Part shown: positions 1 through 64,000 of the stretch, piece by piece
Layout of the letters: each line of letters starts with the position of its first letter
How positions within the stretch are numbered: position 1 is the first letter of the stretch
Assembly (NCBI GenBank): GCA_964520655.1
Contig: CAZFNI010000006.1
Location: 14,790 to 78,789 of the forward strand
DNA length: 64,000 bases
DNA from: an uncultured Planctomycetales bacterium
Lineage (GTDB): Bacteria > Omnitrophota > Gorgyraeia > Zapsychrales > Fredricksoniimonadaceae
Direction of reading: 5' to 3'
Notes under the pieces: model-generated
What the model was told of the DNA's origin: nothing
Database searches by the model: none
Seen by the model: only the letters and a program-made list of their open reading frames with translations
Program-made: the position numbers and the translations under genes

Positions 1-56
1 GCTAAAGGGCGCCAGGCATTCTAACAGGATATAATTACGTAAGATGCGCATAGAGG

Positions 57-779
57 TTATGTGATGGCCAGGGCAATGATGCCCGCATACGCGGCACCAG
101 CGTTCTTTAAAGCTCTTGCGGCGGCATTGGCCGTCGCCTGGGTTGTTATCAGATCATCGACGAGCAAGACGCGTTTGCCGGCGGCCGACACAGAAGGATT
201 CATTTTAAAAGCCCCTAGAGTGTTTGTAAAGCGTTGTTTTTGGCTCAATAGAGTCTGCGAGGGGGATGGTTTGACCCGCAACAGCAGGCTGGATTCGTGC
301 TTAAGACCATAATGAACGCTTAACGCTTTGCTTAAGAGTTCCGACTGGTTATATCCCCGTTCCCTTAACCGCACCGGATGCAGAGGGATAGGGGCGATCA
401 AGTCAAATGTTCCAAGAGGGAAGTGGTATAAGTTGATGGACTCTGTCATGAGTTTGACAAAAGTTTTGTACAAGGATGTTTTGCCATGATATTTAAAGGA
501 ATGGATGAGTTTGGTCAATGGTTCCTCATAATGGCAGCAGCCGAAGAGGCGGTCTATATCCATGTGCGCTGATCGGCAGGTCTCGCATAGACTGTCGTCG
601 CTGAAATAATCCAAATGGCGGGAACAGCGTGTGCAGAAAGGCGGCGTATTGCGCCTGATCTGTTGAGCGCATGTCCGGCATAACTGTTCGCGGTGATTGC
701 TGTTAAGATATGTTCGGCACAGGAGGCAATTATCCGGGAACAACAGCTGGCGGATCCCATCGGCTAATTGGACAAACAT
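57..779 (-). CDS. ComF-family protein (double zinc-ribbon plus phosphoribosyltransferase domain)
   Basis: N-terminal CxxC...CxxC pairs followed by a PRTase-type motif VLLVDDLITTQAT at the C-terminus; 240 aa. Confidence 0.65.
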   Translation of the reverse strand: MFVQLADGIRQLLFPDNCLLCRTYLNSNHREQLCRTCAQQIRRNTPPFCTRCSRHLDYFSDDSLCETCRSAHMDIDRLFGCCHYEEPLTKLIHSFKYHGKTSLYKTFVKLMTESINLYHFPLGTFDLIAPIPLHPVRLRERGYNQSELLSKALSVHYGLKHESSLLLRVKPSPSQTLLSQKQRFTNTLGAFKMNPSVSAAGKRVLLVDDLITTQATANAAARALKNAGAAYAGIIALAIT

Positions 780-806
780 GATCTATGGTAACATAATACA
801 AAATGT

Positions 807-835
807 TTGTCATGGACGGGCTTTGTCCGTATAAT
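807..835 (+). promoter_or_regulatory. sigma70-like promoter TTGTCA-N17-TATAAT driving the 906 operon
   Basis: TTGTCA at 807-812, 17-nt spacer, TATAAT at 830-835; GGAGGA Shine-Dalgarno precedes ATG 906. Confidence 0.45.
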
Positions 836-905
836 ACGCACGTTTCCAAGTTACTTTTGTATGTCCGATGAAAACGTTCGGGCATGACATCAAGAGGAGG
901 ATCCT

Positions 906-1211
906 ATGAGAACACTGATGTTATCGTTCCTGCTGGTTACTGCTGGTGCGGCTGGCGCTTGGGCCGCCTTCACCTCGAATGTGACGGTCCTGGAAAAAAC
1001 GGAAATGGTCAGATTAAGTGATGAAAAGCTCATTGATGCTTACCAGGATGTTCTAGTCGAGCTAGAAGCTATTCGTGCTTTTCATGCGACATCAGGGTTC
1101 TCTCCCAAGCAGTATGATGAGTTCCGCGGGCTATTAAAATACCGCCTGCAGCTGTTAATGGAGATCCACACACGCAATATTGAAATACCCCAACAAATGG
1201 AGCGGATTTGA
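906..1211 (+). CDS. small hypothetical protein with N-terminal signal/TM segment
   Basis: ORF with strong RBS (GAGGAGGA); hydrophobic N-terminus; stop overlaps the next gene start region. Confidence 0.4.
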   Translation: MRTLMLSFLLVTAGAAGAWAAFTSNVTVLEKTEMVRLSDEKLIDAYQDVLVELEAIRAFHATSGFSPKQYDEFRGLLKYRLQLLMEIHTRNIEIPQQMERI

Positions 1212-1212
1212 T

Positions 1213-1758
1213 ATGAGTAATGAGCGCGCGCAATTGTTCCAGATCTTGAAAGAAAAAGCATTCTTCCGCGGTAAATTCATTTTATCGTCGGGAAAAGAAA
1301 GTAGTTTTTATTTGGATGCCAGGCTTGTGTCCTTAGGCCCTGCAGGTGCGTATTTAACGGGCAAGGTCATGCTCGATATGGTCAAGAATGATACGATCGA
1401 TGCGATCGGTGGCCCGACGCTTGGGGCTGACCCCATGGTGGGGGCTATTGCTTCTTTAAGCTATCAGGCGAATAAACCGGTCAATACCTTCATTATCCGA
1501 AAACAGCCCAAAGCTCACGGCAAGCAGCAGCAGGTGGAAGGGCCGGAAATAAAAGAAGGGTCAACGGTCGTCATTATTGATGACGTGGCCACGACGGGAA
1601 AAGCTTTCGTGGAATCGATCGAAGTCCTGCAGAAGATGAATATCAAGATCGCCAAGGCCATCTGCATCATCGACCGCAATGAAGGGGCCAGGGAAGCATT
1701 GGCTAAATACAATGTGCCGCTGGTTCCGATCTTTACGATCAATGAGTTTTTGGCATGA
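1213..1758 (+). CDS. pyrE: orotate phosphoribosyltransferase
   Basis: GKFILSSGKESSFYLD and VVIIDDVATTGKA PRTase motifs; start trimmed to the Met at 1213, consistent with the PyrE N-terminus. Confidence 0.85.
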   Translation: MSNERAQLFQILKEKAFFRGKFILSSGKESSFYLDARLVSLGPAGAYLTGKVMLDMVKNDTIDAIGGPTLGADPMVGAIASLSYQANKPVNTFIIRKQPKAHGKQQQVEGPEIKEGSTVVIIDDVATTGKAFVESIEVLQKMNIKIAKAICIIDRNEGAREALAKYNVPLVPIFTINEFLA

Positions 1759-2333
1759 GACGCATTGTCCTGGCGTCCGCTTCGCCGCAGCGCAAGAATT
1801 TGATGAAGGTGTTGGGTGTGCCCTTTGATATTGTGCCAAGCAAGGCGGAAGAATCCTCCTCGATGGCTCGCGGGGTTAGTTATTTGGTCCGGCATAATGC
1901 CAGGCTTAAAGCCCAGGATGTTGCTTCAAGGGAAAAGAACGCGCTTATCATCGGCTGCGATACGGTCGTTCTTTCCGGGAAAAAGCGTTTGATCTTAAAG
2001 CCGAAAGACCTGCGTGAGGCCAAGAAGAATTTGAAAGAATTAATGGCTCATCCGCACTGGGTGTATTCAGGGCTTGTTGTCATCGACAGCAAAACGGGGA
2101 AAAGCGTCTCAGCGGTTGAGAAGACTAAGCTGGTGATGTCTCCCATGAGCGATAAGGCCATTGACCGCTATCATGCGCGCGTCAGCCCCTTGGATAAAGC
2201 GGGCGGTTTTGATATCGAAGGCACAGGGGCCTTGTTCATTCCGCGTATCGAGGGATGTTATTTCAATGTGGTGGGGCTGCCGCTAGCGGCATTAGGAAAG
2301 ATGCTGGCTAAGTTTGGGGTTGAGGTTATATGA
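1755..2333 (+). CDS. maf: Maf-like nucleoside triphosphate pyrophosphatase (septum formation protein Maf)
   Basis: N-terminus IVLASASPQRKNLM and GGFDIEGTGALFI motif; 4-nt overlap with pyrE. Confidence 0.8.
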   Translation: MRRIVLASASPQRKNLMKVLGVPFDIVPSKAEESSSMARGVSYLVRHNARLKAQDVASREKNALIIGCDTVVLSGKKRLILKPKDLREAKKNLKELMAHPHWVYSGLVVIDSKTGKSVSAVEKTKLVMSPMSDKAIDRYHARVSPLDKAGGFDIEGTGALFIPRIEGCYFNVVGLPLAALGKMLAKFGVEVI

Positions 2334-3103
2334 GATATTCTTTGATTGTCGCTCTATCGGCGCTGTTTTTTTTATCTGGCTGCGCGTCGTCGTTTAATAC
2401 GGCCACCGGTCGTCAAGAGACGCTGCTTTACGGGGATGACAAAGAAAAAGATATCGGGGCCTCTGTGGCATTGCAGGCGGAAAAAGAATTGAAGTTTGAT
2501 AACAATGTCGATGTTAATGAGCGCGCTGAAAAGATCTTAAAAAAGATCGCCGCGGTCAGCGACCGGCGGGATGTGGTGTATACCATCCGGGTGATCGATG
2601 AGGATGAATTAAACGCGTTCAGTCTGCCCGGCGGGTATATTTATGTCAACCGCGGGTTGATCGAGAAAGTCGATAATGACGACCAGTTAGCCGCGGTCAT
2701 TGCCCATGAGATCGGGCATGTGACGGCAAAGCACGCATTAAAGAGGGTTCAGGGGGCCTATGGGGCTACCGTTCTGCAGATAGCCTCTGCCGTGAGCGGT
2801 AACGGGGCTTTGGCAGCAGGTATTGGGCTTGCGGCGGATTCGATCTTGTTCAAGAATTCTCGTGAAGATGAGTTTGAATCGGATCGTCTTGGCATTAAAT
2901 ATATGCGTTTGGCTGGTTACAATCCACTGGAGATGAAAAAAATGCTGGGTAAACTTCTGGCCGATGAAGCCAAGCAGGAACCCAGACCGTTGAATTATTG
3001 GCGGACACACCCGTACATCCCTGCACGCATGGCTCAGGCAGATGCCCAGGCCAAAGGCAGTGCGGAGTATCGGGATTATTTGAACATAACGGGGACACAA
3101 TGA
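2330..3103 (+). CDS. M48-family zinc metallopeptidase lipoprotein
   Basis: HEIGH zinc motif (AHEIGHVTAKH), lipoprotein signal (LSGCASS), peptidase M48 fold pattern. Confidence 0.7.
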   Translation: MRYSLIVALSALFFLSGCASSFNTATGRQETLLYGDDKEKDIGASVALQAEKELKFDNNVDVNERAEKILKKIAAVSDRRDVVYTIRVIDEDELNAFSLPGGYIYVNRGLIEKVDNDDQLAAVIAHEIGHVTAKHALKRVQGAYGATVLQIASAVSGNGALAAGIGLAADSILFKNSREDEFESDRLGIKYMRLAGYNPLEMKKMLGKLLADEAKQEPRPLNYWRTHPYIPARMAQADAQAKGSAEYRDYLNITGTQ

Positions 3104-3531
3104 GATTTTTATTGCTGATTTTATGTTTATCGGTTGCCGGCTGCGTGCATATCCGCGGGAAACAGGTATGTTTTGAGCGCGGCTGCGTCAACGTGGATGT
3201 CGCGGCCAATGAAGAACAGATGATCAAGGGATTAAGCGGGCACGCGCCTTTGAAAGAACACGAAGGAATGTTGTTTAAGTTCGACCGTGAAGGGATTTAT
3301 TCATTCTGGATGAAAGACATGGGTTTTGATCTGGATATTTTATGGATCGATAAGGACTCGAATGTTGTTTATATCAAGGAAGAAGTCGAACCCTGCGGGA
3401 ATGAACACTGCCCGAAATTTGCGTCCCCAGTTCCCGCGATGTATATATTGGAAGTCCCTGCCGGTTATGTCAAAAAGAACCGCATCAAGGTCGGTGACCA
3501 TTCGCTGGTCCTGGATATCAGCAAACAGTAG
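3100..3531 (+). CDS. DUF192 family lipoprotein
   Basis: Start trimmed to MRFLLLILCLSVAGC (ATGA overlap with upstream stop); DUF192-like ILWIDKD...YILEVPAG core. Confidence 0.55.
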   Translation: MRFLLLILCLSVAGCVHIRGKQVCFERGCVNVDVAANEEQMIKGLSGHAPLKEHEGMLFKFDREGIYSFWMKDMGFDLDILWIDKDSNVVYIKEEVEPCGNEHCPKFASPVPAMYILEVPAGYVKKNRIKVGDHSLVLDISKQ

Positions 3532-3537
3532 AACTTT

Positions 3538-4950
3538 TTATTTTTTGGGTTTGTAAATATGCGTGGAATGGCCGAAGAAGCTTTCGGCGGTTTCCATGAT
3601 GGTTTCAGACAGCGTCGGATGCGGATGGATGGATAATTTCAAGTCATTGGCCACGCAGCCCATTTCGATCGCCAAAACCCCTTCCGAGATCATTTCTCCA
3701 GCCCCAACACCGACGATGCCGACCCCTAAGATGCGCTGGGTCTCGGGATCAATGATCATCTTGGTCAAACCATCCTGACGGTCAAGCGTTAAGGCGCGTC
3801 CGGATGCGCCCCAGGGGAATTTCACAACTTGCACTGGCTTGCCGGCTTTAAGCGCTTCTGATTCAGTTATACCACACCAGGCGATCTCAGGGTCAGTGAA
3901 GACAACCGCCGGGATAGCTTGCGGTTCCCAGGCGACTTTTTTACCGGCGATGGCTTCAACCGCCACGCGGCCTTCATGGGAGGCTTTGTGGGCCAGCATG
4001 GGGTCGCCGGCGATATCGCCGATGGCGTAAATATTAGGATCCGCAGTACGTCGCTGAGCGTCGACTTCCACGAAACCGCGCGGGGTGACTTTCACTTTAG
4101 TGTTTTCAAGCCCTAAGTTCTCCGAATTGGGACGACGTCCAATCGACACGAGGACTTTATTATATTCTTCGCTAAATTCCTTGCCGTTTTTATCTGCGAA
4201 AGTGACGCTTAAGCCGTTTGCGGTCTCAACGACCTTAACGACTTTTGTTTCCAGCATGATCTTCTGGAACATGCCCTGTGCGCGCTTATTAAGGACATTA
4301 GCTAAGTCGCGGTCTGCGCCGGGCAAAAGTCCGTCTAACATCTCAACCACAGAAACCTTGCAACCCAGTTCATGATAGGCGGTCCCCAGTTCCATCCCGA
4401 TATAGCCGCCGCCGATGACAAGCATGGATTCAGGAATTGTTTCCATTTCCAGGGCTGCGGTAGAGTTCCAAATGTGTTTGGATTGAGGCAATGTCGGGAT
4501 TGATGAGGGTCTAGACCCTGTCGCTAAAATAGCTTTGGTGAAAGATAGCTGTTCGGATGAGCCGTCAGCTTTCTTAATGTTCAGTGTATTGGAATTAAGG
4601 AAGGATGCTTCCCCGTGAAAATACTTGATCTTACGGGCTTTGGCCAATTGGCCCAGGCCGCCGGTGAGCTTTGTCACAATGCCTTGTTTCCAGGTGCGTA
4701 ATTTCTGGATATCGATCTTTGGTGCGCCGTATTCAATACCAAAATGGCTGGCATGCTTAGCTTCTGAGATGATCTTGGCCACATGCAGGAACGCTTTAGA
4801 GGGGATGCATCCGCGGTATAAACACACACCGCCGGGATTGGTCTCTTTTTCCACGATCGCCACATCCATCCCAAGGTCTGCAGCTAAGAAGGCGGCCGCA
4901 TATCCACCGGGGCCGGCACCGATCACAACCAAATGTACAGAAGAGGCCAT
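3538..4950 (-). CDS. lpdA: dihydrolipoyl dehydrogenase (PDH E3)
   Basis: FAD GxGxxG (VVIGAGPGGY), redox-active disulfide CLYRGCIPSK, C-terminal HPHPTLSE dimerisation motif. Confidence 0.9.
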   Translation of the reverse strand: MASSVHLVVIGAGPGGYAAAFLAADLGMDVAIVEKETNPGGVCLYRGCIPSKAFLHVAKIISEAKHASHFGIEYGAPKIDIQKLRTWKQGIVTKLTGGLGQLAKARKIKYFHGEASFLNSNTLNIKKADGSSEQLSFTKAILATGSRPSSIPTLPQSKHIWNSTAALEMETIPESMLVIGGGYIGMELGTAYHELGCKVSVVEMLDGLLPGADRDLANVLNKRAQGMFQKIMLETKVVKVVETANGLSVTFADKNGKEFSEEYNKVLVSIGRRPNSENLGLENTKVKVTPRGFVEVDAQRRTADPNIYAIGDIAGDPMLAHKASHEGRVAVEAIAGKKVAWEPQAIPAVVFTDPEIAWCGITESEALKAGKPVQVVKFPWGASGRALTLDRQDGLTKMIIDPETQRILGVGIVGVGAGEMISEGVLAIEMGCVANDLKLSIHPHPTLSETIMETAESFFGHSTHIYKPKK

Positions 4951-4958
4951 ATGTTCCC

Positions 4959-6218
4959 TTATTTTTCTAAGTCAATTAAGAATGGTTGGGCGATCGCATC
5001 CGCCACCCAGCGCATGAACCTGGCGCCGTCAGCGCCGTCGATGATGCGGTGATCGTAAGAGAGCGACAAAGGCAGCATCAGCCGCGGAACGAATTGGTTT
5101 TCCATATAAACGGGTTCCATGACGCCGCGGGATACGCCTAAAATAGCAACTTCCGGCGCGTTGACGATCGGGGTGAAGAATGTCCCGCCGATCCCGCCTA
5201 AATTGGAGATGGTAAAACACCCGCCGGACATTTCCTCGATCGTGGTCTTGCGTTCCCTGGCCCGGGAAGCGATCTGGGTCAATTCATCAGAGATCTGCAT
5301 AATGCTTTTGGTGTCGACATTCTTTAAGACAGGGACGATCAGACCGCGATCCGTGTCCACAGCGACCCCGACATTGATATAGCTTTTGTACACGATCTCA
5401 TTGGAGGTCATATCAACGGCCGCGTTGAACTGGGGGAATTGTTTGAGTGCCGCGGCAACGACCTTGATGATAAACGGGGTGATGGATAATTTGCGTTTAT
5501 CGCCGGAGAATCGTTTGCGCAGGCGTTCTAATTCCGTGATGTCGGTTTTCTCGAATTGTGTGACATGAGGGATGCTGTTCCAGGCGTTGGATAAATGTTC
5601 CGCGGTCTTGCGGCGGACATTGTTCATTGGCTCCCGGCGGATCTGTCCCCATTTACTGAAATCTGGCAGGGGTTGCGCTGCCGCAACCACGCCGCCAACA
5701 GCGGGACGTGATGTATTCAATGCTTTCGCGAATTTTTTAACGTCTTCAATACTGATACGTCCGCCTGGCCCTGATCCTGGGACTTGGCCGATATCAATGC
5801 CGATCTCGCGGGCAAATAAACGAACCGATGGAGCTGCTGGCACATTGGCGCGTACCGGTATAGGTGCAGCCGGTGCGGGAACCGAGGCTTGCGCGGCAAC
5901 AGGTGTAGGTGCAGCAGCGGGCGCAGGTGTTGCAACAGATGCTTGTGGTCTTTCCTGTGCCGCAGGTTTCGCGGGCGCTGCGGAAGCAGCACCTGTCAAT
6001 TCAAAGACCGGAGCGCCGACCTTGACCGTATCACCGACCTTGATCAATATCTTGCCGATGGTTCCTTCTTGAGGCGCAGGGACTTCCAGGACGGCTTTAT
6101 CCGTTTCAAGTTCTAGGATATTCTGTCCTTTTTTTATGCTGTCGCCGGCAGCGACCAAGATCTTGGTGACCGTGCCTTGAGCGATATTTTCTCCCAGAAC
6201 GGGTAATTTCAATTCCAT
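4959..6218 (-). CDS. aceF: dihydrolipoamide acetyltransferase (PDH E2)
   Basis: Lipoyl domain (ETDKAVLEVPAP), Ala/Pro linker, catalytic DHRIIDGADGARF motif. Confidence 0.85.
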   Translation of the reverse strand: MELKLPVLGENIAQGTVTKILVAAGDSIKKGQNILELETDKAVLEVPAPQEGTIGKILIKVGDTVKVGAPVFELTGAASAAPAKPAAQERPQASVATPAPAAAPTPVAAQASVPAPAAPIPVRANVPAAPSVRLFAREIGIDIGQVPGSGPGGRISIEDVKKFAKALNTSRPAVGGVVAAAQPLPDFSKWGQIRREPMNNVRRKTAEHLSNAWNSIPHVTQFEKTDITELERLRKRFSGDKRKLSITPFIIKVVAAALKQFPQFNAAVDMTSNEIVYKSYINVGVAVDTDRGLIVPVLKNVDTKSIMQISDELTQIASRARERKTTIEEMSGGCFTISNLGGIGGTFFTPIVNAPEVAILGVSRGVMEPVYMENQFVPRLMLPLSLSYDHRIIDGADGARFMRWVADAIAQPFLIDLEK

Positions 6219-6227
6219 ATGCGTTCC

Positions 6228-8915
6228 TTAGGATATCATCGGGTTTAATTTGTCCGCGTTGATCTTCAGTTCCTTTTGCGCGGCTTCCAAAACATTGGAA
6301 GACAGTTTTTTGTCCTGTGCTAATGACACGAGTGTCGCCCAGACAATGTGTTTGGCATCCACTTCAAAGAAATCCCGCAGGGCTTCGCGGCTCTCTGATC
6401 GACCGAATCCGTCGGTGCCTAAGACCGTGTAGCGCCCAGGGATCCACTGGCGAATAGAATCAGGAAGGACTTTCATATAATCGGACGCGGCCACGAAAAC
6501 GCCGCTTTCATCCTTTAACAATTGGGAAACATACGGTGTCTGGACATCTTTGGCCTTCAATAAATTGGCGCGCTGGGCATGAAGCGCGTCGCGGCGCAGT
6601 TCATTGTAGCTGGTGACCGACCAGACATCAGTAGACACATTGTATTTTTCTTCGAGGATCTTCTGCGCTTCCAGCACTTGGTTCATGATCGCGCCAGAAC
6701 CAAATAAATGTGCTTTCAGGGACGATGATTTAGCGGATTTGCTGAAACGATACATCCCTTTAAGGATGCCTTCTTTGGCACCTTGCGGCATGGCCGGCAT
6801 GGCATAGTTCTCATTACCGACGCTTAAATAGTAGAAGATGCTTTCCTGCTTTTCATACATGCGATAGATACCGTCGCGGATGATGACGGCGATCTCAAAG
6901 GCGAATGCCGGATCATAAGAGACTAAATTCGGAACGGTGGAGGTCAACAGGTGCGTATGGCCATCCTGATGCTGCAAACCTTCGCCGTTTAAGGTGGTGC
7001 GGCCAGAGGTCGCACCGACCAAGAACCCTTTGCAGCGTAGATCCGCGGCAGCCCAAACCAGATCGCCCACGCGCTGCGGTCCGAACATGGAATAATACGT
7101 ATAGAAGGGGATCATGTTGATGTTATGCGACGCATAGGCTGTGCCCGCGGCGATAAACGATGAGATGGCCCCAGCTTCGTTGATACCTTCTTCTAATATC
7201 TGGCCGTCTTTGGCTTCTTTGTAATACATTAAACTGTCAGAATCGACAGGTTCATATAATTGACCGACATGCGAATAAATACCAACTTGGCGGAACATGC
7301 CTTCCATCCCAAAGGTGCGGGCTTCATCCGGGATGATGGGGACAATGTATTTGCCAAGCGCGCCGTCGCGCAGCAATTTGGCCAACACGCGCACATAGGC
7401 CATGGTGGTCGACACTTCGCGGGCTTCCGTGCCTTTATAGAATTCTTCAAAGAGTTCTTCAGAGGGTGTCTGCAGTTTTGTCACCTCCGTGCGGCGGGAG
7501 GGCAGATAGCCGCCCAAGGCCTCACGGCGTTCGCGCAAATATTTCATTTCCGGTGAATCTTCGGACGGCCGATAAAAAGGTGCTTTAGCGACTTCAGAGT
7601 CCGAGATCGGGATATTGAAGCGGGAACGAAATTCCTTAAGTTCTTGATCGTTAAGCTTTTTCTGTTGATGAGAAATGTTCTTGCCTTCGCCACTTTCGCC
7701 TAAACCGTAGCCTTTGATGGTGTGAGCCAACACAACCGTGGGGGCTCCCTTATAATCACAGGCCGCCTTGTAGGCTGCATAGACTTTTTCCGGGTCATGG
7801 CCGCCGCGGTTTAGCTGCTGGATCTCGGTATCGGATAAATGTTCCACCATCTTAAGCAGGCGGGGATCAACGCCAAAGAATTTTTCACGGATATAAGCGC
7901 CGGAAGAAACGGAGTATTTTTGCATTTCACCGTCCACCACTTCGCCCATGCGCCGGGCCAGTAAGCCTTCGGTATCATTGGCCAGCAATTCATCCCAGCC
8001 ATTGCCCCAGACGACCTTAATGACGTTCCAGCCAGCCCCGCGGAAGAGGGCTTCCAGTTCCTGAATGATCTTGCCGTTGCCGCGCACCGGTCCGTCTAAA
8101 CGCTGTAAGTTGCAGTTGATCACAAAATTCAAATTATCGAGCTTTTCGCGGGACGCCATGGTCAAGGCGCCTAAGGATTCCGGCTCATCACACTCCCCAT
8201 CACCCATATAAACCCATACTTTGTGGTCATCTTTGGGTTTTAAGCCCCTATCTTCCAGATAACGGTTAAAACGGGCCTGGTAAATGCCCATAATGGGGGC
8301 TAAACCCATAGAAACGGTCGGAAATTGCCAAAAGTGGGGCATAAGCCATGGGTGTGGGTAGGAAGAAAGTCCTCCAGTGGGGCTTAACTCCCTGCGGAAA
8401 CTAACTAAATTTTGTTCATTTAAGCGGCCTTCCATAAAAGCGCGGGAATAGATCCCTGGGGATGCGTGACCCTGGAAATATACCAAATCACCGCTGCTGT
8501 CTTTGGTGCGTGCTTTAAAGAAGTGGTTGAATCCAACCTCATAAAGAGTGGCAGATGAGGCAAAAGTGGAGATGTGACCACCAACGCCATCTGTGAGCTT
8601 GTTTGCTTTGACCACCATTGCCATAGCGTTCCAGCGGATAATCGACTTGATCCGGCGCTCTAATTCTCGGTTTCCCGGGTATGGCGGCTGTTTATCTTTG
8701 GAAATGGTGTTGATATAGGGGGTATTATAGGTGAAGGGTAAGGTTACGCCTGATTCTTGAGCGCGTATCTGCAGCTGCTGCAAGAGGTATTGGACTTTTT
8801 CCGGGCTACCGCTGGATAAAACATAGTCCAGTGATGCCAGCCATTCTTTCAGCTCAACATCATCAATAACAGCAGGTTTCTTAACATTAGACTCATCAGA
8901 CATAACAACTCCCAT
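6228..8915 (-). CDS. aceE: pyruvate dehydrogenase E1 component, homodimeric type
   Basis: 895-aa protein of AceE type, collinear with E2 and E3 downstream on the same strand; GGAG RBS. Confidence 0.9.
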   Translation of the reverse strand: MGVVMSDESNVKKPAVIDDVELKEWLASLDYVLSSGSPEKVQYLLQQLQIRAQESGVTLPFTYNTPYINTISKDKQPPYPGNRELERRIKSIIRWNAMAMVVKANKLTDGVGGHISTFASSATLYEVGFNHFFKARTKDSSGDLVYFQGHASPGIYSRAFMEGRLNEQNLVSFRRELSPTGGLSSYPHPWLMPHFWQFPTVSMGLAPIMGIYQARFNRYLEDRGLKPKDDHKVWVYMGDGECDEPESLGALTMASREKLDNLNFVINCNLQRLDGPVRGNGKIIQELEALFRGAGWNVIKVVWGNGWDELLANDTEGLLARRMGEVVDGEMQKYSVSSGAYIREKFFGVDPRLLKMVEHLSDTEIQQLNRGGHDPEKVYAAYKAACDYKGAPTVVLAHTIKGYGLGESGEGKNISHQQKKLNDQELKEFRSRFNIPISDSEVAKAPFYRPSEDSPEMKYLRERREALGGYLPSRRTEVTKLQTPSEELFEEFYKGTEAREVSTTMAYVRVLAKLLRDGALGKYIVPIIPDEARTFGMEGMFRQVGIYSHVGQLYEPVDSDSLMYYKEAKDGQILEEGINEAGAISSFIAAGTAYASHNINMIPFYTYYSMFGPQRVGDLVWAAADLRCKGFLVGATSGRTTLNGEGLQHQDGHTHLLTSTVPNLVSYDPAFAFEIAVIIRDGIYRMYEKQESIFYYLSVGNENYAMPAMPQGAKEGILKGMYRFSKSAKSSSLKAHLFGSGAIMNQVLEAQKILEEKYNVSTDVWSVTSYNELRRDALHAQRANLLKAKDVQTPYVSQLLKDESGVFVAASDYMKVLPDSIRQWIPGRYTVLGTDGFGRSESREALRDFFEVDAKHIVWATLVSLAQDKKLSSNVLEAAQKELKINADKLNPMIS

Positions 8916-8948
8916 TCCAGATCAGTTAACGAAATAATACCAAAATAT

Positions 8949-9033
8949 TGGTGCCGGAGGAGAGATTTGAACTCTCAAGTCTTTCGCCATACGCTTGTGA
9001 GACGTACGCTTATACCAATTCCGCCACCCCTGC
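8949..9033 (-). tRNA. tRNA-like gene, 85 nt with encoded CCA. The anticodon loop reads CUCACAA (anticodon CAC) but the long 13-nt variable region is typical of type II tRNAs. Identity uncertain
   Basis: Minus strand reads GCAGGGG-TG-GCGGAATTGGTAT...-TACGT/CTCACAA/GCGTA-TGGCGAAAGACTT-GAGAG/TTCAAAT/CTCTC-CTCCGGC-A-CCA. T arm is perfect, anticodon stem is 5 bp, acceptor stem is 6/7 paired (A3:G70 mismatch), D stem is weak. Confidence 0.5.
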
Positions 9034-9081
9034 ACAAAGGTGTCAAATTCAAGTCCATCAGTATAACTGCGTAGAATTTAT

Positions 9082-9188
9082 CTGTCAACAGCAGGTTATG
9101 AATTAGCCATAGCTAAGAAGTTGACAGCCATCAGGAAAGGAGTAAACTAAAACTGTCAGCAGCTTGTTTCCCCCAGTCAGCAGTTGAT
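9082..9188. repeat. cluster of four TGTCA(A/G)CAGC-like motifs (two forming an inverted pair CTGTCAAC/GTTGACAG) upstream of the ORF6N gene
   Basis: ctgtcaacagcagg at 9082, gttgacagccatcagg at 9120, ctgtcagcagc at 9153, cagtcagcagttga at 9175. Confidence 0.4.
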
Positions 9189-9235
9189 TAAACCATAGAC
9201 CCCCGAATGAGAACCAACTATTTCAAGGAGGGACT

Positions 9236-9769
9236 ATGCTTTCTTCAAAGCATTATCAACAGAGTAAAGGTACGGAACAGATAGAGAACAGGATCTTTGT
9301 GCTGCGCGGCGTTAAGATCATCCTGGATAGGGACATTGCTGTGATTTATGGTGTCAAACCGATCGCGTTGCGTCAACAGGTCAAGCGTAATATGGAACGG
9401 TTTCCTGTGGATTTCATGTTCCAGCTCGATCAACAGGAGATTGATCAGTTGGTATCACAAAATGTGATACCTTCCAGAAAGAATCTGGGAGGGGCATGCC
9501 CGTATGCTTTTACGGAACAAGGGGTGGCGATGCTATCCAGCGTCCTTAAAAGTCGGCGGGCTGTCTTAGCCAACATAGAGATCATGAGGACATTCTCTAA
9601 ATTGAGGGACATGGTTGCTGTTCATAAAGAGTTAAAGTCAAAGATCGAGGATATGGAGAAAAAGTATGATCATCAATTCAGGCTCGTGTTTGATGCGATT
9701 AAACGCTTGGTGACGTATCCTGACGATGCGTATAAGAAGACAAAGATAGGATTTAAGGTGGATTATTAG
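9236..9769 (+). CDS. ORF6N-domain protein (phage/plasmid antirepressor-like N-terminal domain)
   Basis: IFVLRGVKIILDRDIAVIYGV...KRNMERFPVDFMFQL matches the ORF6N/antirepressor N-terminal signature; GGAGGG RBS. Confidence 0.55.
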   Translation: MLSSKHYQQSKGTEQIENRIFVLRGVKIILDRDIAVIYGVKPIALRQQVKRNMERFPVDFMFQLDQQEIDQLVSQNVIPSRKNLGGACPYAFTEQGVAMLSSVLKSRRAVLANIEIMRTFSKLRDMVAVHKELKSKIEDMEKKYDHQFRLVFDAIKRLVTYPDDAYKKTKIGFKVDY

Positions 9770-9792
9770 TTCTGAATTAATACGGAAAATTC

Positions 9793-10773
9793 TTGCGCCT
9801 TGGGGTATACTATTTGACTATGTTAAGCATTTCCTTTCAAAGCGCGGCCATGGCCATAGGGCAGATATTCGCCATGGGCGCCGTCGGTTTCTGGCTGGTG
9901 CGATCCGGGGCGGTCAATGACGCGGGGTTAAAGATGCTGTCGTTTATCAGCGTCAATATTGCTTTCCCGATGTTCATCTTTAACCAGATCCTGCACAATT
10001 TTGACCCCATTCAAACACCCGGCTGGTGGGCTTTTCCCTTAATCAATATCAGCCTGGCAGCGCTTGGGCTGACGGTGGCCAGTCTCGGATTTTATTTGAC
10101 CGGCCGCAAGATCCGGGATGAGGTCCTTTTGGCGTCGTCATTTCATAATGCCGGATACATCCCGTTATTGTTATCCATGACCCTGCCTTTGGGGGTTTTG
10201 GCGGGCAAGGTCTATACCGCGATCATTTTGTCCATCATTGGTTTTGACATATGTCTCTGGTCGGTCGGTCTGTGGCTGATGACCCGCGCCCAGAAGCCTA
10301 AGATCGACTTGCGCAACATGCTCAATCCGCCGCTGGTGAGCATGGCCGCCGCCGTTTCGATCGTTTTAATATGCGGGCCGCTGCACATCGATGATATTTG
10401 GCTTAAACCCGTCAAGATCATCGGCGACTCGGCCATGGCGCTCTCGATGCTCATCATCGGCGGCAATTTGGCATTGACGAAATTAACAAAGCTCCATGCC
10501 AAGGGGATGGTGGGGGCGGTGCTGCTTAAAACAATGGTGATGCCCGCGATTGCGTTAGGCGTGCTTGTCATGTTAAAATTGGACCCGGTATTAAGCTTTG
10601 TGGTGATGGTCCAGGCGTGTATGCCCACCGCGATCACGCTCTCGATCATTGGGCGCCATAACGGCACGCGTAATCAGGATTTTATCAACACGGCGGTATT
10701 TGTCACCCACCTGGTGTGTGTGTTGACGCTTCCGATATTCTTAGGGCTCTTTGGGCATTGGATGCATTCATGA
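9793..10773 (+). CDS. AEC-family (auxin efflux carrier-like) membrane transporter
   Basis: About 10 TM segments in two halves, length about 320 aa, typical of the AEC/membrane transport protein family. Confidence 0.5.
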   Translation: MRLGVYYLTMLSISFQSAAMAIGQIFAMGAVGFWLVRSGAVNDAGLKMLSFISVNIAFPMFIFNQILHNFDPIQTPGWWAFPLINISLAALGLTVASLGFYLTGRKIRDEVLLASSFHNAGYIPLLLSMTLPLGVLAGKVYTAIILSIIGFDICLWSVGLWLMTRAQKPKIDLRNMLNPPLVSMAAAVSIVLICGPLHIDDIWLKPVKIIGDSAMALSMLIIGGNLALTKLTKLHAKGMVGAVLLKTMVMPAIALGVLVMLKLDPVLSFVVMVQACMPTAITLSIIGRHNGTRNQDFINTAVFVTHLVCVLTLPIFLGLFGHWMHS

Positions 10774-11219
10774 AAGTCATTGCGACGAATAAAAAAGCGT
10801 TCCATAATTACAACCTGCACGAAAAGTTCGAATGCGGGCTGGTCCTGATCGGTCCAGAGGTCAAATCCGTACGGGCCGCCCAGGTCAGCTTTACCGACAG
10901 CTTTGCCACCGTCGATAAGGGCGAGCTTAAGCTATACAATATGCACATCAATCCTTATGAGCAGGCCAGCTATAATAACGTTGAACCGTCCAGGCCGCGC
11001 ACATTGTTGATCCACAAGAAAGAAATGGAACGGCTTAAAGGTTTGATGTCCCGGCAGGGATTGACCATTGTACCGACTAAGATCTATTTCAATGCCCGGG
11101 GTTTTGCGAAAGTGGAAGTGGCGCTTGCCTCCGGCAAGAAACAGTATGACCGGCGCGACGACATCAAGAATCGAGATGTCAAACGTGAGATCGACCGCAG
11201 GCTTAAAACACGCAAATAA
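10770..11219 (+). CDS. smpB: SsrA-binding protein
   Basis: KVIATNKKAFHNYNL...GLVLIGPEVKSVR...LLIHKKEMERL... is canonical SmpB; start trimmed to the Met at 10770 (ATGA overlap). Confidence 0.9.
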   Translation: MKVIATNKKAFHNYNLHEKFECGLVLIGPEVKSVRAAQVSFTDSFATVDKGELKLYNMHINPYEQASYNNVEPSRPRTLLIHKKEMERLKGLMSRQGLTIVPTKIYFNARGFAKVEVALASGKKQYDRRDDIKNRDVKREIDRRLKTRK

Positions 11220-12712
11220 TGGATAATCCCCGCGCTCACAATTCGGCCTTGGCCTGGCAATGGATCTCTTTTGCGGTGATCGCTTCGCTCGTGTGGCTGG
11301 TGTACGCGCCTTCCTTAATGCATGTGGCCCGCGCCGATCAGATCATGTATTTAGCGGAGGTGGGGCATAAGCATTCCCTCTGGGACCTGACGATCGGCAG
11401 TATGGACTTAAACCGTCACCGGCTATTTGGTCCGGGCGATGAGATCTTATTCCGTCCTGTTGTCTATGTATTGCTTGGTTTGGAGAAATATTTTTTCGGC
11501 AATCAATTCATGTTGTGGCAGACGGTGGGCATCGCGCTGCATTTGACTGTACTTTGGCAATTGCTGCGTTTATTGCTTCTCGTTTATACTGGTCTGCCAG
11601 CAGTCATGTTCGCGGCATTGTTCGCCCTGATGTTCGTCAATCTGGAAATGGTGACGTGGCAGCATATCAATGGGTATATGATCTTCGCTGCTGTTTCGCT
11701 CTTGGCACTGCGTAAAGTCTGGGAAGTGTTGAACGGCAAAGAGCCAACGTCGAGAGATAGTTTGGTCATATTCTTGCTGCTGCTGTTGGCTGGTTTGACC
11801 CATGAGATGGGCAATGTGGTGGCGCTGGTATTAGGCACAGTAGTGTTCTTTTATAAGCCGCAGCACAGGTTGTTTTACCGCAGCCTTTTACTTGTTCCGG
11901 CGGTTTATCTGCTGGCAAGTTTACTCAATGCCTGGTCGCATCCATTTACCACAACAATGTATCATCAGCATCAGATCGCACAGATCTTAAGCAATGGCGT
12001 CTATGCCCTGGGGGCGTGGACCTATGTCGGGCTTTTTCCTTTTGATTTTCAGTGGCTGTTCGCTGCGCGTAATATGATCGCCCCGGAAGAAATACATTTG
12101 ATCAAATGGCCGCATGTGCAAGATCCTGCGGCGCTATTAGCTATTGCGGCTGTTGTTCTGCTGGTCGTATTTTCCTGCCGCCGCAGATCACCGGGAGGGC
12201 ATCAGCCCATGATCATCACGGCGATCTGCTTTGTTTTATCTGTTATCTTTGCCCTGATCATTGCTGTCGGTCGGGGGAGCCAGTGGCATATCTGGGAGGT
12301 GATCCGGATCAATACCTACTATATGTATATTTTCTGGCTTTTCATCTGCGTGGGGGTTTTTACGCTGGTGCCCTGGAATAATATAGGCCGTTTAGCAAAG
12401 ATCGTATTCTGCACGGTGCTGGCGGGGCTGATCTTGCTCAATGCTCAAAGGCTTTACGCGGTCAATGACAAGCAGGTGCGGGATAATAATGACATCATTG
12501 TGCTTGTCAATACATTGGAAATGTTCACAGATAAGCATAAGGGACAGCCGGGTTTTTCATTTTATGTTGATCCGAAATACCCCGGCAATTATGTGTATTC
12601 CGAGTTAAGACGTTTCGATGACCCTAAGACCCGTCAGTACAATCTTATTGAGGTGCTCTACCCAGAGCATTACACGGACAAAGATCCGCAATACAAGTTC
12701 CTGGTAAAGTAG
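11219..12712 (+). CDS. polytopic membrane protein (GT-C-like glycosyltransferase fold suspected)
   Basis: 497 aa, more than 10 TM helices, soluble C-terminal segment; architecture resembles the ArnT/PMT-type proteins elsewhere in the window. Confidence 0.4.
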   Translation: MDNPRAHNSALAWQWISFAVIASLVWLVYAPSLMHVARADQIMYLAEVGHKHSLWDLTIGSMDLNRHRLFGPGDEILFRPVVYVLLGLEKYFFGNQFMLWQTVGIALHLTVLWQLLRLLLLVYTGLPAVMFAALFALMFVNLEMVTWQHINGYMIFAAVSLLALRKVWEVLNGKEPTSRDSLVIFLLLLLAGLTHEMGNVVALVLGTVVFFYKPQHRLFYRSLLLVPAVYLLASLLNAWSHPFTTTMYHQHQIAQILSNGVYALGAWTYVGLFPFDFQWLFAARNMIAPEEIHLIKWPHVQDPAALLAIAAVVLLVVFSCRRRSPGGHQPMIITAICFVLSVIFALIIAVGRGSQWHIWEVIRINTYYMYIFWLFICVGVFTLVPWNNIGRLAKIVFCTVLAGLILLNAQRLYAVNDKQVRDNNDIIVLVNTLEMFTDKHKGQPGFSFYVDPKYPGNYVYSELRRFDDPKTRQYNLIEVLYPEHYTDKDPQYKFLVK

Positions 12713-13493
12713 AAGGTCTTTTATCGCTGGCCCGTCTGATCGACGCATTCTCCTGCCAGAAGAAATCCACGGTTTTAGAGTGATACATATCGCTGCGCTT
12801 AAAGACTTTAAAGGGCAGGGACATATCCATGACGCCACGACACAAACTGTCGTATTCTTCGTCGGGGATAGCAAGCGTTGCGGCGTTGATAGACCCGCCG
12901 CGTCCCTCGGGGATGAATTTATACAAATGCCACGCATGGATGAACGGCGCGCTGCTGTTAAAGGTCTTGATGAAAGAAGATAAGTTAAGCAGACCATTTT
13001 GATTGATCTTAGTGATGATCGTCGATAGGGTGACGCTTTTGCCGGCCGCGCGCAGGTCTTTTAGCCGTCCGATGATGATCTGGTGATGCGTGTTCTTATA
13101 AGAACGCATGGCATTGTGAGTCTTCGCGTCAGCGGATTCAATGGGCAGGACATAGCGGTCAATGCTTGAGATCGTTGTGTAGCCAGGCGGCATGGCAATG
13201 CCGTTGGTGCCTGCTTGAACGAAGAGTCCGAGTTCTTTGGCTTTTTCTGTTAAGGGTATTAGGCCGTTCGGCCAGGTGAAAGGTTCTCCGCCGCCAAAAA
13301 CGATATTGGAAACCCCTTCTGTTTTTAAGGTTTTCAATAGTTCGACGGCAGCCGCAAAGGACATGACATCAAAATGATCCTCCGTGATGCAAAATGAACA
13401 GCTCATGTTGCATGCCGGCTGCAAGAATATGACAGCGACCTTAGGCGAAGAGAAGGAAGCCATTGGCGATAAAGAAAATTGAGATGGCGCCAA
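12645..13493 (-). CDS. radical SAM domain protein
   Basis: CNMSCSFC (CxxxCxxC) near the N-terminus and a GGGEP motif; about 280 aa. Confidence 0.6.
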   Translation of the reverse strand: MAPSQFSLSPMASFSSPKVAVIFLQPACNMSCSFCITEDHFDVMSFAAAVELLKTLKTEGVSNIVFGGGEPFTWPNGLIPLTEKAKELGLFVQAGTNGIAMPPGYTTISSIDRYVLPIESADAKTHNAMRSYKNTHHQIIIGRLKDLRAAGKSVTLSTIITKINQNGLLNLSSFIKTFNSSAPFIHAWHLYKFIPEGRGGSINAATLAIPDEEYDSLCRGVMDMSLPFKVFKRSDMYHSKTVDFFWQENASIRRASDKRPSTLPGTCIADLCPCNALGRAPQ

Positions 13494-13974
13494 TGATAAG
13501 CCCCACGATCCACATATCCCTGCGTTTTAGCAGCGCTCCCACGGAAGAGAGCATGATGCCGATCTGCGCAAAGACAACCGAGAGCGAGAATTGGCTTCCC
13601 CGGCGAACAACCAGAGTGTTTTCTTTGTTGGTGTCTTCGGCCTGTTTTTTGATCTGCGCTTTTTCCGTATCGTAGCGGGTGATGTTAGCTGATGCCTCCG
13701 CAATGTCTTTGGTGAAGGCGGCGCGCTGCTCAGGGGAAGTTGAACCTAGGAGCTGTATTTCAAACGATTTTTTCTGCATCTCCATCAGGTTCTGTTTGAT
13801 GCTTTTCGCCTGGAAATACGACCATTGGCTGCCTTCCTGGGCGGTCAACAGCTGCGCCTTCGCGATGAAGTAAGCGGAACGGGAAGAGCCGATGGCCGCG
13901 ACGACGGCCAATACGGTGGTTGTGATCGCGATGCCCTGCATCCATTTTTCTTTGATGATCGGTTGGTCGGCCAT
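13441..13974 (-). CDS. DUF4337-like membrane protein
   Basis: N- and C-terminal TM helices flanking a coiled-coil region; 177 aa. Confidence 0.4.
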   Translation of the reverse strand: MADQPIIKEKWMQGIAITTTVLAVVAAIGSSRSAYFIAKAQLLTAQEGSQWSYFQAKSIKQNLMEMQKKSFEIQLLGSTSPEQRAAFTKDIAEASANITRYDTEKAQIKKQAEDTNKENTLVVRRGSQFSLSVVFAQIGIMLSSVGALLKRRDMWIVGLIIGAISIFFIANGFLLFA

Positions 13975-14038
13975 AAGAAGTCCTTGTTAATGGGTTATGA
14001 TGATGCATTATTATATAGAACCTCGCGGTTAAATGCAA

Positions 14039-14067
14039 TTTGCTTAAAAACGTATTTTCCTTTATAC
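14039..14067 (+). promoter_or_regulatory. candidate ssrA promoter TTGCTT-N17-TATACT
   Basis: -35 at 14039-14044, 17-nt spacer, -10 at 14062-14067, about 35 nt upstream of the mature tmRNA 5' end (precursor processing expected). Confidence 0.4.
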
Positions 14068-14103
14068 TTTAACCCGTCAGCTCAGTATTGTTCTTTTCTA
14101 TAT

Positions 14104-14511
14104 GGGGGTGATTGGTCTCGACTTGTTTAGCTCGAGGTTAGATGGCATGCCGGGGAAGCTTGGTCGGCCCCGATACCAATCCAAGCACAAATTACACGCT
14201 AACAACACGTTAACGTTCGACGGTGTTATGGCGGAATTCGCGAAAAGCGAAGCTCCGGCAGAAGCCGTTGCTGTCTAAGCTCAAGTAGCTTAGCCTGTTT
14301 ACCTAGAACGCCTGCTACTGGGATAAACAGCCGAAAGCAGGCTGCTCCAAATGGATGCTCTTAACGTTTGGCTAAGACTTCATAGGGCTGGCTTTATGTT
14401 GCTCCTGTCTGCTGGAAGACATAAAGCGATGATCATGTAAACAGACTACGCATGTAGATGTCTCTCCTTAGAAACTCAAGGACCCGGGTTCGATCCCCGG
14501 CACCTCCACCA
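14104..14511 (+). ncRNA. ssrA: tmRNA (SsrA), one-piece, with encoded CCA
   Basis: 5' GGGGGTGATTGGTCTCGAC... and 3' ...GGACCCGGGTTCGATCCCCGGCACCTCCACCA. The acceptor stem GGGGGTG/CACCTCC pairs with one G-U, and there is a tRNA-like T arm. A candidate tag ORF AEFAKSEAPAEAVAV-stop lies at about 14232-14279. Confidence 0.9.
14490..14511 (+). repeat. attL-like copy of a direct repeat (the 3' end of ssrA)
   Basis: tcgatccccggcacctccacca; repeated with one mismatch at 18208-18229. Confidence 0.75.
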
Positions 14512-14542
14512 GCCTACGCTGTCAGAATTAAAATAGCGGAGG

Positions 14543-14582
14543 CTGTCCGCCGAAGCTCCAAAGGAGCGAAGGCGGACACAGC
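14543..14582 (+). terminator. imperfect stem-loop downstream of ssrA (GCTGTCCGCC...GGCGGACACAGC)
   Basis: About 10-bp stem with one bulge and an 18-nt loop; no U-tract, so factor-independent termination is uncertain. Confidence 0.25.
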
Positions 14583-14655
14583 TACGGCTGGCTACGCCAG
14601 TCCGCCGGAGCTTGCTGCAATCAAGCGTAGGAGGACTAATCTTACCCAAAATCTT

Positions 14656-14895
14656 ATGCACTACGTCTACCGCCTACAATCCATTGAACACCCCGAGCAG
14701 AAATATACCGGTTTCACATCTGACATCACCAAGCGCCTTGAATATCACAACAATGGTCAATCATCCCACACGTCAAAATATAAGCCCTGGAAATTGATAA
14801 ATTATTTTGCTTTTGACGATCAACAGAAGGCAATGGCTTTCGAAATGTATCTCAAGTCCGGTTCAGGAAGAGCATTTACGCAGAAACATTTTTAA
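14656..14895 (+). CDS. GIY-YIG nuclease family protein (80 aa)
   Basis: HYVYRLQS...YTGFTSDITKRLEYHNNG matches the GIY-(x10)-YIG...R...E...N motif. Start trimmed from the track ORF 14458 because its upstream part overlaps the tmRNA. Confidence 0.7.
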   Translation: MHYVYRLQSIEHPEQKYTGFTSDITKRLEYHNNGQSSHTSKYKPWKLINYFAFDDQQKAMAFEMYLKSGSGRAFTQKHF

Positions 14896-15026
14896 AATAC
14901 AGAGATTGTTTCAGATCCTTCCCAAAAGGCAGGTTGTAATAATGATAGTTTTTGTAGCACTAAAGACAGTTGATGAAGAGTGTAGTGTGCTACATTGAGC
15001 AGAGGGCAGAGGTTTCTTAATAAATA

Positions 15027-15052
15027 AAATAGGGCGCTGTCCCCTATTTTAT
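15027..15052 (+). terminator. rho-independent terminator (AAATAGGG-cgctgtc-CCCTATTT plus T-run)
   Basis: 8-bp stem, 7-nt loop, followed by a TTTAT tract. Confidence 0.5.
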
Positions 15053-15105
15053 TCATATTTTGTTTTCAAATCGTGAGTATTAAATCATAAATAGAGGCAT
15101 AGAAT

Positions 15106-15390
15106 ATGAATGAGAATTATGATCGGCATGATTTTTTAAGGATTGCTATACCGGGGTACATTTTTCTTCTGGTTTTATGGACGTATTGGGTAATTCTAAA
15201 TAATAATATTAAATTTGATGATCCTAAGTCACTTATTGGGGTATTGGCAGCCGGATTTCCTATTGGATTTATTATTCAAGGCATATATCAAGCTTGGCAC
15301 ATTAAATTAGGAGACTTAGATTCACTAGATGGTTGGGAAGGGGAATGTTTAGTAAAGGCGTTAAAGGCAAAAATGAGGAAGGGCTTTTAA
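15106..15390 (+). CDS. island hypothetical membrane protein
   Basis: AT-rich ORF with 2 TM helices; its 3' end overlaps the next ORF in another frame just upstream of an A8 run. Confidence 0.3.
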   Translation: MNENYDRHDFLRIAIPGYIFLLVLWTYWVILNNNIKFDDPKSLIGVLAAGFPIGFIIQGIYQAWHIKLGDLDSLDGWEGECLVKALKAKMRKGF

Positions 15391-15803
15391 AAAAAATTTG
15401 TGCTCCTAAATTTGGTATTCCTGAGTTTAGAAAGATTTCGTGGAGCCTAGAGACATTTTTATTCTTGAAAGAAGAAGAAGAGTATCGAAAGCGGAGTCAT
15501 GAATTAGTTTCTAGAATCCATTCCTTCGGAGCAGCGTGCTGTGCTGTTTTAATTGCGGTTTTGATTAGTCTTTTCGTGGTCTCGAGTTGCTACGATCACT
15601 GTCTTTGTTGTCTGGTTAGCTGCACTGTTGGGCTTAATATATTAGTAGATACTTTTTTCTGGGGGGTAGTTGTGTGGTGTTTTATAATAGGAAGGAATCA
15701 TACAAAAGAAGTTTTTCGTTTAATGTTCTGGAATTTTATTCAAATAAAATCAGATAAATTTATTAAATATATTAAGAAAGATGAAAACAATAGTTGCGCC
15801 TAA
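15333..15803 (+). CDS. island hypothetical membrane protein (possibly the 3' part of the same gene as 15106)
   Basis: Cys-rich TM protein; the stop codon lies inside repeat R1. Confidence 0.3.
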   Translation: MGRGMFSKGVKGKNEEGLLKKICAPKFGIPEFRKISWSLETFLFLKEEEEYRKRSHELVSRIHSFGAACCAVLIAVLISLFVVSSCYDHCLCCLVSCTVGLNILVDTFFWGVVVWCFIIGRNHTKEVFRLMFWNFIQIKSDKFIKYIKKDENNSCA

Positions 15804-15834
15804 ACGGTGCCCATCTAAAGTGAAAAATTATAAT
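15796..15834 (+). repeat. island internal direct repeat R1 (gcgcctaaacggtgcccatctaaagtgaaaaattataat)
   Basis: Copy 1 of 3; overlaps the stop codon of the upstream ORF and ends 5 nt before the next ORF. Confidence 0.7.
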
Positions 15835-15839
15835 TTCAT

Positions 15840-16193
15840 ATGATTAATGGGATTGGCAAGAAACATTTTGGTGAGAGTAATTATATTCTTGATGAACGCT
15901 CTAATGATGAAGAGTTTGACACGACTCAATGGTTCGTATTCTTATGGCTGCCTATATTTCCTTTAAAATCTTATAGAATCAGGCAAAAGTATTGGTCTAT
16001 TCGTCGTCAATCTGATGCTTGTATTTCTATGCATAATGGTGGTTTAGAATTAAGGTATGACAATACTTTTATTATTATTAAAGAATATAAATTGAATTGG
16101 AAGCGGGCAATAAAAACTTATTTCTTTGTACATGGAACAATCTTATTGCTTTTTGTTGTTTTTGGTTATGTCATGCCGAATTTTGTTAAATAG
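15840..16193 (+). CDS. island hypothetical protein (C-terminal TM)
   Basis: AT-rich ORF, 117 aa. Confidence 0.3.
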   Translation: MINGIGKKHFGESNYILDERSNDEEFDTTQWFVFLWLPIFPLKSYRIRQKYWSIRRQSDACISMHNGGLELRYDNTFIIIKEYKLNWKRAIKTYFFVHGTILLLFVVFGYVMPNFVK

Positions 16194-16261
16194 ATTGAAT
16201 ATTCTTTTATTATTTAATGCTAGTGCCTTAAAGTAATAGATTAATCTATTATTAGACTATT

Positions 16262-16573
16262 ATGATTAAACTAAGTAGCAGAACTTTAAAATTAATTAAA
16301 ATTTTTTACGAATTTGAAGAAGAACAAGAAGAAGTAATTTCAGTATTAGAAAATCAATGTGCTGATAATCTGCCATTTTGTGAGAATGGAACTCCATTAT
16401 CGATGGAAAGAATCAGATTTTCAGTATTAAGGCTTGATAAAGAACATGGGGAATTTAATCAATGGGTAAAATTGGCTAATATAGATTGGCGGGATTTATT
16501 TATTGCTGCTGGATTTGGTGATACAGATGCGCACTTAGATTGGGCCAACAAGTTAATAGAACAAAGAACTTGA
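16262..16573 (+). CDS. island hypothetical acidic protein
   Basis: AT-rich ORF, 103 aa; followed by repeat R2. Confidence 0.3.
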   Translation: MIKLSSRTLKLIKIFYEFEEEQEEVISVLENQCADNLPFCENGTPLSMERIRFSVLRLDKEHGEFNQWVKLANIDWRDLFIAAGFGDTDAHLDWANKLIEQRT

Positions 16574-16579
16574 TTAGTT

Positions 16580-16618
16580 CCTAAAAGGCGCCCATTTAAA
16601 GCAAAGAATTTTTATAAT
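16580..16618 (+). repeat. island internal direct repeat R2 (cctaaaaggcgcccatttaaagcaaagaatttttataat)
   Basis: Copy 2 of 3, immediately after the stop codon of ORF 16262-16573. Confidence 0.7.
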
Positions 16619-16672
16619 GTTGTAAGAGTAAAGGTCTACTAAAGTGTTTATCGATAGGAAACAGGCTCGTAC

Positions 16673-17068
16673 ATGAGAAAATTAACTTGCTATGTTCTAA
16701 CCTTGACGCTTTGTATAGTTTTTAATAGTTGTTCAACAATGGAGAGTATAAAAAAGAATTACCAATCAGTTAATTACTCGGACGGCATAGATGTGAGTGA
16801 AGCAAAATTCATTGCTCAGAGTTTTGCAATTAAACAAGATTGGAAGCAATGCTACAATATTAGTCATCCAACGGCTCAAACAATGAATACAGTACGCTCA
16901 AACGGCCATAAAATATGGCAAGTAACTTTTTCTGCAACATATTCTGAGAATATAAAACAAGCGAGTCTTTTCGGATTATTAGGTTTATATAGGGGCGGTG
17001 CCAATGTAGGCATTGATAAGCAAACTGGCAAAGTGGTAGAGGTATTCTTAACAACTTTCGATTTATAA
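16673..17068 (+). CDS. island hypothetical lipoprotein
   Basis: Signal peptide with a lipobox-like LCIVFNSC; 131 aa. Confidence 0.35.
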   Translation: MRKLTCYVLTLTLCIVFNSCSTMESIKKNYQSVNYSDGIDVSEAKFIAQSFAIKQDWKQCYNISHPTAQTMNTVRSNGHKIWQVTFSATYSENIKQASLFGLLGLYRGGANVGIDKQTGKVVEVFLTTFDL

Positions 17069-17118
17069 TAGTTTATTGGTGTACAAATGTTTTATATCCA
17101 AGGTAAAAAATTGTAATT

Positions 17119-17469
17119 ATGGTTATATTAAAGAAATTAGCTAAGGTCTTTCTCTATTTTTTTATAATATTTGTTTCTATTTGTAAACTTTTCGAATCAG
17201 GTTTGATTGATTTTTCATATAAGGATGGACTTGAGGAGTATAAAAAGGGCTCATACAAAAGAACAATAGATTTCTGTGATAAATCTCTTCGTTTTATGCC
17301 TCGAAATCCGAAAGTATATTATCTTAAGGCGTTGGCATATTATCAAATGAATGATTTTGATGGCGCATTAGGGACATTAGATAGGTTGTTTATTTATGAT
17401 CCTACTAGCAAACAAGCGATAGAATTACGGGATGATATATATCGATTGAAAGGAATCAAAATCAAATAA
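17119..17469 (+). CDS. island small TPR-like protein
   Basis: TPR-like repeat YYLKALAYYQMNDFDGALGTLDRL; N-terminal TM. Confidence 0.35.
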   Translation: MVILKKLAKVFLYFFIIFVSICKLFESGLIDFSYKDGLEEYKKGSYKRTIDFCDKSLRFMPRNPKVYYLKALAYYQMNDFDGALGTLDRLFIYDPTSKQAIELRDDIYRLKGIKIK

Positions 17470-17545
17470 AGTTTTTATGTCTAAAAATGGCGCCAAAAAG
17501 GAGGTTAAAGTTTTCAGCAACGCAACCATATAAAGCCCCCAAAAT

Positions 17546-18085
17546 ATGTCCGAGCAAAAGCCAAAAATTCATAAATTTATTCAATTTTTATTATTATTTC
17601 TTATTCCCAATGTTCAAACTTTTGGTTTAAAGATTATTATTGTTATTGGTGTAGGATTAGCGCACGCAATTAATGTTAATAACGGTGTGTTAATTGGCGT
17701 ATTGATAATGTTGTCGGCAGCAACGTTGTCTTTTGTTTTTGGTATTTTGTTGTATGGCTTGATCGATTTACCAATATTGTTAACTGCAATTGTTTATTGT
17801 TTTGTTCTTCATTTACCTATGCTCTATGCTTCAATTTTGAGTAAAAATTTTAATTTTTTGCTGATATTGGCACAAATAGCCACTTTGCTCATAAGTATAA
17901 TGTTAGTCCGTTTTGGTATTTTATATGCTCAAAAAGTAAGATCAAAAGAACCGGATGGTGGAGAATTAAAATTGGTGATTCCAGAAGCAGTAGTAATAAC
18001 AGGATTGATTCTATTTTGGTTTTTAATTCTGATTATATTTAAGTTATTGGAAATGGTTTTTAGTGCCCAAACGGTGCCCATTTAA
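17546..18085 (+). CDS. island hypothetical polytopic membrane protein
   Basis: 5-6 TM helices; the last 7 codons and the stop are encoded by repeat R3. Confidence 0.35.
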   Translation: MSEQKPKIHKFIQFLLLFLIPNVQTFGLKIIIVIGVGLAHAINVNNGVLIGVLIMLSAATLSFVFGILLYGLIDLPILLTAIVYCFVLHLPMLYASILSKNFNFLLILAQIATLLISIMLVRFGILYAQKVRSKEPDGGELKLVIPEAVVITGLILFWFLILIIFKLLEMVFSAQTVPI

Positions 18086-18104
18086 AGTGAAAAAGTTGTA
18101 AAAT
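18065..18104 (+). repeat. island internal direct repeat R3 (gcccaaacggtgcccatttaaagtgaaaaagttgtaaaat)
   Basis: Copy 3 of 3; forms the 3' end of ORF 17546-18085; about 100 bp from attR. Confidence 0.7.
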
Positions 18105-18207
18105 CTTGTATAAGGTTGTATAGCATGTGGAAAGTGGCTAGAGGGTATTTATCGACGCTGTTTGTTGTAACCTGTTGCAAATAATTAATATTTGTCGACG
18201 GAATCGA

Positions 18208-18229
18208 TCGATCCCCGGTACCTCCACCA
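18208..18229 (+). repeat. attR-like copy of the ssrA 3'-end direct repeat
   Basis: tcgatccccggtacctccacca, 21/22 identical to 14490-14511. Confidence 0.75.
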
Positions 18230-18309
18230 TCTTTTTTCGTACCATCAGTTTTACCGTCGCTCTGCCTTAAATTTGCCTTTCGCTCTATATAGTTTATACT
18301 TTCTATATA

Positions 18310-21300
18310 ATGCGATCCCCATTATTGATTCTTCTTGCCTTTGTATTTTTCATTGATTCTTTGTGCCCTCACTATATCGGAGCGCAAGAACTGGTTTTGC
18401 CAACTCCCGGCAGCATGGTGCAGTTAAGTCCTGCGCTTGATCCCGCTGTACTAAAAGGCATCAAAGTCCATCCAGAGAATCCTTTCAAGTTTGATTTCGT
18501 TTTGGATAAAGGCCAATCCATGCTGCGCGATGCCCAGATCAAAGAGGAATCAACAAAACTCGTTAAATATTTCCTATCTGCATTAACTATCCCTGAAAAA
18601 GACCTTTGGGTGAACCTAAGTCCGTATGAAAAAGACCGTATCGTGCCGGAAAGTTTCGGGCAAACCGAAATGGGCCGCGATCTATTGGCTCAGGATTATT
18701 TGCTTAAACAGATCACCGCGAGTTTAGTCTATCCGGAAGGGGATATTGGTAAACAGTTCTGGAAGAGGGTGTATGAGTTGTCCGGGAATAAGAATGTCCC
18801 GGTCAATACGTTTAATAAAGTGTGGATCGTCCCGGATAAAGCGGTGGTGTATGAGAATGCGAAGAATGGTACAGCGTATGTCGTTGAATCATCATTAAAG
18901 GTATTAACAGAACAGGATTATCTAGCCCAGGATAAGAATGCGGCGGGTGGCGCCCAAGCTGTTCGTTTCGCCCGCAGCTTAAGGGGGACAATGGCATTAT
19001 CTCCTGCTACCCCACGGGGGGATGGGTTAAGCGAGGACGAAAGGAACAGTTGGGCGACAGGACCCGCTCATGCTATTCGTGATCTTGTTATTCCGCAATT
19101 GACCAAAGAGGTCAACACGGGTGCGAACTTCGCCCAATTGCGTCAGGTCTATAATTCTCTCATCCTGGCAACTTGGTATAAGAAGAGGATCAAGGACAGC
19201 ATTCTCTCCCAGGTCTATTCGGATAAAAACAAGGTAGATGGTATCAAGATCAATGATCCCAAGGAGAAAGAACGGATATACACTCAATACTTGGAAGCAT
19301 TCAAGAAGGGTGCGTATAACTACATCAAAGAAGAGCAAGATCCCAACACCCACCAAATTTCTCCAAGAAAATATTTTTCTGGAGGGTTTGATCTGGCGAT
19401 GCTGTCGCAGATCAAGACCACCGACGATCCCCAAAGCATTGCCCCTGGCAGAAATGAATATTTATCCTTAGAGGTTGGGATCAATGAGTCGATCGATCCC
19501 GCACAGATCACTGTAAAAAAAGAAGCGCAACGGTTTTATTATTGGCTGTTCCCAAGAAAAACATTGCCTGATTGGACGGTCGAGAAGATCACCAGTTTGA
19601 AACAAGATACGGCGGATAAAGAAGAGAAAGCGCAGGATGCTGTTGAAGTATTTCAGGATCTTTTAAGAAGCTTTCAAGGTGATCCTGAGAAGTTATTCAT
19701 GAAGATCAGGGCGGACTTTGATCTGCCTAAGATCAATACGGTTGATCTGACCAAAAGGATCAAGGCGGGTTATTACGATTCTGGCGCTCACAAGGATGTT
19801 TATTTGATCGAATTTGAGACCCGCCGAGGCCCGCCTTTAACAATGGCTATTGTTTTAAAACGCGAACAGGCGCCTGGAGATATTGCCGGCAATGAGGTCA
19901 CTGACCTTAGGCGGCTGACAAAATTAGGCAAGAAGGAAAAAAGCAAATACCCGGTTCCTGCCATGGGAGATGTGATCAAGACCGAGGGCGGCCGTCTGAT
20001 GTACCTGGAAGAATTTATCGAAGGCTCAACGGTGGATCAGCTTGAGCAGCAAGGGAAGCTGACATTAAAGATCAGACAAAAGCTGATCGAGAATTTGTTT
20101 AAGATATCGCGGGGATTAAGTGCGGAGATCAGTATTCCCATTGACTTTCATAAACGCAATTGGGTTGTCAACAGCGATGGGGAACCGATCATGGTGGATA
20201 TCGGCAACCGCCGGGTGAATATTTTCTCCCAAAGAGAAAGTGCCGGACATCGGTCAGAAGCATTCTTGCTCATGAGTTTGATGGTCCAGTATGGTTTTGG
20301 TGATGCCAGAGACAGATTTATTTTTGATGCTATCGCCAGATCATTGCCGGCAGAGGCGACCAGTGCGTTTTTCGAGAATGTGCTCGCGTTCTTTATCAAC
20401 ACCGAAGGGGTGGCGCGGTTGATGCAGAAAAAGGGAGGGACTTTCTTTTTGGATCTGCGCGGCGGGGACGGGGATTTCGAGAAAGCGTTACAGGGTTTAG
20501 CGGAGAATTTCAATGAGATCTTCAAAGCATATCTGGATAATCCTGCGCCGTATATTAACGAGAATGATCTTAAAGGCGTTAATCCCAAGGTGATTGCAGG
20601 GGTTCTGTTGTTGGTGCTGGTTTCTTTAAGGTCATCAGATAGCAACATCACGATTGATCCTGAAACGATCGCACAATTAGAAAAAATAAGCGGGGCTATT
20701 CCCCAACAAATGCAATCAGGATCTCCAGCGGTGGAGCAGGAACAAAAAGTAGAAAGGGAAAAGTCTGTTCAATTCCATTATTCAGAGATCTTGTCGTTAG
20801 GTTCCAAGGGCGCAGCCTTTAATGAATTCAAAGAATTGTTCTTGAAGGCACAGAACATTGCAGATCTAGAAAGATATATCAAGGATCTAAAAGGAAAGGT
20901 TAATCCGATCACGGGAAGAGTGTACATTTTTCAGGATGATCCGGGCGATGTTGTTCACAAAGCGTTGAATGCCGCCACATTGACAAGAGAAGTGGAGATA
21001 GCGCTCATTGCCTTTCAACGGCATTGGAATTTGCGAGAAGACGGGGATGTCGGGCCGGAAACAAGAACAAAGATCAAGGATCAAATGGACAGGGCCATGG
21101 TCCAACCGGTGGCAACAAGAGAAGAAGCTGAAAGTATACTGGTCACTTCAGATCAATTGAAAGAGATTCAACAACAACGCGCATTGACGCGGGAAGAGAT
21201 CCAACAATTTAGCGAACAATTCCCAAGTTTTGATTGGGAAAAAGCTTCTTATGTTCCCTGGGGGGAAGTTGTGCATGATCCGCGCCGCGAACCTGGTCCA

Positions 21301-23373
21301 CAAAACTTGAATCAATTGCACATGTGGCAGAATTTGTTTGATGTGCGCAGGTATTCTTTATTCATGGTAAAAGACATTCTTGAGGGCAAGCTGGATGCTC
21401 AGGGTTTTAAGACAGCGTTAATAGCAATGCACCGCAGGCTTCTGTTAGGTGAAAAAGGATCAAGGCCTTATTTCCCGAGGCTCATGAGAACATTAATCAA
21501 ATTGCAAGATGAAAGTTCTTACGGTGTATTAAACAACCACATGAGTGCTAAAAGCAATGCTTTGTTCCCTATCATTGATCGTTTTCTCAAGAGTAAGGAT
21601 GTGGATATTAATAAAAAGCTCGACTATCTGGCTGAATTCTATGTCGTTTTTATGCATCCGGAATATTTCTTTCAGGAAGGGAATAATTCTTTAGTGATGG
21701 ATATGATAAACGGTTTGCTGCGTTTATCCCGAAGCAACGGTATAGCGCACGGGAATATGGATCGTTTATTTTTAATGGATATCGATGAGATAACAATGCG
21801 CAATGCGTTGAAACGGGAAATTGTTGGGTTGTTTGCTGCCGCGCAAAAGAGCGAGCAAATAAATGATAGCGGAAATCAAGCGATGGCCGTGATCCCGGAC
21901 ATGTCTGACAAAGAGGTGGAGTTCGCTAAGATCGTTAGCGGACTGGATCTTCCTCCCCGAGCGCGGATATTGACCATCGGCGCAACTTACGGCAAGAAAC
22001 TTAGATCGGGAAGGCTCAGGCAGCATCTGAGGCAAGTCAGGGCAGAAGAGATCTATGCGGCTTTGGGCCATCATGTCGATGTTTTTCAGTCTGATGAAGA
22101 TGGTGCCCTATGGCAGAAAGCAACAGAGGATGCGCAGCGACCAGCATATATGCAGAACATCCAGGTTTATCCAGTTCGTTTTGGAAAAGAAAGCCCAATA
22201 GCAGAGGGCAGTATTGATCTGGTGGATATGATGAGCGTGATCACCAATCCAAATGATCTTGAAGCAAATCCGGGAAATATCTACGGCATTCTTGACGGTA
22301 TTGCGAAGGTTCTCAAAGACGGCGGGTTGTTGAGGGTGGGGTGGTATAACGACGGCGACCAGGAAAATGAAGCCGCGCGGACAGATTTTCTTCTTAGACA
22401 TTTGAGAAAATATGTTGAGCTTGTCGAGGTCACTTCTGGAGAGAATGAGGCCCATCGCTGGGTGATCTATAAAGCGAATAAGATCAACAGCAAAGAATTT
22501 TCGCAGAATATGGATGAGGGCGATCCGTCATTTGAAGACGATAGCGCCATGAAGGCGCTCTCTGTTAAAGAGCAGACTCAAATGATGAAAGTACTGCAAA
22601 TGGCGAAAGAAAGTCGGTTAAGGCCTTTGGGCGTTAAGGGAGAAACTTCTGCTTTAAATGTCTTAATAAAAGGTGCAGGTGGTGCTCAGAAAGCATTGTC
22701 ATGGATCGATGGATTTAAAAGCATAGATGATCTGAGCTGGGAAGATCGAGTGAATCTTAGAAAAATGCGAATAGAGATTTTATTTATGTTAGGCAGAATA
22801 AAGCAAGCAAAACAGGAGATATTCCAGTTTAGGGATTTTGTCGGGAATGCCAGTGCTGTATCTTTGGGAATAGGGAATGAGGAATTTGAAGAAATACGTC
22901 TAAAGGGTTTCTTGAAAGGAATTCATTTGGTCCATAAGTATATCTTTACAAGCAAGACATCCGGGTTGGATATTGATTTTGCTGGTCCCGTGTTGGGTTA
23001 TCAAGCGATAAGCCTCCAGGGACATTTATTAATGGCGCAGATCTATCATGATCTTGGGCGATATGCACAAGCCTATCAAGAACTAGGGAAATGTGTGTCG
23101 GTAACGGATTTTCATCGGGCATATTTTGAGAAGTTACATGCTGAGATACTTGCGGACATTCATAAAAAGATGGATGAATATCCAGAGAGAAGAGGCGGTA
23201 TTGATCTCAACGATGATCGTCTTGACCTTAGAATAAAGAACGACGGGGGATCAATGTCTTTATATGTGGACCCAGCCATGCTCGAACAACTTAAAAGTGT
23301 TCCTGGGTTTACGCCCGTCATTATCAATATCCAGCCTTTGCCTGATGTAAAAGCATTTCTGATCAATCGTTGA
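18310..23373 (+). CDS. giant secreted multidomain protein (1687 aa) with a peptidoglycan-binding domain, a kinase-like segment and a degenerate Fic-like motif
   Basis: Signal peptide; PG_binding_1-like LNAATLTREVEIALIAFQRHWNLREDGDVGPETRTKI; kinase-like DFHKRNWVVN...MVDIGNRR; HPEYFFQEGNNS resembles the Fic HPFx[DE]GNGR motif; no SD sequence, possibly leaderless. Confidence 0.5.
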   Translation: MRSPLLILLAFVFFIDSLCPHYIGAQELVLPTPGSMVQLSPALDPAVLKGIKVHPENPFKFDFVLDKGQSMLRDAQIKEESTKLVKYFLSALTIPEKDLWVNLSPYEKDRIVPESFGQTEMGRDLLAQDYLLKQITASLVYPEGDIGKQFWKRVYELSGNKNVPVNTFNKVWIVPDKAVVYENAKNGTAYVVESSLKVLTEQDYLAQDKNAAGGAQAVRFARSLRGTMALSPATPRGDGLSEDERNSWATGPAHAIRDLVIPQLTKEVNTGANFAQLRQVYNSLILATWYKKRIKDSILSQVYSDKNKVDGIKINDPKEKERIYTQYLEAFKKGAYNYIKEEQDPNTHQISPRKYFSGGFDLAMLSQIKTTDDPQSIAPGRNEYLSLEVGINESIDPAQITVKKEAQRFYYWLFPRKTLPDWTVEKITSLKQDTADKEEKAQDAVEVFQDLLRSFQGDPEKLFMKIRADFDLPKINTVDLTKRIKAGYYDSGAHKDVYLIEFETRRGPPLTMAIVLKREQAPGDIAGNEVTDLRRLTKLGKKEKSKYPVPAMGDVIKTEGGRLMYLEEFIEGSTVDQLEQQGKLTLKIRQKLIENLFKISRGLSAEISIPIDFHKRNWVVNSDGEPIMVDIGNRRVNIFSQRESAGHRSEAFLLMSLMVQYGFGDARDRFIFDAIARSLPAEATSAFFENVLAFFINTEGVARLMQKKGGTFFLDLRGGDGDFEKALQGLAENFNEIFKAYLDNPAPYINENDLKGVNPKVIAGVLLLVLVSLRSSDSNITIDPETIAQLEKISGAIPQQMQSGSPAVEQEQKVEREKSVQFHYSEILSLGSKGAAFNEFKELFLKAQNIADLERYIKDLKGKVNPITGRVYIFQDDPGDVVHKALNAATLTREVEIALIAFQRHWNLREDGDVGPETRTKIKDQMDRAMVQPVATREEAESILVTSDQLKEIQQQRALTREEIQQFSEQFPSFDWEKASYVPWGEVVHDPRREPGPQNLNQLHMWQNLFDVRRYSLFMVKDILEGKLDAQGFKTALIAMHRRLLLGEKGSRPYFPRLMRTLIKLQDESSYGVLNNHMSAKSNALFPIIDRFLKSKDVDINKKLDYLAEFYVVFMHPEYFFQEGNNSLVMDMINGLLRLSRSNGIAHGNMDRLFLMDIDEITMRNALKREIVGLFAAAQKSEQINDSGNQAMAVIPDMSDKEVEFAKIVSGLDLPPRARILTIGATYGKKLRSGRLRQHLRQVRAEEIYAALGHHVDVFQSDEDGALWQKATEDAQRPAYMQNIQVYPVRFGKESPIAEGSIDLVDMMSVITNPNDLEANPGNIYGILDGIAKVLKDGGLLRVGWYNDGDQENEAARTDFLLRHLRKYVELVEVTSGENEAHRWVIYKANKINSKEFSQNMDEGDPSFEDDSAMKALSVKEQTQMMKVLQMAKESRLRPLGVKGETSALNVLIKGAGGAQKALSWIDGFKSIDDLSWEDRVNLRKMRIEILFMLGRIKQAKQEIFQFRDFVGNASAVSLGIGNEEFEEIRLKGFLKGIHLVHKYIFTSKTSGLDIDFAGPVLGYQAISLQGHLLMAQIYHDLGRYAQAYQELGKCVSVTDFHRAYFEKLHAEILADIHKKMDEYPERRGGIDLNDDRLDLRIKNDGGSMSLYVDPAMLEQLKSVPGFTPVIINIQPLPDVKAFLINR

Positions 23374-23413
23374 TTTTACTGTTTTTCCTGCCGATAATCA
23401 GTTAGATTAAATT

Positions 23414-24070
23414 GTGTTTAACATGTCAGAAAATATTCAACATCCATTGGCTCGTGTATCACTGTTGATGGGATGGCTTATGCTTGTCCTGTGGGCTGCT
23501 GTTGCCATGGCGGAGAGTAAACCACCCGTGAGTTTTAAGCATGTGCCGCTACAATATATCGCGGCATTAGGGGATCCTAAGGCCAACGCCGGCAGCGGCG
23601 CTCAGTTGTGGGGGGTGTGGACGATGGATCCCGGTCCGCGCGGCTGTATGTTGGATAATTATGCCGCATTAAAAGCAGCCGGCGGCATTGCTCCGGCGCA
23701 ATGGAAGTTCGACCATCAAGATTGGTGGCTGGAGGAGCACGGCTTAATTATGGAGAAGCCGGTATTCCCCATCCCTCCGGGGCAGTATGTAGTGACCGGC
23801 GGGCGGGAGGTCACGGCGGTACTAACGATCTATCCTCCGGATAAAACAGGCGATCAGCGATGGGTGTTGGGGGATGGTACGACGCTCCATGATGTAACGC
23901 ATTTGCCCTGCCGTGCAGCACGCTATCGGCCCGCTGAAGGCGGGACATGTTCTCCAGATGTTGCACAAAGAACGGATTTCCCGGTGACCCCGGGAGCGGC
24001 CATGCCCGCGGTCAAAGGATGCCGTAAACAAGATTACGCTGTTCTTTTTTTGATCGGAACAGCACAGTAA
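23414..24070 (+). CDS. hypothetical secreted protein
   Basis: N-terminal TM/signal segment; 218 aa; no recognisable motif. Confidence 0.4.
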   Translation: MFNMSENIQHPLARVSLLMGWLMLVLWAAVAMAESKPPVSFKHVPLQYIAALGDPKANAGSGAQLWGVWTMDPGPRGCMLDNYAALKAAGGIAPAQWKFDHQDWWLEEHGLIMEKPVFPIPPGQYVVTGGREVTAVLTIYPPDKTGDQRWVLGDGTTLHDVTHLPCRAARYRPAEGGTCSPDVAQRTDFPVTPGAAMPAVKGCRKQDYAVLFLIGTAQ

Positions 24071-24091
24071 CATCAGTACAAGGAGATAAGG

Positions 24092-24697
24092 ATGAAGAAT
24101 AAAATATTCATATTGTTTGTGTTGAGTATGGTTGCCGGTCCGATGATCGGTTTTTGTGCTGTGAATTTGAAACCAAAGACAGCGGCCGAATGGCGGGAAT
24201 ATTTGCGCTACCGCCGGGATCAAACACTGGAAGATCTTTATAAACTACAGCCGCAAGCGCGTTTGGAGATCATGAAGGCAAAGGGGTATGCGACCTTTTC
24301 AAGTTTGAATGTGAATTTGGTCTTGGCCAGCATGACAGGAGGCAGGGGCATTCTTCATGTCAATGGGCTGCTTGGCGGTAAAGACACGTTCATGCGCATG
24401 GCGCAAGGAGGTTTGGGATTTGGTTTGGGGGTTAAGGATTTTCGCGCAGTCTTTATTTTTGATGATCAGGAGGTTATGGACAGGTTCTTAAACAGCGGCT
24501 GGTCATTTGGTGGTGAAGCGGACGCCGCGGTCAAAGGGGGCGGGGCTGGGGCTGCGGCCAGCGGTGCGATCGCGGTCGCTCCGGGTTTACGGGTTTATCA
24601 ATTGACGGAAAATGGCCTTGCGCTGCAAGCAACGGTTCATGGCACTAAATATTGGCGGGATGCTTTCGTCAACGGCGATAAGAATGCCAGGGAATAA
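24092..24697 (+). CDS. SYLF (Ysc84-like) domain secreted protein
   Basis: Signal peptide; Gly-rich GGRGILHVNGLLGGK...GGLGFGLGV...GGEADAAVKGGGAGAAASGAIAVAPG pattern typical of bacterial SYLF/DUF500 proteins; AAGGAG RBS. Confidence 0.45.
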   Translation: MKNKIFILFVLSMVAGPMIGFCAVNLKPKTAAEWREYLRYRRDQTLEDLYKLQPQARLEIMKAKGYATFSSLNVNLVLASMTGGRGILHVNGLLGGKDTFMRMAQGGLGFGLGVKDFRAVFIFDDQEVMDRFLNSGWSFGGEADAAVKGGGAGAAASGAIAVAPGLRVYQLTENGLALQATVHGTKYWRDAFVNGDKNARE

Positions 24698-24882
24698 ATC
24701 TTAAATAGTGAAGTTGATCGCTAAGAAATTTTAGAATTTCATTGATGCTCATAAGGTTAGGGAATAATATGTAAATGTTAGAGAAGGCAACGAAGTCTTC
24801 TTTGATATTAGTGCAGGCAAGGGTGCCTCACCGGTATTCTCTATAATACTAGTGGGGTATTTTTTTCTTACAAGGAGATAAT

Positions 24883-26886
24883 ATGGGCATAAAAATCGAC
24901 AATAATTTGAAGATCATTATTTCCGGGATTATTTTGGTTTCTTTATTTTCGGTATTTTGGGTTGTTTCTTCCAAAACGCTCAGTGAACTGCAAATTGGTT
25001 CCCCCCTTTATAAGCGTATTGCTTTAAATAATGAACTAGTCGCCGACATTCTGCCTCCACCGGAGTATATCTTGGAAACATATCAAGTGACGCTGCAGCT
25101 ACTGGGAGAGCCCGATCCTAAGACTGTCGGTGAATTGATCGAGAAAACAAGATCATTGCAGAATGATTACAACACGCGTCATGAATATTGGCAAAAAAGT
25201 CTGGATGAAGGCAAGATGAAAAGCACATTACTTGCGGATTCATTTGCCCCGGCCAATGAATTCTATCGTATTTTAAATGAGCAATTTATCCCGGCCATTC
25301 AAAAGGGGGATAAAGAGACAGCGGCGAAACTTGCTTTTGGGGATCTTGAGGTTCAATATAAGGCGCATCGCGCGGCGATCGATCAGGTTGTCGCGATGGC
25401 CAATGAGCGCATCAGCAAGGATCAGGCCTCTGCTGATCAGACGGTTAAAGAGAGGACCAACCTTTTAACAGGGGTGGGTGTTGTGATCGTTTTGGCCATT
25501 ATCATTGTTCTTTTGGTCTTGCTTAAGACGCTATCGATCACGGTGTATGTCAGCAAGATCAAAGATGTGCTGCAGGCGATGACCAACGGGGATCTAACCA
25601 AGCATTCCAATATCAAGCGTTCCGATGAGATCGGTTCCGTCGCGGACATGCTAGAACAGTTAAACGGGCGTTTATCCCAAATGGTCGCGCAGATCCGTTC
25701 CTCAGCAGAGCAATTGGTCGCCGCCACTGAGGAGGTTTCGACCAGCGCGCAGAAGATCTCGGATGGGGCCCAGCAGCAAGCAGCTTCTTTTGAAGAATTA
25801 TCTTCCTCTGTTCAATCGAATGCCAGCAATGCCCAAACTGCCAGTGAAGTCTCTCAGGTTGTGTCCGTCAGCGCGAATACAGCCGGAGACGGCATGAATA
25901 ATACGATCGATGCCATGAATGGTATTGAGAAAAGCTCCAAACAGATCAATGAGGCGGTTGAGATTATTACGGATATTGCGGACCAAACCAATCTGTTGGC
26001 ATTGAACGCGGCCATTGAAGCGGCGCGTGCCGGGGAGCATGGTAAGGGTTTCGCGGTCGTTGCTGATGAGGTGCGTAAGTTAGCCGAGCGTTCGGCCTCT
26101 TCTGCCAAGGATATCAAGGCCATTATCCAGGAAAGCTCCCAGCAGGTTTCCAAGGGTGTGGATCTATCCAAATCCGCGGGAGACGGCTTAAAGAAGATGG
26201 TGGTTGATATCGCGAAAGTAGCCGAGCAGCTCAAAGCGATCTCAGGGGCCACCCAAGAACAGGCAGCGACGATGGAGGAGAATACATCGATCACGGAAAG
26301 CAATGCGTCGGCGGCAGAAGAGCTGGCCGCGTCGGCAGAAGAGATGTCTGCCCAGGCCGAAGAGCTGCAGAAAATGGTCAGTTTCTTTAAGACAGATATG
26401 GCCCATGTGTCGTCTGTTTCCGCTAGTGCCGGAACAGCTGCATCCCACAAGCCATCGTCAGGTTCACATCATGCTGCCAAACACAGCGCTCATAGTGAAA
26501 AACATGAAACTGTTCCGTTGAGGATCGGCGGCGAGATGGATTTTAAAGCGGCGATCGATGCTCATGTTCAATGGAAAATGAAATTGCGCGGCTATGTCAG
26601 CAATCCGGACAAGTCCTTGAAAGCAGATATTGTTGGTGTTGACAATAAATGTGCCTTAGGCCAGTGGATCTACGGCGAAGGCCGTAAATTCCAGGACCTA
26701 TCCGAATATGCCCAGCTCAAAGAAGAGCATGCTCAATTCCATAAATGTGCCGCAGAGGTCATAGCACTTGCCGATGCCGGGAAAAAAGAACAGGCGAATG
26801 AGGTTGTTAATCATGGTGCGTATGCAAAGATCTCGAATTCTGTGGTGCAGCGTATTGGAGCAATGAAAGAAAAGGCTGAAGGATAA
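24883..26886 (+). CDS. methyl-accepting chemotaxis protein with C-terminal CZB (chemoreceptor zinc-binding) domain
   Basis: TM, HAMP, MA signalling domain with [36 protein letters not shown]; C-terminus has HVQWK...CALGQW...H spacing typical of CZB. Confidence 0.85.
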
Positions 26887-27021
26887 GCATAATTCGTTGT
26901 TTTGGAATAGGTTGCGTTGTTTTTTACAGCTGTTGAATTGCCAGAAATCCCTGCCTAAATGTGTTATACTGTAATTAAGGGAGCAGAAATATAACCAGTT
27001 CCCTTACGTAGCAGGCAGGGG

Positions 27022-28050
27022 GTGATTGCGATGAACAGGCTGTATATGCCTTTGATTCTGTGCGTGATCCTTCCGACTTTGATCTGCAAGGCCGATGTAG
27101 CCCCTGTCGCTTCTTCTGATTCCACGATCAATTTAGGTGTCTTAAAGATCTATCCTGCCAAGCCGATGCCCTCTGTCCAGACAGATGATATTGATTATGG
27201 GTTTTCGACGCTTACCTTTAACGATGGTGAGGCTAAAGATGTTGTTATTGACCACAAGTCAGCATCTGGGGCAGGATTTTCATTAGTGGGTACGGCAGAG
27301 GCGGCTGAAATGCCCGCGCCAATCATGTTGCAGGATTTCCAACGGATGATCGTGATGGTTAATGATGCGACCCGCTTAGAACAGCTAAGGCCGGTTTTGA
27401 CCGAGAAAAATTTCCAGTCGTTAACAACCAAAGTGAATTCAGGGGTCTCTCAATATACAGTGCTGGCCATGATACAGGCCATGCGTCCTTCAGAGGTGCG
27501 TATCACTGATTCCCACATCGATGCGGACCGCGCGGAATTGGCCGTTGAGGGCAGATCTTCTTATGGGTTGATGAAAGGCGTGGTCCGTGTGACGAAGAAC
27601 GACGGCGCATGGAAGATCGAAAGCGAGAAATGGAATGCCGGCGATAAAGATATCAAGGGGTCTGCGCTTAACAGTGTCCCCCATACCCGTGGTGTACCGA
27701 CGTTGTTCTTAGACAGGGTTTCTCCGGAATACAAGATCAACAGGAATTTTTTGACACTAAACAAGGTCCACACAACGCGCAGCAAGCGTGCCTTCATGTT
27801 CGTATTCTTGATGAATGGCCAGAAAAAGGACCCGGGATTAGACAAAGAACATAAGAGCCGGGCGCACATGCATATTATGTGGCCGGGCTCCAGGAAAACC
27901 TTGAAGGAGCAAAAAGAGATCAAGGGCCAATACCCTGTTGATGTCTCCATAGCCAACTATGCCGATGGCTTTTCTGCGGGGGAATGGAATTTAGTGCTGC
28001 CTAACAAAAAGCCCCGTGAAATATCTGTTTCTCTCCTGTGGTCGTTTTAA
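27022..28050 (+). CDS. hypothetical secreted protein
   Basis: Signal peptide, 342 aa, no recognisable motif. Confidence 0.4.
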   Translation: MIAMNRLYMPLILCVILPTLICKADVAPVASSDSTINLGVLKIYPAKPMPSVQTDDIDYGFSTLTFNDGEAKDVVIDHKSASGAGFSLVGTAEAAEMPAPIMLQDFQRMIVMVNDATRLEQLRPVLTEKNFQSLTTKVNSGVSQYTVLAMIQAMRPSEVRITDSHIDADRAELAVEGRSSYGLMKGVVRVTKNDGAWKIESEKWNAGDKDIKGSALNSVPHTRGVPTLFLDRVSPEYKINRNFLTLNKVHTTRSKRAFMFVFLMNGQKKDPGLDKEHKSRAHMHIMWPGSRKTLKEQKEIKGQYPVDVSIANYADGFSAGEWNLVLPNKKPREISVSLLWSF

Positions 28051-28179
28051 CTGTCCTTTGAGTCATTATAAAAAGAAGAATTAGCAAGCGTTTTCTGATA
28101 TTTTTTGTGATTAATTTTCTGTGGGTTATAAGTTATTGAAGTATAATGTCTTATAGGAATTTGTTTTTTTGTGTGGTTG

Positions 28180-28195
28180 TGGGCGAATGCTTGCA
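28180..28195 (+). promoter_or_regulatory. candidate sigma54 (-24/-12) promoter TGGGCG-N5-TTGCA
   Basis: GG and GC dinucleotides at the canonical spacing, about 70 nt upstream of the PEP-CTERM gene start. Confidence 0.4.
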
Positions 28196-28266
28196 TACAG
28201 GTTAAACTGTGGTAAACTTTCCGCTATCAGGAATGATTTATGTAATATTAACCAAGGAAAGAAGCC

Positions 28267-29040
28267 ATGAAAAAGTTTATTTTTGCCTTAACAGTAACAT
28301 TGATCTCGTTAGCGGGGAATGCCCACGCCTATATTGTAGACGGTTTGGTCAATGACTGGGGAGTTTCCCTGACCGCGGCGGGTGCGCAATACCGTAACTA
28401 TTTAGATACCCACTTACCTTCCAGTCCAACAGCTGATCATGTGACCGAAGATAATGTGGACTACAGGGATGGTACTGTCTTTGTCGGGCCGGGTTGGTCA
28501 GTTCATAATATTTATGACGCTGAAGCGTTATATATGGATAATGATCTCTCCAATCTTTATCTGGCCTTGATCACGGGGTTGCCAAAATCAGAAGTGACAT
28601 ATCCTTCTGGGGACCTCTTCATCGATACAGGTAAGTATCAGGATCCGACCTCTCCATTCTATAACCCCAAAAAGTATCAGTATGGGATCGATATCGCTAC
28701 TTCCAAACTATATTCTGTCGACAGCTGGCAGGATGTGGTGCATTTCGCGGATGCTAATCCCTGGCGTATTGGGGCCAGCAAAACATTCATCGCGGATGTC
28801 CCATTCTTCTACAGCGGGGAACAAAATACTCACTATGTTCTGGAAGCGGGCGTGCCTTTGAATCTTCTTGGTTTGAAGGACAAGGATGCGGTGTACCTGC
28901 ACTGGACGATGAAATGCGGTAACGATACATTAAATCTACATGGGGACGTCAATGCTGTTCCCGAACCTGCCACCATGGCTTTGTTTGGTACTGGTTTGGC
29001 GGGCATGTTGCTGCGCAGGCGTAAAGTGAACGGGGTATAA
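28267..29040 (+). CDS. PEP-CTERM sorting-domain protein
   Basis: Signal peptide; C-terminal VPEPATMALFGTGLAGMLLRRRK (PEP motif, TM segment, basic tail). Confidence 0.8.
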   Translation: MKKFIFALTVTLISLAGNAHAYIVDGLVNDWGVSLTAAGAQYRNYLDTHLPSSPTADHVTEDNVDYRDGTVFVGPGWSVHNIYDAEALYMDNDLSNLYLALITGLPKSEVTYPSGDLFIDTGKYQDPTSPFYNPKKYQYGIDIATSKLYSVDSWQDVVHFADANPWRIGASKTFIADVPFFYSGEQNTHYVLEAGVPLNLLGLKDKDAVYLHWTMKCGNDTLNLHGDVNAVPEPATMALFGTGLAGMLLRRRKVNGV

Positions 29041-29072
29041 TGATCGTACCTTTGCTGAGGTAAAGAATAGAA

Positions 29073-29104
29073 GACCGTAACTCAACGTTACGGTCTTTTT
29101 TTTT
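29073..29104 (+). terminator. rho-independent terminator
   Basis: GACCGTAAC-tcaac-GTTACGGTC followed by T9. Confidence 0.8.
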
Positions 29105-29117
29105 GGAGGAAGATGAG

Positions 29118-29771
29118 ATGGTACTGTCCGATAAAAAGATCGTCCTGTTCTTGAATGTCCTGATCGGTGCATTGTTCAGCATTCATCTGCTGTTATTGAT
29201 CATAAAGTTTAGCAGCGGACATGATCATGTGTTTGGCTTGATCGAGTTGTTCGACCTAAACGGCGAACACAATATCCCAACTGTCTTCTCATTCTTTCTG
29301 CTGTTCTACGCGGCTGTTCTGTTGGCGAAGATAGCATTTTCAGCTTTTCACGCCGGCCGTCCCTACCCGTGGCATTGGGCCGGTTTATCGGCGGTATTTA
29401 TATGGCTTTCCTATGATGAGATGTATGAGATCCATGAGCAATGGATAACACCTATCCGCGATCATTTTCACGCGGACGGGATCTTTTATTTTATCTGGCA
29501 GCTGCCCTATCTGATCACAGGCATTTTGGTAGTGCTGTTCTATGTTCCGTTCTTTAAACAACTAGGGGGTTTCCGCCGGCGGATGTTCTTGGCGGCTGCT
29601 GTTTATCTTTTTGGTGTGGTTGTCCTGGAGTCGGTGGAGGGGTTTTATTTTTCTCAAGGCGGTGCTCAATGCCTCATGTGCCTATTAGCTGAGTCCGTGG
29701 AAGAGGCCTTGGAGATGATCGGCGTCGTTATCTTTATCGACGTATTACTGCAATATATCCGCAGCAAGTAG
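29118..29771 (+). CDS. hypothetical polytopic membrane protein
   Basis: 6 or more TM helices; ATG at 29118 with a GGAGGA RBS (the track ORF starts on an upstream TTG). Confidence 0.4.
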   Translation: MVLSDKKIVLFLNVLIGALFSIHLLLLIIKFSSGHDHVFGLIELFDLNGEHNIPTVFSFFLLFYAAVLLAKIAFSAFHAGRPYPWHWAGLSAVFIWLSYDEMYEIHEQWITPIRDHFHADGIFYFIWQLPYLITGILVVLFYVPFFKQLGGFRRRMFLAAAVYLFGVVVLESVEGFYFSQGGAQCLMCLLAESVEEALEMIGVVIFIDVLLQYIRSK

Positions 29772-29808
29772 TATCCATTCCAGATAAATCATTGTAAAAT
29801 GATCCAAT

Positions 29809-30402
29809 ATGCGGAACTTACTGATATTTGTTGCGGGCGTGGCGCTTATCTGGGGGTTGATGCAGCATCCTAAGGCGGACTGGGTCGGGATGCGCACGCC
29901 GGATGATCCTGTGCAAGTCGAGGAGAAGGCCGCTCATACATGGCAAAGCGGGAAATTCATATTAACGGCCCGCGCGAAATATCATATCCGCGCGGTCGTT
30001 TTGTCCAAGCATAGCTATTGGTCTGGGTCGGATGAAGATAAATTAGCCCCGTATGACTTGGCCTTGGGCTGGGGTCCGATGAGCGATGCTTTGGTCATCA
30101 ATCAGCTGGACATTTCTCAAGGTGGTCGGTGGTACCAGTATTATTGGAAAGATCAGCCGCCCATTGAACAGGGGGAGATCATCACCCACAGCGCCAATAC
30201 CCATATCCTGCCGGCCACCTCAGAGGTCTTAAAACGCGTCAAGCAAGTGAGGCGTCATGATGTGGTGGAGATGGATGGATTTCTGGTGGACTCTGTTTCC
30301 CAAAAAAGCGGGGCTACATTGAAAACATCGCTGTCTCGATCGGATTCAGGGGCTGGATCATGTGAAGTTTTCTGGGTGACAGGGATAAAGATCGTCAAAT
30401 AG
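29809..30402 (+). CDS. hypothetical protein with N-terminal TM anchor
   Basis: 197 aa; no recognisable motif. Confidence 0.4.
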   Translation: MRNLLIFVAGVALIWGLMQHPKADWVGMRTPDDPVQVEEKAAHTWQSGKFILTARAKYHIRAVVLSKHSYWSGSDEDKLAPYDLALGWGPMSDALVINQLDISQGGRWYQYYWKDQPPIEQGEIITHSANTHILPATSEVLKRVKQVRRHDVVEMDGFLVDSVSQKSGATLKTSLSRSDSGAGSCEVFWVTGIKIVK

Positions 30403-30411
30403 GAGAGAGAT

Positions 30412-30648
30412 ATGGCGGGGATAAAAAAAGGTATTTATGAACATTATAAGGGCAAGCGTTATGAGGTTGTGGGTCTTGCGCGGCACAGCGAAACCCTGGA
30501 AGAGATGGTTGTCTATAAAGCGTTATATAAGGGAGATTTTCCCCGCGGGTCATTATGGGTCAGGCCAAAAATGATGTTCACAGAAAATGTGACGGTGAAA
30601 AGGGCTGTTGTCCCCAGGTTTAAGTTCATTGGTAAAAATGGAGCATGA
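30412..30648 (+). CDS. DUF1653 family protein
   Basis: GIYEHYKGKRYEVVGLARHSETLEEMVVYKALY matches the DUF1653 core. Confidence 0.55.
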   Translation: MAGIKKGIYEHYKGKRYEVVGLARHSETLEEMVVYKALYKGDFPRGSLWVRPKMMFTENVTVKRAVVPRFKFIGKNGA

Positions 30649-31402
30649 GATCTTGGAAGATAATTGTAAGCCGACAGACGAGAAGATGATATTACGCTGG
30701 GACGATCAGGGGGTCCCGCATTCTGTTGTCTTCGACGATAAATATTTTTGTACCGAGGATGGTTATGCGGAATGCCGTCATGTCTCGATGATCGGCAATG
30801 ATCTGGTGGCGCGTTTTAGCGGCCTTGATCCCTATATTGAGGGGACATTTACGATCATTGAGACGGGCTTTGGCACGGGTTTAAGTTTTTGCTGCGCATG
30901 GCAGATCTGGCAGGAGCATGCCCCTTCCACCTGGACGCTGCAATTCATCTCGGTAGAGCTTTATCCGTTGCCCGTGAAGGACATCGATAAAGCATTGCGT
31001 GTCTGGCCGCAGCTCGACAGGCAGCGGGAACAATTAACCGCCAGTTATCAGCCTTCCGGCGGAGGTATTGCCCATCTTCATTTTCAGGACTCGCGCGTGC
31101 GTCTGGTCTTGGTCTTTGAAGAAGTGGTGACGGCGCTGGAATTGATCGCGGCTCAAGGATTGGCCAAGGGGGGAGCGGATGCGTGGTTCTTAAACGGATT
31201 CTCTCCTTTTAAGAATCCGCTCATGTGGCGCATGGAGGTTTTCCAGGCCATGGTGCCGCTTTCTAAGAAAGGGACAACATTGTCGACGTTCACCGTCGCT
31301 GCGGCGGTACGCAGGGGATTAGAGGCCTGCGGGTTTTCTGTCCTGCGAGTGCCGGGTTTTGGCAAGAAAAAGAATGTTTTATCTGGTATTCGAAAGATTT
31401 AA
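30638..31402 (+). CDS. MnmC-like tRNA U34 methyltransferase domain protein (MnmD/DUF752)
   Basis: IETGFGTGLSF..., WFLNGFSPFKNPLMW..., TLSTFTVAAAVRRGLEACGF motifs typical of the MnmC N-terminal SAM-methyltransferase domain. Confidence 0.6.
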   Translation: MEHEILEDNCKPTDEKMILRWDDQGVPHSVVFDDKYFCTEDGYAECRHVSMIGNDLVARFSGLDPYIEGTFTIIETGFGTGLSFCCAWQIWQEHAPSTWTLQFISVELYPLPVKDIDKALRVWPQLDRQREQLTASYQPSGGGIAHLHFQDSRVRLVLVFEEVVTALELIAAQGLAKGGADAWFLNGFSPFKNPLMWRMEVFQAMVPLSKKGTTLSTFTVAAAVRRGLEACGFSVLRVPGFGKKKNVLSGIRKI

Positions 31403-31403
31403 T

Positions 31404-31451
31404 TTGACAAAACATTTTTTTTCGGGTATATTCATACCAACTGGTTGGTAT
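31404..31451 (+). promoter_or_regulatory. promoter TTGACA-N17-TATATT plus 18-bp perfect palindromic operator ATACCAAC-TG-GTTGGTAT
   Basis: Operator at 31434-31451 lies between the -10 hexamer and the TetR start codon (31456); classic TetR autoregulatory layout. Confidence 0.6.
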
Positions 31452-31455
31452 GTAA

Positions 31456-32070
31456 ATGATCACACAACACGCAAAAACTCACACCAAAGACCGATTGATG
31501 GATGCGGCCCAAGACCTGATGCTGGCCAAAGGGTACGCGGCCACAACGGTCGATGATATTTGCGCCAAAGCCGAGGTCACCAAGGGGTGTTTCTTTCATT
31601 ATTTTCAGAGCAAGGAAGACCTGGCTAAATCGTTATTGACCCGTCATTGTGATGTCCATCAAAAGACCAAAGAGGAAATGTTCGGTCTTGATCCCTTAGA
31701 CCAGGTTTTTGGGCAGATCGATATAGCCATTGCGTCAAGTAAGAAACCAGGTGGGGCCAAGGGGTGTCTAAAAGGCACGCTGGCGCATGAATTATCCGAC
31801 ACGCATCCCGAGATCCGGGATATTTGCAGCACAGCATTCAAACAGATGGCAGATGATTTCGCGCAAGACCTAAAGAAGGCTAAGACCAGGTATGCACCCA
31901 AAGCAGCATTTGACCCTCATATGGTCGCCAGCCATATGATCGCTGTGTGGCAGGGGGCTCTGATCCTGGCTAAAACACATCAGGATAAAACGATCGTTGC
32001 TGAACATTTGGGGCAATTTAAGACTTATGTCCAGTTCCTATTTAGAACATCAACCAACACATCAACCTAA
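31456..32070 (+). CDS. TetR/AcrR family transcriptional regulator
   Basis: N-terminal HTH KDRLMDAAQDLMLAKGYAATTVDDICAKAEVTKGCFFHYFQSKEDL. Confidence 0.8.
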   Translation: MITQHAKTHTKDRLMDAAQDLMLAKGYAATTVDDICAKAEVTKGCFFHYFQSKEDLAKSLLTRHCDVHQKTKEEMFGLDPLDQVFGQIDIAIASSKKPGGAKGCLKGTLAHELSDTHPEIRDICSTAFKQMADDFAQDLKKAKTRYAPKAAFDPHMVASHMIAVWQGALILAKTHQDKTIVAEHLGQFKTYVQFLFRTSTNTST

Positions 32071-32080
32071 GGAGAGACGT

Positions 32081-32668
32081 ATGAACAAGTTGTTAACCAG
32101 CATTGTTGTAGCCACAGGGGTGATCTTAAGCGGGCATGTATTTGCCGCTGATACATATGCCATCGACCCGGTGCATTCATCCATTGGGTTTAGCATCAAG
32201 CATTTGACGATCAGCACCGTGACGGGTAATTTCAAGTCATTCACCGGTCAAGTGACGTTTGATGAGAAGGATCTGGCCAACTCCAAAGCATCTGCTTCCA
32301 TCGAAGCGGCCAGCATCAATACGGAGAATGAGAAGCGCGACGGTCATTTGAAAGCTCCGGATTTCTTTGATACGGCCAAATTCCCCAAGATCGAGTTTGT
32401 CAGCAAGGCTTTCACCCAGATCGATGGTCAGTACAGGATCACCGGCGATCTGACGATCAAGGGCGTGACGAAAGAAGTTTCTATTCCGGTGGTGATCAGC
32501 GGACCGGTCAAGAATCCCATGGGCGGGGAAGCTATCGGCTTATCCGGTCAATTGACGATCAACCGTCAGGATTACGGGGTCACCTTTAACAAAGCCTTGG
32601 ACAACGGCGGGCTGATGTTGGGCAATGAAGTGACGATCAATATCAATCTGGAAGCGCATAAATCGTGA
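32081..32668 (+). CDS. YceI family periplasmic protein
   Basis: Signal peptide then YAIDPVHSSIGFSIKHL...GNFKSF...KRDGHLK; start trimmed to the Met at 32081, preceded by AAGGAGAG. Confidence 0.8.
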   Translation: MNKLLTSIVVATGVILSGHVFAADTYAIDPVHSSIGFSIKHLTISTVTGNFKSFTGQVTFDEKDLANSKASASIEAASINTENEKRDGHLKAPDFFDTAKFPKIEFVSKAFTQIDGQYRITGDLTIKGVTKEVSIPVVISGPVKNPMGGEAIGLSGQLTINRQDYGVTFNKALDNGGLMLGNEVTININLEAHKS

Positions 32669-32705
32669 TCCATCCTCTTTAACGGCTGGATTTTTAGGAC
32701 AAATG

Positions 32706-32889
32706 TGGTATAATTAACCATTATGAAGCATTTAACGTATTGCAAACACAACCCGAAGGTCATCATGGTTTCTCTCGCGTGGAGAGATCAGGCCGGGGGA
32801 GGTGTTTGACGTACGTTTTTTAAATAGTTTTTAAGGTTGCCGTACTAAAACCACCGATCCTCGATAGAAGAAGATCGGTGGTTTTTTTA
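32706..32889 (+). ncRNA. candidate small transcript: extended -10 promoter (TGgTATAAT) to intrinsic terminator; may encode a 29-aa peptide or be an sRNA
   Basis: TGGTATAAT at 32706-32714; terminator AAACCACCGATC...GATCGGTGGTTTTTTT at 32846-32889; internal ATG at 32723 opens a 29-codon frame. Confidence 0.35.
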
Positions 32890-32912
32890 TTTTAAAGAAA
32901 GGAGGTGCGGCC

Positions 32913-33131
32913 ATGGACTATACCAATGTGTTACGGTATTTCAAAGAGGCTCTGGAAAACGAAGAGTATGAGCTCTGCCAGGGATTTATCGATCAGGCCT
33001 TGTTCGCCGGAGCGAATGATGCCCAGATCGATGAGATCATCGGGACGTTCTTAAAAGGAGACGAGAAAGCATTCGCCCTAAAGAACAGGATCGCCAAGAA
33101 CAGGCTGAAGATCTTAAGCCAGAAGAAGTAA
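32913..33131 (+). CDS. small hypothetical protein (72 aa)
   Basis: Strong RBS AAAGGAGGTG 7 nt upstream of the ATG. Confidence 0.45.
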   Translation: MDYTNVLRYFKEALENEEYELCQGFIDQALFAGANDAQIDEIIGTFLKGDEKAFALKNRIAKNRLKILSQKK

Positions 33132-33196
33132 AAAAATACAACCAAGGAGGAGAAAATGGGTATAATACAACTCTTATTGAGAAAGGAATTCAAGAG

Positions 33197-33643
33197 ATGA
33201 CGATCACACAATTGATCCCAATATTACAAACCTCGGTCGCGCCCTGCGTGCTGATCTCGGGTTCAGGATTATTGCTTTTAGCTCAGGCGAACCGTTTGCC
33301 CAGGCCGATCGACCGGGCCAGGCATTTGTGTTCGCTTGTCAAGAGTAATCCTGGGCCGTCGGGGGATACGTACCGCGCCCAGTTGAAGATCTTTCATAAG
33401 CGGTGTAATCTGCTGCGTAATGCCGTTGCGCTCAACGTCATGTGTTTGGGGGCGATCGCGACCGTCATTTTATTATTATTTGTTGGGAATATCCTGGAGT
33501 TGACCTTGACCACGCCGATCAATGTGTGTTTTGTTTTCGGCCTGATGTGCCTGCTTGGATCGTTGGCGTATTTCTTAACCGACATCTTTGTGATGTTGCA
33601 TTCCCTGGAACTTGAGATCAAAGAGACGGGCGTCCAGCTTTAA
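33197..33643 (+). CDS. DUF2721-like membrane protein
   Basis: Three TM helices; 148 aa. Confidence 0.4.
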   Translation: MTITQLIPILQTSVAPCVLISGSGLLLLAQANRLPRPIDRARHLCSLVKSNPGPSGDTYRAQLKIFHKRCNLLRNAVALNVMCLGAIATVILLLFVGNILELTLTTPINVCFVFGLMCLLGSLAYFLTDIFVMLHSLELEIKETGVQL

Positions 33644-35138
33644 GCTGCAGTTCATTCAAAAATACTTCTGGTACCGGCACGCCCATCTTCAAGGCGTGCA
33701 GCGCGTCAGCGTAAGCCTGAGCGTATAACCCCAGACCATATTCTGATATAGAACGGTTGAAATATCCTTCCACAAGCGCAGGATTGAGCGCGATGGCCTG
33801 ACTAAAATCTCTGACGGCATTGGCATGGTCTTTGAGCTGTCCCAAAATTGTGCCGCGTCCGATGTAGTTAGGTGCAAAATCAGGAGCCAGCGCGATAGCG
33901 CTGTCATAATCTGCCAGCGCTTGTTCGAGATCACCGTGCTCATAGAAGTAATGGGCGCGGTTGTTATATCCCGTGAACGCGTCGGGATAGGCGCGGATGA
34001 CCTCATTATAAAAACTTAGGGTGTCTTTCCAGACGAGGCATTGTTGATTGGTTTTAACAGCAAGCAGAATGAGGGCAACTGCCGTGACCACGCGTCCCAT
34101 GCGCGAACGGCAAAGCTTAAAAGCAAGCAGGCCCAGCAGCACACAGAACCCAAGACCTGGCAGGTACATGAAACGGTCATTGACGATCGAGGCATCAACC
34201 CCAACGTCAAAACGCAGCAGAAAAAAAATGGAAAAGAAATAAAATCCGGCCGCAAGAACAAATAACCGGCGGCGGCGCCATAACCACAAGGCGCATAAAA
34301 TAAGCATCATCAACACAACGCTGCCGCCGTATTCCCAGGAGAACATCTCAACCGGTTGGGGCAATTTGTAGTAGGCATAGACATTGATGGGACACAGGAA
34401 TTTCCAAATGTAGAACATGCATGACCAGATCCAGATCAAGGCTGCCGACGCCGTATCGCTGACGGGATTGCGCATATTCTGGGCATACGTGATCCAGCCG
34501 ATCCCTCCTGCGATGATCGCAAAGGGGAGTTTCTCAAAAAGTGTCAATGGGGTGATCTTCCGGCGGAAATACCAATCCAAGAGGAACAATATTAAGGGCA
34601 GACTTAAGGCCATGGGTTTACTTAAGAGGCTAAGCAGGCATAATACAACGGCCAGGGCATAATGCCCCAGGGAGTTATGCTGGATAAAGCGGACATAAGC
34701 TAAGAGCGTCCAGACATAAAAAAGAGCATACAGGACATCTTTGCGCTCTGTCAGCCACGCGACAGATTCCACTTTCATGGGATGGATGACGAAGATGAGG
34801 ATGGAAAGCGCCGCCGCCTTGGCATTGACCCCCAGGCGTTTTAATAAAAAGTAAGCGCTGACAGCGGTGGCGATGTGCAAAAGAAGATTATTTAAATGCA
34901 TCACAAAAGGATCGAATCCGGCGAATTGTTTCTCGATCGCGAAAGACAATGTTGTTAACGGCATGTATATCTTATTAATGCTCTGGCTGAAGATGTGATG
35001 CAAGGAAGCAGGAAGCCCCATGGTCACGCCGGGATTAAGCAGGATATGCTGGGGGTCATCCAGCGAAAGAAAGCCCGCGGACAAGACCGGCCAGAAGACC
35101 GCGGTACACGCAATTATTGCTATCAAAAGAATGGGCAT
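33618..35138 (-). CDS. polytopic membrane protein with C-terminal TPR repeats (TMTC/PMT-like GT-C fold)
   Basis: N-terminal loop FLSLDDPQHILLNP (DD motif), about 10 TM helices, C-terminal TPR array. Confidence 0.5.
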   Translation of the reverse strand: MPILLIAIIACTAVFWPVLSAGFLSLDDPQHILLNPGVTMGLPASLHHIFSQSINKIYMPLTTLSFAIEKQFAGFDPFVMHLNNLLLHIATAVSAYFLLKRLGVNAKAAALSILIFVIHPMKVESVAWLTERKDVLYALFYVWTLLAYVRFIQHNSLGHYALAVVLCLLSLLSKPMALSLPLILFLLDWYFRRKITPLTLFEKLPFAIIAGGIGWITYAQNMRNPVSDTASAALIWIWSCMFYIWKFLCPINVYAYYKLPQPVEMFSWEYGGSVVLMMLILCALWLWRRRRLFVLAAGFYFFSIFFLLRFDVGVDASIVNDRFMYLPGLGFCVLLGLLAFKLCRSRMGRVVTAVALILLAVKTNQQCLVWKDTLSFYNEVIRAYPDAFTGYNNRAHYFYEHGDLEQALADYDSAIALAPDFAPNYIGRGTILGQLKDHANAVRDFSQAIALNPALVEGYFNRSISEYGLGLYAQAYADALHALKMGVPVPEVFLNELQLKAGRPSL

Positions 35139-35158
35139 CGTTTATACTATAGAACATA

Positions 35159-36811
35159 ATGTTTAAAAACACAGTGCAAATTTCTTGTTTTCTCCTGGGT
35201 GCGTTCATTGTGGGCATCATGGGCTATTATGCCTTTGTCACGGTCGACTGTTTGGCCTATCCCTGGTGGGTCGGCCTTGGCAGCGACGGGGATGGTACAT
35301 ACGTGACCCAAACGTTGCTGCTGCTTAATAACGGCCCCTTGCAGCTGGTGTTCCATCCTGGTGCGACTGTTTACGGCATGGTGGGGATCGTTTTACGGAT
35401 CGTGGATGTTTTTGATCCTTCCCACGCGTTTTTGTCCCTTGCCCAGATGTCCAATCCAGTCCAGGTCTTTGAAATGCTTAACCGTGCGATGTCTGTTTCG
35501 CGGGTCGTGATCATTCTGCTGAATGTGTTTACGCTGCTATTGTGCTGGCGCGTGCTGTATCAATTGAGCAAAGATGTTTTTGTGTCATTGGGATTATCGG
35601 GTGTTTTAATGACCGCGTATTTCATGATGGACCAGCGTCTGTTTATCATCCGTCCGGAATTGACCAGCTTCTTTTTTTGCGCGGCGTTGTTCTCCTGGCT
35701 TCTTTCGATCAAAGGGCGCGGTGTTCTCGATCGGCCCATCGGCATGGGCAGGATGGTGCTTGTCGGTCTATTCGCCGGCTTCGCTGTGCTGGCCAAGATC
35801 CAGGTGCTGGTCTTAGTCGGAGTGCTGGCCATGGGATGGTTCTGGGGGAATTCTTATCATCCTGGGAATGATGCCCATTTTAGAACAGCCCGGGCGGCTG
35901 CTATTGTTGCGGTGATTAATTTGCTGTTGATGCCCTGGGGATGGCTGAAAAGACCGGGTTTTTTGCTGGAGTACTTAAAAGGATTGTATTATGCCCGCGA
36001 GGAGCACCGCATGTACGGCCCAGTCCCGGAAAATGCGGGTGTTGTTTATCTGGTCGTATTGGGCGTGCTGGTTGTGCTGAGCATAGCCTTGTTATTCTGG
36101 CGGCATCGCCAGCAAGCCAGGATCGCCGGTGTTATGCTTAGGATCAATTGTTTTATCACCGGGGGGATCATCGCTTGTTATCTGGTGTTCGCGGGGGTGT
36201 GCCGTTCCTGGGAATCTTACTGGGCGGCGTCCAATCATTTGCTGTATGCCCTGACGACAAATATCCTCTTTGGCGGGGCGGCTAATCACCGGGTCGTTGA
36301 TGCTGACACATGGAAGGCGATCATTGAACTTCACGCGACGAACCATATACTGGGGGTCGGCATTTTGTGGTATGTGGCCGCTGCAGCAGGCTTATGTCTT
36401 TTTCGGCTGGCGTCGGATGATGCGGATAGATCAATCTACCGGATGGTATTATTCTTATTCTTTTTAGCCTTAGGGAATGACATCCTGTCGTCGTTTCGGC
36501 AGTATTTTCCAAGCAAGGTCATGATCATTTCTTCTTACGCGATCTATTCCCTGCCGGTGTATCTCTGCGGGTTGTCATTGTTATTGAAGGCTGAACTCTT
36601 TAGAATAAAGATAAGCCGCATGCGCGTGGTCGCGCAATGCGTCATTGGCGGCTGGCTTGTGTTGCATATGGTCATGATCGCTTTTTATGTGGGGCGCATG
36701 CCCAAATGGGATGTCGCCCATAACAGAGGTCAGACGCCTGATCAGGAGATGCAGAACACGCTGTCGGCTGTGCCGGGATTTTGGCATATGGCCTCACAGG
36801 GGAGGATCTAG
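35159..36811 (+). CDS. large polytopic membrane protein (hypothetical, GT-C-like)
   Basis: 550 aa, 12 or more TM helices; divergently arranged with 33618-35138. Confidence 0.35.
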   Translation: MFKNTVQISCFLLGAFIVGIMGYYAFVTVDCLAYPWWVGLGSDGDGTYVTQTLLLLNNGPLQLVFHPGATVYGMVGIVLRIVDVFDPSHAFLSLAQMSNPVQVFEMLNRAMSVSRVVIILLNVFTLLLCWRVLYQLSKDVFVSLGLSGVLMTAYFMMDQRLFIIRPELTSFFFCAALFSWLLSIKGRGVLDRPIGMGRMVLVGLFAGFAVLAKIQVLVLVGVLAMGWFWGNSYHPGNDAHFRTARAAAIVAVINLLLMPWGWLKRPGFLLEYLKGLYYAREEHRMYGPVPENAGVVYLVVLGVLVVLSIALLFWRHRQQARIAGVMLRINCFITGGIIACYLVFAGVCRSWESYWAASNHLLYALTTNILFGGAANHRVVDADTWKAIIELHATNHILGVGILWYVAAAAGLCLFRLASDDADRSIYRMVLFLFFLALGNDILSSFRQYFPSKVMIISSYAIYSLPVYLCGLSLLLKAELFRIKISRMRVVAQCVIGGWLVLHMVMIAFYVGRMPKWDVAHNRGQTPDQEMQNTLSAVPGFWHMASQGRI

Positions 36812-36814
36812 ACG

Positions 36815-37675
36815 ATGTTCAAGAAGGTCGCGGTCGTCTGTTTGATGCTGTTGCTGGTACTGGTGACTTTCGGGGTTAAAGCGTTCAAACCCTGGGCCAT
36901 GTCCCGCATTAAAAAAGAGATCGGCTCTGCTTGTCATGCCAAAGAAGTGAAGATCAAGGATATGTCCATCCCGCTGGCGGGTCCTATTATTGTGACCGGC
37001 CTTGAGATCAAACGGTATAATGAGTTGGATATCCAGGTTCCGCAGATCATGCTGGAAAAAGGATTGTGGGGCATTGTTGACGGAAGTGCGGGGCATGTTG
37101 AGGTGGCTTCGGCATTATTTAATCAGGTGCGTTTAAGTGATGTTCGTATCGATTTTTGGTGGAAGAGGACAGATCTGGTCATTCATATCCTGCAGGGTAA
37201 ATTATTGGGAGGGGTGTTTAAAGGAGATGTTATCCTACAGTTGTTCAAGGAGCCGGCGTATCAGGCTAATATTCTGCTCAATGCTTTAAGTCTCCCTCAG
37301 ATCATCCAGGATTTTAAACTGAAGGACAGGTTTTCCTTAACGGGTGCGTTGTCCGGACATATTGAATTAAAAGGCAAGGGCAAAAAATTCTCGATGATCA
37401 AGGGTCATCTAAGGAACGGTCTCGGCGGCGAGCTGACCATTAATGACACACAGTTCATCAAGGACATGGTCAAACGCATGAAACTCAACAAGGTGGCAGG
37501 ATCAGAAGAATTATTTGTGGCGAGTTTGCAGCATTATCCTTATAATAACGCAAGTGTTGTCCTGGTCTTAGAGCATAACGATCTGATGCTCAACGCCGAT
37601 CTGGCGGGAGAAACAGGTCGGAGGAGTTTTCCGATCGTTTACCATGATTTTAATTTAGAAAGGTTGGGATTATGA
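36815..37675 (+). CDS. hypothetical membrane-anchored periplasmic protein
   Basis: N-terminal TM; 286 aa. Confidence 0.35.
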   Translation: MFKKVAVVCLMLLLVLVTFGVKAFKPWAMSRIKKEIGSACHAKEVKIKDMSIPLAGPIIVTGLEIKRYNELDIQVPQIMLEKGLWGIVDGSAGHVEVASALFNQVRLSDVRIDFWWKRTDLVIHILQGKLLGGVFKGDVILQLFKEPAYQANILLNALSLPQIIQDFKLKDRFSLTGALSGHIELKGKGKKFSMIKGHLRNGLGGELTINDTQFIKDMVKRMKLNKVAGSEELFVASLQHYPYNNASVVLVLEHNDLMLNADLAGETGRRSFPIVYHDFNLERLGL

Positions 37676-38220
37676 GAGGATCAATAGCATTGTTCGTATT
37701 GTTCGTGCTTTTAGGATGCGCGCATATCACGGTTGATGCGCCCAAAGAACCTATAAAATTAGATGTGACAATGCGTCTGGATATATATCAGCATATCCAA
37801 AGCGATATTGATGATATCGAGAACATGGTCTCCGGGACTTCCAAGAAAGCCAAAGTCCAGGACAAGCACAGCCTGCTGGACCTGATCGTTACGCAGGCCT
37901 ATGCACAGGAAGGTCTCTCCGCGCAGGTGCAGGCAGCTGTTGAGGGACGTAAAGACCGCCGGGAAAAGCTTTTGAGCTTAGAAGGGGCCGGGATCATTGG
38001 AGAGAATCAACAGGGCCTTGTGGAGGTCAAGAAGCCTTCCTCTGAGGCCCAGGCGATCGTCAGCGCCGAGAATGCCGACCGTAAGGTGATTTACCAGGGG
38101 GTAGCGGATAAGAACGGCAGTTCGGTGGATGCGGTGGCAGGGCTTTATGCCAAACGTTTGCAGAGTGATGCTCCTTTAGGAACTCCTATTGAGACAGACG
38201 GCGGATGGCAGATAAAATAA
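37672..38220 (+). CDS. DUF1318 (YdbL-like) lipoprotein
   Basis: Lipobox LLGCAH; C-terminal ENADRKVIYQGVADKNGSSVDAVAG...DGGWQIK pattern. Confidence 0.4.
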   Translation: MRGSIALFVLFVLLGCAHITVDAPKEPIKLDVTMRLDIYQHIQSDIDDIENMVSGTSKKAKVQDKHSLLDLIVTQAYAQEGLSAQVQAAVEGRKDRREKLLSLEGAGIIGENQQGLVEVKKPSSEAQAIVSAENADRKVIYQGVADKNGSSVDAVAGLYAKRLQSDAPLGTPIETDGGWQIK

Positions 38221-39785
38221 GATCTTTTGCAGCCTGGGGCGCGTGGCTTGTTTTGGGAATACTCCTTTATGCCAAAACTTTCCACGCGCCTTTTTTGTTC
38301 GACGATGAAGCCCTGATCGTGCATAATCCTCTGGTGCAGGACCTCTCGCATGGTTTCGATTCATTCAAGAATATCTACAGTTATCAGCATTCACGGCTTT
38401 TGACGAATGTGACCATTGCCTTCAATTTCCGCTGGGGAGGGCTGGATACGTTCGGCTATCATGTGGTCAATATGCTGCTGCATATCCTCGTCACATTCGG
38501 TGTATGGCGTTTCACGCGGATGGTCATGTCCGTCAAAAATATCTCATCTCCCGTTGATGCCGCATTCTGGACGTCATTGGTATTTTTTGTCCATCCACTG
38601 CATACCGAATCGGTCAGCTATATCAATCATCGTAGCAGCCTTCTCGTCACATTATTTTATTTGTGGTCTTTGATCTTTTATCTTCAGGCCAGGACAGCAC
38701 AGGACAGGGGTCGATCCAGAAAGAATTTTATCCAGGCGGGTCTCTTTGCGCTGCTTGCGGTGTTAAGTAAGGAGAGTGCGTGGACGCTGCCTCTGGCGTG
38801 GGTGAGCGCGGATATGATCCTGCTTGGCCGTAAGCCCGGCAAGCCAGTATGGCTGTCGCTGGCGGTTGTGGCCGGGGCGATGCTGCTGCTTTTTGAATTC
38901 AAGTTCAAAGAGACGCTGTTGGCAGGCCTTTATTCGCAGTCGCACCGCGGTGATTATTTGACACTGGGTAGCTACCTGTTGACCCAGATGAAGGTGTGTT
39001 TGGTCTTTGTCCGTTTGATGATCGTTCCGGTGGGATTGAATGCGGATTATGATTTCGCTATGTCACACAGCATTCTAGAACCGTCGACAGCCGCGGCTTT
39101 TGTGTTTTGGGTTGTGGTCTGTGCTGTTGCGTATGCCTGGCGGCACCGCTGCTGGTTCTTTGCCTGGTGCGTAACGTTGTTTATTGTTAGCCTGTTAAGT
39201 CATTTTGTTCCTGTACGTTATAATGTGATCGCGGAACACAAAACTTATTTGACGCTGGCATTGTTGATGCCCGTATTGGGCGTATGGATGCTGACGTTCC
39301 TGAAAGAGCGTTTCATGATCCTCATGGCCGGCATTATCGCGGTGTTCGCGGTATTGACAATTGCGCGCAATGAAGTTTGGGCCAGTCCATTGGCTCTTTG
39401 GCAGGATACTGTATCCAAATCCCCGCAAAAGCCGCGGCCTTTGTTGAACCTGGCTTCAGCCTTGATGGGGCAGGGCAAGACGGCCCAGGCTGAGGCCATA
39501 TTCTTACAGTTGGCTCAGATCGCTCCAGAATATTGTGAAACCTACATCAACTTAGCGCAGATAGAAACAGACCGGGGGAATTTGGAAAAGGCCTTAAGCT
39601 ATTCAAACAGGGCGATCGCGGTCAATCCCGGGTTTGATGTGGCTAATTTACAGAACGCATTTTTGCATGACCGCATGGGTCACAGAAGCGAGGCGCTGAA
39701 GAGTTTTAAAGTTTGGCTTTCCCTTCACCCCAATGATGCCTTTGTGACGAACCGTATTCAATCCCTGCAGCGTCAGGACAATTAA
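38205..39785 (+). CDS. polytopic membrane protein with C-terminal TPR repeats (TMTC/PMT-like), paralog of 33618-35138
   Basis: N-terminal loop FLFDDEALIVHNP, about 11 TM helices, C-terminal TPR array. Confidence 0.5.
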   Translation: MADKIRSFAAWGAWLVLGILLYAKTFHAPFLFDDEALIVHNPLVQDLSHGFDSFKNIYSYQHSRLLTNVTIAFNFRWGGLDTFGYHVVNMLLHILVTFGVWRFTRMVMSVKNISSPVDAAFWTSLVFFVHPLHTESVSYINHRSSLLVTLFYLWSLIFYLQARTAQDRGRSRKNFIQAGLFALLAVLSKESAWTLPLAWVSADMILLGRKPGKPVWLSLAVVAGAMLLLFEFKFKETLLAGLYSQSHRGDYLTLGSYLLTQMKVCLVFVRLMIVPVGLNADYDFAMSHSILEPSTAAAFVFWVVVCAVAYAWRHRCWFFAWCVTLFIVSLLSHFVPVRYNVIAEHKTYLTLALLMPVLGVWMLTFLKERFMILMAGIIAVFAVLTIARNEVWASPLALWQDTVSKSPQKPRPLLNLASALMGQGKTAQAEAIFLQLAQIAPEYCETYINLAQIETDRGNLEKALSYSNRAIAVNPGFDVANLQNAFLHDRMGHRSEALKSFKVWLSLHPNDAFVTNRIQSLQRQDN

Positions 39786-40822
39786 GCAAATCTACTTTTA
39801 TCAATGGCTTTGAGGAAGGCGTTCTCTTTGGAGATCTTGCCGGCGGCAAGCAATTGGGCGATGGAATCGTCCATGAGCTGCATGCCCATGGCGCGGTTCA
39901 TCTGTATCTCACCGTTTAGTTTCACTGTTTCGCCGGACTGGATGATATTTGTTAACGCGGTGGATTTAAGCAGGATCTCATAGGCCGCATAGCGGCGGTT
40001 CCCGTCGACACTTGGGATCAACTGTTGGGCGATGATGGCTCTTAGATTATTGGCCAGGATCGTGCGGATCTGGTTCTTGCGGCTCATCGGGAACGCGTCG
40101 ACGATGCGGTCTACGGTCTTGGCCGCCGAGTTGGTGTGAAGGGTCCCGAAGACCAATATGCCCATTTCTGAGGCCGTGAGCGCCAGTTCCATGGTCTCTG
40201 TATCGCGCATTTCCCCGACTAAGATGATATTGGCATCGCTTTTGATGGCGGTACGTAATCCTGAGGAGAATGACACCGTGTCGCGCCCGACCTCGCGGTG
40301 GGAGATCAAGCATTTTTTCTTGGGATGGATGAATTCCACCGGCTCCTCAATGGTGATGATCTTAAACGAGAAGTTCGTATTTAAATAATCCATGACTGCG
40401 GCCAGGGTGGTCGATTTACCGCTGCCGGTCGGACCCGTGACCAGGACAAGGCCTGATTTCCATTTGGCAAAATTTTTGATGTGTGCAGGGAGATCTAGTT
40501 CTTCAATGGTGCGTATCTTTGAGGGGATCAGGCGGAACACCGCTCCCATCCCATGGAAATGCTTAAAGTAATTGGCCCGCATGCGGTAGCCGTTGAAGCT
40601 ATGGGCGAAGTCCAAGTCCCCGGTCGACAGAAAGTTGCGCCATTCATCGGGAGCCGCGATCGGGGAGAGAAGACGGGTCAAGGACTCATTGGTCAGGAGA
40701 GCGTCACCGATATCGACGAGAACACCTTGCGAACGCATTTTGGGTTTCTGTCCTTCCTCCAGGTGAAGGTCAGAGCCTGAGCGTTCGATCAACAATTGAA
40801 ATAAGGCATCGATCTCTGCCAT
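39782..40822 (-). CDS. pilT: type IV pilus retraction ATPase PilT
   Basis: Walker A GPTGSGKSTT, Asp box, His box, PilT-type C-terminus. Confidence 0.85.
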   Translation of the reverse strand: MAEIDALFQLLIERSGSDLHLEEGQKPKMRSQGVLVDIGDALLTNESLTRLLSPIAAPDEWRNFLSTGDLDFAHSFNGYRMRANYFKHFHGMGAVFRLIPSKIRTIEELDLPAHIKNFAKWKSGLVLVTGPTGSGKSTTLAAVMDYLNTNFSFKIITIEEPVEFIHPKKKCLISHREVGRDTVSFSSGLRTAIKSDANIILVGEMRDTETMELALTASEMGILVFGTLHTNSAAKTVDRIVDAFPMSRKNQIRTILANNLRAIIAQQLIPSVDGNRRYAAYEILLKSTALTNIIQSGETVKLNGEIQMNRAMGMQLMDDSIAQLLAAGKISKENAFLKAIDKSRFA

Positions 40823-40825
40823 GGG

Positions 40826-41935
40826 TTATTTTCCGATCATTGTCAGCATCATTGCCGGGTTGATGGCCCTGTCCAAAGCTTCATTCCTGTCAATGATGCC
40901 GTTAGCTGCTAACGTTTGAAGTGAAGTGTCCATTAACTGCATGCCGAATGAACGACCGGTTGTCATGACATTGTTCATCTGGGATATTTTCCCTTCGCGG
41001 ATCAGGCTGGCGACGGAATGGTTGACGATCAGCACTTCAAACGCGGGGACCATGCCTTTGCCGTCCTTGCGCGGGATCAGCTGCTGGCAAATGACGCCGC
41101 GCAGGGATTCCGAGATCATGTTGCGCATGATTCCCTGTTCATCCGCCGGGAAAGAATCGATCAGTTTGGAAATGGTCTGCACCGCATTGACCGTGTTCAT
41201 GGTGCCAAAGACCAAGTGTCCAGTCTCTGAAGCAGAAATGGCCAGTTGTATCGTTTTTAAGTCACGCAATTCACTAACAACAAGAATATCCGGATCTTCG
41301 CGTAGAGCGGCACGCAAAGCATTATTCTGCGACATGGTGTGACTACCCACTTCACGCTGAGTGATCTGGCATTTTTGCGGCTGAAAAACAATTTCAATGG
41401 GGGATTCGATCGTAATGATATGATCTGCCCGATGGCCGTTAACTAAATTGATCAACGAAGATAATGTGGTTGTTTTTCCACAGCCCGCTGGCCCGGTGAC
41501 CAAGACCATCCCTTGCGCCCATTTGGTCAGGTTGACGCAAGCCTGGCTTAAGCCGATCTCTTCTGGCGTGGGGATCTTAGAGGGGATAAGCCTTACCGTC
41601 AAATCCCAGCCGTCACGCTGTTTTAACAGGGACATGCGGAAACGTCCGTTGCCGGGTATGCTGTGCACATACTCCATATCGCCGGTCGCATCAAAAGTTT
41701 TGACGATCTCAACGGGGAGCGCGTTCTTGATCAATTCTTCGGTTTGTTTGGCTGTTAATACGGCTTCGGAGATATTTGTCAATTTCCCAAAGATCCGAAA
41801 GATCAGGGGATTATTGGAACACAGATGGATATCACTGGCGCCTTGCTGGCGAGCCAGGATCAAGATCATGTTAAGATCAGAGGGGATATTGCCCATGGGC
41901 TTGATTATAAAATGAAAGCCCTGATTCACAAGCAA
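40826..41935 (-). CDS. PilT/PilU-family pilus retraction ATPase (paralog)
   Basis: Walker A GPAGCGKTTT; conserved PilT family blocks; tandem with pilT. Confidence 0.8.
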   Translation of the reverse strand: MLVNQGFHFIIKPMGNIPSDLNMILILARQQGASDIHLCSNNPLIFRIFGKLTNISEAVLTAKQTEELIKNALPVEIVKTFDATGDMEYVHSIPGNGRFRMSLLKQRDGWDLTVRLIPSKIPTPEEIGLSQACVNLTKWAQGMVLVTGPAGCGKTTTLSSLINLVNGHRADHIITIESPIEIVFQPQKCQITQREVGSHTMSQNNALRAALREDPDILVVSELRDLKTIQLAISASETGHLVFGTMNTVNAVQTISKLIDSFPADEQGIMRNMISESLRGVICQQLIPRKDGKGMVPAFEVLIVNHSVASLIREGKISQMNNVMTTGRSFGMQLMDTSLQTLAANGIIDRNEALDRAINPAMMLTMIGK

Positions 41936-41989
41936 AGAATTGCTTTATTTTTTAAGATCGATGGGTAAGATATGAATAAGGGAGGGTGT

Positions 41990-42784
41990 ATGAAAAACAT
42001 CGGGATTCTTTTATGTGCCGTTTTTTTATTCCAGCCATTGGCAGTGGCCGAGGTCAAAACTCAGGAGATCGATTATCAGGACGGAAATACCAGGTTTAAA
42101 GGTTATCTGGCGTATGACGATGCGGTCGCAACGCAGCGTCCAGCTATCCTTATCGTGCATGAGTGGTGGGGGCATAATGAATATGTCCGCAAACGTGCCC
42201 GCATGCTGGCTGAACTTGGGTATGTCGGGTTTGCCATCGATATGTACGGCGACGGCAAGCACGCGGATCATCCGGATCAGGCGGCAGCCTTTATGAAAGC
42301 AGTTACTGACAATGAAGTGTTAGCCCGGACCAGGTTTGGTACCGCTTACGAGATCCTTAAAAGTTTTTCGCTGACTGACACAAACCGCATCGGCGCGATC
42401 GGATACTGTTTCGGCGGGGCAACAGTTCTAAAAGCAGCCTTGGCAAATACGCCGTTGCTGGGTGTTGTCAGTTTCCATGGAGCGCTGGCGCTGCCTTCAA
42501 AGTTACCGGCACCTGGTGAGGTCAAGACCAAGATATTGGTTTGCCACGGCGGGGATGACCAGTTGATCCCTCCTGAACAGATCGCGTCTTTTAAGAAAGC
42601 CATGGATGAAGCAAAAGTCGACTATGTTTTTAATGTCTATCCAGGTGCCAAGCACAGCTTCACTAATCCTGATGCGGACGAGTACGCGAAAAAATTCGGT
42701 ATGCCGGTGGCGTATAGTGAAGCGGCAGACAAAGAGTCTTGGGCAGATATGCAGGATTTCTTTAAAAAGCTGTTCTCAAAATAA
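41990..42784 (+). CDS. dienelactone hydrolase family protein
   Basis: Signal peptide; alpha/beta-hydrolase nucleophile elbow GYCFGG; DLH-like length. Confidence 0.65.
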   Translation: MKNIGILLCAVFLFQPLAVAEVKTQEIDYQDGNTRFKGYLAYDDAVATQRPAILIVHEWWGHNEYVRKRARMLAELGYVGFAIDMYGDGKHADHPDQAAAFMKAVTDNEVLARTRFGTAYEILKSFSLTDTNRIGAIGYCFGGATVLKAALANTPLLGVVSFHGALALPSKLPAPGEVKTKILVCHGGDDQLIPPEQIASFKKAMDEAKVDYVFNVYPGAKHSFTNPDADEYAKKFGMPVAYSEAADKESWADMQDFFKKLFSK

Positions 42785-42850
42785 AAGTTTTTTCATTGAA
42801 AACAGTATGGATATGTTACAATGACAAAAATTTCTGAAAAATTATTTTAT

Positions 42851-43321
42851 ATGATGGAGGCTAATGTGTTTACCCGATTATTCCTAGCTGTTGTTTTCTT
42901 TTCTGTATTGACCGGATGCGCGACCACACAACCTAAGCCCAGCGATGCCCTGCAGAACCGCGTGATCGATCTGGAAAAGAAATTAGAGGAAAAAGATTCT
43001 GAGATCGTTGACCTTCAGTATGAGGTCAAAGACCTGCACAGCAAGGTTGAGAACAGCAAGCCTGTTATGGCTGTTACTGAAGATGTTTCTGCCGCTGTTG
43101 CGGATAAATCCGTCGATGATAAGGTGATCAAGGTCAATGTCAGCACGGCCAAAGTGCAGACAGCCTTAAAGAATGCCGGGCATTATACAGGCAAGATCGA
43201 TGGTAAAGCCGGAACCGGTACCAAAGCCGCCATTGCGGCTTTCCAGAAATCCCAAGGGTTGGCCGCTGACGGAGTTGTCGGCCGCAAAACCTGGGATGCC
43301 TTAAAACAATACCTGAAATAA
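42851..43321 (+). CDS. lipoprotein with coiled coil and C-terminal peptidoglycan-binding (PG_binding_1) domain
   Basis: LTGCATT lipobox; C-terminal VQTALKNAGHYTGKIDGKAGTGTKAAIAAFQKSQGLAADGVVGRKTWDAL. The true start may be the GTG at 42866, which has a GGAGG RBS. Confidence 0.5.
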   Translation: MMEANVFTRLFLAVVFFSVLTGCATTQPKPSDALQNRVIDLEKKLEEKDSEIVDLQYEVKDLHSKVENSKPVMAVTEDVSAAVADKSVDDKVIKVNVSTAKVQTALKNAGHYTGKIDGKAGTGTKAAIAAFQKSQGLAADGVVGRKTWDALKQYLK

Positions 43322-43323
43322 TC

Positions 43324-44376
43324 GTGATCGACCTTAACACCATCGGGGAAGAGCAGCTGCTGAGTACACGGCTGTGCGACCTGCCTATTTCTATTGAAGG
43401 CACATGGCTCAAGGACTGTGTGGCACAGTTGAACGCGGAACTGACAGCCCAGGGGATCATGTTCTCACCGACTTGTTATCTGGCTGATGAATGGCTGACC
43501 CCTGAAGGGGAGACTGTCATCGGAATTCCTTTTTATCTGGCCCATCCTGTCTTGATCAAATTAGAACATAAAATGATGCTGGAGGCAGAGGGTGAAGGCA
43601 AGAGGTGGTGCATGCAGCTGCTGCGTCATGAGACCGGGCACTCCTTGACCTATGCCTACAAGCTCAATGAACGTAAAGACTGGCAGCGCATGTTCGGTTC
43701 TCCGTCGCAGGAATACGGGGAAACATATAAATTCAAACCTTATAGTAAGAATTTCGTCCGTCATCTTGACGGGTTCTACGCACAATACCATCCGGATGAG
43801 GATTTTGTCGAGACATTCGCGGTCTGGTTGACCCCGGGGTCTGACTGGCGCAGGGAATATCAGGGGTACGGGGCGTTAAAGAAACTGGAATTCGTCGACC
43901 ATCTGATGGCTGAGATCAAGGGTAAGCCGCCGCTTAAACGTAGCGGACGCAAGTTATGGAGCCAGGCCAAAAGCCGAATGACGCTGGCGAAATATTATGC
44001 TAAAAAGCAAAGCGGTCGCGAAGATCTGATCGATTTCCATGATGTTGGGCTGCATAAGATCTTTAAGGCCCTCTCCCAGGAAGAATGGATCGCTTTCAAG
44101 AAAGAACAGCGCAAGAACAAATCATTACTAACGGCTTCCGGGTTGATCCAGGCATATGCGAAGAATTTGTTGAATAGTGTTGACCGCACGACCGGAGAGC
44201 GAAAATATATCATCAACGGACTGATCAAGAACATTGCGCTGCGTGCAAGGCAATTGAACATGGTCGTTGTGGGTGATGAGAAGGTGGCTTTGCTCCAACT
44301 TGCAGTTTATGTGACGAGCCTTGTCGCTAATTATGTACACACAGGCTGGTATCGGGGGAAAGAACACAGCGTATGA
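43324..44376 (+). CDS. hypothetical protein with HExxH motif (putative zinc-dependent hydrolase)
   Basis: LLRHETGHSL contains HExxH; 4-nt overlap with the downstream ATP-grasp gene. Confidence 0.4.
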   Translation: MIDLNTIGEEQLLSTRLCDLPISIEGTWLKDCVAQLNAELTAQGIMFSPTCYLADEWLTPEGETVIGIPFYLAHPVLIKLEHKMMLEAEGEGKRWCMQLLRHETGHSLTYAYKLNERKDWQRMFGSPSQEYGETYKFKPYSKNFVRHLDGFYAQYHPDEDFVETFAVWLTPGSDWRREYQGYGALKKLEFVDHLMAEIKGKPPLKRSGRKLWSQAKSRMTLAKYYAKKQSGREDLIDFHDVGLHKIFKALSQEEWIAFKKEQRKNKSLLTASGLIQAYAKNLLNSVDRTTGERKYIINGLIKNIALRARQLNMVVVGDEKVALLQLAVYVTSLVANYVHTGWYRGKEHSV

Positions 44377-45401
44377 AAAAGAAGCTCAACGTATTGATGC
44401 TGTTTTACAGTCCATACCAAAAGCCGCGCGGTTATGACTACAAAGAGGAATTCGCCGATCCGGATAATATGTATACCGAGAAGGACGTGATGTTGGCACT
44501 CAAGGCGCTGGGACACGACGTGTCCCTGCTGGGGGTCTATAATGACATATCTCCGCTCTTTGAGCAGATCAAGGAAAATAAGCCAGATGTGATCTTTAAT
44601 ATGATGGAGATCTTTAATGACCAGACGCATCTGGAGAAGAATATGGCCGCCGTGCTGGAGCTGTTAGATATCCCGTTTACCGGGGCTTCCTCGGGCGTGT
44701 TGTTCTTGTGCAACAATAAGGCTCTCTCCAAAAAGATCTTCGTGCATCACAAGGTCAAGGTCTCCAAATTCACCCCGTATTACCGGGGAAAACGCATCGT
44801 TGTCCCTAAGAAATTGAAGCTGCCGGCGGTGATCAAGCCCTTGTGCGAAGAAGCGTCCCGCGGCATCTCCCAGGCTTCGATCGTCGACAGCGTCCAGGGT
44901 TTTGTGGAGCGTATTAAATTTATCCACGAGAATTTACAGCTGGATGCGATCGCGGAGGAATATATTGAAGGCCGTGAGTTTTACGTCAGCGTGTTGGGGT
45001 TCAAGCAGATCACGGTGCTGCCAGCGAGGGAAATGCTGTTTACCAATATGCCAGAGGGGGAACCGCGTATTGCCACCTACAAGGCCAAGTGGGATGATGC
45101 CTACCGAAAGAAATGGGGGATCAAAAGCGTGGCGGCCTCCAAGATCTCGGAAGATCTGCAGAAGAAGATGGCGGATGTGTGCAAACGCGCTTACAGGGCC
45201 ATGGATATGGACAGCTATGTGCGTTTTGATATTCGCGTGGATGCCAACGATGAGGTATATATCATTGAACCCAATGCCAACCCGTGCATCGCCAAAATGG
45301 ATGAGATCGCCCAGTCGGCCATGAAGGCTGGGATGTCTTATGAAGACCTAATACAAAAAGTCTTGGATCTGGCGCTCTTGCGCCATGACAATAGAAAGTA
45401 G
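44373..45401 (+). CDS. ATP-grasp ligase of the D-alanine-D-alanine ligase-like family
   Basis: N-terminal Ddl-like pre-ATP-grasp domain, central KP...E..RG, and C-terminal E..EGREF...D..EPN motifs. Confidence 0.6.
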   Translation: MKKKLNVLMLFYSPYQKPRGYDYKEEFADPDNMYTEKDVMLALKALGHDVSLLGVYNDISPLFEQIKENKPDVIFNMMEIFNDQTHLEKNMAAVLELLDIPFTGASSGVLFLCNNKALSKKIFVHHKVKVSKFTPYYRGKRIVVPKKLKLPAVIKPLCEEASRGISQASIVDSVQGFVERIKFIHENLQLDAIAEEYIEGREFYVSVLGFKQITVLPAREMLFTNMPEGEPRIATYKAKWDDAYRKKWGIKSVAASKISEDLQKKMADVCKRAYRAMDMDSYVRFDIRVDANDEVYIIEPNANPCIAKMDEIAQSAMKAGMSYEDLIQKVLDLALLRHDNRK

Positions 45402-45406
45402 AACCT

Positions 45407-46180
45407 ATGCAGGTATCAAAACCGCTTGTTGTGCTCGACCTTGAAACTACAGGGACCTGGATCGAAAAAGATCGCATCATCGAGATCGCCCTGATCAAGG
45501 TCAACCCTGATAAGAGCGAAGAAACATTTGAGAGCAAGGTCAATCCGTGCATGCCAATCCCACCTGTTGTCAGTGAATTGACGGGGATCAAGGATGAAGA
45601 TGTCAAGAATGCTCCGACGTTCACAACCATTGCAGGCAAGGTCATAGAGTTTATCGGGGGCGCGGACTTAGGCGGATTTAACGCCGAGCGTTTTGACATC
45701 CCGTTATTGAGCAGGGAATTCAGTGATGCCGGCCTCAAGTTCGATTTAAGCGGACGGGCCATTTTTGATGCCCAGAAAGTGTATCACCTTCATCAGAAAA
45801 GGGATCTCTCCGCGGCGTATTTGTTTTACTGCCATCAGGAATTGAACAATGCGCATTCCGCATTGGCGGACACCCGGGCGACGCTTAATATCCTCGAGGA
45901 ACAGATCACACGTTATGGCAATGGCAATCCGCATATTGACGCGCTTAAGGATTTTAATTATCGTCAAAGCAGTGAATTCTTTGACAGCGACCGCAAATTC
46001 CGCTGGTGGAACGGCGAGTTGTATATGACCTTCGGGAAATATGCCAAGAAAGAATCGTTGCGCGTTGTTGCCCAGAAAGACCCGGGATATTTGAACTGGA
46101 TCTTAGATAAAGATTTCAGCGACGATATCAAGCTTATGATCCAGGATGTTCTTAACGGTCGTCATCCCAAACAGGAATAA
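45407..46180 (+). CDS. DEDD-family 3'-5' exonuclease (DnaQ-like) with C-terminal extension
   Basis: VVLDLETTG (exo I), exo II and HSALADT (exo III) motifs. Confidence 0.7.
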   Translation: MQVSKPLVVLDLETTGTWIEKDRIIEIALIKVNPDKSEETFESKVNPCMPIPPVVSELTGIKDEDVKNAPTFTTIAGKVIEFIGGADLGGFNAERFDIPLLSREFSDAGLKFDLSGRAIFDAQKVYHLHQKRDLSAAYLFYCHQELNNAHSALADTRATLNILEEQITRYGNGNPHIDALKDFNYRQSSEFFDSDRKFRWWNGELYMTFGKYAKKESLRVVAQKDPGYLNWILDKDFSDDIKLMIQDVLNGRHPKQE

Positions 46181-46269
46181 TGTCCTGATTTTATTTTTAA
46201 CTTGAGATTTCTGAGGCGCGCGATAGAATACATTCCATTATTGAAAAACGTCTTGGGGAGGGCATAGGT

Positions 46270-46629
46270 ATGAAGAATTTATGGTTAGGTTGTCTGATCG
46301 CGTTTACCTCAATTACTGTCCTTAATGCAGCTCCCAAGCAGGATCCGGTCACATCCCCTTCGATCGTGACCAGTCCTAAAGACGGTAAGGAACAGGGGTT
46401 CACCGTCCAGGTGTATTCATTCCTGGATTCTGTTCGCGCGCAGAAAGCAGTAGAAAGCTTAAAGAATGTCGGGTATAAAGCATTTCAGGAAGTAAGCGAC
46501 TTGGGCGACAAAGGCGTATTCTACCGCGTGCGCATCGGTGATCTTGCCAATGAGGCCCAGGCGCAGAAATTATTGGAAGATATCCGCAAGAACTACAAAG
46601 ACGGATTTATCACAAAAAAACAAAAATAA
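46270..46629 (+). CDS. SPOR domain protein
   Basis: Signal peptide; FTVQVYSF...GYKAFQ...VFYRVRIGDL SPOR-like RNP fold. Confidence 0.6.
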   Translation: MKNLWLGCLIAFTSITVLNAAPKQDPVTSPSIVTSPKDGKEQGFTVQVYSFLDSVRAQKAVESLKNVGYKAFQEVSDLGDKGVFYRVRIGDLANEAQAQKLLEDIRKNYKDGFITKKQK

Positions 46630-46636
46630 GGGTCCT

Positions 46637-47236
46637 ATGAAAAAATTTATCTTTTTCTCTATCTGTGTTGTGTTCGCAGTAACCGGCTGTTCGACGACGA
46701 AAGTGTCCCGTATTGATGTGAACAAGGTCACGGATTTTAGCGGCCAGTGGAATGATACGGACGCGCGCTTGACCGCGGAGGCCATGATCGCTGATTGTTT
46801 AAACGGCAGCTGGATCAATGAATTCAATAAAGAACAGGGCCGTACCCCGACAGTGATCATCGGTAAGATCAAGAACAAGACCTATGAACACTTAAGCAGC
46901 GATATTTTTACGAGTGACTTGGAAAGGGCGTTGACCAATTCGGGTAAGATCACCTTTGTCGCGGACAAGGAAGCCCGCATGGAGATCCGCGAAGAACGCT
47001 TAGACCAGCAGCAGGGGAACACCGAGCCCTCAACAATATCAGAAAAGGGGCATGAGACCGGAGCGGATTTTATGCTGCAGGGAGCGATCGAAGCCATTAA
47101 AGATGAGGTCAAAGGCAAATATGCCATGTTCTACCAGATCACGCTCGAGATGGTTGATATGAAAACCAATCAGAAAAAATGGATCAGCCAGAAAGAGATC
47201 AAAAAGATCGTTGAACATCCCCCGGTCAAGATGTAA
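46637..47236 (+). CDS. LpoB-like lipoprotein (penicillin-binding protein activator)
   Basis: Start trimmed to MKKFIFFSICVVFAVTGCS; length and TVIIGKIKNKT...GKITFV pattern resemble LpoB. Confidence 0.45.
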   Translation: MKKFIFFSICVVFAVTGCSTTKVSRIDVNKVTDFSGQWNDTDARLTAEAMIADCLNGSWINEFNKEQGRTPTVIIGKIKNKTYEHLSSDIFTSDLERALTNSGKITFVADKEARMEIREERLDQQQGNTEPSTISEKGHETGADFMLQGAIEAIKDEVKGKYAMFYQITLEMVDMKTNQKKWISQKEIKKIVEHPPVKM

Positions 47237-48470
47237 CGTTGTGCGGCATCTTGTTTTAGTCGTATTCCTTCTTTGTGCGTCCTCATGCGCCAGCGGCCCG
47301 AGGAATATCCAGCCGCAGATCAATAGTCTTGTCACTGCCAATCATGTTGAAAGAGCTTTAGCCGTTCTGGGGGATGACCCCAATGTTTACGGGCCGCACG
47401 ATCATTTATTGTTTTGGCTGGATAAAGGCATGGCAGCGCATTTAGCGGGGCGAACGCAGGTCAGCATTGGTGCTTTTGAGCAGGCGGAGAAATTGAATGA
47501 AGCGCTGTATACCCGATCGCTTTCCCAAATGGCCAATACCTGGATCGTCAATGACCGTATGGAGGATTACCGGGGCGACGAGCAGGAATATGTGATGATC
47601 AATGTGTTCCAGGCTTTCAATTTCGCTTCTATTGGGGATTTTGACGAAGCCCTTGTTGAGGCCAGGCGCTTGGACAAGAAATTAAAACTGATCGGTCCAC
47701 GCTATCAGAATCCTTTCGCTTTATTCTTAAGCGGTTTATTATGGCATTGCAGCACTGATAAGGACTCCCTCACGGATGCTTTGATCGACTACCAAAAAGC
47801 CGCGGCGGCATATGAAGCTGCTCCCAGGGTTTTAAGCGAGCTCATGGAGGAAGCCAAGAACAACGTATCGTTCAAGAAGTCCGGTAAAGCGAGGGTGATC
47901 GTAGTCGAATACACGGGCTTTAGCCCGGTCAAGGTTGCTGATGCTTTTCCTTTGCCGCTCGATGGGAACCATTGGACCAAGATCAGCTTTCCCCGTTATC
48001 AGGACCGTTACAGCGAGATCGTTTCTTCCCGGGTGAGAATAAGCCGCAATGGCGTTGCCCATGTTAAGGAAACAGAAATGGTCTGTGATCTGGGGGCTTT
48101 GGCCAAGAAGATATTGGCGGGGCATAAAGGGGCGATCATGGCTAAAGCTACCATCAGGCCGCTCATTAAATACGGTGTCGAGAAAGCTGTCGAGGTTCCA
48201 GTCCGGGAGCGCGCAGGAGATCTGGCGGCGGATCTGCTTGGCGTCGCGGGAAGTATTTATAATCTGGCCACAGAGGAAGCTGACCTGAGGACTTGGCAGA
48301 GTCTGCCCAACCACATTCGTTTGGCATATGTTGATCTTGATCCTGGGGTATATGATGTGACAGTGGAAGACCTCTCTGATGAGATGGTTGTCATCGACCA
48401 CAAGACTATTGAAAAGTTGGAATTATCATCGGGCCAAGTTAAGTTTATTATCAGCCGCGGCCGTTTTTAG
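47211..48470 (+). CDS. hypothetical lipoprotein
   Basis: Lipobox-like LLCASSCASG; 419 aa; start uncertain. Confidence 0.35.
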   Translation: MNIPRSRCNVVRHLVLVVFLLCASSCASGPRNIQPQINSLVTANHVERALAVLGDDPNVYGPHDHLLFWLDKGMAAHLAGRTQVSIGAFEQAEKLNEALYTRSLSQMANTWIVNDRMEDYRGDEQEYVMINVFQAFNFASIGDFDEALVEARRLDKKLKLIGPRYQNPFALFLSGLLWHCSTDKDSLTDALIDYQKAAAAYEAAPRVLSELMEEAKNNVSFKKSGKARVIVVEYTGFSPVKVADAFPLPLDGNHWTKISFPRYQDRYSEIVSSRVRISRNGVAHVKETEMVCDLGALAKKILAGHKGAIMAKATIRPLIKYGVEKAVEVPVRERAGDLAADLLGVAGSIYNLATEEADLRTWQSLPNHIRLAYVDLDPGVYDVTVEDLSDEMVVIDHKTIEKLELSSGQVKFIISRGRF

Positions 48471-48524
48471 GCATTATTAAAAACCCGTTGCGGCAAAAGG
48501 GTATTTCTTATACAATAACGACTT

Positions 48525-48902
48525 ATGAAAATTCTCATGGTGGATGATTCTGCGATGGATAGAAAGTTGATGTCCCGAATTCTGCAAAAAGGGGAGATCT
48601 CCCAGGAGATCATTGAGGCGGAAGACGGGGAGAAGGCCCTGCAGGTCCTGGCAGAACATTATCAAGATATCTGTGTTGTTCTTTTAGACTGGCAAATGCC
48701 GAACATGTCGGGCATTGAGGTCTTATCCGCAGTTGCTAAAGTGCCCCTGATCGCTGCTGTGCCGATCATCATGGTCACAGCGTCGGGGTCGGAAGAGAAC
48801 AAAAAGATGGCGCGTGATGCCAATCCCAATTTGGCGGGATATCTGGTTAAGCCCTATAAAGCAGAAGACCTGCTGGGCGCGATCAAACCTTTCTTGAAGT
48901 GA
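48525..48902 (+). CDS. single-domain response regulator (CheY-like receiver)
   Basis: MVDDSAMDR...LLDWQMPNMSG...LVKP receiver motifs with the phospho-acceptor Asp. Confidence 0.8.
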   Translation: MKILMVDDSAMDRKLMSRILQKGEISQEIIEAEDGEKALQVLAEHYQDICVVLLDWQMPNMSGIEVLSAVAKVPLIAAVPIIMVTASGSEENKKMARDANPNLAGYLVKPYKAEDLLGAIKPFLK

Positions 48903-48908
48903 TCCTCT

Positions 48909-49565
48909 ATGGCTGAAGAAAAAAAGAATTCGCTGGTATGGTCGCTTCAGAAGATCAAGGAAGCGTTCACGGAAAAACCGGTGAGCCGTGCCGAACATGC
49001 GAGTAATCTGATCGACATGTCGGTGGCGTTGTCAGTTGCCGTTAAGAAGGTTTTCTTTGAAAAGTCCCGGACCATGTTCTCCGAGGATCCGGTCATCCAG
49101 AAAAAAGGCATTGTGGCCTTTAGCGGCCGTCTGCGCATCGATGCCATGGAGAAGTTCAATCAGACCACGATCATGTCGGTCGTGCATTATTTCCTTAATC
49201 AGGAGGATCTGGATAAGAATAAGCCAGTTGGTTTATTGATCATTTATCTGGAACGCAGTTATGTCCCGGAAATGCTGCGGCTTTTGCAGTACCCTTACAT
49301 TGAATTTGACGACGACCGTGATGTGACCGATGGTTCTGGCGCGATTATTAATTTGATCGCGGGTCATTTTAAGAATGAATTAAAAGCGCTGGGATATGAG
49401 GACCTGGAGATGTCCCATTTCCAGAGCTTTATCAATAAAGTTCCCATGGGGGTCGTGTATCCCAAGGGCCAGACGGACAGATATGAATTGAGCTTTGTGA
49501 TCGACGGAGAGAAGCGTTTGGTCGTGGAGATGGTGATGGCCCCGTTGGTCAAGAAATCAGCGTAA
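48909..49565 (+). CDS. hypothetical protein between two receiver genes
   Basis: 218 aa; no recognisable motif; operon context. Confidence 0.35.
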   Translation: MAEEKKNSLVWSLQKIKEAFTEKPVSRAEHASNLIDMSVALSVAVKKVFFEKSRTMFSEDPVIQKKGIVAFSGRLRIDAMEKFNQTTIMSVVHYFLNQEDLDKNKPVGLLIIYLERSYVPEMLRLLQYPYIEFDDDRDVTDGSGAIINLIAGHFKNELKALGYEDLEMSHFQSFINKVPMGVVYPKGQTDRYELSFVIDGEKRLVVEMVMAPLVKKSA

Positions 49566-49582
49566 TAACAGGAGTTTAGAAT

Positions 49583-49942
49583 ATGGCAAAAAAGATTTTA
49601 GTCATTGATGATGATCCCGCGTTAACCAAGATGGTTGACAGCTTTATGACTGCGCACGGTTATAAAGTGATCGTAGCGACGGATGGTGAAGAAGGTTTGG
49701 CTAAGGTCAAAAGCGAGGGCCCTGATCTGATGGTGCTGGATGTCCAGATGCCACGCATGAACGGGTATACATTTGTGCATGAATGCAAGAAGATCCCGTC
49801 AGCATTAAAAGTGCCGATCATCGTTCTGACGGCCAAGCAGGGGATGGCGGAGATATTTAAGGTCGAGGGTGTTAAAGAATACATCACCAAGCCTTTTGCC
49901 ATGGAAAAATTACTGGAATCGGTAAAGAAATATATTAACTAA
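49583..49942 (+). CDS. single-domain response regulator (CheY-like receiver)
   Basis: VIDDDPAL...MVLDVQMPRMNG...ITKP receiver motifs. Confidence 0.8.
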   Translation: MAKKILVIDDDPALTKMVDSFMTAHGYKVIVATDGEEGLAKVKSEGPDLMVLDVQMPRMNGYTFVHECKKIPSALKVPIIVLTAKQGMAEIFKVEGVKEYITKPFAMEKLLESVKKYIN

Positions 49943-49965
49943 CGCGAAAAACGCCATAGAGGGGC

Positions 49966-51609
49966 ATGACAATGAGTAACATCAATTTAGCATCGATCGG
50001 GATCACCTCATATAGCAATGCATACCATAATCTGTCTTTTGCGGACCTCTTTAAACACGAAACGGATCCATCTTTACAGGGTTATGAAAAAGGTGTTGTC
50101 ACCAGCTTAGGCGCTGTGTCTGTCGATACAGGAAAATTCACGGGACGTTCTCCTAAAGATAAATATATCGTCAAGGATGCTTCCACGCAGGATACGGTCT
50201 GGTGGGCCAGTGGTGAATCATCTGGGTCAGATAATAAGCCGATCACGGTGGATACCTGGGCTCATTTAAAAGATATCACGTTAAAGCAGCTGAATGGGAA
50301 AAAGCTGTATGTCATGGATGGTTTCTGCGGGGCCAATGCTTCGACCCGTTTGTCCGTGCGTTTGGTCACCGAGGTCGCCTGGATGGCCCATTTCTTTAAG
50401 AATATGTTCATCGCCCCAACAGCGGATGAATTAAAGAATTTCAAGCCGGACTGGACGGTTTTAAATGCCTGCAAGGCCTCTTGCGCTGATTTTGCCAAGT
50501 ACGGCCTGCGCAGTGAAGTGTTCGTGGCCTTTAATATCAGTGAACGTACCACGGTCATCGGCGGTACCTGGTACGGCGGGGAGATCAAGAAGGGTATTTT
50601 TTCGATCATGAATTATTTCCTGCCTCTTAAAGGGATTGGGGCATTCCATTGTTCTGCCAACCAGGGCAAGAATGGCGATACTGCGCTGTTCTTCGGTCTG
50701 TCAGGGACGGGAAAGACAACATTGTCGACGGATCCAAAACGCGCGCTGATCGGTGATGATGAGCATGGCTGGGATAATGACGGGGTGTTTAACTTTGAAG
50801 GCGGCTGTTATGCCAAATGCATCGGCCTTACCCCCGAGCGCGAGCCAGAGATCTTCGCGGCGATCCGCCGTGACGCTTTATTGGAGAATTGCGAGATCGA
50901 TGCCAAAGGTGTTGTTGATTTCGCTTCGAAGAAAAAGACCGAGAATACCCGTGTCTCTTATCCGCTAAATCATATTGAAAATATTGTCAAGCCGGTCTCT
51001 AAAGGCGGGCATCCTTCAAAGATCATCTTTTTGGCGTGTGACGCTTACGGCGTTTTACCACCGGTGGCCAAATTGACCAAAGAGCAGGCCATGTACCATT
51101 ACTTAAGCGGGTATACAGCAAAGGTCGCAGGCACAGAACTTGGGGTCAAAGAACCATCTGCCACATTCTCCGCGTGTTTCGGCAAAGCATTCCTGTCCGT
51201 CCATCCGACTAAGTATGCGGATATCCTGGCCAAGAAAATGCAGGAACACAATGCCAGTGCCTATTTGCTTAATACCGGCTGGATCGCCGGTCCTTACGGT
51301 GTGGGTTACCGCATTCCGTTGAAAGACAACCGTTTGTCGATCGATGCGATCCTAGACGGCAGTTTGGATAAAGGGCCGTTTGATATTTTACCGGTCTTTA
51401 ATCTCCAAGTCCCTCGTTCTGTGAAGGGGATGGATGCTAACATATTGAATCCACGTAACTTATGGGCGGACAAAGCGGCCTATGACGCGCAGGCGGTCAA
51501 ATTAGCCGGCATGTTCATCAACAATTTTAAGATCTTCACTGATACAGCGAATGGGAAAGCGCTTGTCGCGGCAGGACCGCAAATAGAGCTTGCTAATTCC
51601 GGACGTTAA
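49966..51609 (+). CDS. pckA: phosphoenolpyruvate carboxykinase (ATP)
   Basis: Kinase-1a [11 protein letters not shown] and PEPCK-ATP signature regions. Confidence 0.9.
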
Positions 51610-51625
51610 GTGGTATAGTTGAAAT

Positions 51626-52000
51626 ATGAGCACTTTAGGGCGAAAAATAACAGCAGTATGTGTGGCGGCATCATTTATGATGGCGGCGCTTTACTGCTGT
51701 TGTTTTTCTACCATCAAATGGTCGAAACAAAAAAGCTCCTGTTGTGCGGCCAAAGAAAGTAAGGATCAAAAGACTTCCAAGCAGGATTGCCCTCACTGCA
51801 ACAGTTCCTTTCACGCGGAGTTGGCATTAAAAGATACGGGGCATGTTACCCTGGCAGCTGTTGATGCCTTGCCTGTTACTTTTGAGAGAACAATATCCTA
51901 CGTGCCTGTTGTTGTCGGAAAGTCTTTATTCATCAATGGACCGCCCGGTCCGTTGCATACTGTTCCCTTATATATCAAGTTCCCTTCTTTGCGCATTTAA
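51626..52000 (+). CDS. hypothetical Cys-rich small membrane protein
   Basis: TM followed by CCC/CC/CPHC clusters; immediately upstream of the metal efflux genes. Confidence 0.3.
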   Translation: MSTLGRKITAVCVAASFMMAALYCCCFSTIKWSKQKSSCCAAKESKDQKTSKQDCPHCNSSFHAELALKDTGHVTLAAVDALPVTFERTISYVPVVVGKSLFINGPPGPLHTVPLYIKFPSLRI

Positions 52001-52046
52001 TCCCTTGCGATAAGACTGTCTAATCGTTTTATAACAAGGAGATTCT

Positions 52047-53096
52047 ATGCGTACGTTCTTACAATTATTTCTCATCATGATCTTTGCCGCGGCAGCACCG
52101 GTCAGTTATGCCAAAGACCTGTATTATTGCCCGATGCATACGCATTACACCTCGGATAAGCCAGGCTCATGCCCCATTTGCGGGATGAATCTGGTGAAGA
52201 AAGTTGATGAGGCGGACAAAGCAAAAGGTTCGGGGATCATGGATCATGCGGCGGTGACATTAAGCGCCGATCAGCAAAAAATGCTGGGGGTTGTGACCGC
52301 TAAAGCCACCAAACAGCCGTTGAAACGCATGATCAGGGCCAGTGGTTATGTCTCGACGCTCAATGATCTATTCATGCTGCAGGATACTTATATTAAAGCT
52401 TACATTGATTATGTGCAGGCCTACCGTGACCAAAAACGGTTTGAGCATGGCCGCCGCAACTGGGATGTCCACCGGGAGATCCAGGTCAGATTGCATAATG
52501 CCCAGGAGGCATTGCTTCAGTTCGGGATCAGCGATGTTGAGATCGAGAAGTTAAAGAAATATTCCTGGCAGACGCCTTGGGATCAGCCGGAATTATCATT
52601 CTTCAAGCCGGGTGTCAATTACTGGGTGGTGGCGTCCGTGTATGAACAGGACCTGGGTTATCTGGAATCCGGACAGCCTGTCGATATAGAGATCCCATCC
52701 TATCATGAACATGTCAAAGGGGTTATCCGTACGATCGGCAAGATCATTGATCCTCAGACACGCACGGTCAATGCCTTGATCGAGATGCCGGACTATAAGG
52801 GAGAGCTGGTCGGCAATATGTTCGTCAATGTGACGGTTGATGTGGAGTTAAACGAGTATGTGATGGTGCCCCAGGAGGCGCTGATGGATACGGGATTGCG
52901 CAAGATCATTTTTGTTAAAGATGGTCATGGGGTTTTTGTGCCCAAAGAGGTCAAGGACGTTGTTCCCGGGGATAATGGCTGGGGGATCAAGATGGGTATT
53001 GTCGTCGGTGAAGAGGTCGTGGTGCAGGGAAACTTCCTGCTGGATTCCGAAAGCCGCATGCAGGCGTCCTTGCGGGGAGGGCAGGACCATGATTGA
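52047..53096 (+). CDS. RND efflux periplasmic adaptor (CusB-like) with N-terminal metal-binding module
   Basis: YYCPMHTHYTSDKPGSCPICGMNL metal-binding domain; membrane-fusion-protein beta-barrel/lipoyl layout. Confidence 0.7.
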   Translation: MRTFLQLFLIMIFAAAAPVSYAKDLYYCPMHTHYTSDKPGSCPICGMNLVKKVDEADKAKGSGIMDHAAVTLSADQQKMLGVVTAKATKQPLKRMIRASGYVSTLNDLFMLQDTYIKAYIDYVQAYRDQKRFEHGRRNWDVHREIQVRLHNAQEALLQFGISDVEIEKLKKYSWQTPWDQPELSFFKPGVNYWVVASVYEQDLGYLESGQPVDIEIPSYHEHVKGVIRTIGKIIDPQTRTVNALIEMPDYKGELVGNMFVNVTVDVELNEYVMVPQEALMDTGLRKIIFVKDGHGVFVPKEVKDVVPGDNGWGIKMGIVVGEEVVVQGNFLLDSESRMQASLRGGQDHD

Positions 53097-56000
53097 AAAG
53101 ATCATTGACTTTTCCGCCAGGAATAAGTTCCTGGTGTTCTTGTTGGTGGGGTTCGCTCTAGGGATCGCGTTGTGGTCGGCGAAAAACATTGCTGTTGATG
53201 CTATTCCCGACCTTTCTGATACCCAGGTGATCGTGTATTCCAAATGGGACCGCAGTCCCGATGTGATGGAAGACCAGGTGACATATCCGATCATTTCTTC
53301 CCTGCTGGGGATCCCCAATATCAAGGATATCCGCGGGTTCTCGGATTTTGGGTATTCCTATGTGTATGTGATCTTCAAGGATGGGACAGACCTGTACTGG
53401 GCGCGCAGCCGCGTGCAGGAATTCTTATCGAAGATCACATCGACGCTGCCAGCCGGTGTGAAGACCCAACTGGGTCCGGATGCGACCGGTGTCGGCTGGG
53501 TCATGCAGTATGCGCTGGTGGATAAAAACGGCAAACATTCCCTGCAGGAGTTGCGTAGTTTTCAGGATTGGAATCTGCGTTACCATTTACAAAGCGTGCC
53601 CGGCGTCGCGGAAGTGGCGTCATTGGGAGGGTTTGTCAAACAGTACCAGATCACCCTGGATCCCAATAAACTGCAGGCGGTCAAGGTACCGATCAATAGG
53701 GTCGTGTCTGCGGTACGGGATGCTAATCAGGAGGGCGGCGGGCGGTTGTTGGAGTTTTCCGGTGCGGAATACATGGTGCGCGGCCATGGGTATATCAAGG
53801 AGGTCAAAGACCTTGAGAATGTGGTGCTTAACGTCAATGCCAAAGGTGCACCGCTTTTGCTTAAAGACGTGGCCAATATCCATATAGGGCCGGATATGCG
53901 CCGGGGAGTTCTGGATTTAGATGGTCAGGGTGATGTTGTCGGCGGCACGATCGTGATGCGCCAGGGCGAGAATGCCCTGCGGGTCATCGATGCGGTCAAG
54001 GCGAGGCTAAACGACCTGAAAAGCAGCCTTCCCGACGGTGTGGAGGTGGTGATCACTTATGACCGTTCCGATCTGATCAAAAGTTCCATGGACAATCTGC
54101 GTCGTCAATTGATCGAGGAAATGATCATTGTCAGTCTGGTCATTCTGGTGTTCTTGTGGCATTTTTCATCCGCCATCATCCCGATCGTGACGATCCCGAT
54201 CAGTGTCTTTTTGTCGTTCATTTTTTTAAAGGCGCTGAATTTAACCTCCAACATCATGTCGCTGGCGGGGATCGCTATCTCGATCGGCGTTCTGGTCGAT
54301 GGGGCGATCGTGCAGATGGAGAATGTGTATAAACGCCTTGAGGAATGGCAGGCTGATGGCAAGAAGGGTCCGGCGGCACCTGTGATCCTAAACGCGCTAA
54401 AAGAAGTTGCGCCGTCCGTGTTCTTTTCCCTGCTTGTCATCGCGGTGTCGTTCTTGCCGATCTTTACCCTGCTGGACCAGGAGGGACGCTTGTTTAAACC
54501 TCTGGCCTGGTCGAAGACTTTTGCCATGGCCATCGCGGCTGTGCTTGTCATCACGCTTAATCCGGCGCTGCGCATGATGTTTGCCAGCGGCAAGGGTAAT
54601 TATTATCCGGAACATAAACATCCGATCAGCCGGATCTTGTTCATGGTCTATGATCCCATTTGCCGGCTGGCATTGAAACATGCCAAGGCCGTGATCATTG
54701 CCAGCATTTTGTTAGTCGCGGCGACCGTTCCGGTATTCCTGAAGCTTGGGTCGGAATTCATGCCGACATTGTGGGAAGGCCAGATCCTGTATATGCCGAC
54801 CACCATGCCCGGTATCTCTATTGCCCAGGCCCAGACTCTCCTGCAGAAACAGGATGCGGTTTTGAAATCATTTCCGGAGGTGGAAAGGGTCTTTGGAAAA
54901 GCGGGGCGGATGGAAACATCAACGGATCCGGCGCCTTTGTCCATGATGGAAACAGTGGTGCTGCTAAAGCCGGAGAAAGAATGGCCGCTTGTCAACGGCA
55001 AACGCCGCGGCCATGAACAGCTCATTGAGGCGATGGATCAGGCGTTAAAGATCCCTGGCACATCCAATGCCTGGACAATGCCGATCAAAAACCGCATTGA
55101 CATGCTTTCCACAGGTATCCGCACACCGATCGGCATCAAGGTGATGGGCAAGAACTTAGATGAGATCGAGAAAATAGGTCTGAAGCTGGAGCATGTGCTT
55201 AAAGATGTTCCGGGTACGCGCAGTGTTTTTGCTGAGCGTGTGACCGGTGGGTATTTTCTGGACATTGATATTCGTCGCGATCAGATCGCCCGTTATGGAT
55301 TTAGCATCGGTGATGTCCAGATGGCGATCAATGCCGCGATCGGCGGGGAAGAGATCACGACCACTGTTGAAGGCCGTGAACGCTACAGCGTGAACGTGCG
55401 CTACGCCCGGGAATTGCGGGATGATGTCGAGAAGTTAAAAAGGGTTTTGGTCGCCAACGAAGCAGGGCAGCAGGTACCGTTGGGCCAGTTGGCCCAGATC
55501 GTCATGCGCAGCGGGCCGGCGATGATCCGCGATGAGAACGGGATGCTCACCGGATACGTGTTCGTGGATGTGAAAAGCAATGACATCGGCGGATACGTGA
55601 ACGCGGCCAAGAAAAAGGTCGAGGAGCAGCTTCAAGTCCCCACAGGGTATGTGCTGTTGTGGAGCGGGCAGTTCGAGAATATGCTTAGGGTCAAGGAACG
55701 GCTGAAAGTTGTCGTTCCCTTGACGCTGTTGATCATTGTGGTGCTGCTGTATTTCAATACCAAGTCGTGGATCAAGACGGGCATTGTCATGCTGGCCGTG
55801 CCTTTCTCATTGATCGGCGCGGTGTGGTTACTCTGGGCCTTGGGGTATAACCTGTCGATCGCCGTATGGGTCGGGATGATCGCGCTCATGGGGCTTGACG
55901 CGGAGACGGGTGTGTTGATGCTGCTGTTTTTGGACATCGCCTACCATGATGCCCTTAAGAAAAATAAATTAAATTCCCCTGAAGAATTACGGGAAGCCGT

Positions 56001-56238
56001 TGTTTTTGGAGCTGTACAGCGTGTCAGGCCGAAGATGATGACGGTCATGGCGGCCATGATGGGGCTTATGCCCATCATGTGGTCACATGGTAGCGGTGCG
56101 GACGTGATGAGCCGTATCGCAGCTCCGATGATCGGCGGTCTGATCACGTCGTTTGTTCTGGAATTACTGGTCTATCCGTGCATTTTTTATCTATGGAAAT
56201 CCAAGGGGGTTTCCAGTAACATAACAAACAGTAAATAA
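53089..56238 (+). CDS. heavy-metal efflux RND transporter (CusA/CzcA family)
   Basis: Start trimmed to MIEKIIDFSARNKFLV; 12-TM RND architecture with two large periplasmic loops; HME-family motifs. Confidence 0.85.
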   Translation: MIEKIIDFSARNKFLVFLLVGFALGIALWSAKNIAVDAIPDLSDTQVIVYSKWDRSPDVMEDQVTYPIISSLLGIPNIKDIRGFSDFGYSYVYVIFKDGTDLYWARSRVQEFLSKITSTLPAGVKTQLGPDATGVGWVMQYALVDKNGKHSLQELRSFQDWNLRYHLQSVPGVAEVASLGGFVKQYQITLDPNKLQAVKVPINRVVSAVRDANQEGGGRLLEFSGAEYMVRGHGYIKEVKDLENVVLNVNAKGAPLLLKDVANIHIGPDMRRGVLDLDGQGDVVGGTIVMRQGENALRVIDAVKARLNDLKSSLPDGVEVVITYDRSDLIKSSMDNLRRQLIEEMIIVSLVILVFLWHFSSAIIPIVTIPISVFLSFIFLKALNLTSNIMSLAGIAISIGVLVDGAIVQMENVYKRLEEWQADGKKGPAAPVILNALKEVAPSVFFSLLVIAVSFLPIFTLLDQEGRLFKPLAWSKTFAMAIAAVLVITLNPALRMMFASGKGNYYPEHKHPISRILFMVYDPICRLALKHAKAVIIASILLVAATVPVFLKLGSEFMPTLWEGQILYMPTTMPGISIAQAQTLLQKQDAVLKSFPEVERVFGKAGRMETSTDPAPLSMMETVVLLKPEKEWPLVNGKRRGHEQLIEAMDQALKIPGTSNAWTMPIKNRIDMLSTGIRTPIGIKVMGKNLDEIEKIGLKLEHVLKDVPGTRSVFAERVTGGYFLDIDIRRDQIARYGFSIGDVQMAINAAIGGEEITTTVEGRERYSVNVRYARELRDDVEKLKRVLVANEAGQQVPLGQLAQIVMRSGPAMIRDENGMLTGYVFVDVKSNDIGGYVNAAKKKVEEQLQVPTGYVLLWSGQFENMLRVKERLKVVVPLTLLIIVVLLYFNTKSWIKTGIVMLAVPFSLIGAVWLLWALGYNLSIAVWVGMIALMGLDAETGVLMLLFLDIAYHDALKKNKLNSPEELREAVVFGAVQRVRPKMMTVMAAMMGLMPIMWSHGSGADVMSRIAAPMIGGLITSFVLELLVYPCIFYLWKSKGVSSNITNSK

Positions 56239-56251
56239 AAGAGGAGGAAGT

Positions 56252-56545
56252 ATGAACAAGGTATTCATGTTCGTGTTAACCGCAGGTTTGATGTTGACGC
56301 CGATGATGGTGCGTGCCCAACAAGCGGCCGGCGATCAGGCCGAGGTCAAAGCTGTTGAAGTCGGCAACAAACTGTGCCCTGTTTCAGGAGAGGAAGTCGG
56401 CAAAATGGGTCCGGCGGTAAAATTGGAACACGAGGGTAAGATCTATAATCTTTGCTGTGCCATGTGCGCGAAAGATTTTAAGAATGATCCCGCGAAGTTC
56501 GCTAAAAAAGCAGAAGATGAGGTGGCTGCGGCTGCGGCCAAGTAA
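56252..56545 (+). CDS. YHS-domain periplasmic metal-binding protein
   Basis: Signal peptide; CPVSGEEV...YNLCCAMCAKDF TRASH/YHS signature. Confidence 0.5.
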   Translation: MNKVFMFVLTAGLMLTPMMVRAQQAAGDQAEVKAVEVGNKLCPVSGEEVGKMGPAVKLEHEGKIYNLCCAMCAKDFKNDPAKFAKKAEDEVAAAAAK

Positions 56546-56550
56546 GACGT

Positions 56551-56958
56551 ATGTTCGAACACCTGCATCCAAAACTGGTGCATTTTCCCATTGCCTTGGT
56601 CATTACGGCAATGATCTTGGATGTGATGGGTTCGATCGTCAAGAAAGATGCATTGCATCACGCCGCCAGGTATGTGTTTAACCTGGCGGCGTTTTTTTCT
56701 ATCCTTTCACTATTCACAGGATTAGCAGAGGCGGATCGCCTGCATTTGAATCATCCTGTCCTTCTCGCGCACCGGTCATATGCTTTTGTTTTGACTGTTT
56801 TTTCTGTGATATTCTCAGTCGCGTTATTCTTTATTCCTGAGCGTTATAAGCGGCCGATATTCACTATAATGCTGTTGATCTGCACAGTCCTAGTCGTTGC
56901 GACTGGACATTACGGCGGGCAAATGGTCTATGGTTACGGTATCGGTATTGACGGGTGA
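56551..56958 (+). CDS. DUF2231-like membrane protein
   Basis: HPKLVHFPIAL N-terminal motif, 4 TM helices. Confidence 0.45.
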   Translation: MFEHLHPKLVHFPIALVITAMILDVMGSIVKKDALHHAARYVFNLAAFFSILSLFTGLAEADRLHLNHPVLLAHRSYAFVLTVFSVIFSVALFFIPERYKRPIFTIMLLICTVLVVATGHYGGQMVYGYGIGIDG

Positions 56959-57046
56959 TTTTAGTCGACCTTTATGTTGACGGTCTTTTTTTTTGAGGCA
57001 TAATTTATTTCGTCAGGAGAACACCAAGATCAATAAGGGGGTTAAT

Positions 57047-57331
57047 ATGAAGAATATCATGATTATTATGGCTGCAGCGTTGGTTTGGTCCTCTTCTTTT
57101 AGCCCGGCATTCGCATTGCTTCGGAAAGATTTTGCCGCAGTGGAAGGTCCGGTCATTGCCAAGAACGTTAAAACCAAAGAGATCACTGTTAAGAGCAGCG
57201 ACGGGTCTCTTCAAATATTCGCGGCAGATGATAACCAATGGGGCTCGGTGCGTGAGGGGGATAAAGTCTTGATCCTCCACCAAAAGCAAACTAAAGTGAT
57301 CAGTACATTAGTTGTGACCCAGCCTAAGTAA
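57047..57331 (+). CDS. small secreted protein
   Basis: Start trimmed to MKNIMIIMAAAL signal peptide. Confidence 0.4.
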   Translation: MKNIMIIMAAALVWSSSFSPAFALLRKDFAAVEGPVIAKNVKTKEITVKSSDGSLQIFAADDNQWGSVREGDKVLILHQKQTKVISTLVVTQPK

Positions 57332-57370
57332 TGATCCTTATGTTATACAGAAACATAAGAGAGGTGGCGT

Positions 57371-57961
57371 ATGTCCCATGAAATTTTATTGGTTTTTGTG
57401 CCAATGTTCTTTGCGATGGACCCGGTGGGTCTTCTGCCCATTTTTGTGGCATTGACCACGGGCCTGGATAAGTCCGCCAAGGAAAAGATCATTATCCAGT
57501 CGCTGGCCACGGCTTCTCTGGTCGCTGTTGGGTTTATTTTTCTAGGCCGATGGGCATTTGCGCTACTTGGCATCACCATGGGGGATTTCATGGTCGCCGG
57601 CGGCTTGATCTTATGCTGTTTATCCATACTCGACCTGTGCGGACGCAGCAAGACCCCTCAATTTGACGCGGATGATGTCGGTGCCGTGCCGATCGGCACG
57701 CCGTTGATCGTCGGTCCTGCGGTATTGACCATGAGCTTGATCTTAATGCCTCAGTATGGACCTGTGGTGACGCTTGGCGCCGTGTTCATGAATATCTTTA
57801 TTGTCGGGATCATTTTTATATTTTCTGATTTCTTGATCCAGGTGATCGGCAAAAGCGGTTCCATGGCGTTGTCGAAAGTATTATCGCTATTATTAGCCGC
57901 GATCGGGATCATGATGATCCGTCGCGGTATCCTGGAGATGGTCACGACTGTCCGCAGCTGA
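57371..57961 (+). CDS. MarC family (UPF0056) membrane protein
   Basis: 6-TM protein, 196 aa, MarC family layout. Confidence 0.6.
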   Translation: MSHEILLVFVPMFFAMDPVGLLPIFVALTTGLDKSAKEKIIIQSLATASLVAVGFIFLGRWAFALLGITMGDFMVAGGLILCCLSILDLCGRSKTPQFDADDVGAVPIGTPLIVGPAVLTMSLILMPQYGPVVTLGAVFMNIFIVGIIFIFSDFLIQVIGKSGSMALSKVLSLLLAAIGIMMIRRGILEMVTTVRS

Positions 57962-57962
57962 T

Positions 57963-59156
57963 ATGGCACTTAGCATATTCAAACGATATGTGTTCACATT
58001 GGTGCTGACCATTGCTTCCCTGGCGGTGGTCGGGATGACGCTGGTGTATTTCCTAATCGCGACTCCGCTGGGCGGCAGGCTTTTGGTTAATTATCTGCTC
58101 CTGCAATCTGCTCAGGCGGCCTCCGTCAGCATCGAAACATTCTCGGGCAATCTTAAAGAAGGGCTGACGTTAAAGAATGTGCGGATCATCAACTGGCCGT
58201 TGTTCGGGCCGGAAGCATCTATTTTGGCCCAGCGTGTTGATGTTCGTCTGCCTGTCTTGAATCTGGATAAGATCGAGGTGACCATTTTTAATGCCCGCAT
58301 GGACCTGCCCAACAGCGACCCGTTGCTATTCCATGGGCAGCTAAAGAATGGGATGTTAAGCGGGGACCTGGAAGCCAAAATGTTGGACGTGTCTCCTTTG
58401 ATGAAGGCATTTGTTAAGACGGATCTCTATAAACTGGTGCACGGTACAGCGACTTCCGGTAAGATCGATGTGGCGGGGCCAGTTTCAAACCCCACGCTTA
58501 AAGGCGGATTTGTGGCTGATAAGATCACCTATGGAGACAAGGTGGTGCATCAGATATTTGCCAAGGTTGATGTGAATGTGGCGTTTGAAGGTGACAGGTT
58601 TGTGATGCACGGATTGGTCATTTTAGATGGGGGACAGGTAGATGTGGGTAAGAATACCTTTGATCTGATCCCAAGTAAAGTGACTTTCAAGGATAATTTG
58701 ATCGATCCGGATGTGGATCTGCGCTGTACGATCCATAAGGATATTTATGATATTGAGATACGAATCCTGGGAACGATCAAGCATAATAAGATCTCCGCGC
58801 GCTGCGATCCATATCTTCCCCAGGAGGATGTGTTTATCCTGTTGGGAATGGGCAATTGGGCTCCGTTGACGGGCTCATTGCTCAACTATCAGGAGGATGC
58901 GAAGCTGTTCGGTTTAAAAAGAAAACTTGGTGAGAACCTTAATGTGGGGTATGGTTATGAGGAATCTTCTCAAAACTTGAGGGGGGAATCGAATTCAATG
59001 CAGTTTCTGCAGGGGCAGATGTCCTTGTCTGAAGGGCTGTCCGTGAATGTGGAAAAAACGATCTCCTCCACGCATGAAGGAGACAGGTTCAACAGATTCG
59101 ACAACCGCAAAGACAATGAATCCCGTTTGTATTTGAAGTATCGCAATACCTTCTAG
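57963..59156 (+). CDS. hypothetical membrane-anchored protein (AsmA/TamB-like fragment?)
   Basis: N-terminal TM and beta-rich periplasmic region; weak resemblance to AsmA-like proteins. Confidence 0.3.
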   Translation: MALSIFKRYVFTLVLTIASLAVVGMTLVYFLIATPLGGRLLVNYLLLQSAQAASVSIETFSGNLKEGLTLKNVRIINWPLFGPEASILAQRVDVRLPVLNLDKIEVTIFNARMDLPNSDPLLFHGQLKNGMLSGDLEAKMLDVSPLMKAFVKTDLYKLVHGTATSGKIDVAGPVSNPTLKGGFVADKITYGDKVVHQIFAKVDVNVAFEGDRFVMHGLVILDGGQVDVGKNTFDLIPSKVTFKDNLIDPDVDLRCTIHKDIYDIEIRILGTIKHNKISARCDPYLPQEDVFILLGMGNWAPLTGSLLNYQEDAKLFGLKRKLGENLNVGYGYEESSQNLRGESNSMQFLQGQMSLSEGLSVNVEKTISSTHEGDRFNRFDNRKDNESRLYLKYRNTF

Positions 59157-59256
59157 GATCCGCAGTAAAATAGTTTTATTATTCGTTGAGTAAAACCGAA
59201 CGCTCTGTTATCTTAAAATTATTATTTGTTTATCAATCTAACGAAAGGTTATTCCT

Positions 59257-60419
59257 ATGTCTAAAAGGCTCTTGCTTGTGTTTGCTTTGGCAGCGGCAGG
59301 TGTTTCTCCGGCGGTCGCGGGAGAGCTTTTATTGCCCAAAGAACGGGCTGAATTAGCTGAAAAGGGCTTGAGTATTGAGGTGCGCGCTCTGGAGGATTAT
59401 GTCAGCGTCATGAAAGGCGGAACAGTCCATAAAGATACCTGGATGGGGCGTCTTGATGTCGGTGTAGAAGTAGATCTGGAAAAAGCCAATATCGTCAAGG
59501 GCGGTTTGGTCCATGTCGACGTGATGAATGCGCACGGCGGTTTGAAGCCGACCGCGGACATGATCGGCGATCTGCAGACGGTCAGCAATATCGAAGCGCC
59601 GCGCACGACGCGTCTGTATGAAGCGTGGTATCAGCAGGCGTTTGATGAAACGCTGTCCATGAAAGCGGGGCTTTGTATATCAACAGCGCATTTGGCGTGA
59701 TCCCCAGCATCTCAGTGAATACAAGCCTTTCGATCTTTCCATTGAACGGCCTGGGGGCGACCGTGAAATATTCTCCCTGCAAGGCATTTGATCTTCTGGC
59801 AGGGGTATTTGACGGGGATGTCGGTGATCCGGATGAGAATATCCATAACACCAATATCAATTTAAGATTCAAACAATTGTTCACGGTGGTAGAGGGCGCT
59901 GCTCATTTTGATTTGCCGGCCCAGACCGCTTTGCCGGGGACGATCAAATTAGGCGCCTGGCATAATAGCAGCGATGTCCCGGATGTGGCGGAAGTAGATG
60001 ACAACGGGGATCCGGTCATGCATGATGATAATTATGGTGCTTATGCTCTGTTGGACCAGCAGTTGTTCAAGGAGGCTGATGATCAAGGGTTGTCGTTCGT
60101 TTATATTGGCGGCTTGGCGCCTCAGAAGCGTAATACCGTCCGTTATCAAAATAGTTTTGGTCTAAATTATGCCGGGCTTTTGCCGAGCCGTGATAAGGAT
60201 GTGGCCGGTATCGCTATGACGCAGTCAAAGATCAGCAAGAAGTTGCGCGATGTATCGAGCCAGGATCCGGCGGAATCTACCTACGAGCTGACCTACAGGT
60301 TTGAGGTTAACGATAATATCCATATTCAACCCGATTTTCAGTATGTGCAACGGCCAAACGCGGATGATAACATCAAGAATGCCAGTGTCTTTATGCTGAG
60401 ATCTGACATTCAATTTTAA
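59257..60419 (+). pseudogene. carbohydrate-selective porin OprB family, interrupted by a frameshift near 59673-59700
   Basis: Two adjacent ORFs (59257-59700, 59673-60419) in different frames. Joined, they read ...LSMKAGL(Y)INSAFGVIPS..., the conserved OprB N-terminal motif. Confidence 0.55.
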
Positions 60420-60429
60420 AGGAAAATGT

Positions 60430-60948
60430 ATGCGTAAATTCATGGGAGTGTTGGTTGCGGGAATGTTGTTAATGGTGCCTTTTAAAGGTTTTGCGGCGGA
60501 TGATGTGGCTGTTGTCGGCAAGCAGGTCAAAATGGACTATACGTTGACCGTGGATAATAAAGAGGTGGAAACATCCATAGGCAAAGAGCCTTTGGTTTTT
60601 GTTTTGGGCGGCCAGGCGATCATCCCGGGTTTAGAAAAGGCGATCTTGGGGATGCATACCGGTGAAGAGAAGATGGTGACGGTGGAAGCGGCCGATGCGT
60701 ACGGTCAGCCGGATCCCAAAGCGGTCAAGGAATTCCCCAAAACATCCATGCCCAAGGGCTTGGAATTAAAGCCTGGTCTTATCCTGCAGGCCAATGCTCC
60801 AGACGGTTCCAGTTTTCCGTCGGTGATCAAAGAGGTCAAGGACACAACAGTCCTTTTGGATTTCAACCATCCGCTGGCGGGCAAACAATTGCAGTTTAAG
60901 ATCAAGATCGTCGCTGTTGAAGCAGCGCCGGTCCAGCCAACGAAATGA
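60430..60948 (+). CDS. FKBP-type peptidyl-prolyl cis-trans isomerase
   Basis: Signal peptide; VKMDYTLTVDNKEVETS...LVFVLGGQAIIPGLEKAILGM FKBP fold motifs. Confidence 0.7.
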   Translation: MRKFMGVLVAGMLLMVPFKGFAADDVAVVGKQVKMDYTLTVDNKEVETSIGKEPLVFVLGGQAIIPGLEKAILGMHTGEEKMVTVEAADAYGQPDPKAVKEFPKTSMPKGLELKPGLILQANAPDGSSFPSVIKEVKDTTVLLDFNHPLAGKQLQFKIKIVAVEAAPVQPTK

Positions 60949-60963
60949 TTTAACGAGAATACT

Positions 60964-61401
60964 ATGATCCAGGAGATCCTGCATTCGATCAAGCTTGCTG
61001 ATATCATGACCAAACCGGTTGTCACGGTCAGTAGTCAGGATGAATTCCATGTGGTATGGGAAAAGATGGCGGCTCATGATATCCGCCATATCCCGGTTGT
61101 TGATCATGCGGGCACATTAGTTGGTATCATCACCGAGAGGAATTTGTTCAAGATCCATTCTCCACGCAAGCTGGAGGATGGATCTTGGTTCTATGACAAG
61201 GATATGCTGGATGGTTTTATCCTCACCAAAGTCATGGTCCAGGAGCCGTTTTTTCTAAAACCGCAGAATACGATCCGGGAGGCTATGCAGGTCATAGCCC
61301 AGTTCAAATACGGATGCATCCCCGTTGTCGATGACAATAAAGTCCCTGTCGGCATCATCACCAGAAATAACATCATTAAGTTCTTCCTCAACCATGCCTG
61401 A
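60964..61401 (+). CDS. CBS domain pair protein
   Basis: Two CBS repeats (DIRHIPVVD..., GCIPVVDD...). Confidence 0.7.
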   Translation: MIQEILHSIKLADIMTKPVVTVSSQDEFHVVWEKMAAHDIRHIPVVDHAGTLVGIITERNLFKIHSPRKLEDGSWFYDKDMLDGFILTKVMVQEPFFLKPQNTIREAMQVIAQFKYGCIPVVDDNKVPVGIITRNNIIKFFLNHA

Positions 61402-62587
61402 TGCCAACGTTATTCTAAAAGCTGCAGGTGCTGCCGGCGCTTTGCTGCTGCTGTATTATTTCAGGCGGCAGCGGGAGAAATGCCGATCCCTCGAACGTGC
61501 GAATGCGGAACTGCAAGAGAAGATCAGCCGTCAAGATAGTCGGTCGTCTGCGGAGCGCAGCGAGCTCAATGTCATCCTCTCCAGCATGGTGGAAGGGGTC
61601 TTGGTCATTGGTCGTGACGAGAAGATCCAGTACATTTCCCCTAATCTTTCCGCCATGTTCGATTTTCGCTCCAAAGAAGTGACGGCCAGGCCGTATTGGG
61701 AAATGATCCCTCATGCACAGGTCATCAGCGCCATCAAGGAGTCGATCGCATCAGCTGGGGCTATCAGCCGGGAGATCACGCTGTTCCAGGTAGAGGATGT
61801 TGTTTTTAATATCCAGGTCTCCCCAGTGTTGAACAACGGGGCATTGATGGGGGCTGTGGTGGTGTTCCATGACATCAGCGCGTTAAAGAAATTGCTTAAG
61901 ATGCGTTCTGAATTTGTGGCCAATGTCTCGCATGAATTAAAGACCCCCCTGACCTCCATCAAAGGTTACGTGGAGACGTTAAGCGAGCCGGGCGGTATGG
62001 ACGACAAAGAAACTATCCAGAAATTTTTGAAAGTGATCCATAAGCAGACCTTACGGTTAGAAGCGCTAGTCAAAGACCTGTTGACCATATCCTCGATCGA
62101 AAGCAAAGAGGTTGCCATGGATCTGCAGCCCTGCGATGTGGCGGCGCTGGTCAATAATACGGTCAACAGTTTAAAGAATGTGATCGATGCGGCGCGCCAT
62201 AAGGTTGTGTTGAATATTGCCCCTCAGTTGCCCATGATCATTGTTGACCGCAGCCGCATGGAGCAGGTTCTGGTCAATTTACTGGAAAATGCTGTCAAGT
62301 TCGCGCCTGCTGGGGGAACCATTGAGATCGCCGTAAAAGAACAAGAGCCTTATGTAGCTATAAGCGTCACCGATTCCGGCATCGGTATCGCCCCGGAACA
62401 TTTGCCACGATTGTTCGAGCGTTTTTACCGGGTGGATAAATCCCGTTCATCTGAACTTGGCGGTACCGGCCTTGGGTTAGCTATCGTTAAACATATTGTT
62501 TTAGCCCATCAAGGCAGGGTGGATGTCAAAAGCAAACCCGGCTCCGGCACCACATTCACCATCTTCCTTCCAGTTTCCAAGAATTAA
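61394..62587 (+). CDS. sensor histidine kinase (TM, PAS, HisKA, HATPase_c)
   Basis: H-box SHELKTPLTSI, N-box LLENAVKF, G-boxes DSGIGI and GGTGLGLAIV. Confidence 0.8.
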   Translation: MPDANVILKAAGAAGALLLLYYFRRQREKCRSLERANAELQEKISRQDSRSSAERSELNVILSSMVEGVLVIGRDEKIQYISPNLSAMFDFRSKEVTARPYWEMIPHAQVISAIKESIASAGAISREITLFQVEDVVFNIQVSPVLNNGALMGAVVVFHDISALKKLLKMRSEFVANVSHELKTPLTSIKGYVETLSEPGGMDDKETIQKFLKVIHKQTLRLEALVKDLLTISSIESKEVAMDLQPCDVAALVNNTVNSLKNVIDAARHKVVLNIAPQLPMIIVDRSRMEQVLVNLLENAVKFAPAGGTIEIAVKEQEPYVAISVTDSGIGIAPEHLPRLFERFYRVDKSRSSELGGTGLGLAIVKHIVLAHQGRVDVKSKPGSGTTFTIFLPVSKN

Positions 62588-62611
62588 TTTTCGAAACGGG
62601 TCCTGTCACCG

Positions 62612-62786
62612 ATTGCGGATGCTGGTATAAGTTTTTACGGCTCCGGTGGTCTTTTTCCATCGATCTTTTCTAGATGTCCAGTCCCACAACGCACCGACAA
62701 AAAGCATCGGTGCTGTGGGACTGAATCGGCGACGCAGATCGATGGGACCACAGTCGCCTTAAAAAACTTATACCAGCATCCGCAAT
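62612..62786. repeat. 175-bp imperfect palindrome with 25-bp perfect terminal inverted repeats (MITE-like or structured-RNA element)
   Basis: ATTGCGGATGCTGGTATAAGTTTTT at 62612-62636 and its exact reverse complement at 62762-62786. The interior is also largely self-complementary (catcgatct/agatcgatg, gtcccacaacgcaccga/tcggtgctgtgggac). Confidence 0.7.
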
Positions 62787-62832
62787 TATATTACGTTCTA
62801 TACTCATGATATGTAATGACCAGTTAGCCAAC

Positions 62833-63004
62833 CCGCAGGGATACGGGATGTTCTTTCAAAGATGCGAACGTCCCCCACCAGATGCCACCCCATAAATTCA
62901 TACTTTAACGAATAACCCCAAGCGTAGCATTCAACCAACGTGCATCTGTTGTGGGGGCTGGGGGGGTGAGCATCTGGAAAGAAGCATCCCGTGTCCCTGC
63001 GGGG
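62833..63004. repeat. second, unrelated 170-bp imperfect palindrome
   Basis: cccgcagggatacgggatgttctttcaaagatgc... at the left matches the reverse complement of ...gcatctggaaagaagcatcccgtgtccctgcgggg at the right, with few mismatches. Confidence 0.6.
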
Positions 63005-63100
63005 CCCTTAACATAATCTTAATATTGGCTTTATTTGTCCTTAACACGCGCTGGGTACACTGACAGGGTATAAAAGATAAAACGTTTAAGGAGAGAAATT

Positions 63101-64000
63101 ATGAAAAAGATCCTCGCAGTGCTGTTGATCATGGTGTTTGGAGCGGCAAATTTGAGTTTTGCGGCGCCGGATACCCAGGTGGATGCCTTGATCGCCAAGT
63201 TGATCGAGAAGGGTATTCTGACCAAGGATGAAGCGGATGTGCTTAAAGGCCAGGTCGCCTACGATGCCAAGCAGATCCAGGAAACCAACATGAAAAAAGA
63301 TCTTCCGGACTGGGTGCAGAACACCAAGTTGACCGGGGATTTCCGTATCCGTAACCAATACGAGCACCGCAAGAACAATTCCAGCTCACTTAATGGTCGC
63401 GACAGGGTGCGCATGCGCGCGCGTTTAGGTTTAGAAACCAAAGTCAATGATACTTTCAAAATGGCGGTGGGTATTGCCACCGACGGTGGCGCGGCCCGCT
63501 CCAATAATTACACTTTTGACAGCAGTTTTGGTAAAGGCAATGTCGTCTTAAATTATGCCTACGGTCAATGGCTGCCGAATTCGGAATGGACATTAACAGC
63601 TGGTCAGATGAAAAATCCGATCTGGGAACCGATGGAATTCTTGTGGGATTCCGACATTACGCCTCAAGGGGCCGCTGTTGAATATAATAAAAAATTAAGC
63701 GATTATTTGACCTTAAACGTCCTGGGGACGGGATTTGTGGTCAAAGAATTGCCTTTGTCCAACGCTGATCCCTACCTGTGGGTTGGTCAATTGGGTGCCA
63801 AAGGTAATTTCTTCACGGAAAAAGCAGATTACCGTTTGGTCGGGACGTATCAATATCTGCAGAATAATACCAAAGCAACATTTGGTTCATCTGCCAACAA
63901 TACGATCAGCGCCAGCAAGTATGTGAACCGCTATAACACGCCGATGGCGTCCGGCGAGATCGGTTTGAATGATCCGTTGGGGGACAATGGGTTCTTATAT
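63101..64000 (+). CDS. putative outer-membrane porin-like protein (5' partial; continues beyond the window)
   Basis: Manual translation from the ATG at 63101 (GGAGAG RBS) is open to the window end. It shows a signal peptide MKKILAVLLIMVFGAANLSFA, a coiled-coil plug region, then alternating beta-strand-like segments. Confidence 0.45.
   Translation, partial: MKKILAVLLIMVFGAANLSFAAPDTQVDALIAKLIEKGILTKDEADVLKGQVAYDAKQIQETNMKKDLPDWVQNTKLTGDFRIRNQYEHRKNNSSSLNGRDRVRMRARLGLETKVNDTFKMAVGIATDGGAARSNNYTFDSSFGKGNVVLNYAYGQWLPNSEWTLTAGQMKNPIWEPMEFLWDSDITPQGAAVEYNKKLSDYLTLNVLGTGFVVKELPLSNADPYLWVGQLGAKGNFFTEKADYRLVGTYQYLQNNTKATFGSSANNTISASKYVNRYNTPMASGEIGLNDPLGDNGFLY

Follow-up and report, generated by a model that had tools for sequence, protein, structure and literature searches.

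Direct repeats in a tmRNA-gene island of an Omnitrophota bacterium as candidate attachment-arm sequences and scars of mobile elements

Why should the same short sequence stand at the end of three groups of small open reading frames (ORFs) in one bacterial genome? A preliminary description of this locus, which we analyzed as a window of 64,000 nucleotides (64 kb), reported three copies of a ~39-bp direct repeat at ORF junctions and likened them to integron attC sites, to an undescribed cassette junction or to the target of a neighboring nuclease. Decisive here is a context absent from that description: the island that holds the repeats is bounded by the tmRNA gene (ssrA) and a displaced copy of its 3′ end, and a box within the repeats is conserved in the right-hand attachment region elsewhere. 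The repeats are most likely protein-binding arm sequences and scars of mobile elements inserted beside ssrA, an ordinary feature of such islands and not a new cassette system.

An island at the tmRNA gene

14104-14511, plus strand: tmRNA gene (ssrA), found by ARAGORN and by Rfam (RF00023, 146 bits, E = 2e-58)
14490-14511, plus strand: attL core, the final 22 nt of ssrA
14656-14895, plus strand: gene for a small GIY-YIG protein, 79 aa (Pfam PF01541, E = 7e-15)
15023-15053: hairpin terminator 3′ of the GIY-YIG gene
15106-15803, plus strand: membrane-protein gene, 232 aa, with its last codons and stop supplied by repeat R1
15840-16193, plus strand: ORF, 117 aa, without family match, between R1 and R2
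16262-16573, plus strand: ORF, 103 aa, without family match, between R1 and R2
16673-18085, plus strand: three small ORFs of 131, 116 and 179 aa between R2 and R3
18208-18229, plus strand: attR core, the displaced tmRNA 3′ end TCGATCCCCGGTACCTCCACCA, found by repeat search

The island spans 3.7 kb, from 14512 to 18229, between ssrA and a displaced 22-nt tmRNA 3′ end that is identical to the attL core at 21 of 22 positions. Its GC content is 0.31-0.34 against ~0.49 outside. An intact target gene, a displaced 3′ fragment and a deviant composition are all present, as looked for in islands at tRNA and tmRNA genes. An integrase inside is not: Pfam gives no recombinase domain in any island ORF, in agreement with the preliminary description, and an HMM built from 45 tyrosine integrases had zero matches in the 64-kb window, so that neither search yielded a cognate integrase. 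Having no integrase of its own, the island is classed as decayed or cis-mobilizable, and a decayed, integrase-less genomic island at an Omnitrophota tmRNA gene is the best explanation of the locus. A phage or plasmid origin was rejected: blastn of the island against phage and plasmid sequence gave no match, and IMG/VR held no relatives of the 232-aa or 179-aa proteins.

The small GIY-YIG gene has a host-like GC content and probably lies outside the low-GC element. In a relative, L043, a GIY-YIG gene likewise follows the tmRNA gene, together with two 3′ fragments of the GIY-YIG gene; this locus was all that a neighboring DUF4337 gene yielded when used as a synteny anchor to the tmRNA loci of relatives, and synteny around that gene is lost beyond the closest relative. 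The 232-aa gene is split by a 1-nt indel at 15368 into parts of 94 and 152/156 aa, and its product has a single homolog, P0167, with 45% identity and a different and longer C-terminus. The 131-aa ORF encodes a putative lipoprotein and the 116-aa ORF a TPR protein; the 179-aa ORF (17546-18085) encodes a multi-pass membrane protein without homologs, which among 1.84 billion representative proteins matched only itself. All island ORFs are oriented like the repeats, which bound groups of one, two and three ORFs. The whole layout is identical and collinear with the window in 17 contigs from at least 12 samples, these being all the contigs that carry the 179-aa or the 117-aa protein, and none of the 17 is a structural variant. 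The organism is present in the sequencing runs SRR34753053-57, SRR16481182, SRR26835473, SRR19881398, SRR35242012 and SRR12487046. The idea that the ORFs between repeats vary as independent units is thus not borne out.

The repeated box in the island and in other genomes

15796-15822, plus strand: box R1, internal copy GCGCCTAaacgGTGCCCAtctaAAGTG, 2 substitutions against the 25-nt consensus
16577-16603, plus strand: box R2, internal copy GTTCCTAaaagGCGCCCAtttaAAGCA, 3 substitutions against the 25-nt consensus
18063-18089, plus strand: box R3, terminal copy GTGCCCAaacgGTGCCCAtttaAAGTG, a perfect match to the inter-genome consensus
18096-18125, plus strand: three 10-bp-phased repeats, TTGTAAAATC, TTGTATAAGG and TTGTATAGCA

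Three direct repeats are indeed present. A repeat search returned one three-copy family (15793-15843, 16574-16624 and 18060-18110; 63-78% identity over 51 nt), and a scan with the core pattern AARGGYGCCCATYTAAAG, allowing up to 3 mismatches, matched exactly R1, R2 and R3, all on the plus strand. Chance alone would give about 0.34 matches to this pattern, and three or more occurred in 0 of 100 shuffles; an nhmmer model made from seven copies of the box found no additional copy on either strand of the 64-kb window. With three copies confined to the island and far above chance, the family cannot be put down to AT-rich noise or to a dispersed repeat of the REP type, the two outcomes that the preliminary description had named as refuting its proposal. 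A REP/BIME-type element was rejected also for want of a palindrome. The position of the repeats at ORF 3′ ends stands as well: R1 contains the TAA of the ORF at 15333-15803, and its 39-mer ends 5 nt before the next ATG, at 15840; R2 starts immediately past the TGA of the ORF at 16262-16573; and R3 contains the TAA of the ORF at 17546-18085. Three other ORF junctions, at ~16219, 17085 and 17480, look suggestive by eye. Degenerate boxes there were rejected, their Smith-Waterman scores of 28-32 falling inside the window background of 26-42.

The length of the unit needs revision. A repeat exists, but its conserved part is a box of 25-27 nt, GTGCCCAaacgGYGCCCAtyta-AAG, which comprises two units of 11 bp; conservation is far lower in the AT-rich tail of the 39-mer. 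A 7-bp half-site, GYGCCCA, occurs twice in every copy, 11 bp or one helical turn apart. The box is directional, and all copies have the same orientation. Its lack of obvious inverted symmetry, remarked on earlier, is corroborated by single-stranded DNA folds of R1-R3, which on both strands gave neither hairpin nor dyad symmetry (z -1.8 to +0.2, no better than shuffles), and by an alignment fold with 5 weak pairs, no covariation and 0 compensatory changes. Helical-turn-phased directional repeats without dyad symmetry are what is expected of the arm sites of phage attachment regions. A known RNA family was rejected, since Rfam 15 over 13500-19000 at E <= 1 matched the tmRNA alone and assigned the boxes to no family. 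Inspection of the minus strand showed a resemblance to a sigma-54 -24/-12 element (GG-N10-GC), a by-product of the 11-bp repeat whose direction would be antisense to the ORFs.

Scans with exact patterns, covering 596 Gb of genome sequence and also the JGI metagenomes, along the lines of the search of relatives proposed earlier, recovered only three true homologs (L012, L019 and L028), all genomes or contigs of Omnitrophota or related bacteria; L012 belongs to assembly JADHVZ01 and L019 to assembly CAYMBK01. Across everything searched the true copies number 7, distributed over four genomes or contigs. Among viral contigs a first box pattern gave two matches, L001 and L002, which we attribute to chance since no tmRNA core lies near either; with a looser box pattern there were none, and the two matches to the tmRNA 3′ end were unrelated. 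Both L012 and L019 have, downstream of the box, a displaced tmRNA 3′ end of 21 nt with the same T-loop start position. From box start to core start the distance is 145 nt for R3, 146 nt in L019 and 184 nt in L012. The interval cannot be aligned between genomes apart from the phased TTGTAW repeats, which are likewise triple in L019 and single in L012, and which are candidate sites for accessory proteins of the Xis or bending-protein type. The alignment downstream of R3 and L019 has a score reached by 0 of 300 shuffles; R2 is followed by one TTGTAAGAG, its downstream likeness to R3 being marginal (p = 0.03).

The four copies closest to the right-hand end, namely R3, L012 and L019, which adjoin a core, and L028b, the outermost box at a contig end, have 0 mismatches to the 25-nt consensus. 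Internal copies are degenerate, with 2 mismatches in R1, 3 in R2 and 5 in L028a. The two boxes of L028 are just 72 nt apart, and the contig stops before any core could show. In L019 three displaced tmRNA 3′ fragments follow one another almost without intervening sequence. L012 and L019, both metagenome contigs, have their break ~100-140 nt upstream of the box.

These comparisons bear on two explanations that look to coding sequence or to the neighboring gene. It is very unlikely that the conserved sequence is (also) coding, as a shared C-terminal tail, ...(F/C/G)(S/C/G)AQT(V/A)PI-stop, or as a mini-ORF, V/MPKRCPFKVKKL. The frame that ends at the TAA of the box is open upstream for 183, 43, 33, 48 and 19 codons in R3, L012, L019, L028b and L028a, longer than the other two frames, and in R1 it is closed by a CAA-to-TAA change alone; this excess comes from only four copies, however, and the short upstream ORFs of L012, L019 and L028 have no ATG. 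There is no conserved start codon or ribosome-binding site, the variable positions lack a 3-nt periodicity and conservation runs on past the stop codon. We set a coding tail or mini-ORF aside because the codons are nucleotide-identical between genomes whose housekeeping proteins are only ~70% identical. Recognition or cleavage of the box by the neighboring GIY-YIG protein, as suggested earlier, hardly seems credible: it is favored by proximity only (the gene lies ~0.9 kb upstream of R1), and the 79-aa protein is a bare catalytic domain without a DNA-recognition domain. By tblastn the box-bearing L012, L019 and L028 had no GIY-YIG gene, with L012 and L019 covered for just 97-137 nt upstream of the box, short of the ssrA-adjacent position of that gene, and L043, with its GIY-YIG gene beside the tmRNA gene, had no box in the 1.5 kb examined. 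Within this limited coverage of the four loci, the missing co-occurrence weakly refutes the nuclease proposal.

Attachment arm, promoter or cassette junction

In attP, arm-type sites lie on both arms, where the cognate integrase docks with its N-terminal domain or Xis binds. We give an even chance to a model in which the box is an arm-type binding module for the integrase or excision factor of ssrA-integrating elements and R1 and R2 are scars of earlier ones. In this model a family of elements has the T-loop region of ssrA as its integration target, and the box would be the core-distal segment of their attP "P arm", which stays in attR. We infer that a protein binds it; candidates, taken from lambda-type attP, are the arm-binding domain of a cognate tyrosine integrase and an excision factor. 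The TTGTAW repeats would receive accessory proteins and, together with the box, bend the arm back onto the core ~145 bp away. R3 may still function, or have done so until recently. In R1 and R2 we would see the right-hand arms of earlier elements, joined in tandem by accretion and left as scars once deletions had removed their cores and integration genes. Cargo ORFs would reach up to or into the box because it marks the inner edge that an element must keep for mobility.

Several observations fit the attachment-arm model. The core-adjacent boxes keep a fixed orientation and distance within the ~200 bp usual for arm sites, and they are perfect where internal copies are degenerate. The box is joined onto unrelated genes, since the homolog of the 232-aa protein ends differently and the 179-aa ORF has no homologs at all, and the successive tmRNA 3′ fragments of L019 attest deletional decay at ssrA in this lineage. 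Dehalococcoides offers precedents for ssrA islands in tandem, for cis-mobilizable islands without an integrase, for accretion and for additional conserved sequence next to the ssrA repeats (PMC3146451). Against the model count the small number of copies, the close spacing of the L028 boxes, the absence of a box on the other arm downstream of attL, and the position of R1 and R2, which lie 2.4 and 1.6 kb from the core, outside the range of arm sites. Neither has a core remnant behind it, and an ORF starts within 5 nt of R1; the scar model therefore needs two separate deletions, each ending just beyond a box. The cognate integrase was not found. L028 carries an integrase, which we pursued and dropped as a route to intact box-bearing elements: seven loci of its homologs (48-80% identity) had no tmRNA gene and no box in the sequence examined, which at L053 and L054 ends ~1.5 kb past the integrase. 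At L050, of the same family, a tRNA-Gln gene lies ~3 kb from the integrase.

Could the box instead act in transcription? In a reading that we consider doubtful, it is a regulated promoter or operator whose half-sites substitute for a -35 element and are recognized by an activator of the winged-helix type or a repressor. It would then, with the same doubt, drive rightward transcription of the next gene group ("moron"-like units), and the terminal copy, no more securely, would send transcription out across the att site, for example into the integrase gene of a circular element, like promoters of the "Pcirc" type. Activator sites of the pho-box type have a direct-repeat architecture, which that of the box resembles, every island ORF is co-oriented with the boxes, and a -10-like hexamer follows the second unit in R2 (TATAAT, +14), R3 and L012 (TAAAAT, +14) and R1 (TATAAT, +11). 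Such hexamers are common at 31% GC, however, and L019, L028a and L028b have none at that spacing. A scan for sigma-70 promoters and terminators called nothing at any box. Moreover, only 120-160 nt, all of it non-coding, separates the R3, L012 and L019 boxes from the att core that they face, and a promoter leaves the fixed box-to-core distance unexplained.

The cassette proposal retains part of its force. The repeats do lie at ORF ends in a foreign island and are probably linked to serial acquisition; an attC-like site, one-ORF units and strain-variable units have fallen away. It is improbable that modules ending in a true cassette-junction site are inserted or exchanged by a recombinase encoded elsewhere, forming an integron-like array at the distal end of the ssrA island. 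No less improbable is an undescribed directional, non-palindromic system that adds or swaps small envelope-protein gene modules at distal ssrA-island ends in Omnitrophota, with ORFs fused in frame to a box that supplies their last codons (…AQTVPI-stop). Boxes exactly at ORF ends that supply stop codons, all pointing one way, would suit such arrays, as would small, co-oriented cargo ORFs without family matches, the fusion of one box to unrelated genes and internal boxes without an adjacent tmRNA core; the breaks of L012 and L019 upstream of the box fit variable content there. The arrangement is nevertheless invariant in the 17 contigs, with 1, 2 and 3 ORFs per unit; candidate boxes at the other ORF junctions score no higher than background, and the internal copies are degenerate beside perfect core-adjacent ones. 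A dyad symmetry or hairpin, which attC requires as do the core sites of serine and tyrosine recombinases, is missing from the box, and the 64 kb yielded no recombinase.

If the attachment-arm model is true, the att architecture of ssrA-targeting Omnitrophota elements consists of a core, phased TTGTAW repeats and a two-unit box ~145 bp from the core, and islands without an integrase preserve their terminal arm in perfect form as the internal copies degenerate. The box reveals no new recombination principle. Its value would be as a compact, highly specific 25-nt marker for finding such islands and scars in a poorly studied nanobacterial phylum whose mobile elements are almost uncharacterized.

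Comparison with known systems

With integron attC sites and CALINs the island shares the placement of its repeats, at the 3′ ends of small ORFs that are co-oriented, look promoterless and have no family match, as well as stop codons inside the repeat and the absence of an integrase nearby. It differs in having neither R''/L''-L'/R' inverted repeats nor a folded single-strand structure, and its units of 1-3 ORFs without strain variation contrast with attC cassettes, which usually hold one ORF and vary in content. Folds, alignment fold and terminator scan rule out an attC or terminator hairpin, and by inspection the attC core pair RYYYAAC ... GTTRRRY fails, GCCYAAAC having an extra A and no GTTRRRY lying downstream. 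The likeness to attC that had been raised is therefore not upheld. In pdif modules and other Xer-dependent elements, as here, short conserved sites bound gene modules and the recombinases are encoded elsewhere, but dif-type sites are 11-6-11 imperfect palindromes of alternating orientation, whereas the box is a direct repeat in one orientation. A Xer/dif-type site was rejected on inspection, the central TTTAAA palindrome being broken (TCTAAA) in R1, L012 and L028b.

Closer parallels come from lambda-like attP arm sites (P1/P2/P'1-3 and tandem Xis sites). These too are short directional repeats phased at about a helical turn, without dyad symmetry, set at a conserved distance of 100-200 bp from the crossover core and with a second set of tandem repeats nearer the core. 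Here, by contrast, no integrase or Xis was found, no box was seen on the other arm, extra copies lie far from the core and the box has no sequence similarity to any described arm site. The tandem tRNA- and tmRNA-gene islands of Islander/TIGER (PMC4383910) and the Dehalococcoides ssrA islands (PMC3146451) provide examples of cis-mobilizable elements and of accretion. The Dehalococcoides integrase is a serine recombinase (PMC3146451), unlike the tyrosine integrase proposed here, and tandem ssrA islands keep an ssrA fragment per unit, whereas the internal units here keep the arm box and not the core. In other respects the correspondence is broad: integration at the ssrA 3′ end, a displaced fragment as direct repeat, low-GC cargo, integrase-less islands, arrays built by repeated integration and extra conserved nucleotides upstream of the repeat.

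The ssrA island and its surroundings

The neighbours of the DUF4337 protein carry the annotation Candidatus Omnitrophica/Omnitrophota, which places the host in the Omnitrophota, and the same locus is present in GCA_041910255.1 (L003). The island is the 3.7 kb (14512-18229) between the tmRNA (ssrA) gene and a displaced copy of its 3' end; such a copy is what integration of an element at the ssrA 3' end characteristically leaves.

Features (window positions)
8949-9033, minus strand: class-II tRNA gene, 85 nt, called Val(CAC) by ARAGORN
14104-14511: tmRNA gene (ARAGORN, Rfam)
15796-15822, plus strand: R1, first box copy
16577-16603, plus strand: R2, second box copy
18063-18089, plus strand: R3, third box copy
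18208-18229: displaced tmRNA 3' end (last 22 nt), 21/22 identical to the end of the tmRNA gene

Inside the 3.7 kb lie a small GIY-YIG gene with its own terminator and host-like GC content, and a block of 31-34% GC (about 49% elsewhere) with six genes, all in one orientation, whose small products are mostly of membrane, lipoprotein or TPR types and have no convincing family match. The island ORFs include no integrase, and an HMM of 45 integrases found no match in the 64-kb window, as far as such a model can detect one. The first gene of the block encodes a 232-aa membrane protein whose sole homolog is 45% identical and has a different, longer C-terminus, and for a 179-aa ORF a search of 1.84 billion representative proteins gave no homolog.

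Several side observations concern this locus. A 1-nt indel in an A-run at 15368 splits the 232-aa gene into ORFs of 94 and 152 aa in the window, L004 and L056, and the gene is intact in L003/L055, L057 and L059; because both states are found in independent assemblies, the polymorphism is real. The window is 99.4% identical to L003 overall, with zero substitutions in 12000-18000; the stretch 18500-19000, where a 1687-aa gene has its 5' end, holds 26 differences. This pattern suggests either a recent recombination tract over ssrA and the island or a giant gene that is hypervariable. The tRNA gene is Leu(CAG) in L003 and in the more distant GCA_031386565.1 (L043), which differ from each other at just two of its 85 nt; the window copy differs at four positions (three C-to-A and an anticodon G-to-C). 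Either its source contains an assembly or sequencing error, or this is a tRNA-Leu that is decaying or has been recoded. The window's tmRNA tag is long (ANNTLTFDGVMAEFAKSEAPAEAVAV) and ends in AV, the usual end being AA, and the L043 tag is very different (ANDNYNVVAEAERILQDADTLATV). In L043 (1-1505, minus strand) a GIY-YIG gene lies downstream of the tmRNA gene, and after it come two extra GIY-YIG 3'-end fragments, each with a terminator, on either side of a TRL (tRNA-associated locus) gene; this suggests repeated replacement or insertion events involving the GIY-YIG gene itself.

A phased repeat at ORF ends

The three direct repeats of the preliminary description are real: a repeat search of the window gave a single family (15793-15843, 16574-16624, 18060-18110), and a degenerate core 18-mer, at up to three mismatches, matched three times in 64 kb (0.34 expected), always at R1-R3. 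A seven-copy profile found no further copies on either strand of the window. The positions relative to the ORFs likewise hold, with R1 containing the stop codon of ORF 15333-15803 and ending 5 nt before the next ATG, R2 directly following the stop of ORF 16262-16573, and R3 containing the stop of ORF 17546-18085. That the 232-aa homolog ends differently and the 179-aa ORF lacks homologs argues that the box has been joined onto unrelated genes, outside any gene family. Broken-box look-alikes seen by eye at other ORF junctions (16219-16240, 17085-17130 and 17480-17515; among them CTAGTGCC--TTAAAGT and CTAAAAATGGCGCC…TTAAAG) were rejected, their alignment scores lying within the window background.

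The conserved part of the box, GTGCCCAaacg-GYGCCCAtyta-AAG, contains a 7-mer twice at an 11-bp period and is followed by an AT-rich tail. Rfam holds no family matching it. The suggested resemblance to attC is not supported, since the box has no inverted symmetry and folds, on either strand, no better than shuffled controls; an alignment fold of seven copies gave five weak pairs and zero compensatory changes. A true cassette recombination site would account for the position at ORF ends and for internal copies that lack cores, but the box has no dyad of any kind, the internal copies are degenerate, candidates at the other ORF junctions score no higher than background, and all 17 contigs, which come from at least 12 samples, show the island without any variation, making this reading quite improbable. 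That the box is a target of the GIY-YIG protein, as was also proposed, is scarcely credible, the gene and the box showing no co-occurrence in the sequence available.

Copies beside displaced tmRNA ends

Exact-pattern scans of a genome collection and JGI metagenomes returned mostly chance single matches. Three were true homologs, with similarity reaching well past the search pattern: an Omnitrophota MAG (L012), a MAG labelled Planctomycetia (L019) and a 14-kb metagenome contig (L028, Ga0315293_10004066), giving seven copies in all. In L012 and L019 the box lies shortly upstream of, and facing, a 21-nt displaced tmRNA 3' end whose first base falls at the T-loop position where the window's copy also starts. 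Box and core (the tmRNA 3'-end sequence) start 145 (window), 146 (L019) and 184 nt (L012) apart, and the interval is otherwise unalignable, apart from 10-bp-phased TTGTAW repeats after the box (three, three and one, respectively). The similarity of R3 to L019 is significant in a shuffle test. L019 also has three displaced tmRNA 3' fragments in a row (244-625), nearly abutting, the last two inside a repeated stretch about 100 nt long; several integration events left these scars, and the interiors of the islands concerned were deleted.

Two boxes, separated by 72 nt, lie at the end of L028, which stops about 100 nt beyond the second, short of any possible core. It is an integrative element with an HTH excisionase-like gene, an AEP-primase/DnaB-helicase fusion and two tyrosine integrases (359 aa and a short 200 aa); loci of homologs of the L028 integrase showed no box in the sequence examined and no tmRNA gene. 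The copies that lie closest to the right-hand end, four in all (R3, L012, L019 and the outermost L028 copy, L028b), match the 25-nt consensus perfectly, and the internal copies R1, R2 and L028a carry 2, 3 and 5 substitutions at otherwise invariant positions, as expected if selection acts just on the core-adjacent copy.

A regulated promoter or operator is rather unlikely: a -10-like hexamer lies 11-14 nt past the second unit in R1, R2, R3 and L012, but it is missing from L019 and both L028 copies, and the fixed box-to-core spacing would be left unexplained. At no copy did simple scans call a sigma-70 promoter or an intrinsic terminator. By eye, the minus strand at 18063-18084 reads TGGGCAC-N-…GGGCA, which has the GG-N10-GC spacing seen in sigma-54 -24/-12 promoters; transcription from this putative promoter would run antisense, into the ORF upstream. 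We consider it very improbable that coding explains the conservation. Upstream of the box TAA, the frame that ends there (…SAQTVPI*) stays open for 183, 43, 33, 48 and 19 codons in R3, L012, L019, L028b and L028a, longer than either alternative frame, and is closed in R1 solely by a CAA-to-TAA change; however, it is the nucleotide sequence that is conserved, and this conservation runs past the stop and has no codon periodicity. The long open frame may instead reflect ORFs repeatedly truncated onto the box.

Proposed attachment-site arms and scars

We propose, with about even confidence, that the box is an attachment-site arm of an ssrA-targeting element family. R3 would be the right-hand arm, and R1 and R2 arm scars of earlier elements that built up by tandem accretion and subsequently lost both cores and integration genes; to this extent the preliminary reading of junctions between serially acquired DNA would stand, its cassette site being contradicted by the island's invariance and the missing dyad. 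If the box marks the inner limit of the DNA that an element must keep, this would explain why ORFs run into it. Decay and reuse at the ssrA site are supported by the triple tmRNA fragments of L019 and the repeated GIY-YIG fragments of L043. Our confidence goes no higher because no cognate integrase was found for the box, nothing of a core remains at R1 and R2 (R1 abuts the next ORF), no box was seen on the other arm, and there are just seven copies.

The attP sites of lambda-type integrases have an accessory, 'arm-type' part. The box resembles such an arm in that its two half-sites are directional and helically phased, in its conserved distance from the core, in the second phased repeat set, TTGTAW, closer to the core, and in its conservation across genomes with unalignable flanks, and on these four features we read R3 as an arm. 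Dehalococcoides has tandem ssrA islands, integrase-less cis-mobilizable islands and accretion, as well as additional conserved sequence beside the ssrA repeat (PMC3146451), and the general rule is described in Islander (PMC4383910). The feature is best classified under a known heading: the arm sequences of attachment sites, together with their scars, within a tmRNA-gene island that has decayed.

Follow-up and report, generated by a model that had tools for sequence, protein, structure and literature searches.

The MARTX toxins of Vibrio and relatives carry a central mosaic of effector domains; these domains vary between strains and the linkers between them are processing sites. In the polymorphic toxins (Rhs, CdiA, MafB) a conserved region is joined to interchangeable enzymatic modules that occur in many variants. 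A third kind of large modular protein is found in the Omnitrophota, a phylum of widespread, uncultured and ultra-small bacteria for which parasitism or predation is suspected. Their giant proteins, packed with enzymes of cytoplasmic type, are an open puzzle. Here we describe a gene for a 1687-aa protein in a 64-kb stretch of DNA, which we call the window. The protein combines a modular middle with two conserved end-pieces and belongs to a large family, for which a literature search returned no earlier description and which is apparently undescribed. We read it, with a probability of roughly 0.55, as an Omnitrophota "bookended" exported protein in which the end-pieces would serve as a handle and the interchangeable modules as payload or effector. 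The coordinates of all features are given in Table 1.

Table 1. Features of the gene and its surroundings. Positions are those of the window; residues are those of the 1687-aa protein.
Feature	Position	Strand	Residues	GC	GC3	Basis and remarks
tmRNA gene	14104..14511	+				ARAGORN; left copy of the island direct repeat at its 3' end (14490-14511)
attR-like 22-nt copy of tmRNA 3' end	18208..18229	+				21/22 matches; closes island 14512-18229
Sigma-70-type promoter-like site	18273..18300	+				TTGCCT (18273-18278), 16-nt spacer, TATACT (18295-18300)
Coding sequence	18310..23373	+	1-1687			ATG start, 1687 aa plus stop codon, single ORF
Sec-type signal peptide	18310..18384	+	1-25			predicted cleavage between IGA and QE; sequence and family-wide signal features
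Conserved N-domain	18391..19389	+	28-360			ends PRKYFSGG; ~60% identity across paralogs, 68 invariant positions
First D-x-A-M motif, DLAM	19390..19401	+	361-364			
Cargo module A, protein-kinase-like	19567..20544	+	420-745	0.471	0.54	alignment A3, PDB profile, Pfam in relatives
Moderately hydrophobic segment	20569..20634	+	754-775			core KVIAGVLLLVLVSLR; hydropathy scan; borderline membrane helix
Cargo module E	20692..21114	+	795-935			PG_binding_1-like motif aa 894-921 (nt 20989-21072)
Second D-x-A-M motif, DRAM	21088..21099	+	927-930			
Cargo module B, Fido-fold	21127..21810	+	940-1167	0.409	0.43	non-canonical motif Y1119-F-F-Q-E-G-N-N-S-L-V-M1130
Cargo module C	21847..22509	+	1180-1400	0.483	0.51	alignment A5; NQAM aa 1189-1192
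Third D-x-A-M motif, DSAM	22540..22551	+	1411-1414			
Cargo module D, helical, TPR-like	22642..23190	+	1445-1627	0.393	0.35	weak TPR matches aa 1570-1598, GC; lowest GC3 in the gene
Conserved C-domain	23191..23370	+	1628-1687			GGIDL...DPAML.QL...PGF.PVIINIQP...FL; ~50% identity in 110-117/119 relatives

Conserved end-pieces define a large family of exported proteins

The preliminary description of this DNA had proposed a secreted giant protein. The ORF is real and its N-terminus is Sec-like, with MRS followed by a hydrophobic core and the predicted cleavage site, a pattern that a signal-feature scan detected in 105-108 of 119 relatives. Basic residues before the core and a small-x-small site after it occur in about 90% of family members, and in a hydropathy scan a further strongly hydrophobic segment was missing in 106 of 120. 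Pfam and NCBIfam scans of the whole protein and of 400-aa segments gave nothing above threshold, a PHROGs scan gave no match, and comparison of the whole protein with PDB sequences returned noise only.

BLAST mapping showed that residues 1-375 and 1628-1684 are common to nearly all 119 relatives, whereas the middle is shared with 0-8 of them; in degree of conservation the last 57 residues rank second among the parts of the protein. The architecture comprises the signal peptide, an N-domain (W100-VNLSPYE ... YF.GG), the cargo and a C-domain (GGIDL ... PGF.PVI.NI.P ... FL). The N-domain has no match in Pfam or NCBIfam and no fold match in the PDB, the last 60-87 residues have none in Pfam, NCBIfam or PHROGs, and curated sorting-signal models (T9SS CTD, PEP-CTERM, GlyGly-CTERM and similar) did not match either.

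More than 4088 clusters among 8000 candidates scored match the family, and GTDB species genomes contain at least 557 matches. The best 79 loci come from Omnitrophota MAGs or from MAGs with uninformative labels, some of the phylum calls being taken from record titles alone, and the family appears specific to Omnitrophota. Up to 8 of these loci derive from one assembly, with tandem copies at several; within the 64-kb window no second copy was found.

Some relatives consist of the two end-pieces alone, with the GGIDL tail (P0255-P0267; 341-386 aa), and several of these carry L[AT]SC lipoboxes, i.e. lipoprotein-type signals. The N-domain of the window protein aligns to one of them (P0261) with an E-value of 1e-28. 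Another relative (L080) aligns to the cargo-free P0255 at residues 4-311 and 823-895, and a Radical_SAM insert of 511 aa separates the two parts; by this alignment its cargo is inserted cleanly, precisely where the N- and C-domains meet. According to precomputed Pfam accessions, the cargo of other relatives includes methyltransferases, HATPase_c, GGDEF, PP2C, DnaJ, ABC1/RIO/Pkinase, NUDIX, PLD, deaminases and response regulators, and in some relatives M23 peptidases or glycoside hydrolases.

Proteins of cytoplasmic signalling and metabolism typically carry such domains, and the same modules are mixed in Omnitrophota giant proteins. Both observations would suit a membrane-anchored cytoplasmic signalling protein, in which the N-terminal hydrophobic stretch is an anchor and the kinase, Fido and methyltransferase-like modules, kept in the producer's cytoplasm, act on its own proteins. 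We consider this quite improbable, given the basic residues and small-x-small site that flank the core in most members and the lipoboxes of the cargo-free relatives; in addition, the PG_binding_1-like motif described below would face the wrong side of the membrane. Radical SAM cargo would be hard to mature after Sec export, and here the topology prediction could instead be wrong.

The middle of the protein is a mosaic of five modules

The middle contains five modules: a kinase-like module, a PG_binding_1-like motif, a Fido-fold module, a possibly methyltransferase-like module and a helical TPR-like module. The main family shows the same design, with shuffled modules between the end-pieces and a D-x-A-M motif separating them. 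The earlier suggestion of a secreted, mosaic and effector-like protein is supported. A word-index homology search with residues 400-930 gave zero matches even though relatives exist, probably reflecting a limit of the word index; an exhaustive HMMER search recovered the modules missed with this query.

Module A shares with RIO, ABC1/UbiB and eukaryotic-like kinases the beta3 Lys, the helix-C Glu, the D-x-x-x-x-N loop and D-I-G (DFG). In alignment A3 the corresponding residues K517, E529, D612, N617 and D630-I-G632 do not vary, and they stand in the right order and spacing. The kinase-like signature DFHKRN...MVDIG pointed out previously is present and conserved. The classical kinase loop G-x-G-x-x-G is absent; a RIO-like loop, G492-A-H-K495, is found instead, which we take to resemble the "GKE" loop of RIO. 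In the PDB the module A profile matched MEK1 best (E 0.01), and the alignment runs across the Lys motif, the catalytic loop and DFG. Among 23 members of the module family, Pfam ABC1 was matched by 7 (best E 7.9e-5) and Pkinase by 3, while the window's own segment reached no Pfam family. By its residue pattern, module A is protein-kinase-like with every catalytic residue kept, the E-values being marginal.

In module E, FQRHWNLREDGDVGPETR resembles the C-terminal half of PG_binding_1 (PF01471; E 2.8e-4), covering only profile positions 29-56 of 57. The PG_binding_1-type domain reported in the preliminary description thus stands as a motif, matched by 6/6 module members (best E 1.5e-6), but at 21.4 bits the window's copy stays below the 23-bit cut-off for the domain. 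The best PDB matches of the module E profile were the PG-binding domains of L,D-transpeptidases (E 0.03-0.08).

Module B has the Fido fold, an all-alpha core with a motif-bearing helix, and its closest Fido-fold proteins are AvrB and the Fic/Doc enzymes. A Fic-like motif with substitutions had been suggested for HPEYFFQEGNNS, found at residues 1116-1127. The fold is confirmed, but the departure from canonical Fic goes beyond mere substitution. Where the catalytic motif reads HxFx(D/E)GNGRxxR, module B has Y-F-F-Q-E-G-N-N-S-L-V-M (residues 1119-1130), with Tyr at the position of the catalytic His and N, S and M at G(+2), R(+3) and R(+6). The His and both Arg are missing throughout the module family, and across 24 members no His is conserved at -5. 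The family keeps a peculiar set of conserved residues instead (E986, N1008, R1013, Y1054, N1134, H1147, D1151). Pfam Fic was matched by 1/24 members (E 0.088), and the profile had no Fic match in the PDB. Since the catalytic His and both Arg are missing, canonical AMPylation by module B is unlikely, and it may be a pseudoenzyme or perform a different chemistry. AvrB, a type III effector of Pseudomonas syringae, likewise lacks the Fic motif.

The best PDB profile matches of module C were SAM methyltransferases (E 0.13-1.2). These matches are suggestive only, and the module is possibly a degenerate SAM-methyltransferase-like Rossmann module. Relatives of module D were found in three proteins (P0013, P0118, P0165). 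The kinase-like and Fido modules recur in Omnitrophota proteins of 2.5-6.7 kaa, and both bookends are missing in 91/134 module relatives.

The PG_binding_1-like motif bears on another reading, an envelope display handle, in which the N- and C-domains would anchor or co-assemble many different enzymes on the cell envelope or in a coat, in the manner of SLH domains, dockerins or T9SS C-terminal domains, without translocation into another cell. The lipoprotein-type signals of cargo-free members fit this reading, as do the M23 peptidase or glycoside hydrolase cargo of some relatives and the near-identical end-pieces of many paralogs, which are expected with a shared docking partner. Extracellular coats and adhesion have also been proposed for Omnitrophota giant proteins (PMC10066038; 10.1101/2023.11.21.568195). 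We nevertheless regard display as unlikely: most kinds of cargo (kinase, Fido, GGDEF, HATPase, response regulator, DnaJ, radical SAM, NUDIX) depend on cytoplasmic cofactors or substrates and would have nothing to do on the surface, and the junction motif would be left without explanation.

A family-specific motif lies between modules

The motifs DLAM, DRAM and DSAM, together with the variant NQAM ahead of module C, each sit between independently defined homology modules. Across the family, D.A[MQ] occurs 492 times versus 55 expected. From D-x-A-M the median distance to the end of a homology block is 9 aa; random positions lie at a median of 59 aa (p 5e-18). The enrichment is 11.7-fold in bookended proteins and 0.9-fold in non-bookended proteins with these modules, which rules out a motif that the cargo modules carry in general. 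A DNA-level recombination junction was likewise ruled out, as synonymous codons are used for the Asp and the Ala; because of this variation within the motif, selection acts on the D-x-A-M peptide. The block-end offsets are too diffuse to tell on which side of the motif modules begin.

Promoter, composition and the neighbouring island

The attR-like copy of the tmRNA 3' end terminates 80 nt upstream of the ATG, so that the gene does adjoin an attR, as noted before. The 3.7-kb island closed by this repeat has a GC content of 0.338 versus 0.488 elsewhere. The adjacency looks incidental, because the island entered the tmRNA gene, while the 1687-aa gene is a chromosomal neighbour with its own promoter. 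A tmRNA gene was found beside family genes in 0 of 79 related loci searched for a positional ortholog, and no secretion-system genes were found near the gene.

The preliminary description had also remarked on the missing Shine-Dalgarno sequence and a TATACT box close to the ATG, and the promoter-like site was borne out by the sequence. The box ends 9 nt upstream of the ATG, and from this position an mRNA with no leader or almost none is predicted; the transcript is probably leaderless. A -10-like hexamer ending 5-10 nt upstream of the ATG precedes 30/84 family genes but only 13/428 other ORFs (p 1.5e-16). The opposite holds for SD-like sequences, with 10/84 versus 153/428. The promoters of family genes typically place the -10 box 5-10 nt from the ATG, and a Shine-Dalgarno sequence is absent.

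The GC content of the whole gene is 0.448, whereas the other 2.5-kb stretches of the window never fall under 0.459. Its two halves differ by only two points (0.458 in the 5' half and 0.438 in the 3' half), contrary to the AT-rich 3' half described earlier; the actual pattern is a mosaic that runs module by module.

A low-GC 3' half had been taken as a sign of a classical polymorphic toxin, with a conserved N-terminal trafficking region, a recently swapped C-terminal toxin, a neighbouring immunity gene and a link to a mobile island. Mosaic modules and uneven GC3 agree with this idea, known toxins and effectors include proteins with Fido or kinase folds, and some relatives carry deaminase or PLD cargo. 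It is largely refuted and we regard it as very improbable, because the extreme C-terminus is conserved and an immunity partner is missing. The last 57 residues are kept in 110-117/119 relatives, so the variable part is internal. No conserved neighbour or immunity-like gene recurs beside family genes in 79 related loci, where the downstream ORF 23414-24070 has no counterpart. Furthermore, Pfam and NCBIfam detected no toxin-trafficking domain (Rhs, CdiA, PT-TG and similar), and the gene lies outside the island repeat with a family-typical promoter of its own.

Discussion

The 1687-aa protein is best read as an exported carrier of cargo or as an effector, by a mechanism that we infer. The end-pieces would be a shared handle that serves export, attachment to the envelope or hand-over, with the middle as payload. 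Most payloads are enzymes that depend on ATP, GTP or SAM, but the proteins are exported from the cytoplasm; the payload would therefore most likely act as an effector at or inside another cell, either host or prey. Processing could take place at the D-x-A-M junctions, which are candidate sites for freeing the modules.

A bolder version, which we regard as tentative and rather doubtful, sees in the N- and C-domains a phylum-wide insertion platform. One conserved exported scaffold, made from leaderless transcripts, would have captured hundreds of different cytoplasm-type enzymes, which would be exported, cut at D-x-A-M and act in the host or prey. If this were true, the parasitism or predation of Omnitrophota would rest on a system for delivering and processing effectors that has so far gone unrecognised.

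In the bookended family the giant-protein phenomenon has a relative that is smaller, very numerous and tractable. The family provides concrete handles on it: a two-piece scaffold, an N-domain without a solved-fold match, a clean insertion point, a family-specific motif and a leaderless promoter type. D-x-A-M can be searched for in proteomes, copy counts per genome could be set against lifestyle, and the cargo-free unit of ~370 aa is small enough for expression and structure determination. If the effector reading is right, the list of cargo modules is a catalogue of how Omnitrophota manipulate their partners.

Among known systems, the giant proteins of Omnitrophota (Archaeovorin, Dockerin-type; 10.1101/2023.11.21.568195; 10.64898/2026.06.07.730766) come from the same phylum and similarly place cytoplasm-type enzyme domains behind signal peptides; the bookended family was absent from both texts when searched for N- and C-terminal features. 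With MARTX toxins it shares conserved N- and C-terminal arms around a central effector-domain mosaic. However, Pfam and NCBIfam detected no RTX or glycine-rich repeats, cysteine protease domain or type I secretion signal here. The bookended proteins have a Sec signal peptide and far smaller arms (330 and 57 aa), they occur as dozens of paralogs per genome rather than as one toxin gene, and their cleavage is hypothetical. Polymorphic toxins resemble the family in joining a conserved region to interchangeable modules, but the bookended proteins vary internally, conserve the C-terminus and have neither an immunity partner nor a known trafficking domain. Finally, proteins with a T9SS C-terminal domain, SLH domains, dockerins or PEP-CTERM also equip unrelated enzymes behind a signal peptide with one conserved terminal module, whereas the bookended family needs two handles, one at the N- and one at the C-terminus.

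Conserved ends and inserted cargo

The window protein is encoded by an unbroken ORF (1687 aa) that starts with ATG. Its N-terminus (MRS, a hydrophobic core and IGA/QE) conforms to a Sec-type signal, as the preliminary description had proposed. Relatives were searched for among 5.8 billion proteins, and more than 4088 of the 8000 candidates scored were significant, the sole full-length one being the window protein itself. Mapping the 119 best relatives to the window protein showed that residues 1–375 were common to essentially all of them at about 60% identity and residues 1628–1684 to 110–117 of them at about 50% identity, whereas the region between the ends was common to only 0–8. The C-terminal variability anticipated earlier is thus internal, and the C-terminal end itself is conserved. 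Relatives are 930–2800 aa long, with a highly diverse set of Pfam domains in their middles; we take the accessions to denote class I methyltransferases, HATPase_c, response regulators, GGDEF, PP2C, FHA, DnaJ, ABC1/RIO/Pkinase, NUDIX, HAD, PLD, deaminases, guanylate kinase, PPDK_N, M23 and M48 peptidases and HEAT repeats.

Across 69–120 sequences, 68 positions of the N-domain are invariant, among them W100-VNLSPYE and YF.GG at 355–359, and the C-domain consensus is GGIDL...DPAML.QLQNAPGF.PVIINIQP...FLG. Neither domain matched a model in Pfam-A, NCBIfam or PHROGs, even at E 10. We met no description of the bookended family in Pfam, NCBIfam or the literature searched, including the three main Omnitrophota papers; an earlier description elsewhere is possible. 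Signal-peptide features were present in about 90% of members, and 106 of 120 were without a further strongly hydrophobic segment. That these are membrane-anchored cytoplasmic signalling proteins appears quite improbable to us.

A scan of viral contigs returned a distant relative of 896 aa, whose N-domain is 28% identical and which consists of a hydrophobic N-terminus, the N-domain, Radical_SAM (E 1.4e-14) and a short tail with GGIDL. With its N-domain as query we found cargo-free proteins (P0255–P0267, 341–386 aa, contigs of at most 81 kb) in which a signal and the N-domain are joined through a linker of about 40 aa to the GGIDL C-domain; P0259, P0260, P0261 and P0266 have lipoprotein-type signals with L[AT]SC lipoboxes. 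The 511-aa radical-SAM region is inserted cleanly, at precisely the N/C junction, because the 896-aa relative aligns to cargo-free P0255 on both sides (aa 4–311 at 62% identity, aa 823–895 at 40%). The window N-domain matched cargo-free P0261 with E 1e-28, and secreted proteins consisting of the N-domain only and ending at YFSGG also occur (e.g. P0277). Judged from these alignments, the end-pieces form an autonomous unit, with the cargo as the insertion. A serine-recombinase fragment and an NT5C nucleotidase lie near the Radical_SAM gene. Three cargo-free members (loci L081–L083) have PP-binding, response-regulator and cupin genes in common as neighbours, and a gene of 4819 aa or more begins 1.5 kb downstream of the cargo-free member at L081.

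A peptide motif marks the junctions

The motif D.A[MQ] occurred 492 times in 120 members, compared with 55 expected from shuffles, and D.AM was found 345 times outside the C-domain, with flanks that are not conserved. Its Asp and Ala codons vary synonymously; selection therefore acts on the peptide, not the DNA. The median distance from D-x-A-M to the end of a homology block was 9 aa, whereas random positions gave 59 aa (p 5e-18). Enrichment was 11.7-fold in bookended proteins and 0.9-fold in non-bookended proteins with the same modules. Since the motif is tied to the scaffold and not to the modules, the junctions are good candidate processing sites. We know of no protease site or sorting motif that fits D-x-A-M.

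Cargo modules of the window protein

The middle (aa 400–1599) was split into recurring modules by exhaustive HMMER search, which recovered 140 middle-region relatives. A word-indexed search with aa 400–930 gave zero matches, self included; negatives from word-indexed protein searches need caution. The stretch FQRHWNLREDGDVGPETR and the kinase-like signature IDFHKRNWVVN...IMVDIGNRR, both listed in the preliminary description, are present in the window protein. In 23 aligned members of module A, G492, K495, K517, E529, D612, N617, D630 and G632 are invariant. The module A profile matched MEK1 and other kinases in PDB (best E 0.01), in an alignment that covers the beta3 Lys, the catalytic loop (PrDxHxxNf vs hRDvKPsNi) and MVDiG vs cDFG. 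ABC1 in Pfam was matched by 7 of the 23 members (best 7.9e-5) and Pkinase by 3, and the copy in the window protein stays below every curated kinase-model threshold. We accept the kinase-like fold because the catalytic motif pattern is complete, though the statistics are marginal; module A is probably active. A borderline hydrophobic helix separates it from module E, and a related protein, P0128, has a similar hydrophobic stretch before the same module.

Module E ends in a PG_binding_1-like motif, and all six members match this Pfam family (best 1.5e-6). For the proposed peptidoglycan-binding domain the window copy reaches 21.4 bits, below the cut-off of 23 bits, and its alignment is confined to the C-terminal half of the model. 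Like the kinase assignment, this one lies near threshold.

Sequence profiles of module B matched nothing. A confident AF2 model from 24 sequences (pLDDT 89.9, pTM 0.89) predicts a Fido fold, which agrees with the Fic-like resemblance noted earlier as far as the fold is concerned. The motif itself is non-canonical, Y(-5) F F(-3) Q E(-1) G N N(+2) S(+3) L V M(+6) with Gly of GN as 0, and the catalytic His and both Arg of the Fic motif are absent from the window copy and the whole module B family, which conserves E986, N1008, R1013, Y1054, N1134, H1147 and D1151 instead. Module C looks like a degenerate SAM-methyltransferase Rossmann fold, at only E 0.13–1.2, and module D is helical with weak TPR matches.

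The nearest architecture is that of P0121 (N-domain, A, E, C-domain), from which the window protein differs by the addition of B, C and D ahead of the C-domain. Modules A and B recur in proteins of 2.5–6.7 kaa that have neither bookend (91 of the 134 relatives of the modules); these resemble the Omnitrophota giant proteins (10.1101/2023.11.21.568195; 10.64898/2026.06.07.730766). GC was 0.458 for the 5′ half of the gene and 0.438 for the 3′ half, no real contrast where an AT-rich 3′ half had been suspected; GC differs module by module.

Coordinates of features (window positions unless a locus is named)
Feature	Residues (aa)	Position (nt)	Remarks
Window gene		18310-23373 (+)	
Module A (kinase-like)	420-745		GC3 0.54
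Hydrophobic helix	754-775	20569-20634	core KVIAGVLLLVLVSLR
Module E (PG-binding-like)	795-935		
Module B (Fido)	940-1167		GC3 0.43
Fic-like stretch	1116-1127		HPEYFFQEGNNS
Module C	1180-1400		GC3 0.51
Module D	1445-1627		GC3 0.35
D-x-A-M	361	19390-19401	directly after N-domain
D-x-A-M	927	21088-21099	module boundary
NQAM variant	1189		module boundary
D-x-A-M	1411	22540-22551	module boundary
tmRNA gene		14104-14511	ARAGORN
Repeat of tmRNA 3′ end		18208-18229	22 nt, 21/22 matches
Island		14512-18229	
GIY-YIG nuclease ORF		14458-14895	overlaps tmRNA 3′ end
~51-nt repeat, three copies		15793-15843, 16574-16624, 18060-18110	contains GTGCCCAAACGGTGCCCATTTAAAGTGAAAAA
Ysc84-like domain ORF		24092-24697	
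Methyl-accepting chemotaxis protein		24883-26886	CZB zinc-binding domain
PEP-CTERM protein		28267-29040	
896-aa Radical_SAM relative		L080 4839-7529	IMG/VR contig IMGVR_UViG_3300035208_003134, 98 kb, classed as viral
Cargo-free N+C members		L081 8001-9101; L082 8001-9101; L083 2270-3400	

Genomic setting and promoter

Scanning one genome for each GTDB species gave at least 557 family matches. The best 79 loci were from Omnitrophota MAGs or carried default or uninformative labels, with the phylum read from record titles; there were up to 8 family loci per assembly and tandem copies, two or three, at several loci. In these 79 loci no conserved flanking genes were found (commonest neighbour family, 7 of 79), nor the immunity partner whose presence nearby had been suggested as a check. 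Family copies are gained and lost between related genomes, because at two loci (L057, L070) a family gene sits between two blocks that are contiguous in window 906-8915. Directly upstream of a typical family gene there is often a divergent N-domain paralog of about 50% identity (L006, L023, L059, L068, L078); in the L006 paralog the C-domain was not detectable.

The 22-nt 3′ end of the tmRNA gene is repeated upstream of the window gene, and GC between the tmRNA and its repeat is 0.338, versus 0.488 in the remaining window. The stretch between the repeats is a tmRNA-integrated island. Its right repeat ends 80 nt upstream of the ATG, in line with the reported adjacency to attR. The island was inserted into the neighbouring tmRNA gene, and the window gene lies outside it, with its own family-typical promoter. 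Since an integrase was not detected among the scanned ORFs of the island, it may be a decayed element. It holds eight short ORFs, mostly without Pfam matches, and a repeat whose copies are 63–78% identical, each directly after an ORF. The chemotaxis and PEP-CTERM genes downstream of the window gene are ordinary chromosomal context.

Upstream of the window gene we found TTGCCT, a 16-nt spacer and TATACT ending 9 nt before the ATG, and no Shine-Dalgarno sequence. The family consensus is CCCTTGTTTT, about 17 nt, (C/T)ATACTT, 6–9 nt and ATG. A -10-like hexamer ending 5–10 nt before the ATG was present in 30/84 family genes and 13/428 other ORFs of the same loci (p 1.5e-16), and SD-like sequences in 10/84 and 153/428, respectively (p 9e-6). 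Because -10-like boxes are enriched near the ATG and SD-like sequences depleted, the suggested leaderless expression probably holds as a trait common across the family.

The preliminary description had also likened the protein to polymorphic toxins. A classical polymorphic toxin is very improbable, given the conserved C-terminus, the missing immunity partner, the lack of a known trafficking domain among those found and the position of the gene outside the island under its own promoter.

Possible function and comparison with known systems

For the family we regard as established the scaffold with inserted cargo, the signal features, the module identities, the junction motif and the promoter type. 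The conserved ends would serve as a shared handle that a single partner recognises, be it for export, envelope attachment or hand-over. ATP, GTP or SAM is required by most of the payload enzymes, although the protein leaves the cytoplasm of its producer; most plausibly, then, the payload would act at or inside another cell. Pure surface display, in which the ends would work as SLH or dockerin handles do, is unlikely by our estimate. We favour an exported cargo carrier or effector, with a probability of roughly 0.55. Kinase and Fido folds are classic effector chemistries, and an effector fits their presence. It is also in keeping with the parasitic or predatory way of life proposed for Omnitrophota (PMC10066038). 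That the scaffold is something categorically new is a real possibility.

We rate the window protein as belonging among modular exported effector-like proteins. It has a kinase-like fold without a match at any curated threshold for protein kinases, and a Fido fold without the Fic motif of the Fic family. In MARTX toxins conserved arms frame a mosaic of swapped effectors whose linkers are cleaved, and the logic of the window family would be alike if D-x-A-M is cleaved. As a modular effector carrier the window protein is comparable to MARTX and polymorphic toxins, yet it lacks the defining properties of both.

Follow-up and report, generated by a model that had tools for sequence, protein, structure and literature searches.

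A 175-nt palindromic element lies directly downstream of a histidine kinase gene in the 64-kb stretch of DNA from an Omnitrophota bacterium analysed here (hereafter the window, meaning the whole stretch). Is it a mobile element, a gene for a long-hairpin RNA, an oversized terminator or the trace of some other event, and what stood in its place before? A preliminary description had set the first three possibilities side by side and had named presence or absence in the orthologous gap of relatives as a test of mobility.

Structure and setting of the hairpin

An inverted-repeat scan, folding and the alignment of one half against the other bore out the reported outline of the element, which we call hairpin 1. 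It is a quasi-palindrome of 175 nt at 62612..62786, assigned to neither strand, and its ends are perfect 25-nt arms. The left arm (62612..62636, + strand) reads ATTGCGGATGCTGGTATAAGTTTTT and the right arm (62762..62786, − strand) is its exact reverse complement, the two being 100% complementary with 125 nt between them. Both arms were delimited by the inverted-repeat scan and by a search with the 25-mer, which found only these two sites in the 64-kb window even when up to three mismatches were allowed; in the control for the arm, 0 of 100 dinucleotide shuffles held a match. Part of the left arm, TGGTATAAG, may be read as an extended −10-like string pointing inward, a promoter-like reading suggested by the letters themselves; a consensus scan found no sigma-70-like site in 62400-63200. 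The only ORF in hairpin 1 (53 aa, − strand) has no Pfam match. It was also seen that the arm reads TTG CGG ATG CTG GTA TAA (LRMLV*) at 62613-62630, and that the frame of the kinase gene stays open for 73 sense codons past its TAA, through all of hairpin 1 (62588-62806). Such an open stretch is expected by chance in about 3% of cases and is probably a coincidence.

The gene upstream (61394..62587, + strand) encodes a PhoR-type sensor histidine kinase of 397 aa, recognised by its Pfam domains (PAS, HisKA and HATPase_c) and by the names of its homologues. These carry the JGI name 'phosphate regulon sensor histidine kinase PhoR' and come, where an organism is named, from Omnitrophota/Omnitrophica; the exact phoR product of the window is recorded in GCA_041910255.1. 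Hairpin 1 begins 24 nt past the phoR stop codon (62585-62587), in agreement with its reported place after a histidine kinase gene. Downstream lies a gene for a Porin_5-family porin (63101..64000, + strand, by Pfam Porin_5), which extends beyond the window. In the independent assembly L005 (GCA_041910255.1, contig JAYRRC010000013.1) this gene encodes 417 aa and comes first in an operon of the order porin-pstS-pstC-pstA-pstB-pstB-phoU. No transposase or recombinase appears in the L005 gene list among the 24 genes from −11 to +10 kb of the element.

Two features of other genes in the window were noted in passing. An OprB-family porin gene upstream of phoR is found as two overlapping ORFs, 59257-59700 (147 aa) and 59673-60419 (240-248 aa), both here and in L005 and L006, while the relative L023 has it as a single gene of 403 aa, which suggests that the split gene is frameshifted or decaying. 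The tmRNA gene at 14104-14511 is predicted to encode a tag peptide of 26 residues (ANNTLTFDGVMAEFAKSEAPAEAVAV), which is unusually long.

Folded as RNA, the 175 nt form a single long hairpin, with a minimum free energy (MFE) of −98.7 kcal/mol on the + strand and −106.8 kcal/mol on the − strand. Shuffled sequences averaged about −45 and none of 200 was equally stable, giving z-scores of −14.9 (+) and −16.4 (−); DNA parameters give an MFE of −61.2 kcal/mol (z = −13.6). The interior is G+C-rich and nearly palindromic, and the claim that it is largely self-complementary thus holds, with the qualification that its pairing is not uniform. The left half aligned to the reverse complement of the right half with 67 matches, 11 mismatches and 18 gap positions, and the mismatches are clustered: perfect helices of 25, 6-7, 10, 10 and 7 bp alternate with wholly unpaired blocks, which include an internal loop of 12 × 12 nt (TTTCTAGATGTC facing AATCGGCGACGC) and a 5-T bulge. 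This block-wise pairing is unlike the random decay of a perfect palindrome and looks designed rather than accidental. There are two G-U pairs on each strand, and therefore neither strand is favoured as the transcribed one.

All 175 nt are identical in L005, and the gap as a whole differs between the two genomes at 2 positions in 541 nt. Over 51394-64000 the divergence between the window and L005 is a mosaic, with 500-nt bins that hold from 0 to 54 differences, which indicates frequent homologous recombination in the population; the most divergent stretch, with about 9% differences, is 59894-60893, adjoining the split porin gene. Purifying selection on the gap was considered and rejected, as the whole block 61400-64000 is nearly identical in this alignment and the near identity of the gap is therefore uninformative on selection.

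A 412-nt segment in place of part of the ancestral gap

To see what the gap looks like elsewhere, the loci of kinase and porin homologues were fetched and compared. The order FKBP-CBS-phoR-gap-porin-pst is kept in eight related loci (L014, L017/L018, L019, L025, L026, L028 and L029), where the phoR-porin gap measures 136-277 nt, compared with 513 nt in the window. A long hairpin was found in none of the six relatives whose gap was fully read (plus duplicate contigs), including the one with 91-96% nucleotide identity, and long inverted repeats were absent both from the relatives' gaps and from about 60 kb of related loci. The pattern of presence and absence that had been named beforehand as a test of mobility is thus the one observed, and it is not that of a conserved riboregulator.

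The gaps of the relatives have an architecture of their own. A first Pho-box-like array (Pho box 1) stands directly after the phoR stop and is followed by a −10-like (C/T)(C/G)TATACT box, that of promoter P1, and by a ribosome-binding site; at the downstream end come Pho box 2 and then the porin promoter. The six fully read relatives have the Pho boxes in common, and four of them also have a small ORF, which sits between the two arrays, upstream of porin-pst, with its own −10-like box and ribosome-binding site. This conserved ORF has 20 codons (L014 5254-5316, L017 5262-5324, L026 4266-4328, L028 1089-1151 and L029 446-508) and the consensus M..E.lQYiLElvF....., of which MSQEVLQYILEVVFKVNLDI, MTWEMVQYILELFVDFNREL and MTPEIFNYLLELVFQLEMEY are examples. 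L023 has a version truncated to 12 codons, the ORF is lacking from L019, L025 and the window, and the L028 copy is followed by a small terminator-like hairpin. The ORF may be an unannotated phosphate-regulated small protein or a leader peptide. The gap is variable in another lineage as well. In L023, the relative nearest by kinase score, the phoR stop is directly followed by an ordinary G+C-rich hairpin, and in GCA_031386565.1 (L023 4430-4486 and L030 1-145) the gap is rearranged, with a different gene start (MPIKFNVTKKRGK...) after the small ORF and a porin gene that has no Pho box upstream; the contigs end there. The phoR-porin gap seems to be an insertion hot spot.

Pho box 2 is still present in the window (63007..63046, + strand), where it was located by a pattern scan and by its presence in relatives. 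It consists of four direct half-sites with an 11-nt period and reads CTTAACA TAAT CTTAATA TTGG CTTTATT TGTC CTTAACA. Where 1.2 matches to the Pho-box pattern would be expected in the window there are five, three of which overlap at this site; the same array stands upstream of the porin gene in L014, L017, L019, L025, L026, L028 and L029. From the direct-repeat geometry and the pst context we infer that the CTTAAYA array is probably a PhoB-binding Pho box. Its final half-site starts 16 nt ahead of a −10-like TACACT (63056-63061), a spacing equal to that at P1 of the relatives. A weaker Pho-box-like match was observed at 16425-16442 (− strand), in an AT-rich gap of 479 nt at about 16.4 kb.

The boundaries of the change were obtained from the closest relative, L028, a Logan contig from SRR12404957 whose identity to L005 is 90.9% in the 3′ kilobase of phoR and 95.7% across porin-pstS. 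L028 holds the ancestral gap of 268 nt, with Pho box 1, the −10 box, the 20-codon ORF and Pho box 2. Similarity between the window and L028 ends at 62591/62592, 4 nt past the phoR stop, and restarts at 63003/63004, precisely at the right end of a second hairpin. Between these points 412 nt in the window (62592..63003, no strand assigned) stand in place of 166 nt of ancestral sequence. In this lineage-specific segment hairpin 1 follows a lead-in of 20 nt and is separated from hairpin 2 by 45 nt of spacer. Nothing in it resembles the ancestral segment: when its parts were aligned locally to that sequence, each on both strands, every score had z < 2 against shuffles. Its G+C content is 50%, compared with 37% in its ancestral counterpart and about 40% in other non-coding stretches of the window. 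Hairpin 1 is carried only by strains within about 2% divergence and is absent at 4-9% divergence. Hairpin 1 is therefore young, and part of a larger novel segment. L028 provides a site without the element, but the filled and the empty site differ by the replacement of 166 by 412 nt, not by a clean 175-bp insertion. A 13-of-14 direct repeat (GTCACCGATTCCGG and GTCACCGATTGCGG), one copy of which lies in the coding region of the kinase G1 box and the other at the left junction, was treated as a chance match.

Hairpin 2 (62832..63003, 172 nt, no strand assigned), identified by the inverted-repeat scan and by folding, is the only other long hairpin that the scan found in the 64-kb window, and it lies 45 nt downstream of hairpin 1. 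Its arms, of about 44 nt, are imperfect (75% complementary) and enclose a non-palindromic interior of 84 nt; the two strands fold with MFEs of −88.7 (z = −6.8) and −87.6 kcal/mol (z = −5.6), and its G-U pairs number two on one strand and three on the other. The possibility that the two hairpins are diverged copies of one family was rejected, their global alignment giving z < 1. The spacer between them (62787..62831, + strand) was delimited by sequence reading and by comparison with L019, and contains at 62796-62804 the 9-mer TTCTATACT, which is also found, letter for letter, at the P1 −10 box of L019. This 9-mer may be a remnant of P1 or a chance match; the local alignment of the spacer to the ancestral segment is insignificant. 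An ATG at 62806, after TTCTATACT, opens an ORF of 29 codons with no ribosome-binding site.

Origin and possible role of the segment

If hairpin 1 belonged to a mobile family, further copies might be expected, and none was found. There is no second hairpin copy in the 64-kb window and 8.6 kb beyond it (one copy in 72 kb), nor in the other loci that were fetched. The scans of sequence collections used exact 18-21-mers, which diverged copies would escape. Among 185,579 GTDB species-representative genomes no copy of hairpin 1 was found; the exact 18-mer gave seven single-arm matches in unrelated taxa. Two of these (L012 and L013) are the 3′ ends of Bacteroidota genes for a 2-oxoacid dehydrogenase E2 acyltransferase (...LRMLV*, TTGCGGATGCTGGTATAA), which we judged a coincidence, and the others, in unrelated ORFs that read ADAGIS, were set aside as chance or coding coincidence. 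The single match of an exact 21-mer in JGI metagenomes, within a phage tape-measure-like ORF, was likewise rejected as chance. IMG/VR was queried with five pieces (the arm and the interior of hairpin 1, the arm of hairpin 2, the spacer and the hairpin 2 loop), two of which had no match; the hairpin 1 arm gave two isolated matches of 19 and 21 nt that are not copies, and from the hairpin 2 loop one 20-mer recurs exactly in a giant-virus MAG, where the match does not extend further. The whole gap had no blastn match in phage and plasmid records. The open frame through hairpin 1 was also translated and searched, as a way to catch spurious ORFs called on other copies of the hairpin, and had no homologue among 5.8 billion predicted proteins.

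A target-site duplication was not found either. The flanks read ...GTCACCG before and TATATTA... after the element, and the only candidate duplication is a palindromic AT, indistinguishable from the last 2 nt of the arms. The arm weakly resembles the terminal repeat of IS1 (GATGCTG core); the duplication of 8-9 bp made by IS1 is absent. No IS or transposase was seen around the element in the window. The suggestion of a MITE-like element is thus upheld in part: the presence/absence pattern speaks for it, and the missing target-site duplication, the absence of a second copy from all that was searched and the lack of a clean 175-bp insertion speak against it.

Our preferred reading, to which we give a probability of roughly one half, is that hairpin 1 is an orphan piece of palindromic DNA, foldback or MITE-like, which came from a foreign or mobile source and took the place of the P1/small-ORF module; such an origin would hold for the 412-nt segment as a whole. 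The lineage of the window would have recently acquired a 412-bp, G+C-richer segment with two unrelated hairpin modules, by insertion, by recombination or by both. The block-wise pairing of hairpin 1 finds no explanation in this reading. The arrival of this segment would have ousted the ancestral Pho box 1, promoter P1, the 20-codon ORF and the small terminator-like hairpin, so that the lineage would have lost its first Pho-regulated promoter together with the small ORF. A transcript reading through from phoR is predicted to fold into two extremely stable hairpins, which would block 3′-5′ exonucleases and probably also pause or terminate transcription. The promoter at Pho box 2, which still stands intact before the porin-pst operon, would be insulated by such a barrier. 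The hairpins and the replacement together likely leave a transcription or exonuclease barrier after phoR and one Pho promoter fewer.

If this reading is right, the locus offers a small, datable case, from an uncultured phylum that has been little studied, of a regulatory region rewired by palindromic DNA. The lineage would have given up one of its two Pho-box promoters along with a conserved ORF of 20 codons, two very stable hairpins would lie between a phosphate sensor gene and an uptake operon, and the insulation of that operon from upstream transcription could change. The finding opens no long-standing question, and the conserved Pho-box-driven small ORF in Omnitrophota may be of wider interest than the hairpin.

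The hairpins could instead be a functional structured RNA, acquired to replace the P1/small-ORF module and serving as a stabiliser of the phoR 3′ UTR, as an oversized terminator or as a hairpin RNA in its own right that RNase III might cleave. We regard this as unlikely, although the extreme stability on either strand agrees with it, as does the stability of the whole phoR-porin gap of the window (z = −11.9). Perfect helices that alternate with internal loops of equal length are also like those of protein-recognised hairpins, and the location directly past the phoR stop, where L023 has its ordinary hairpin, would fit. Yet no Rfam 15 family is found in the region at gathering score or even at E < 0.5; the best relaxed matches, of 14-18 bits and E ≥ 0.8, are to eukaryotic miRNA and snoRNA models. 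Neither hairpin is followed by a U-tract, the sequence after hairpin 1 being UAUAUUACGUU and that after hairpin 2 GCCCUUAACA. The G-U counts favour no strand in either hairpin, the absence of the element from all relatives leaves covariation with nothing to act on as evidence, and the identity between the two carrier strains is uninformative within their nearly identical block. The earlier idea of a long-hairpin RNA gene thus finds nothing in its favour: Rfam has no match, G-U pairs are in excess on neither strand, and conservation does not extend past a single species-level lineage.

A similarly doubtful account is that of a local, non-mobile rearrangement scar, in which a single event of recombination or template switching, at a variable intergenic hot spot, made the palindrome or brought it in, with no transposition mechanism and no function. 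The single copy across all searches would be as expected, and so would a change that is a replacement rather than an insertion and that left no target-site duplication. The rearrangement of the same gap in GCA_031386565.1 and the mosaic divergence of the strains, with the frequent recombination to which it points, are in line with this account too. Against it, neither half of either hairpin is similar to the ancestral sequence of the site, and the hairpins are therefore not inverted duplications of prior local DNA; a single accident would hardly yield two unrelated long palindromes next to each other, and 25-nt perfect terminal arms are typical of transposon ends.

Rather improbably, the two hairpins might jointly constitute a kind of element that has not been described: either a mobile or recombination cassette of Omnitrophota that consists of hairpins alone and makes no target duplication on insertion, or a structured RNA or DNA module that a protein recognises by its precise pattern of helices and internal loops of equal length and that took over the role of the Pho-regulated small-ORF unit ahead of the phosphate-uptake operon.

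It is very improbable that hairpin 1 is an inverton, with the 25-bp repeats serving as recombination sites for the inversion of the 125-bp stretch between them, ahead of an outer-membrane porin operon. The perfect repeats are of inverton-like length and surround a short segment upstream of a surface-protein operon, and both short-read contigs that reach hairpin 1, L001 and L006, break inside it. These breaks, however, fall 10 and 22 nt beyond the arm and not at its edge, and all four independent sequences (the window, L005, L001 and L006) have the same orientation, reading ...AAGTTTTTACGGCTCCGG. Flipping an interior that is near-palindromic and has no promoter would change little, the recombinase that it calls for is missing from −11 to +10 kb, and the porin promoter and its Pho box lie outside hairpin 1, downstream and past hairpin 2. 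Finally, fold-back chimeras in long-read data can make palindromes, but the reading of hairpin 1 as such an assembly artefact is effectively refuted by L005, an independent NCBI assembly with the same 175 nt and flanking kilobases that differ by up to 10%, and by L001 and L006, Logan contigs from other samples that end in the left 35-47 nt of hairpin 1.

Comparison with known classes of palindromic DNA

Hairpin 1 is neither a conserved riboregulator nor a canonical terminator. Like an intrinsic (Rho-independent) terminator it stands directly past a stop codon, but it has 87 potential pairs against the 5-15 of such terminators, and it lacks the U-tract; the terminator scan returned only a trivial 6-bp stem inside it. 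The judgement of the preliminary description that the element is too long for a simple terminator was sound.

With the REP, BIME and REPIN sequences hairpin 1 has in common that it is extragenic palindromic DNA after the 3′ end of a gene; when transcribed, those sequences stabilise the upstream mRNA and can attenuate read-through. REP units, however, are palindromes of 20-40 nt that occur in tens to hundreds of copies and are linked to a RAYT transposase, whereas the 25-nt arm of hairpin 1 is not itself palindromic and the element is found once in 72 kb. Invertons share with it the perfect inverted repeats of about 25 bp around a short segment upstream of a surface-protein operon, and differ from it in that its interior is promoterless and near-palindromic, no recombinase is nearby and one orientation is seen in four sequences.

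The closest likeness is to the miniature inverted-repeat elements. Bacterial MITEs such as Chunjie and Nezha are classically marked by terminal inverted repeats and by long, very stable stem-loops (about −100 kcal/mol), and the accepted argument for their mobility is the comparison of filled and empty sites in close relatives (PMC3184786). Hairpin 1 shares with Chunjie of Geobacter, Nezha of cyanobacteria and Correia of Neisseria (PMC3184786) a size of 100-400 bp, an intergenic position and the lack of a transposase ORF; like them it ends in inverted repeats of about 25 nt, is predicted to fold into a stem-loop near −100 kcal/mol and varies in presence among close relatives. Hairpin 1 indeed has the terminal inverted repeats and a long stable stem-loop, and at 175 nt it is free of transposase and below the limit of about 400 bp. 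In contrast to these MITEs it has no flanking direct repeats, no second copy that we found and no known parent IS with matching ends, and its filled site is a replacement that includes a second, unrelated hairpin. Since neither a target-site duplication nor an empty site that differs only by the element was found, we do not class hairpin 1 as a MITE, yet among the known classes it is the MITEs that it most resembles.
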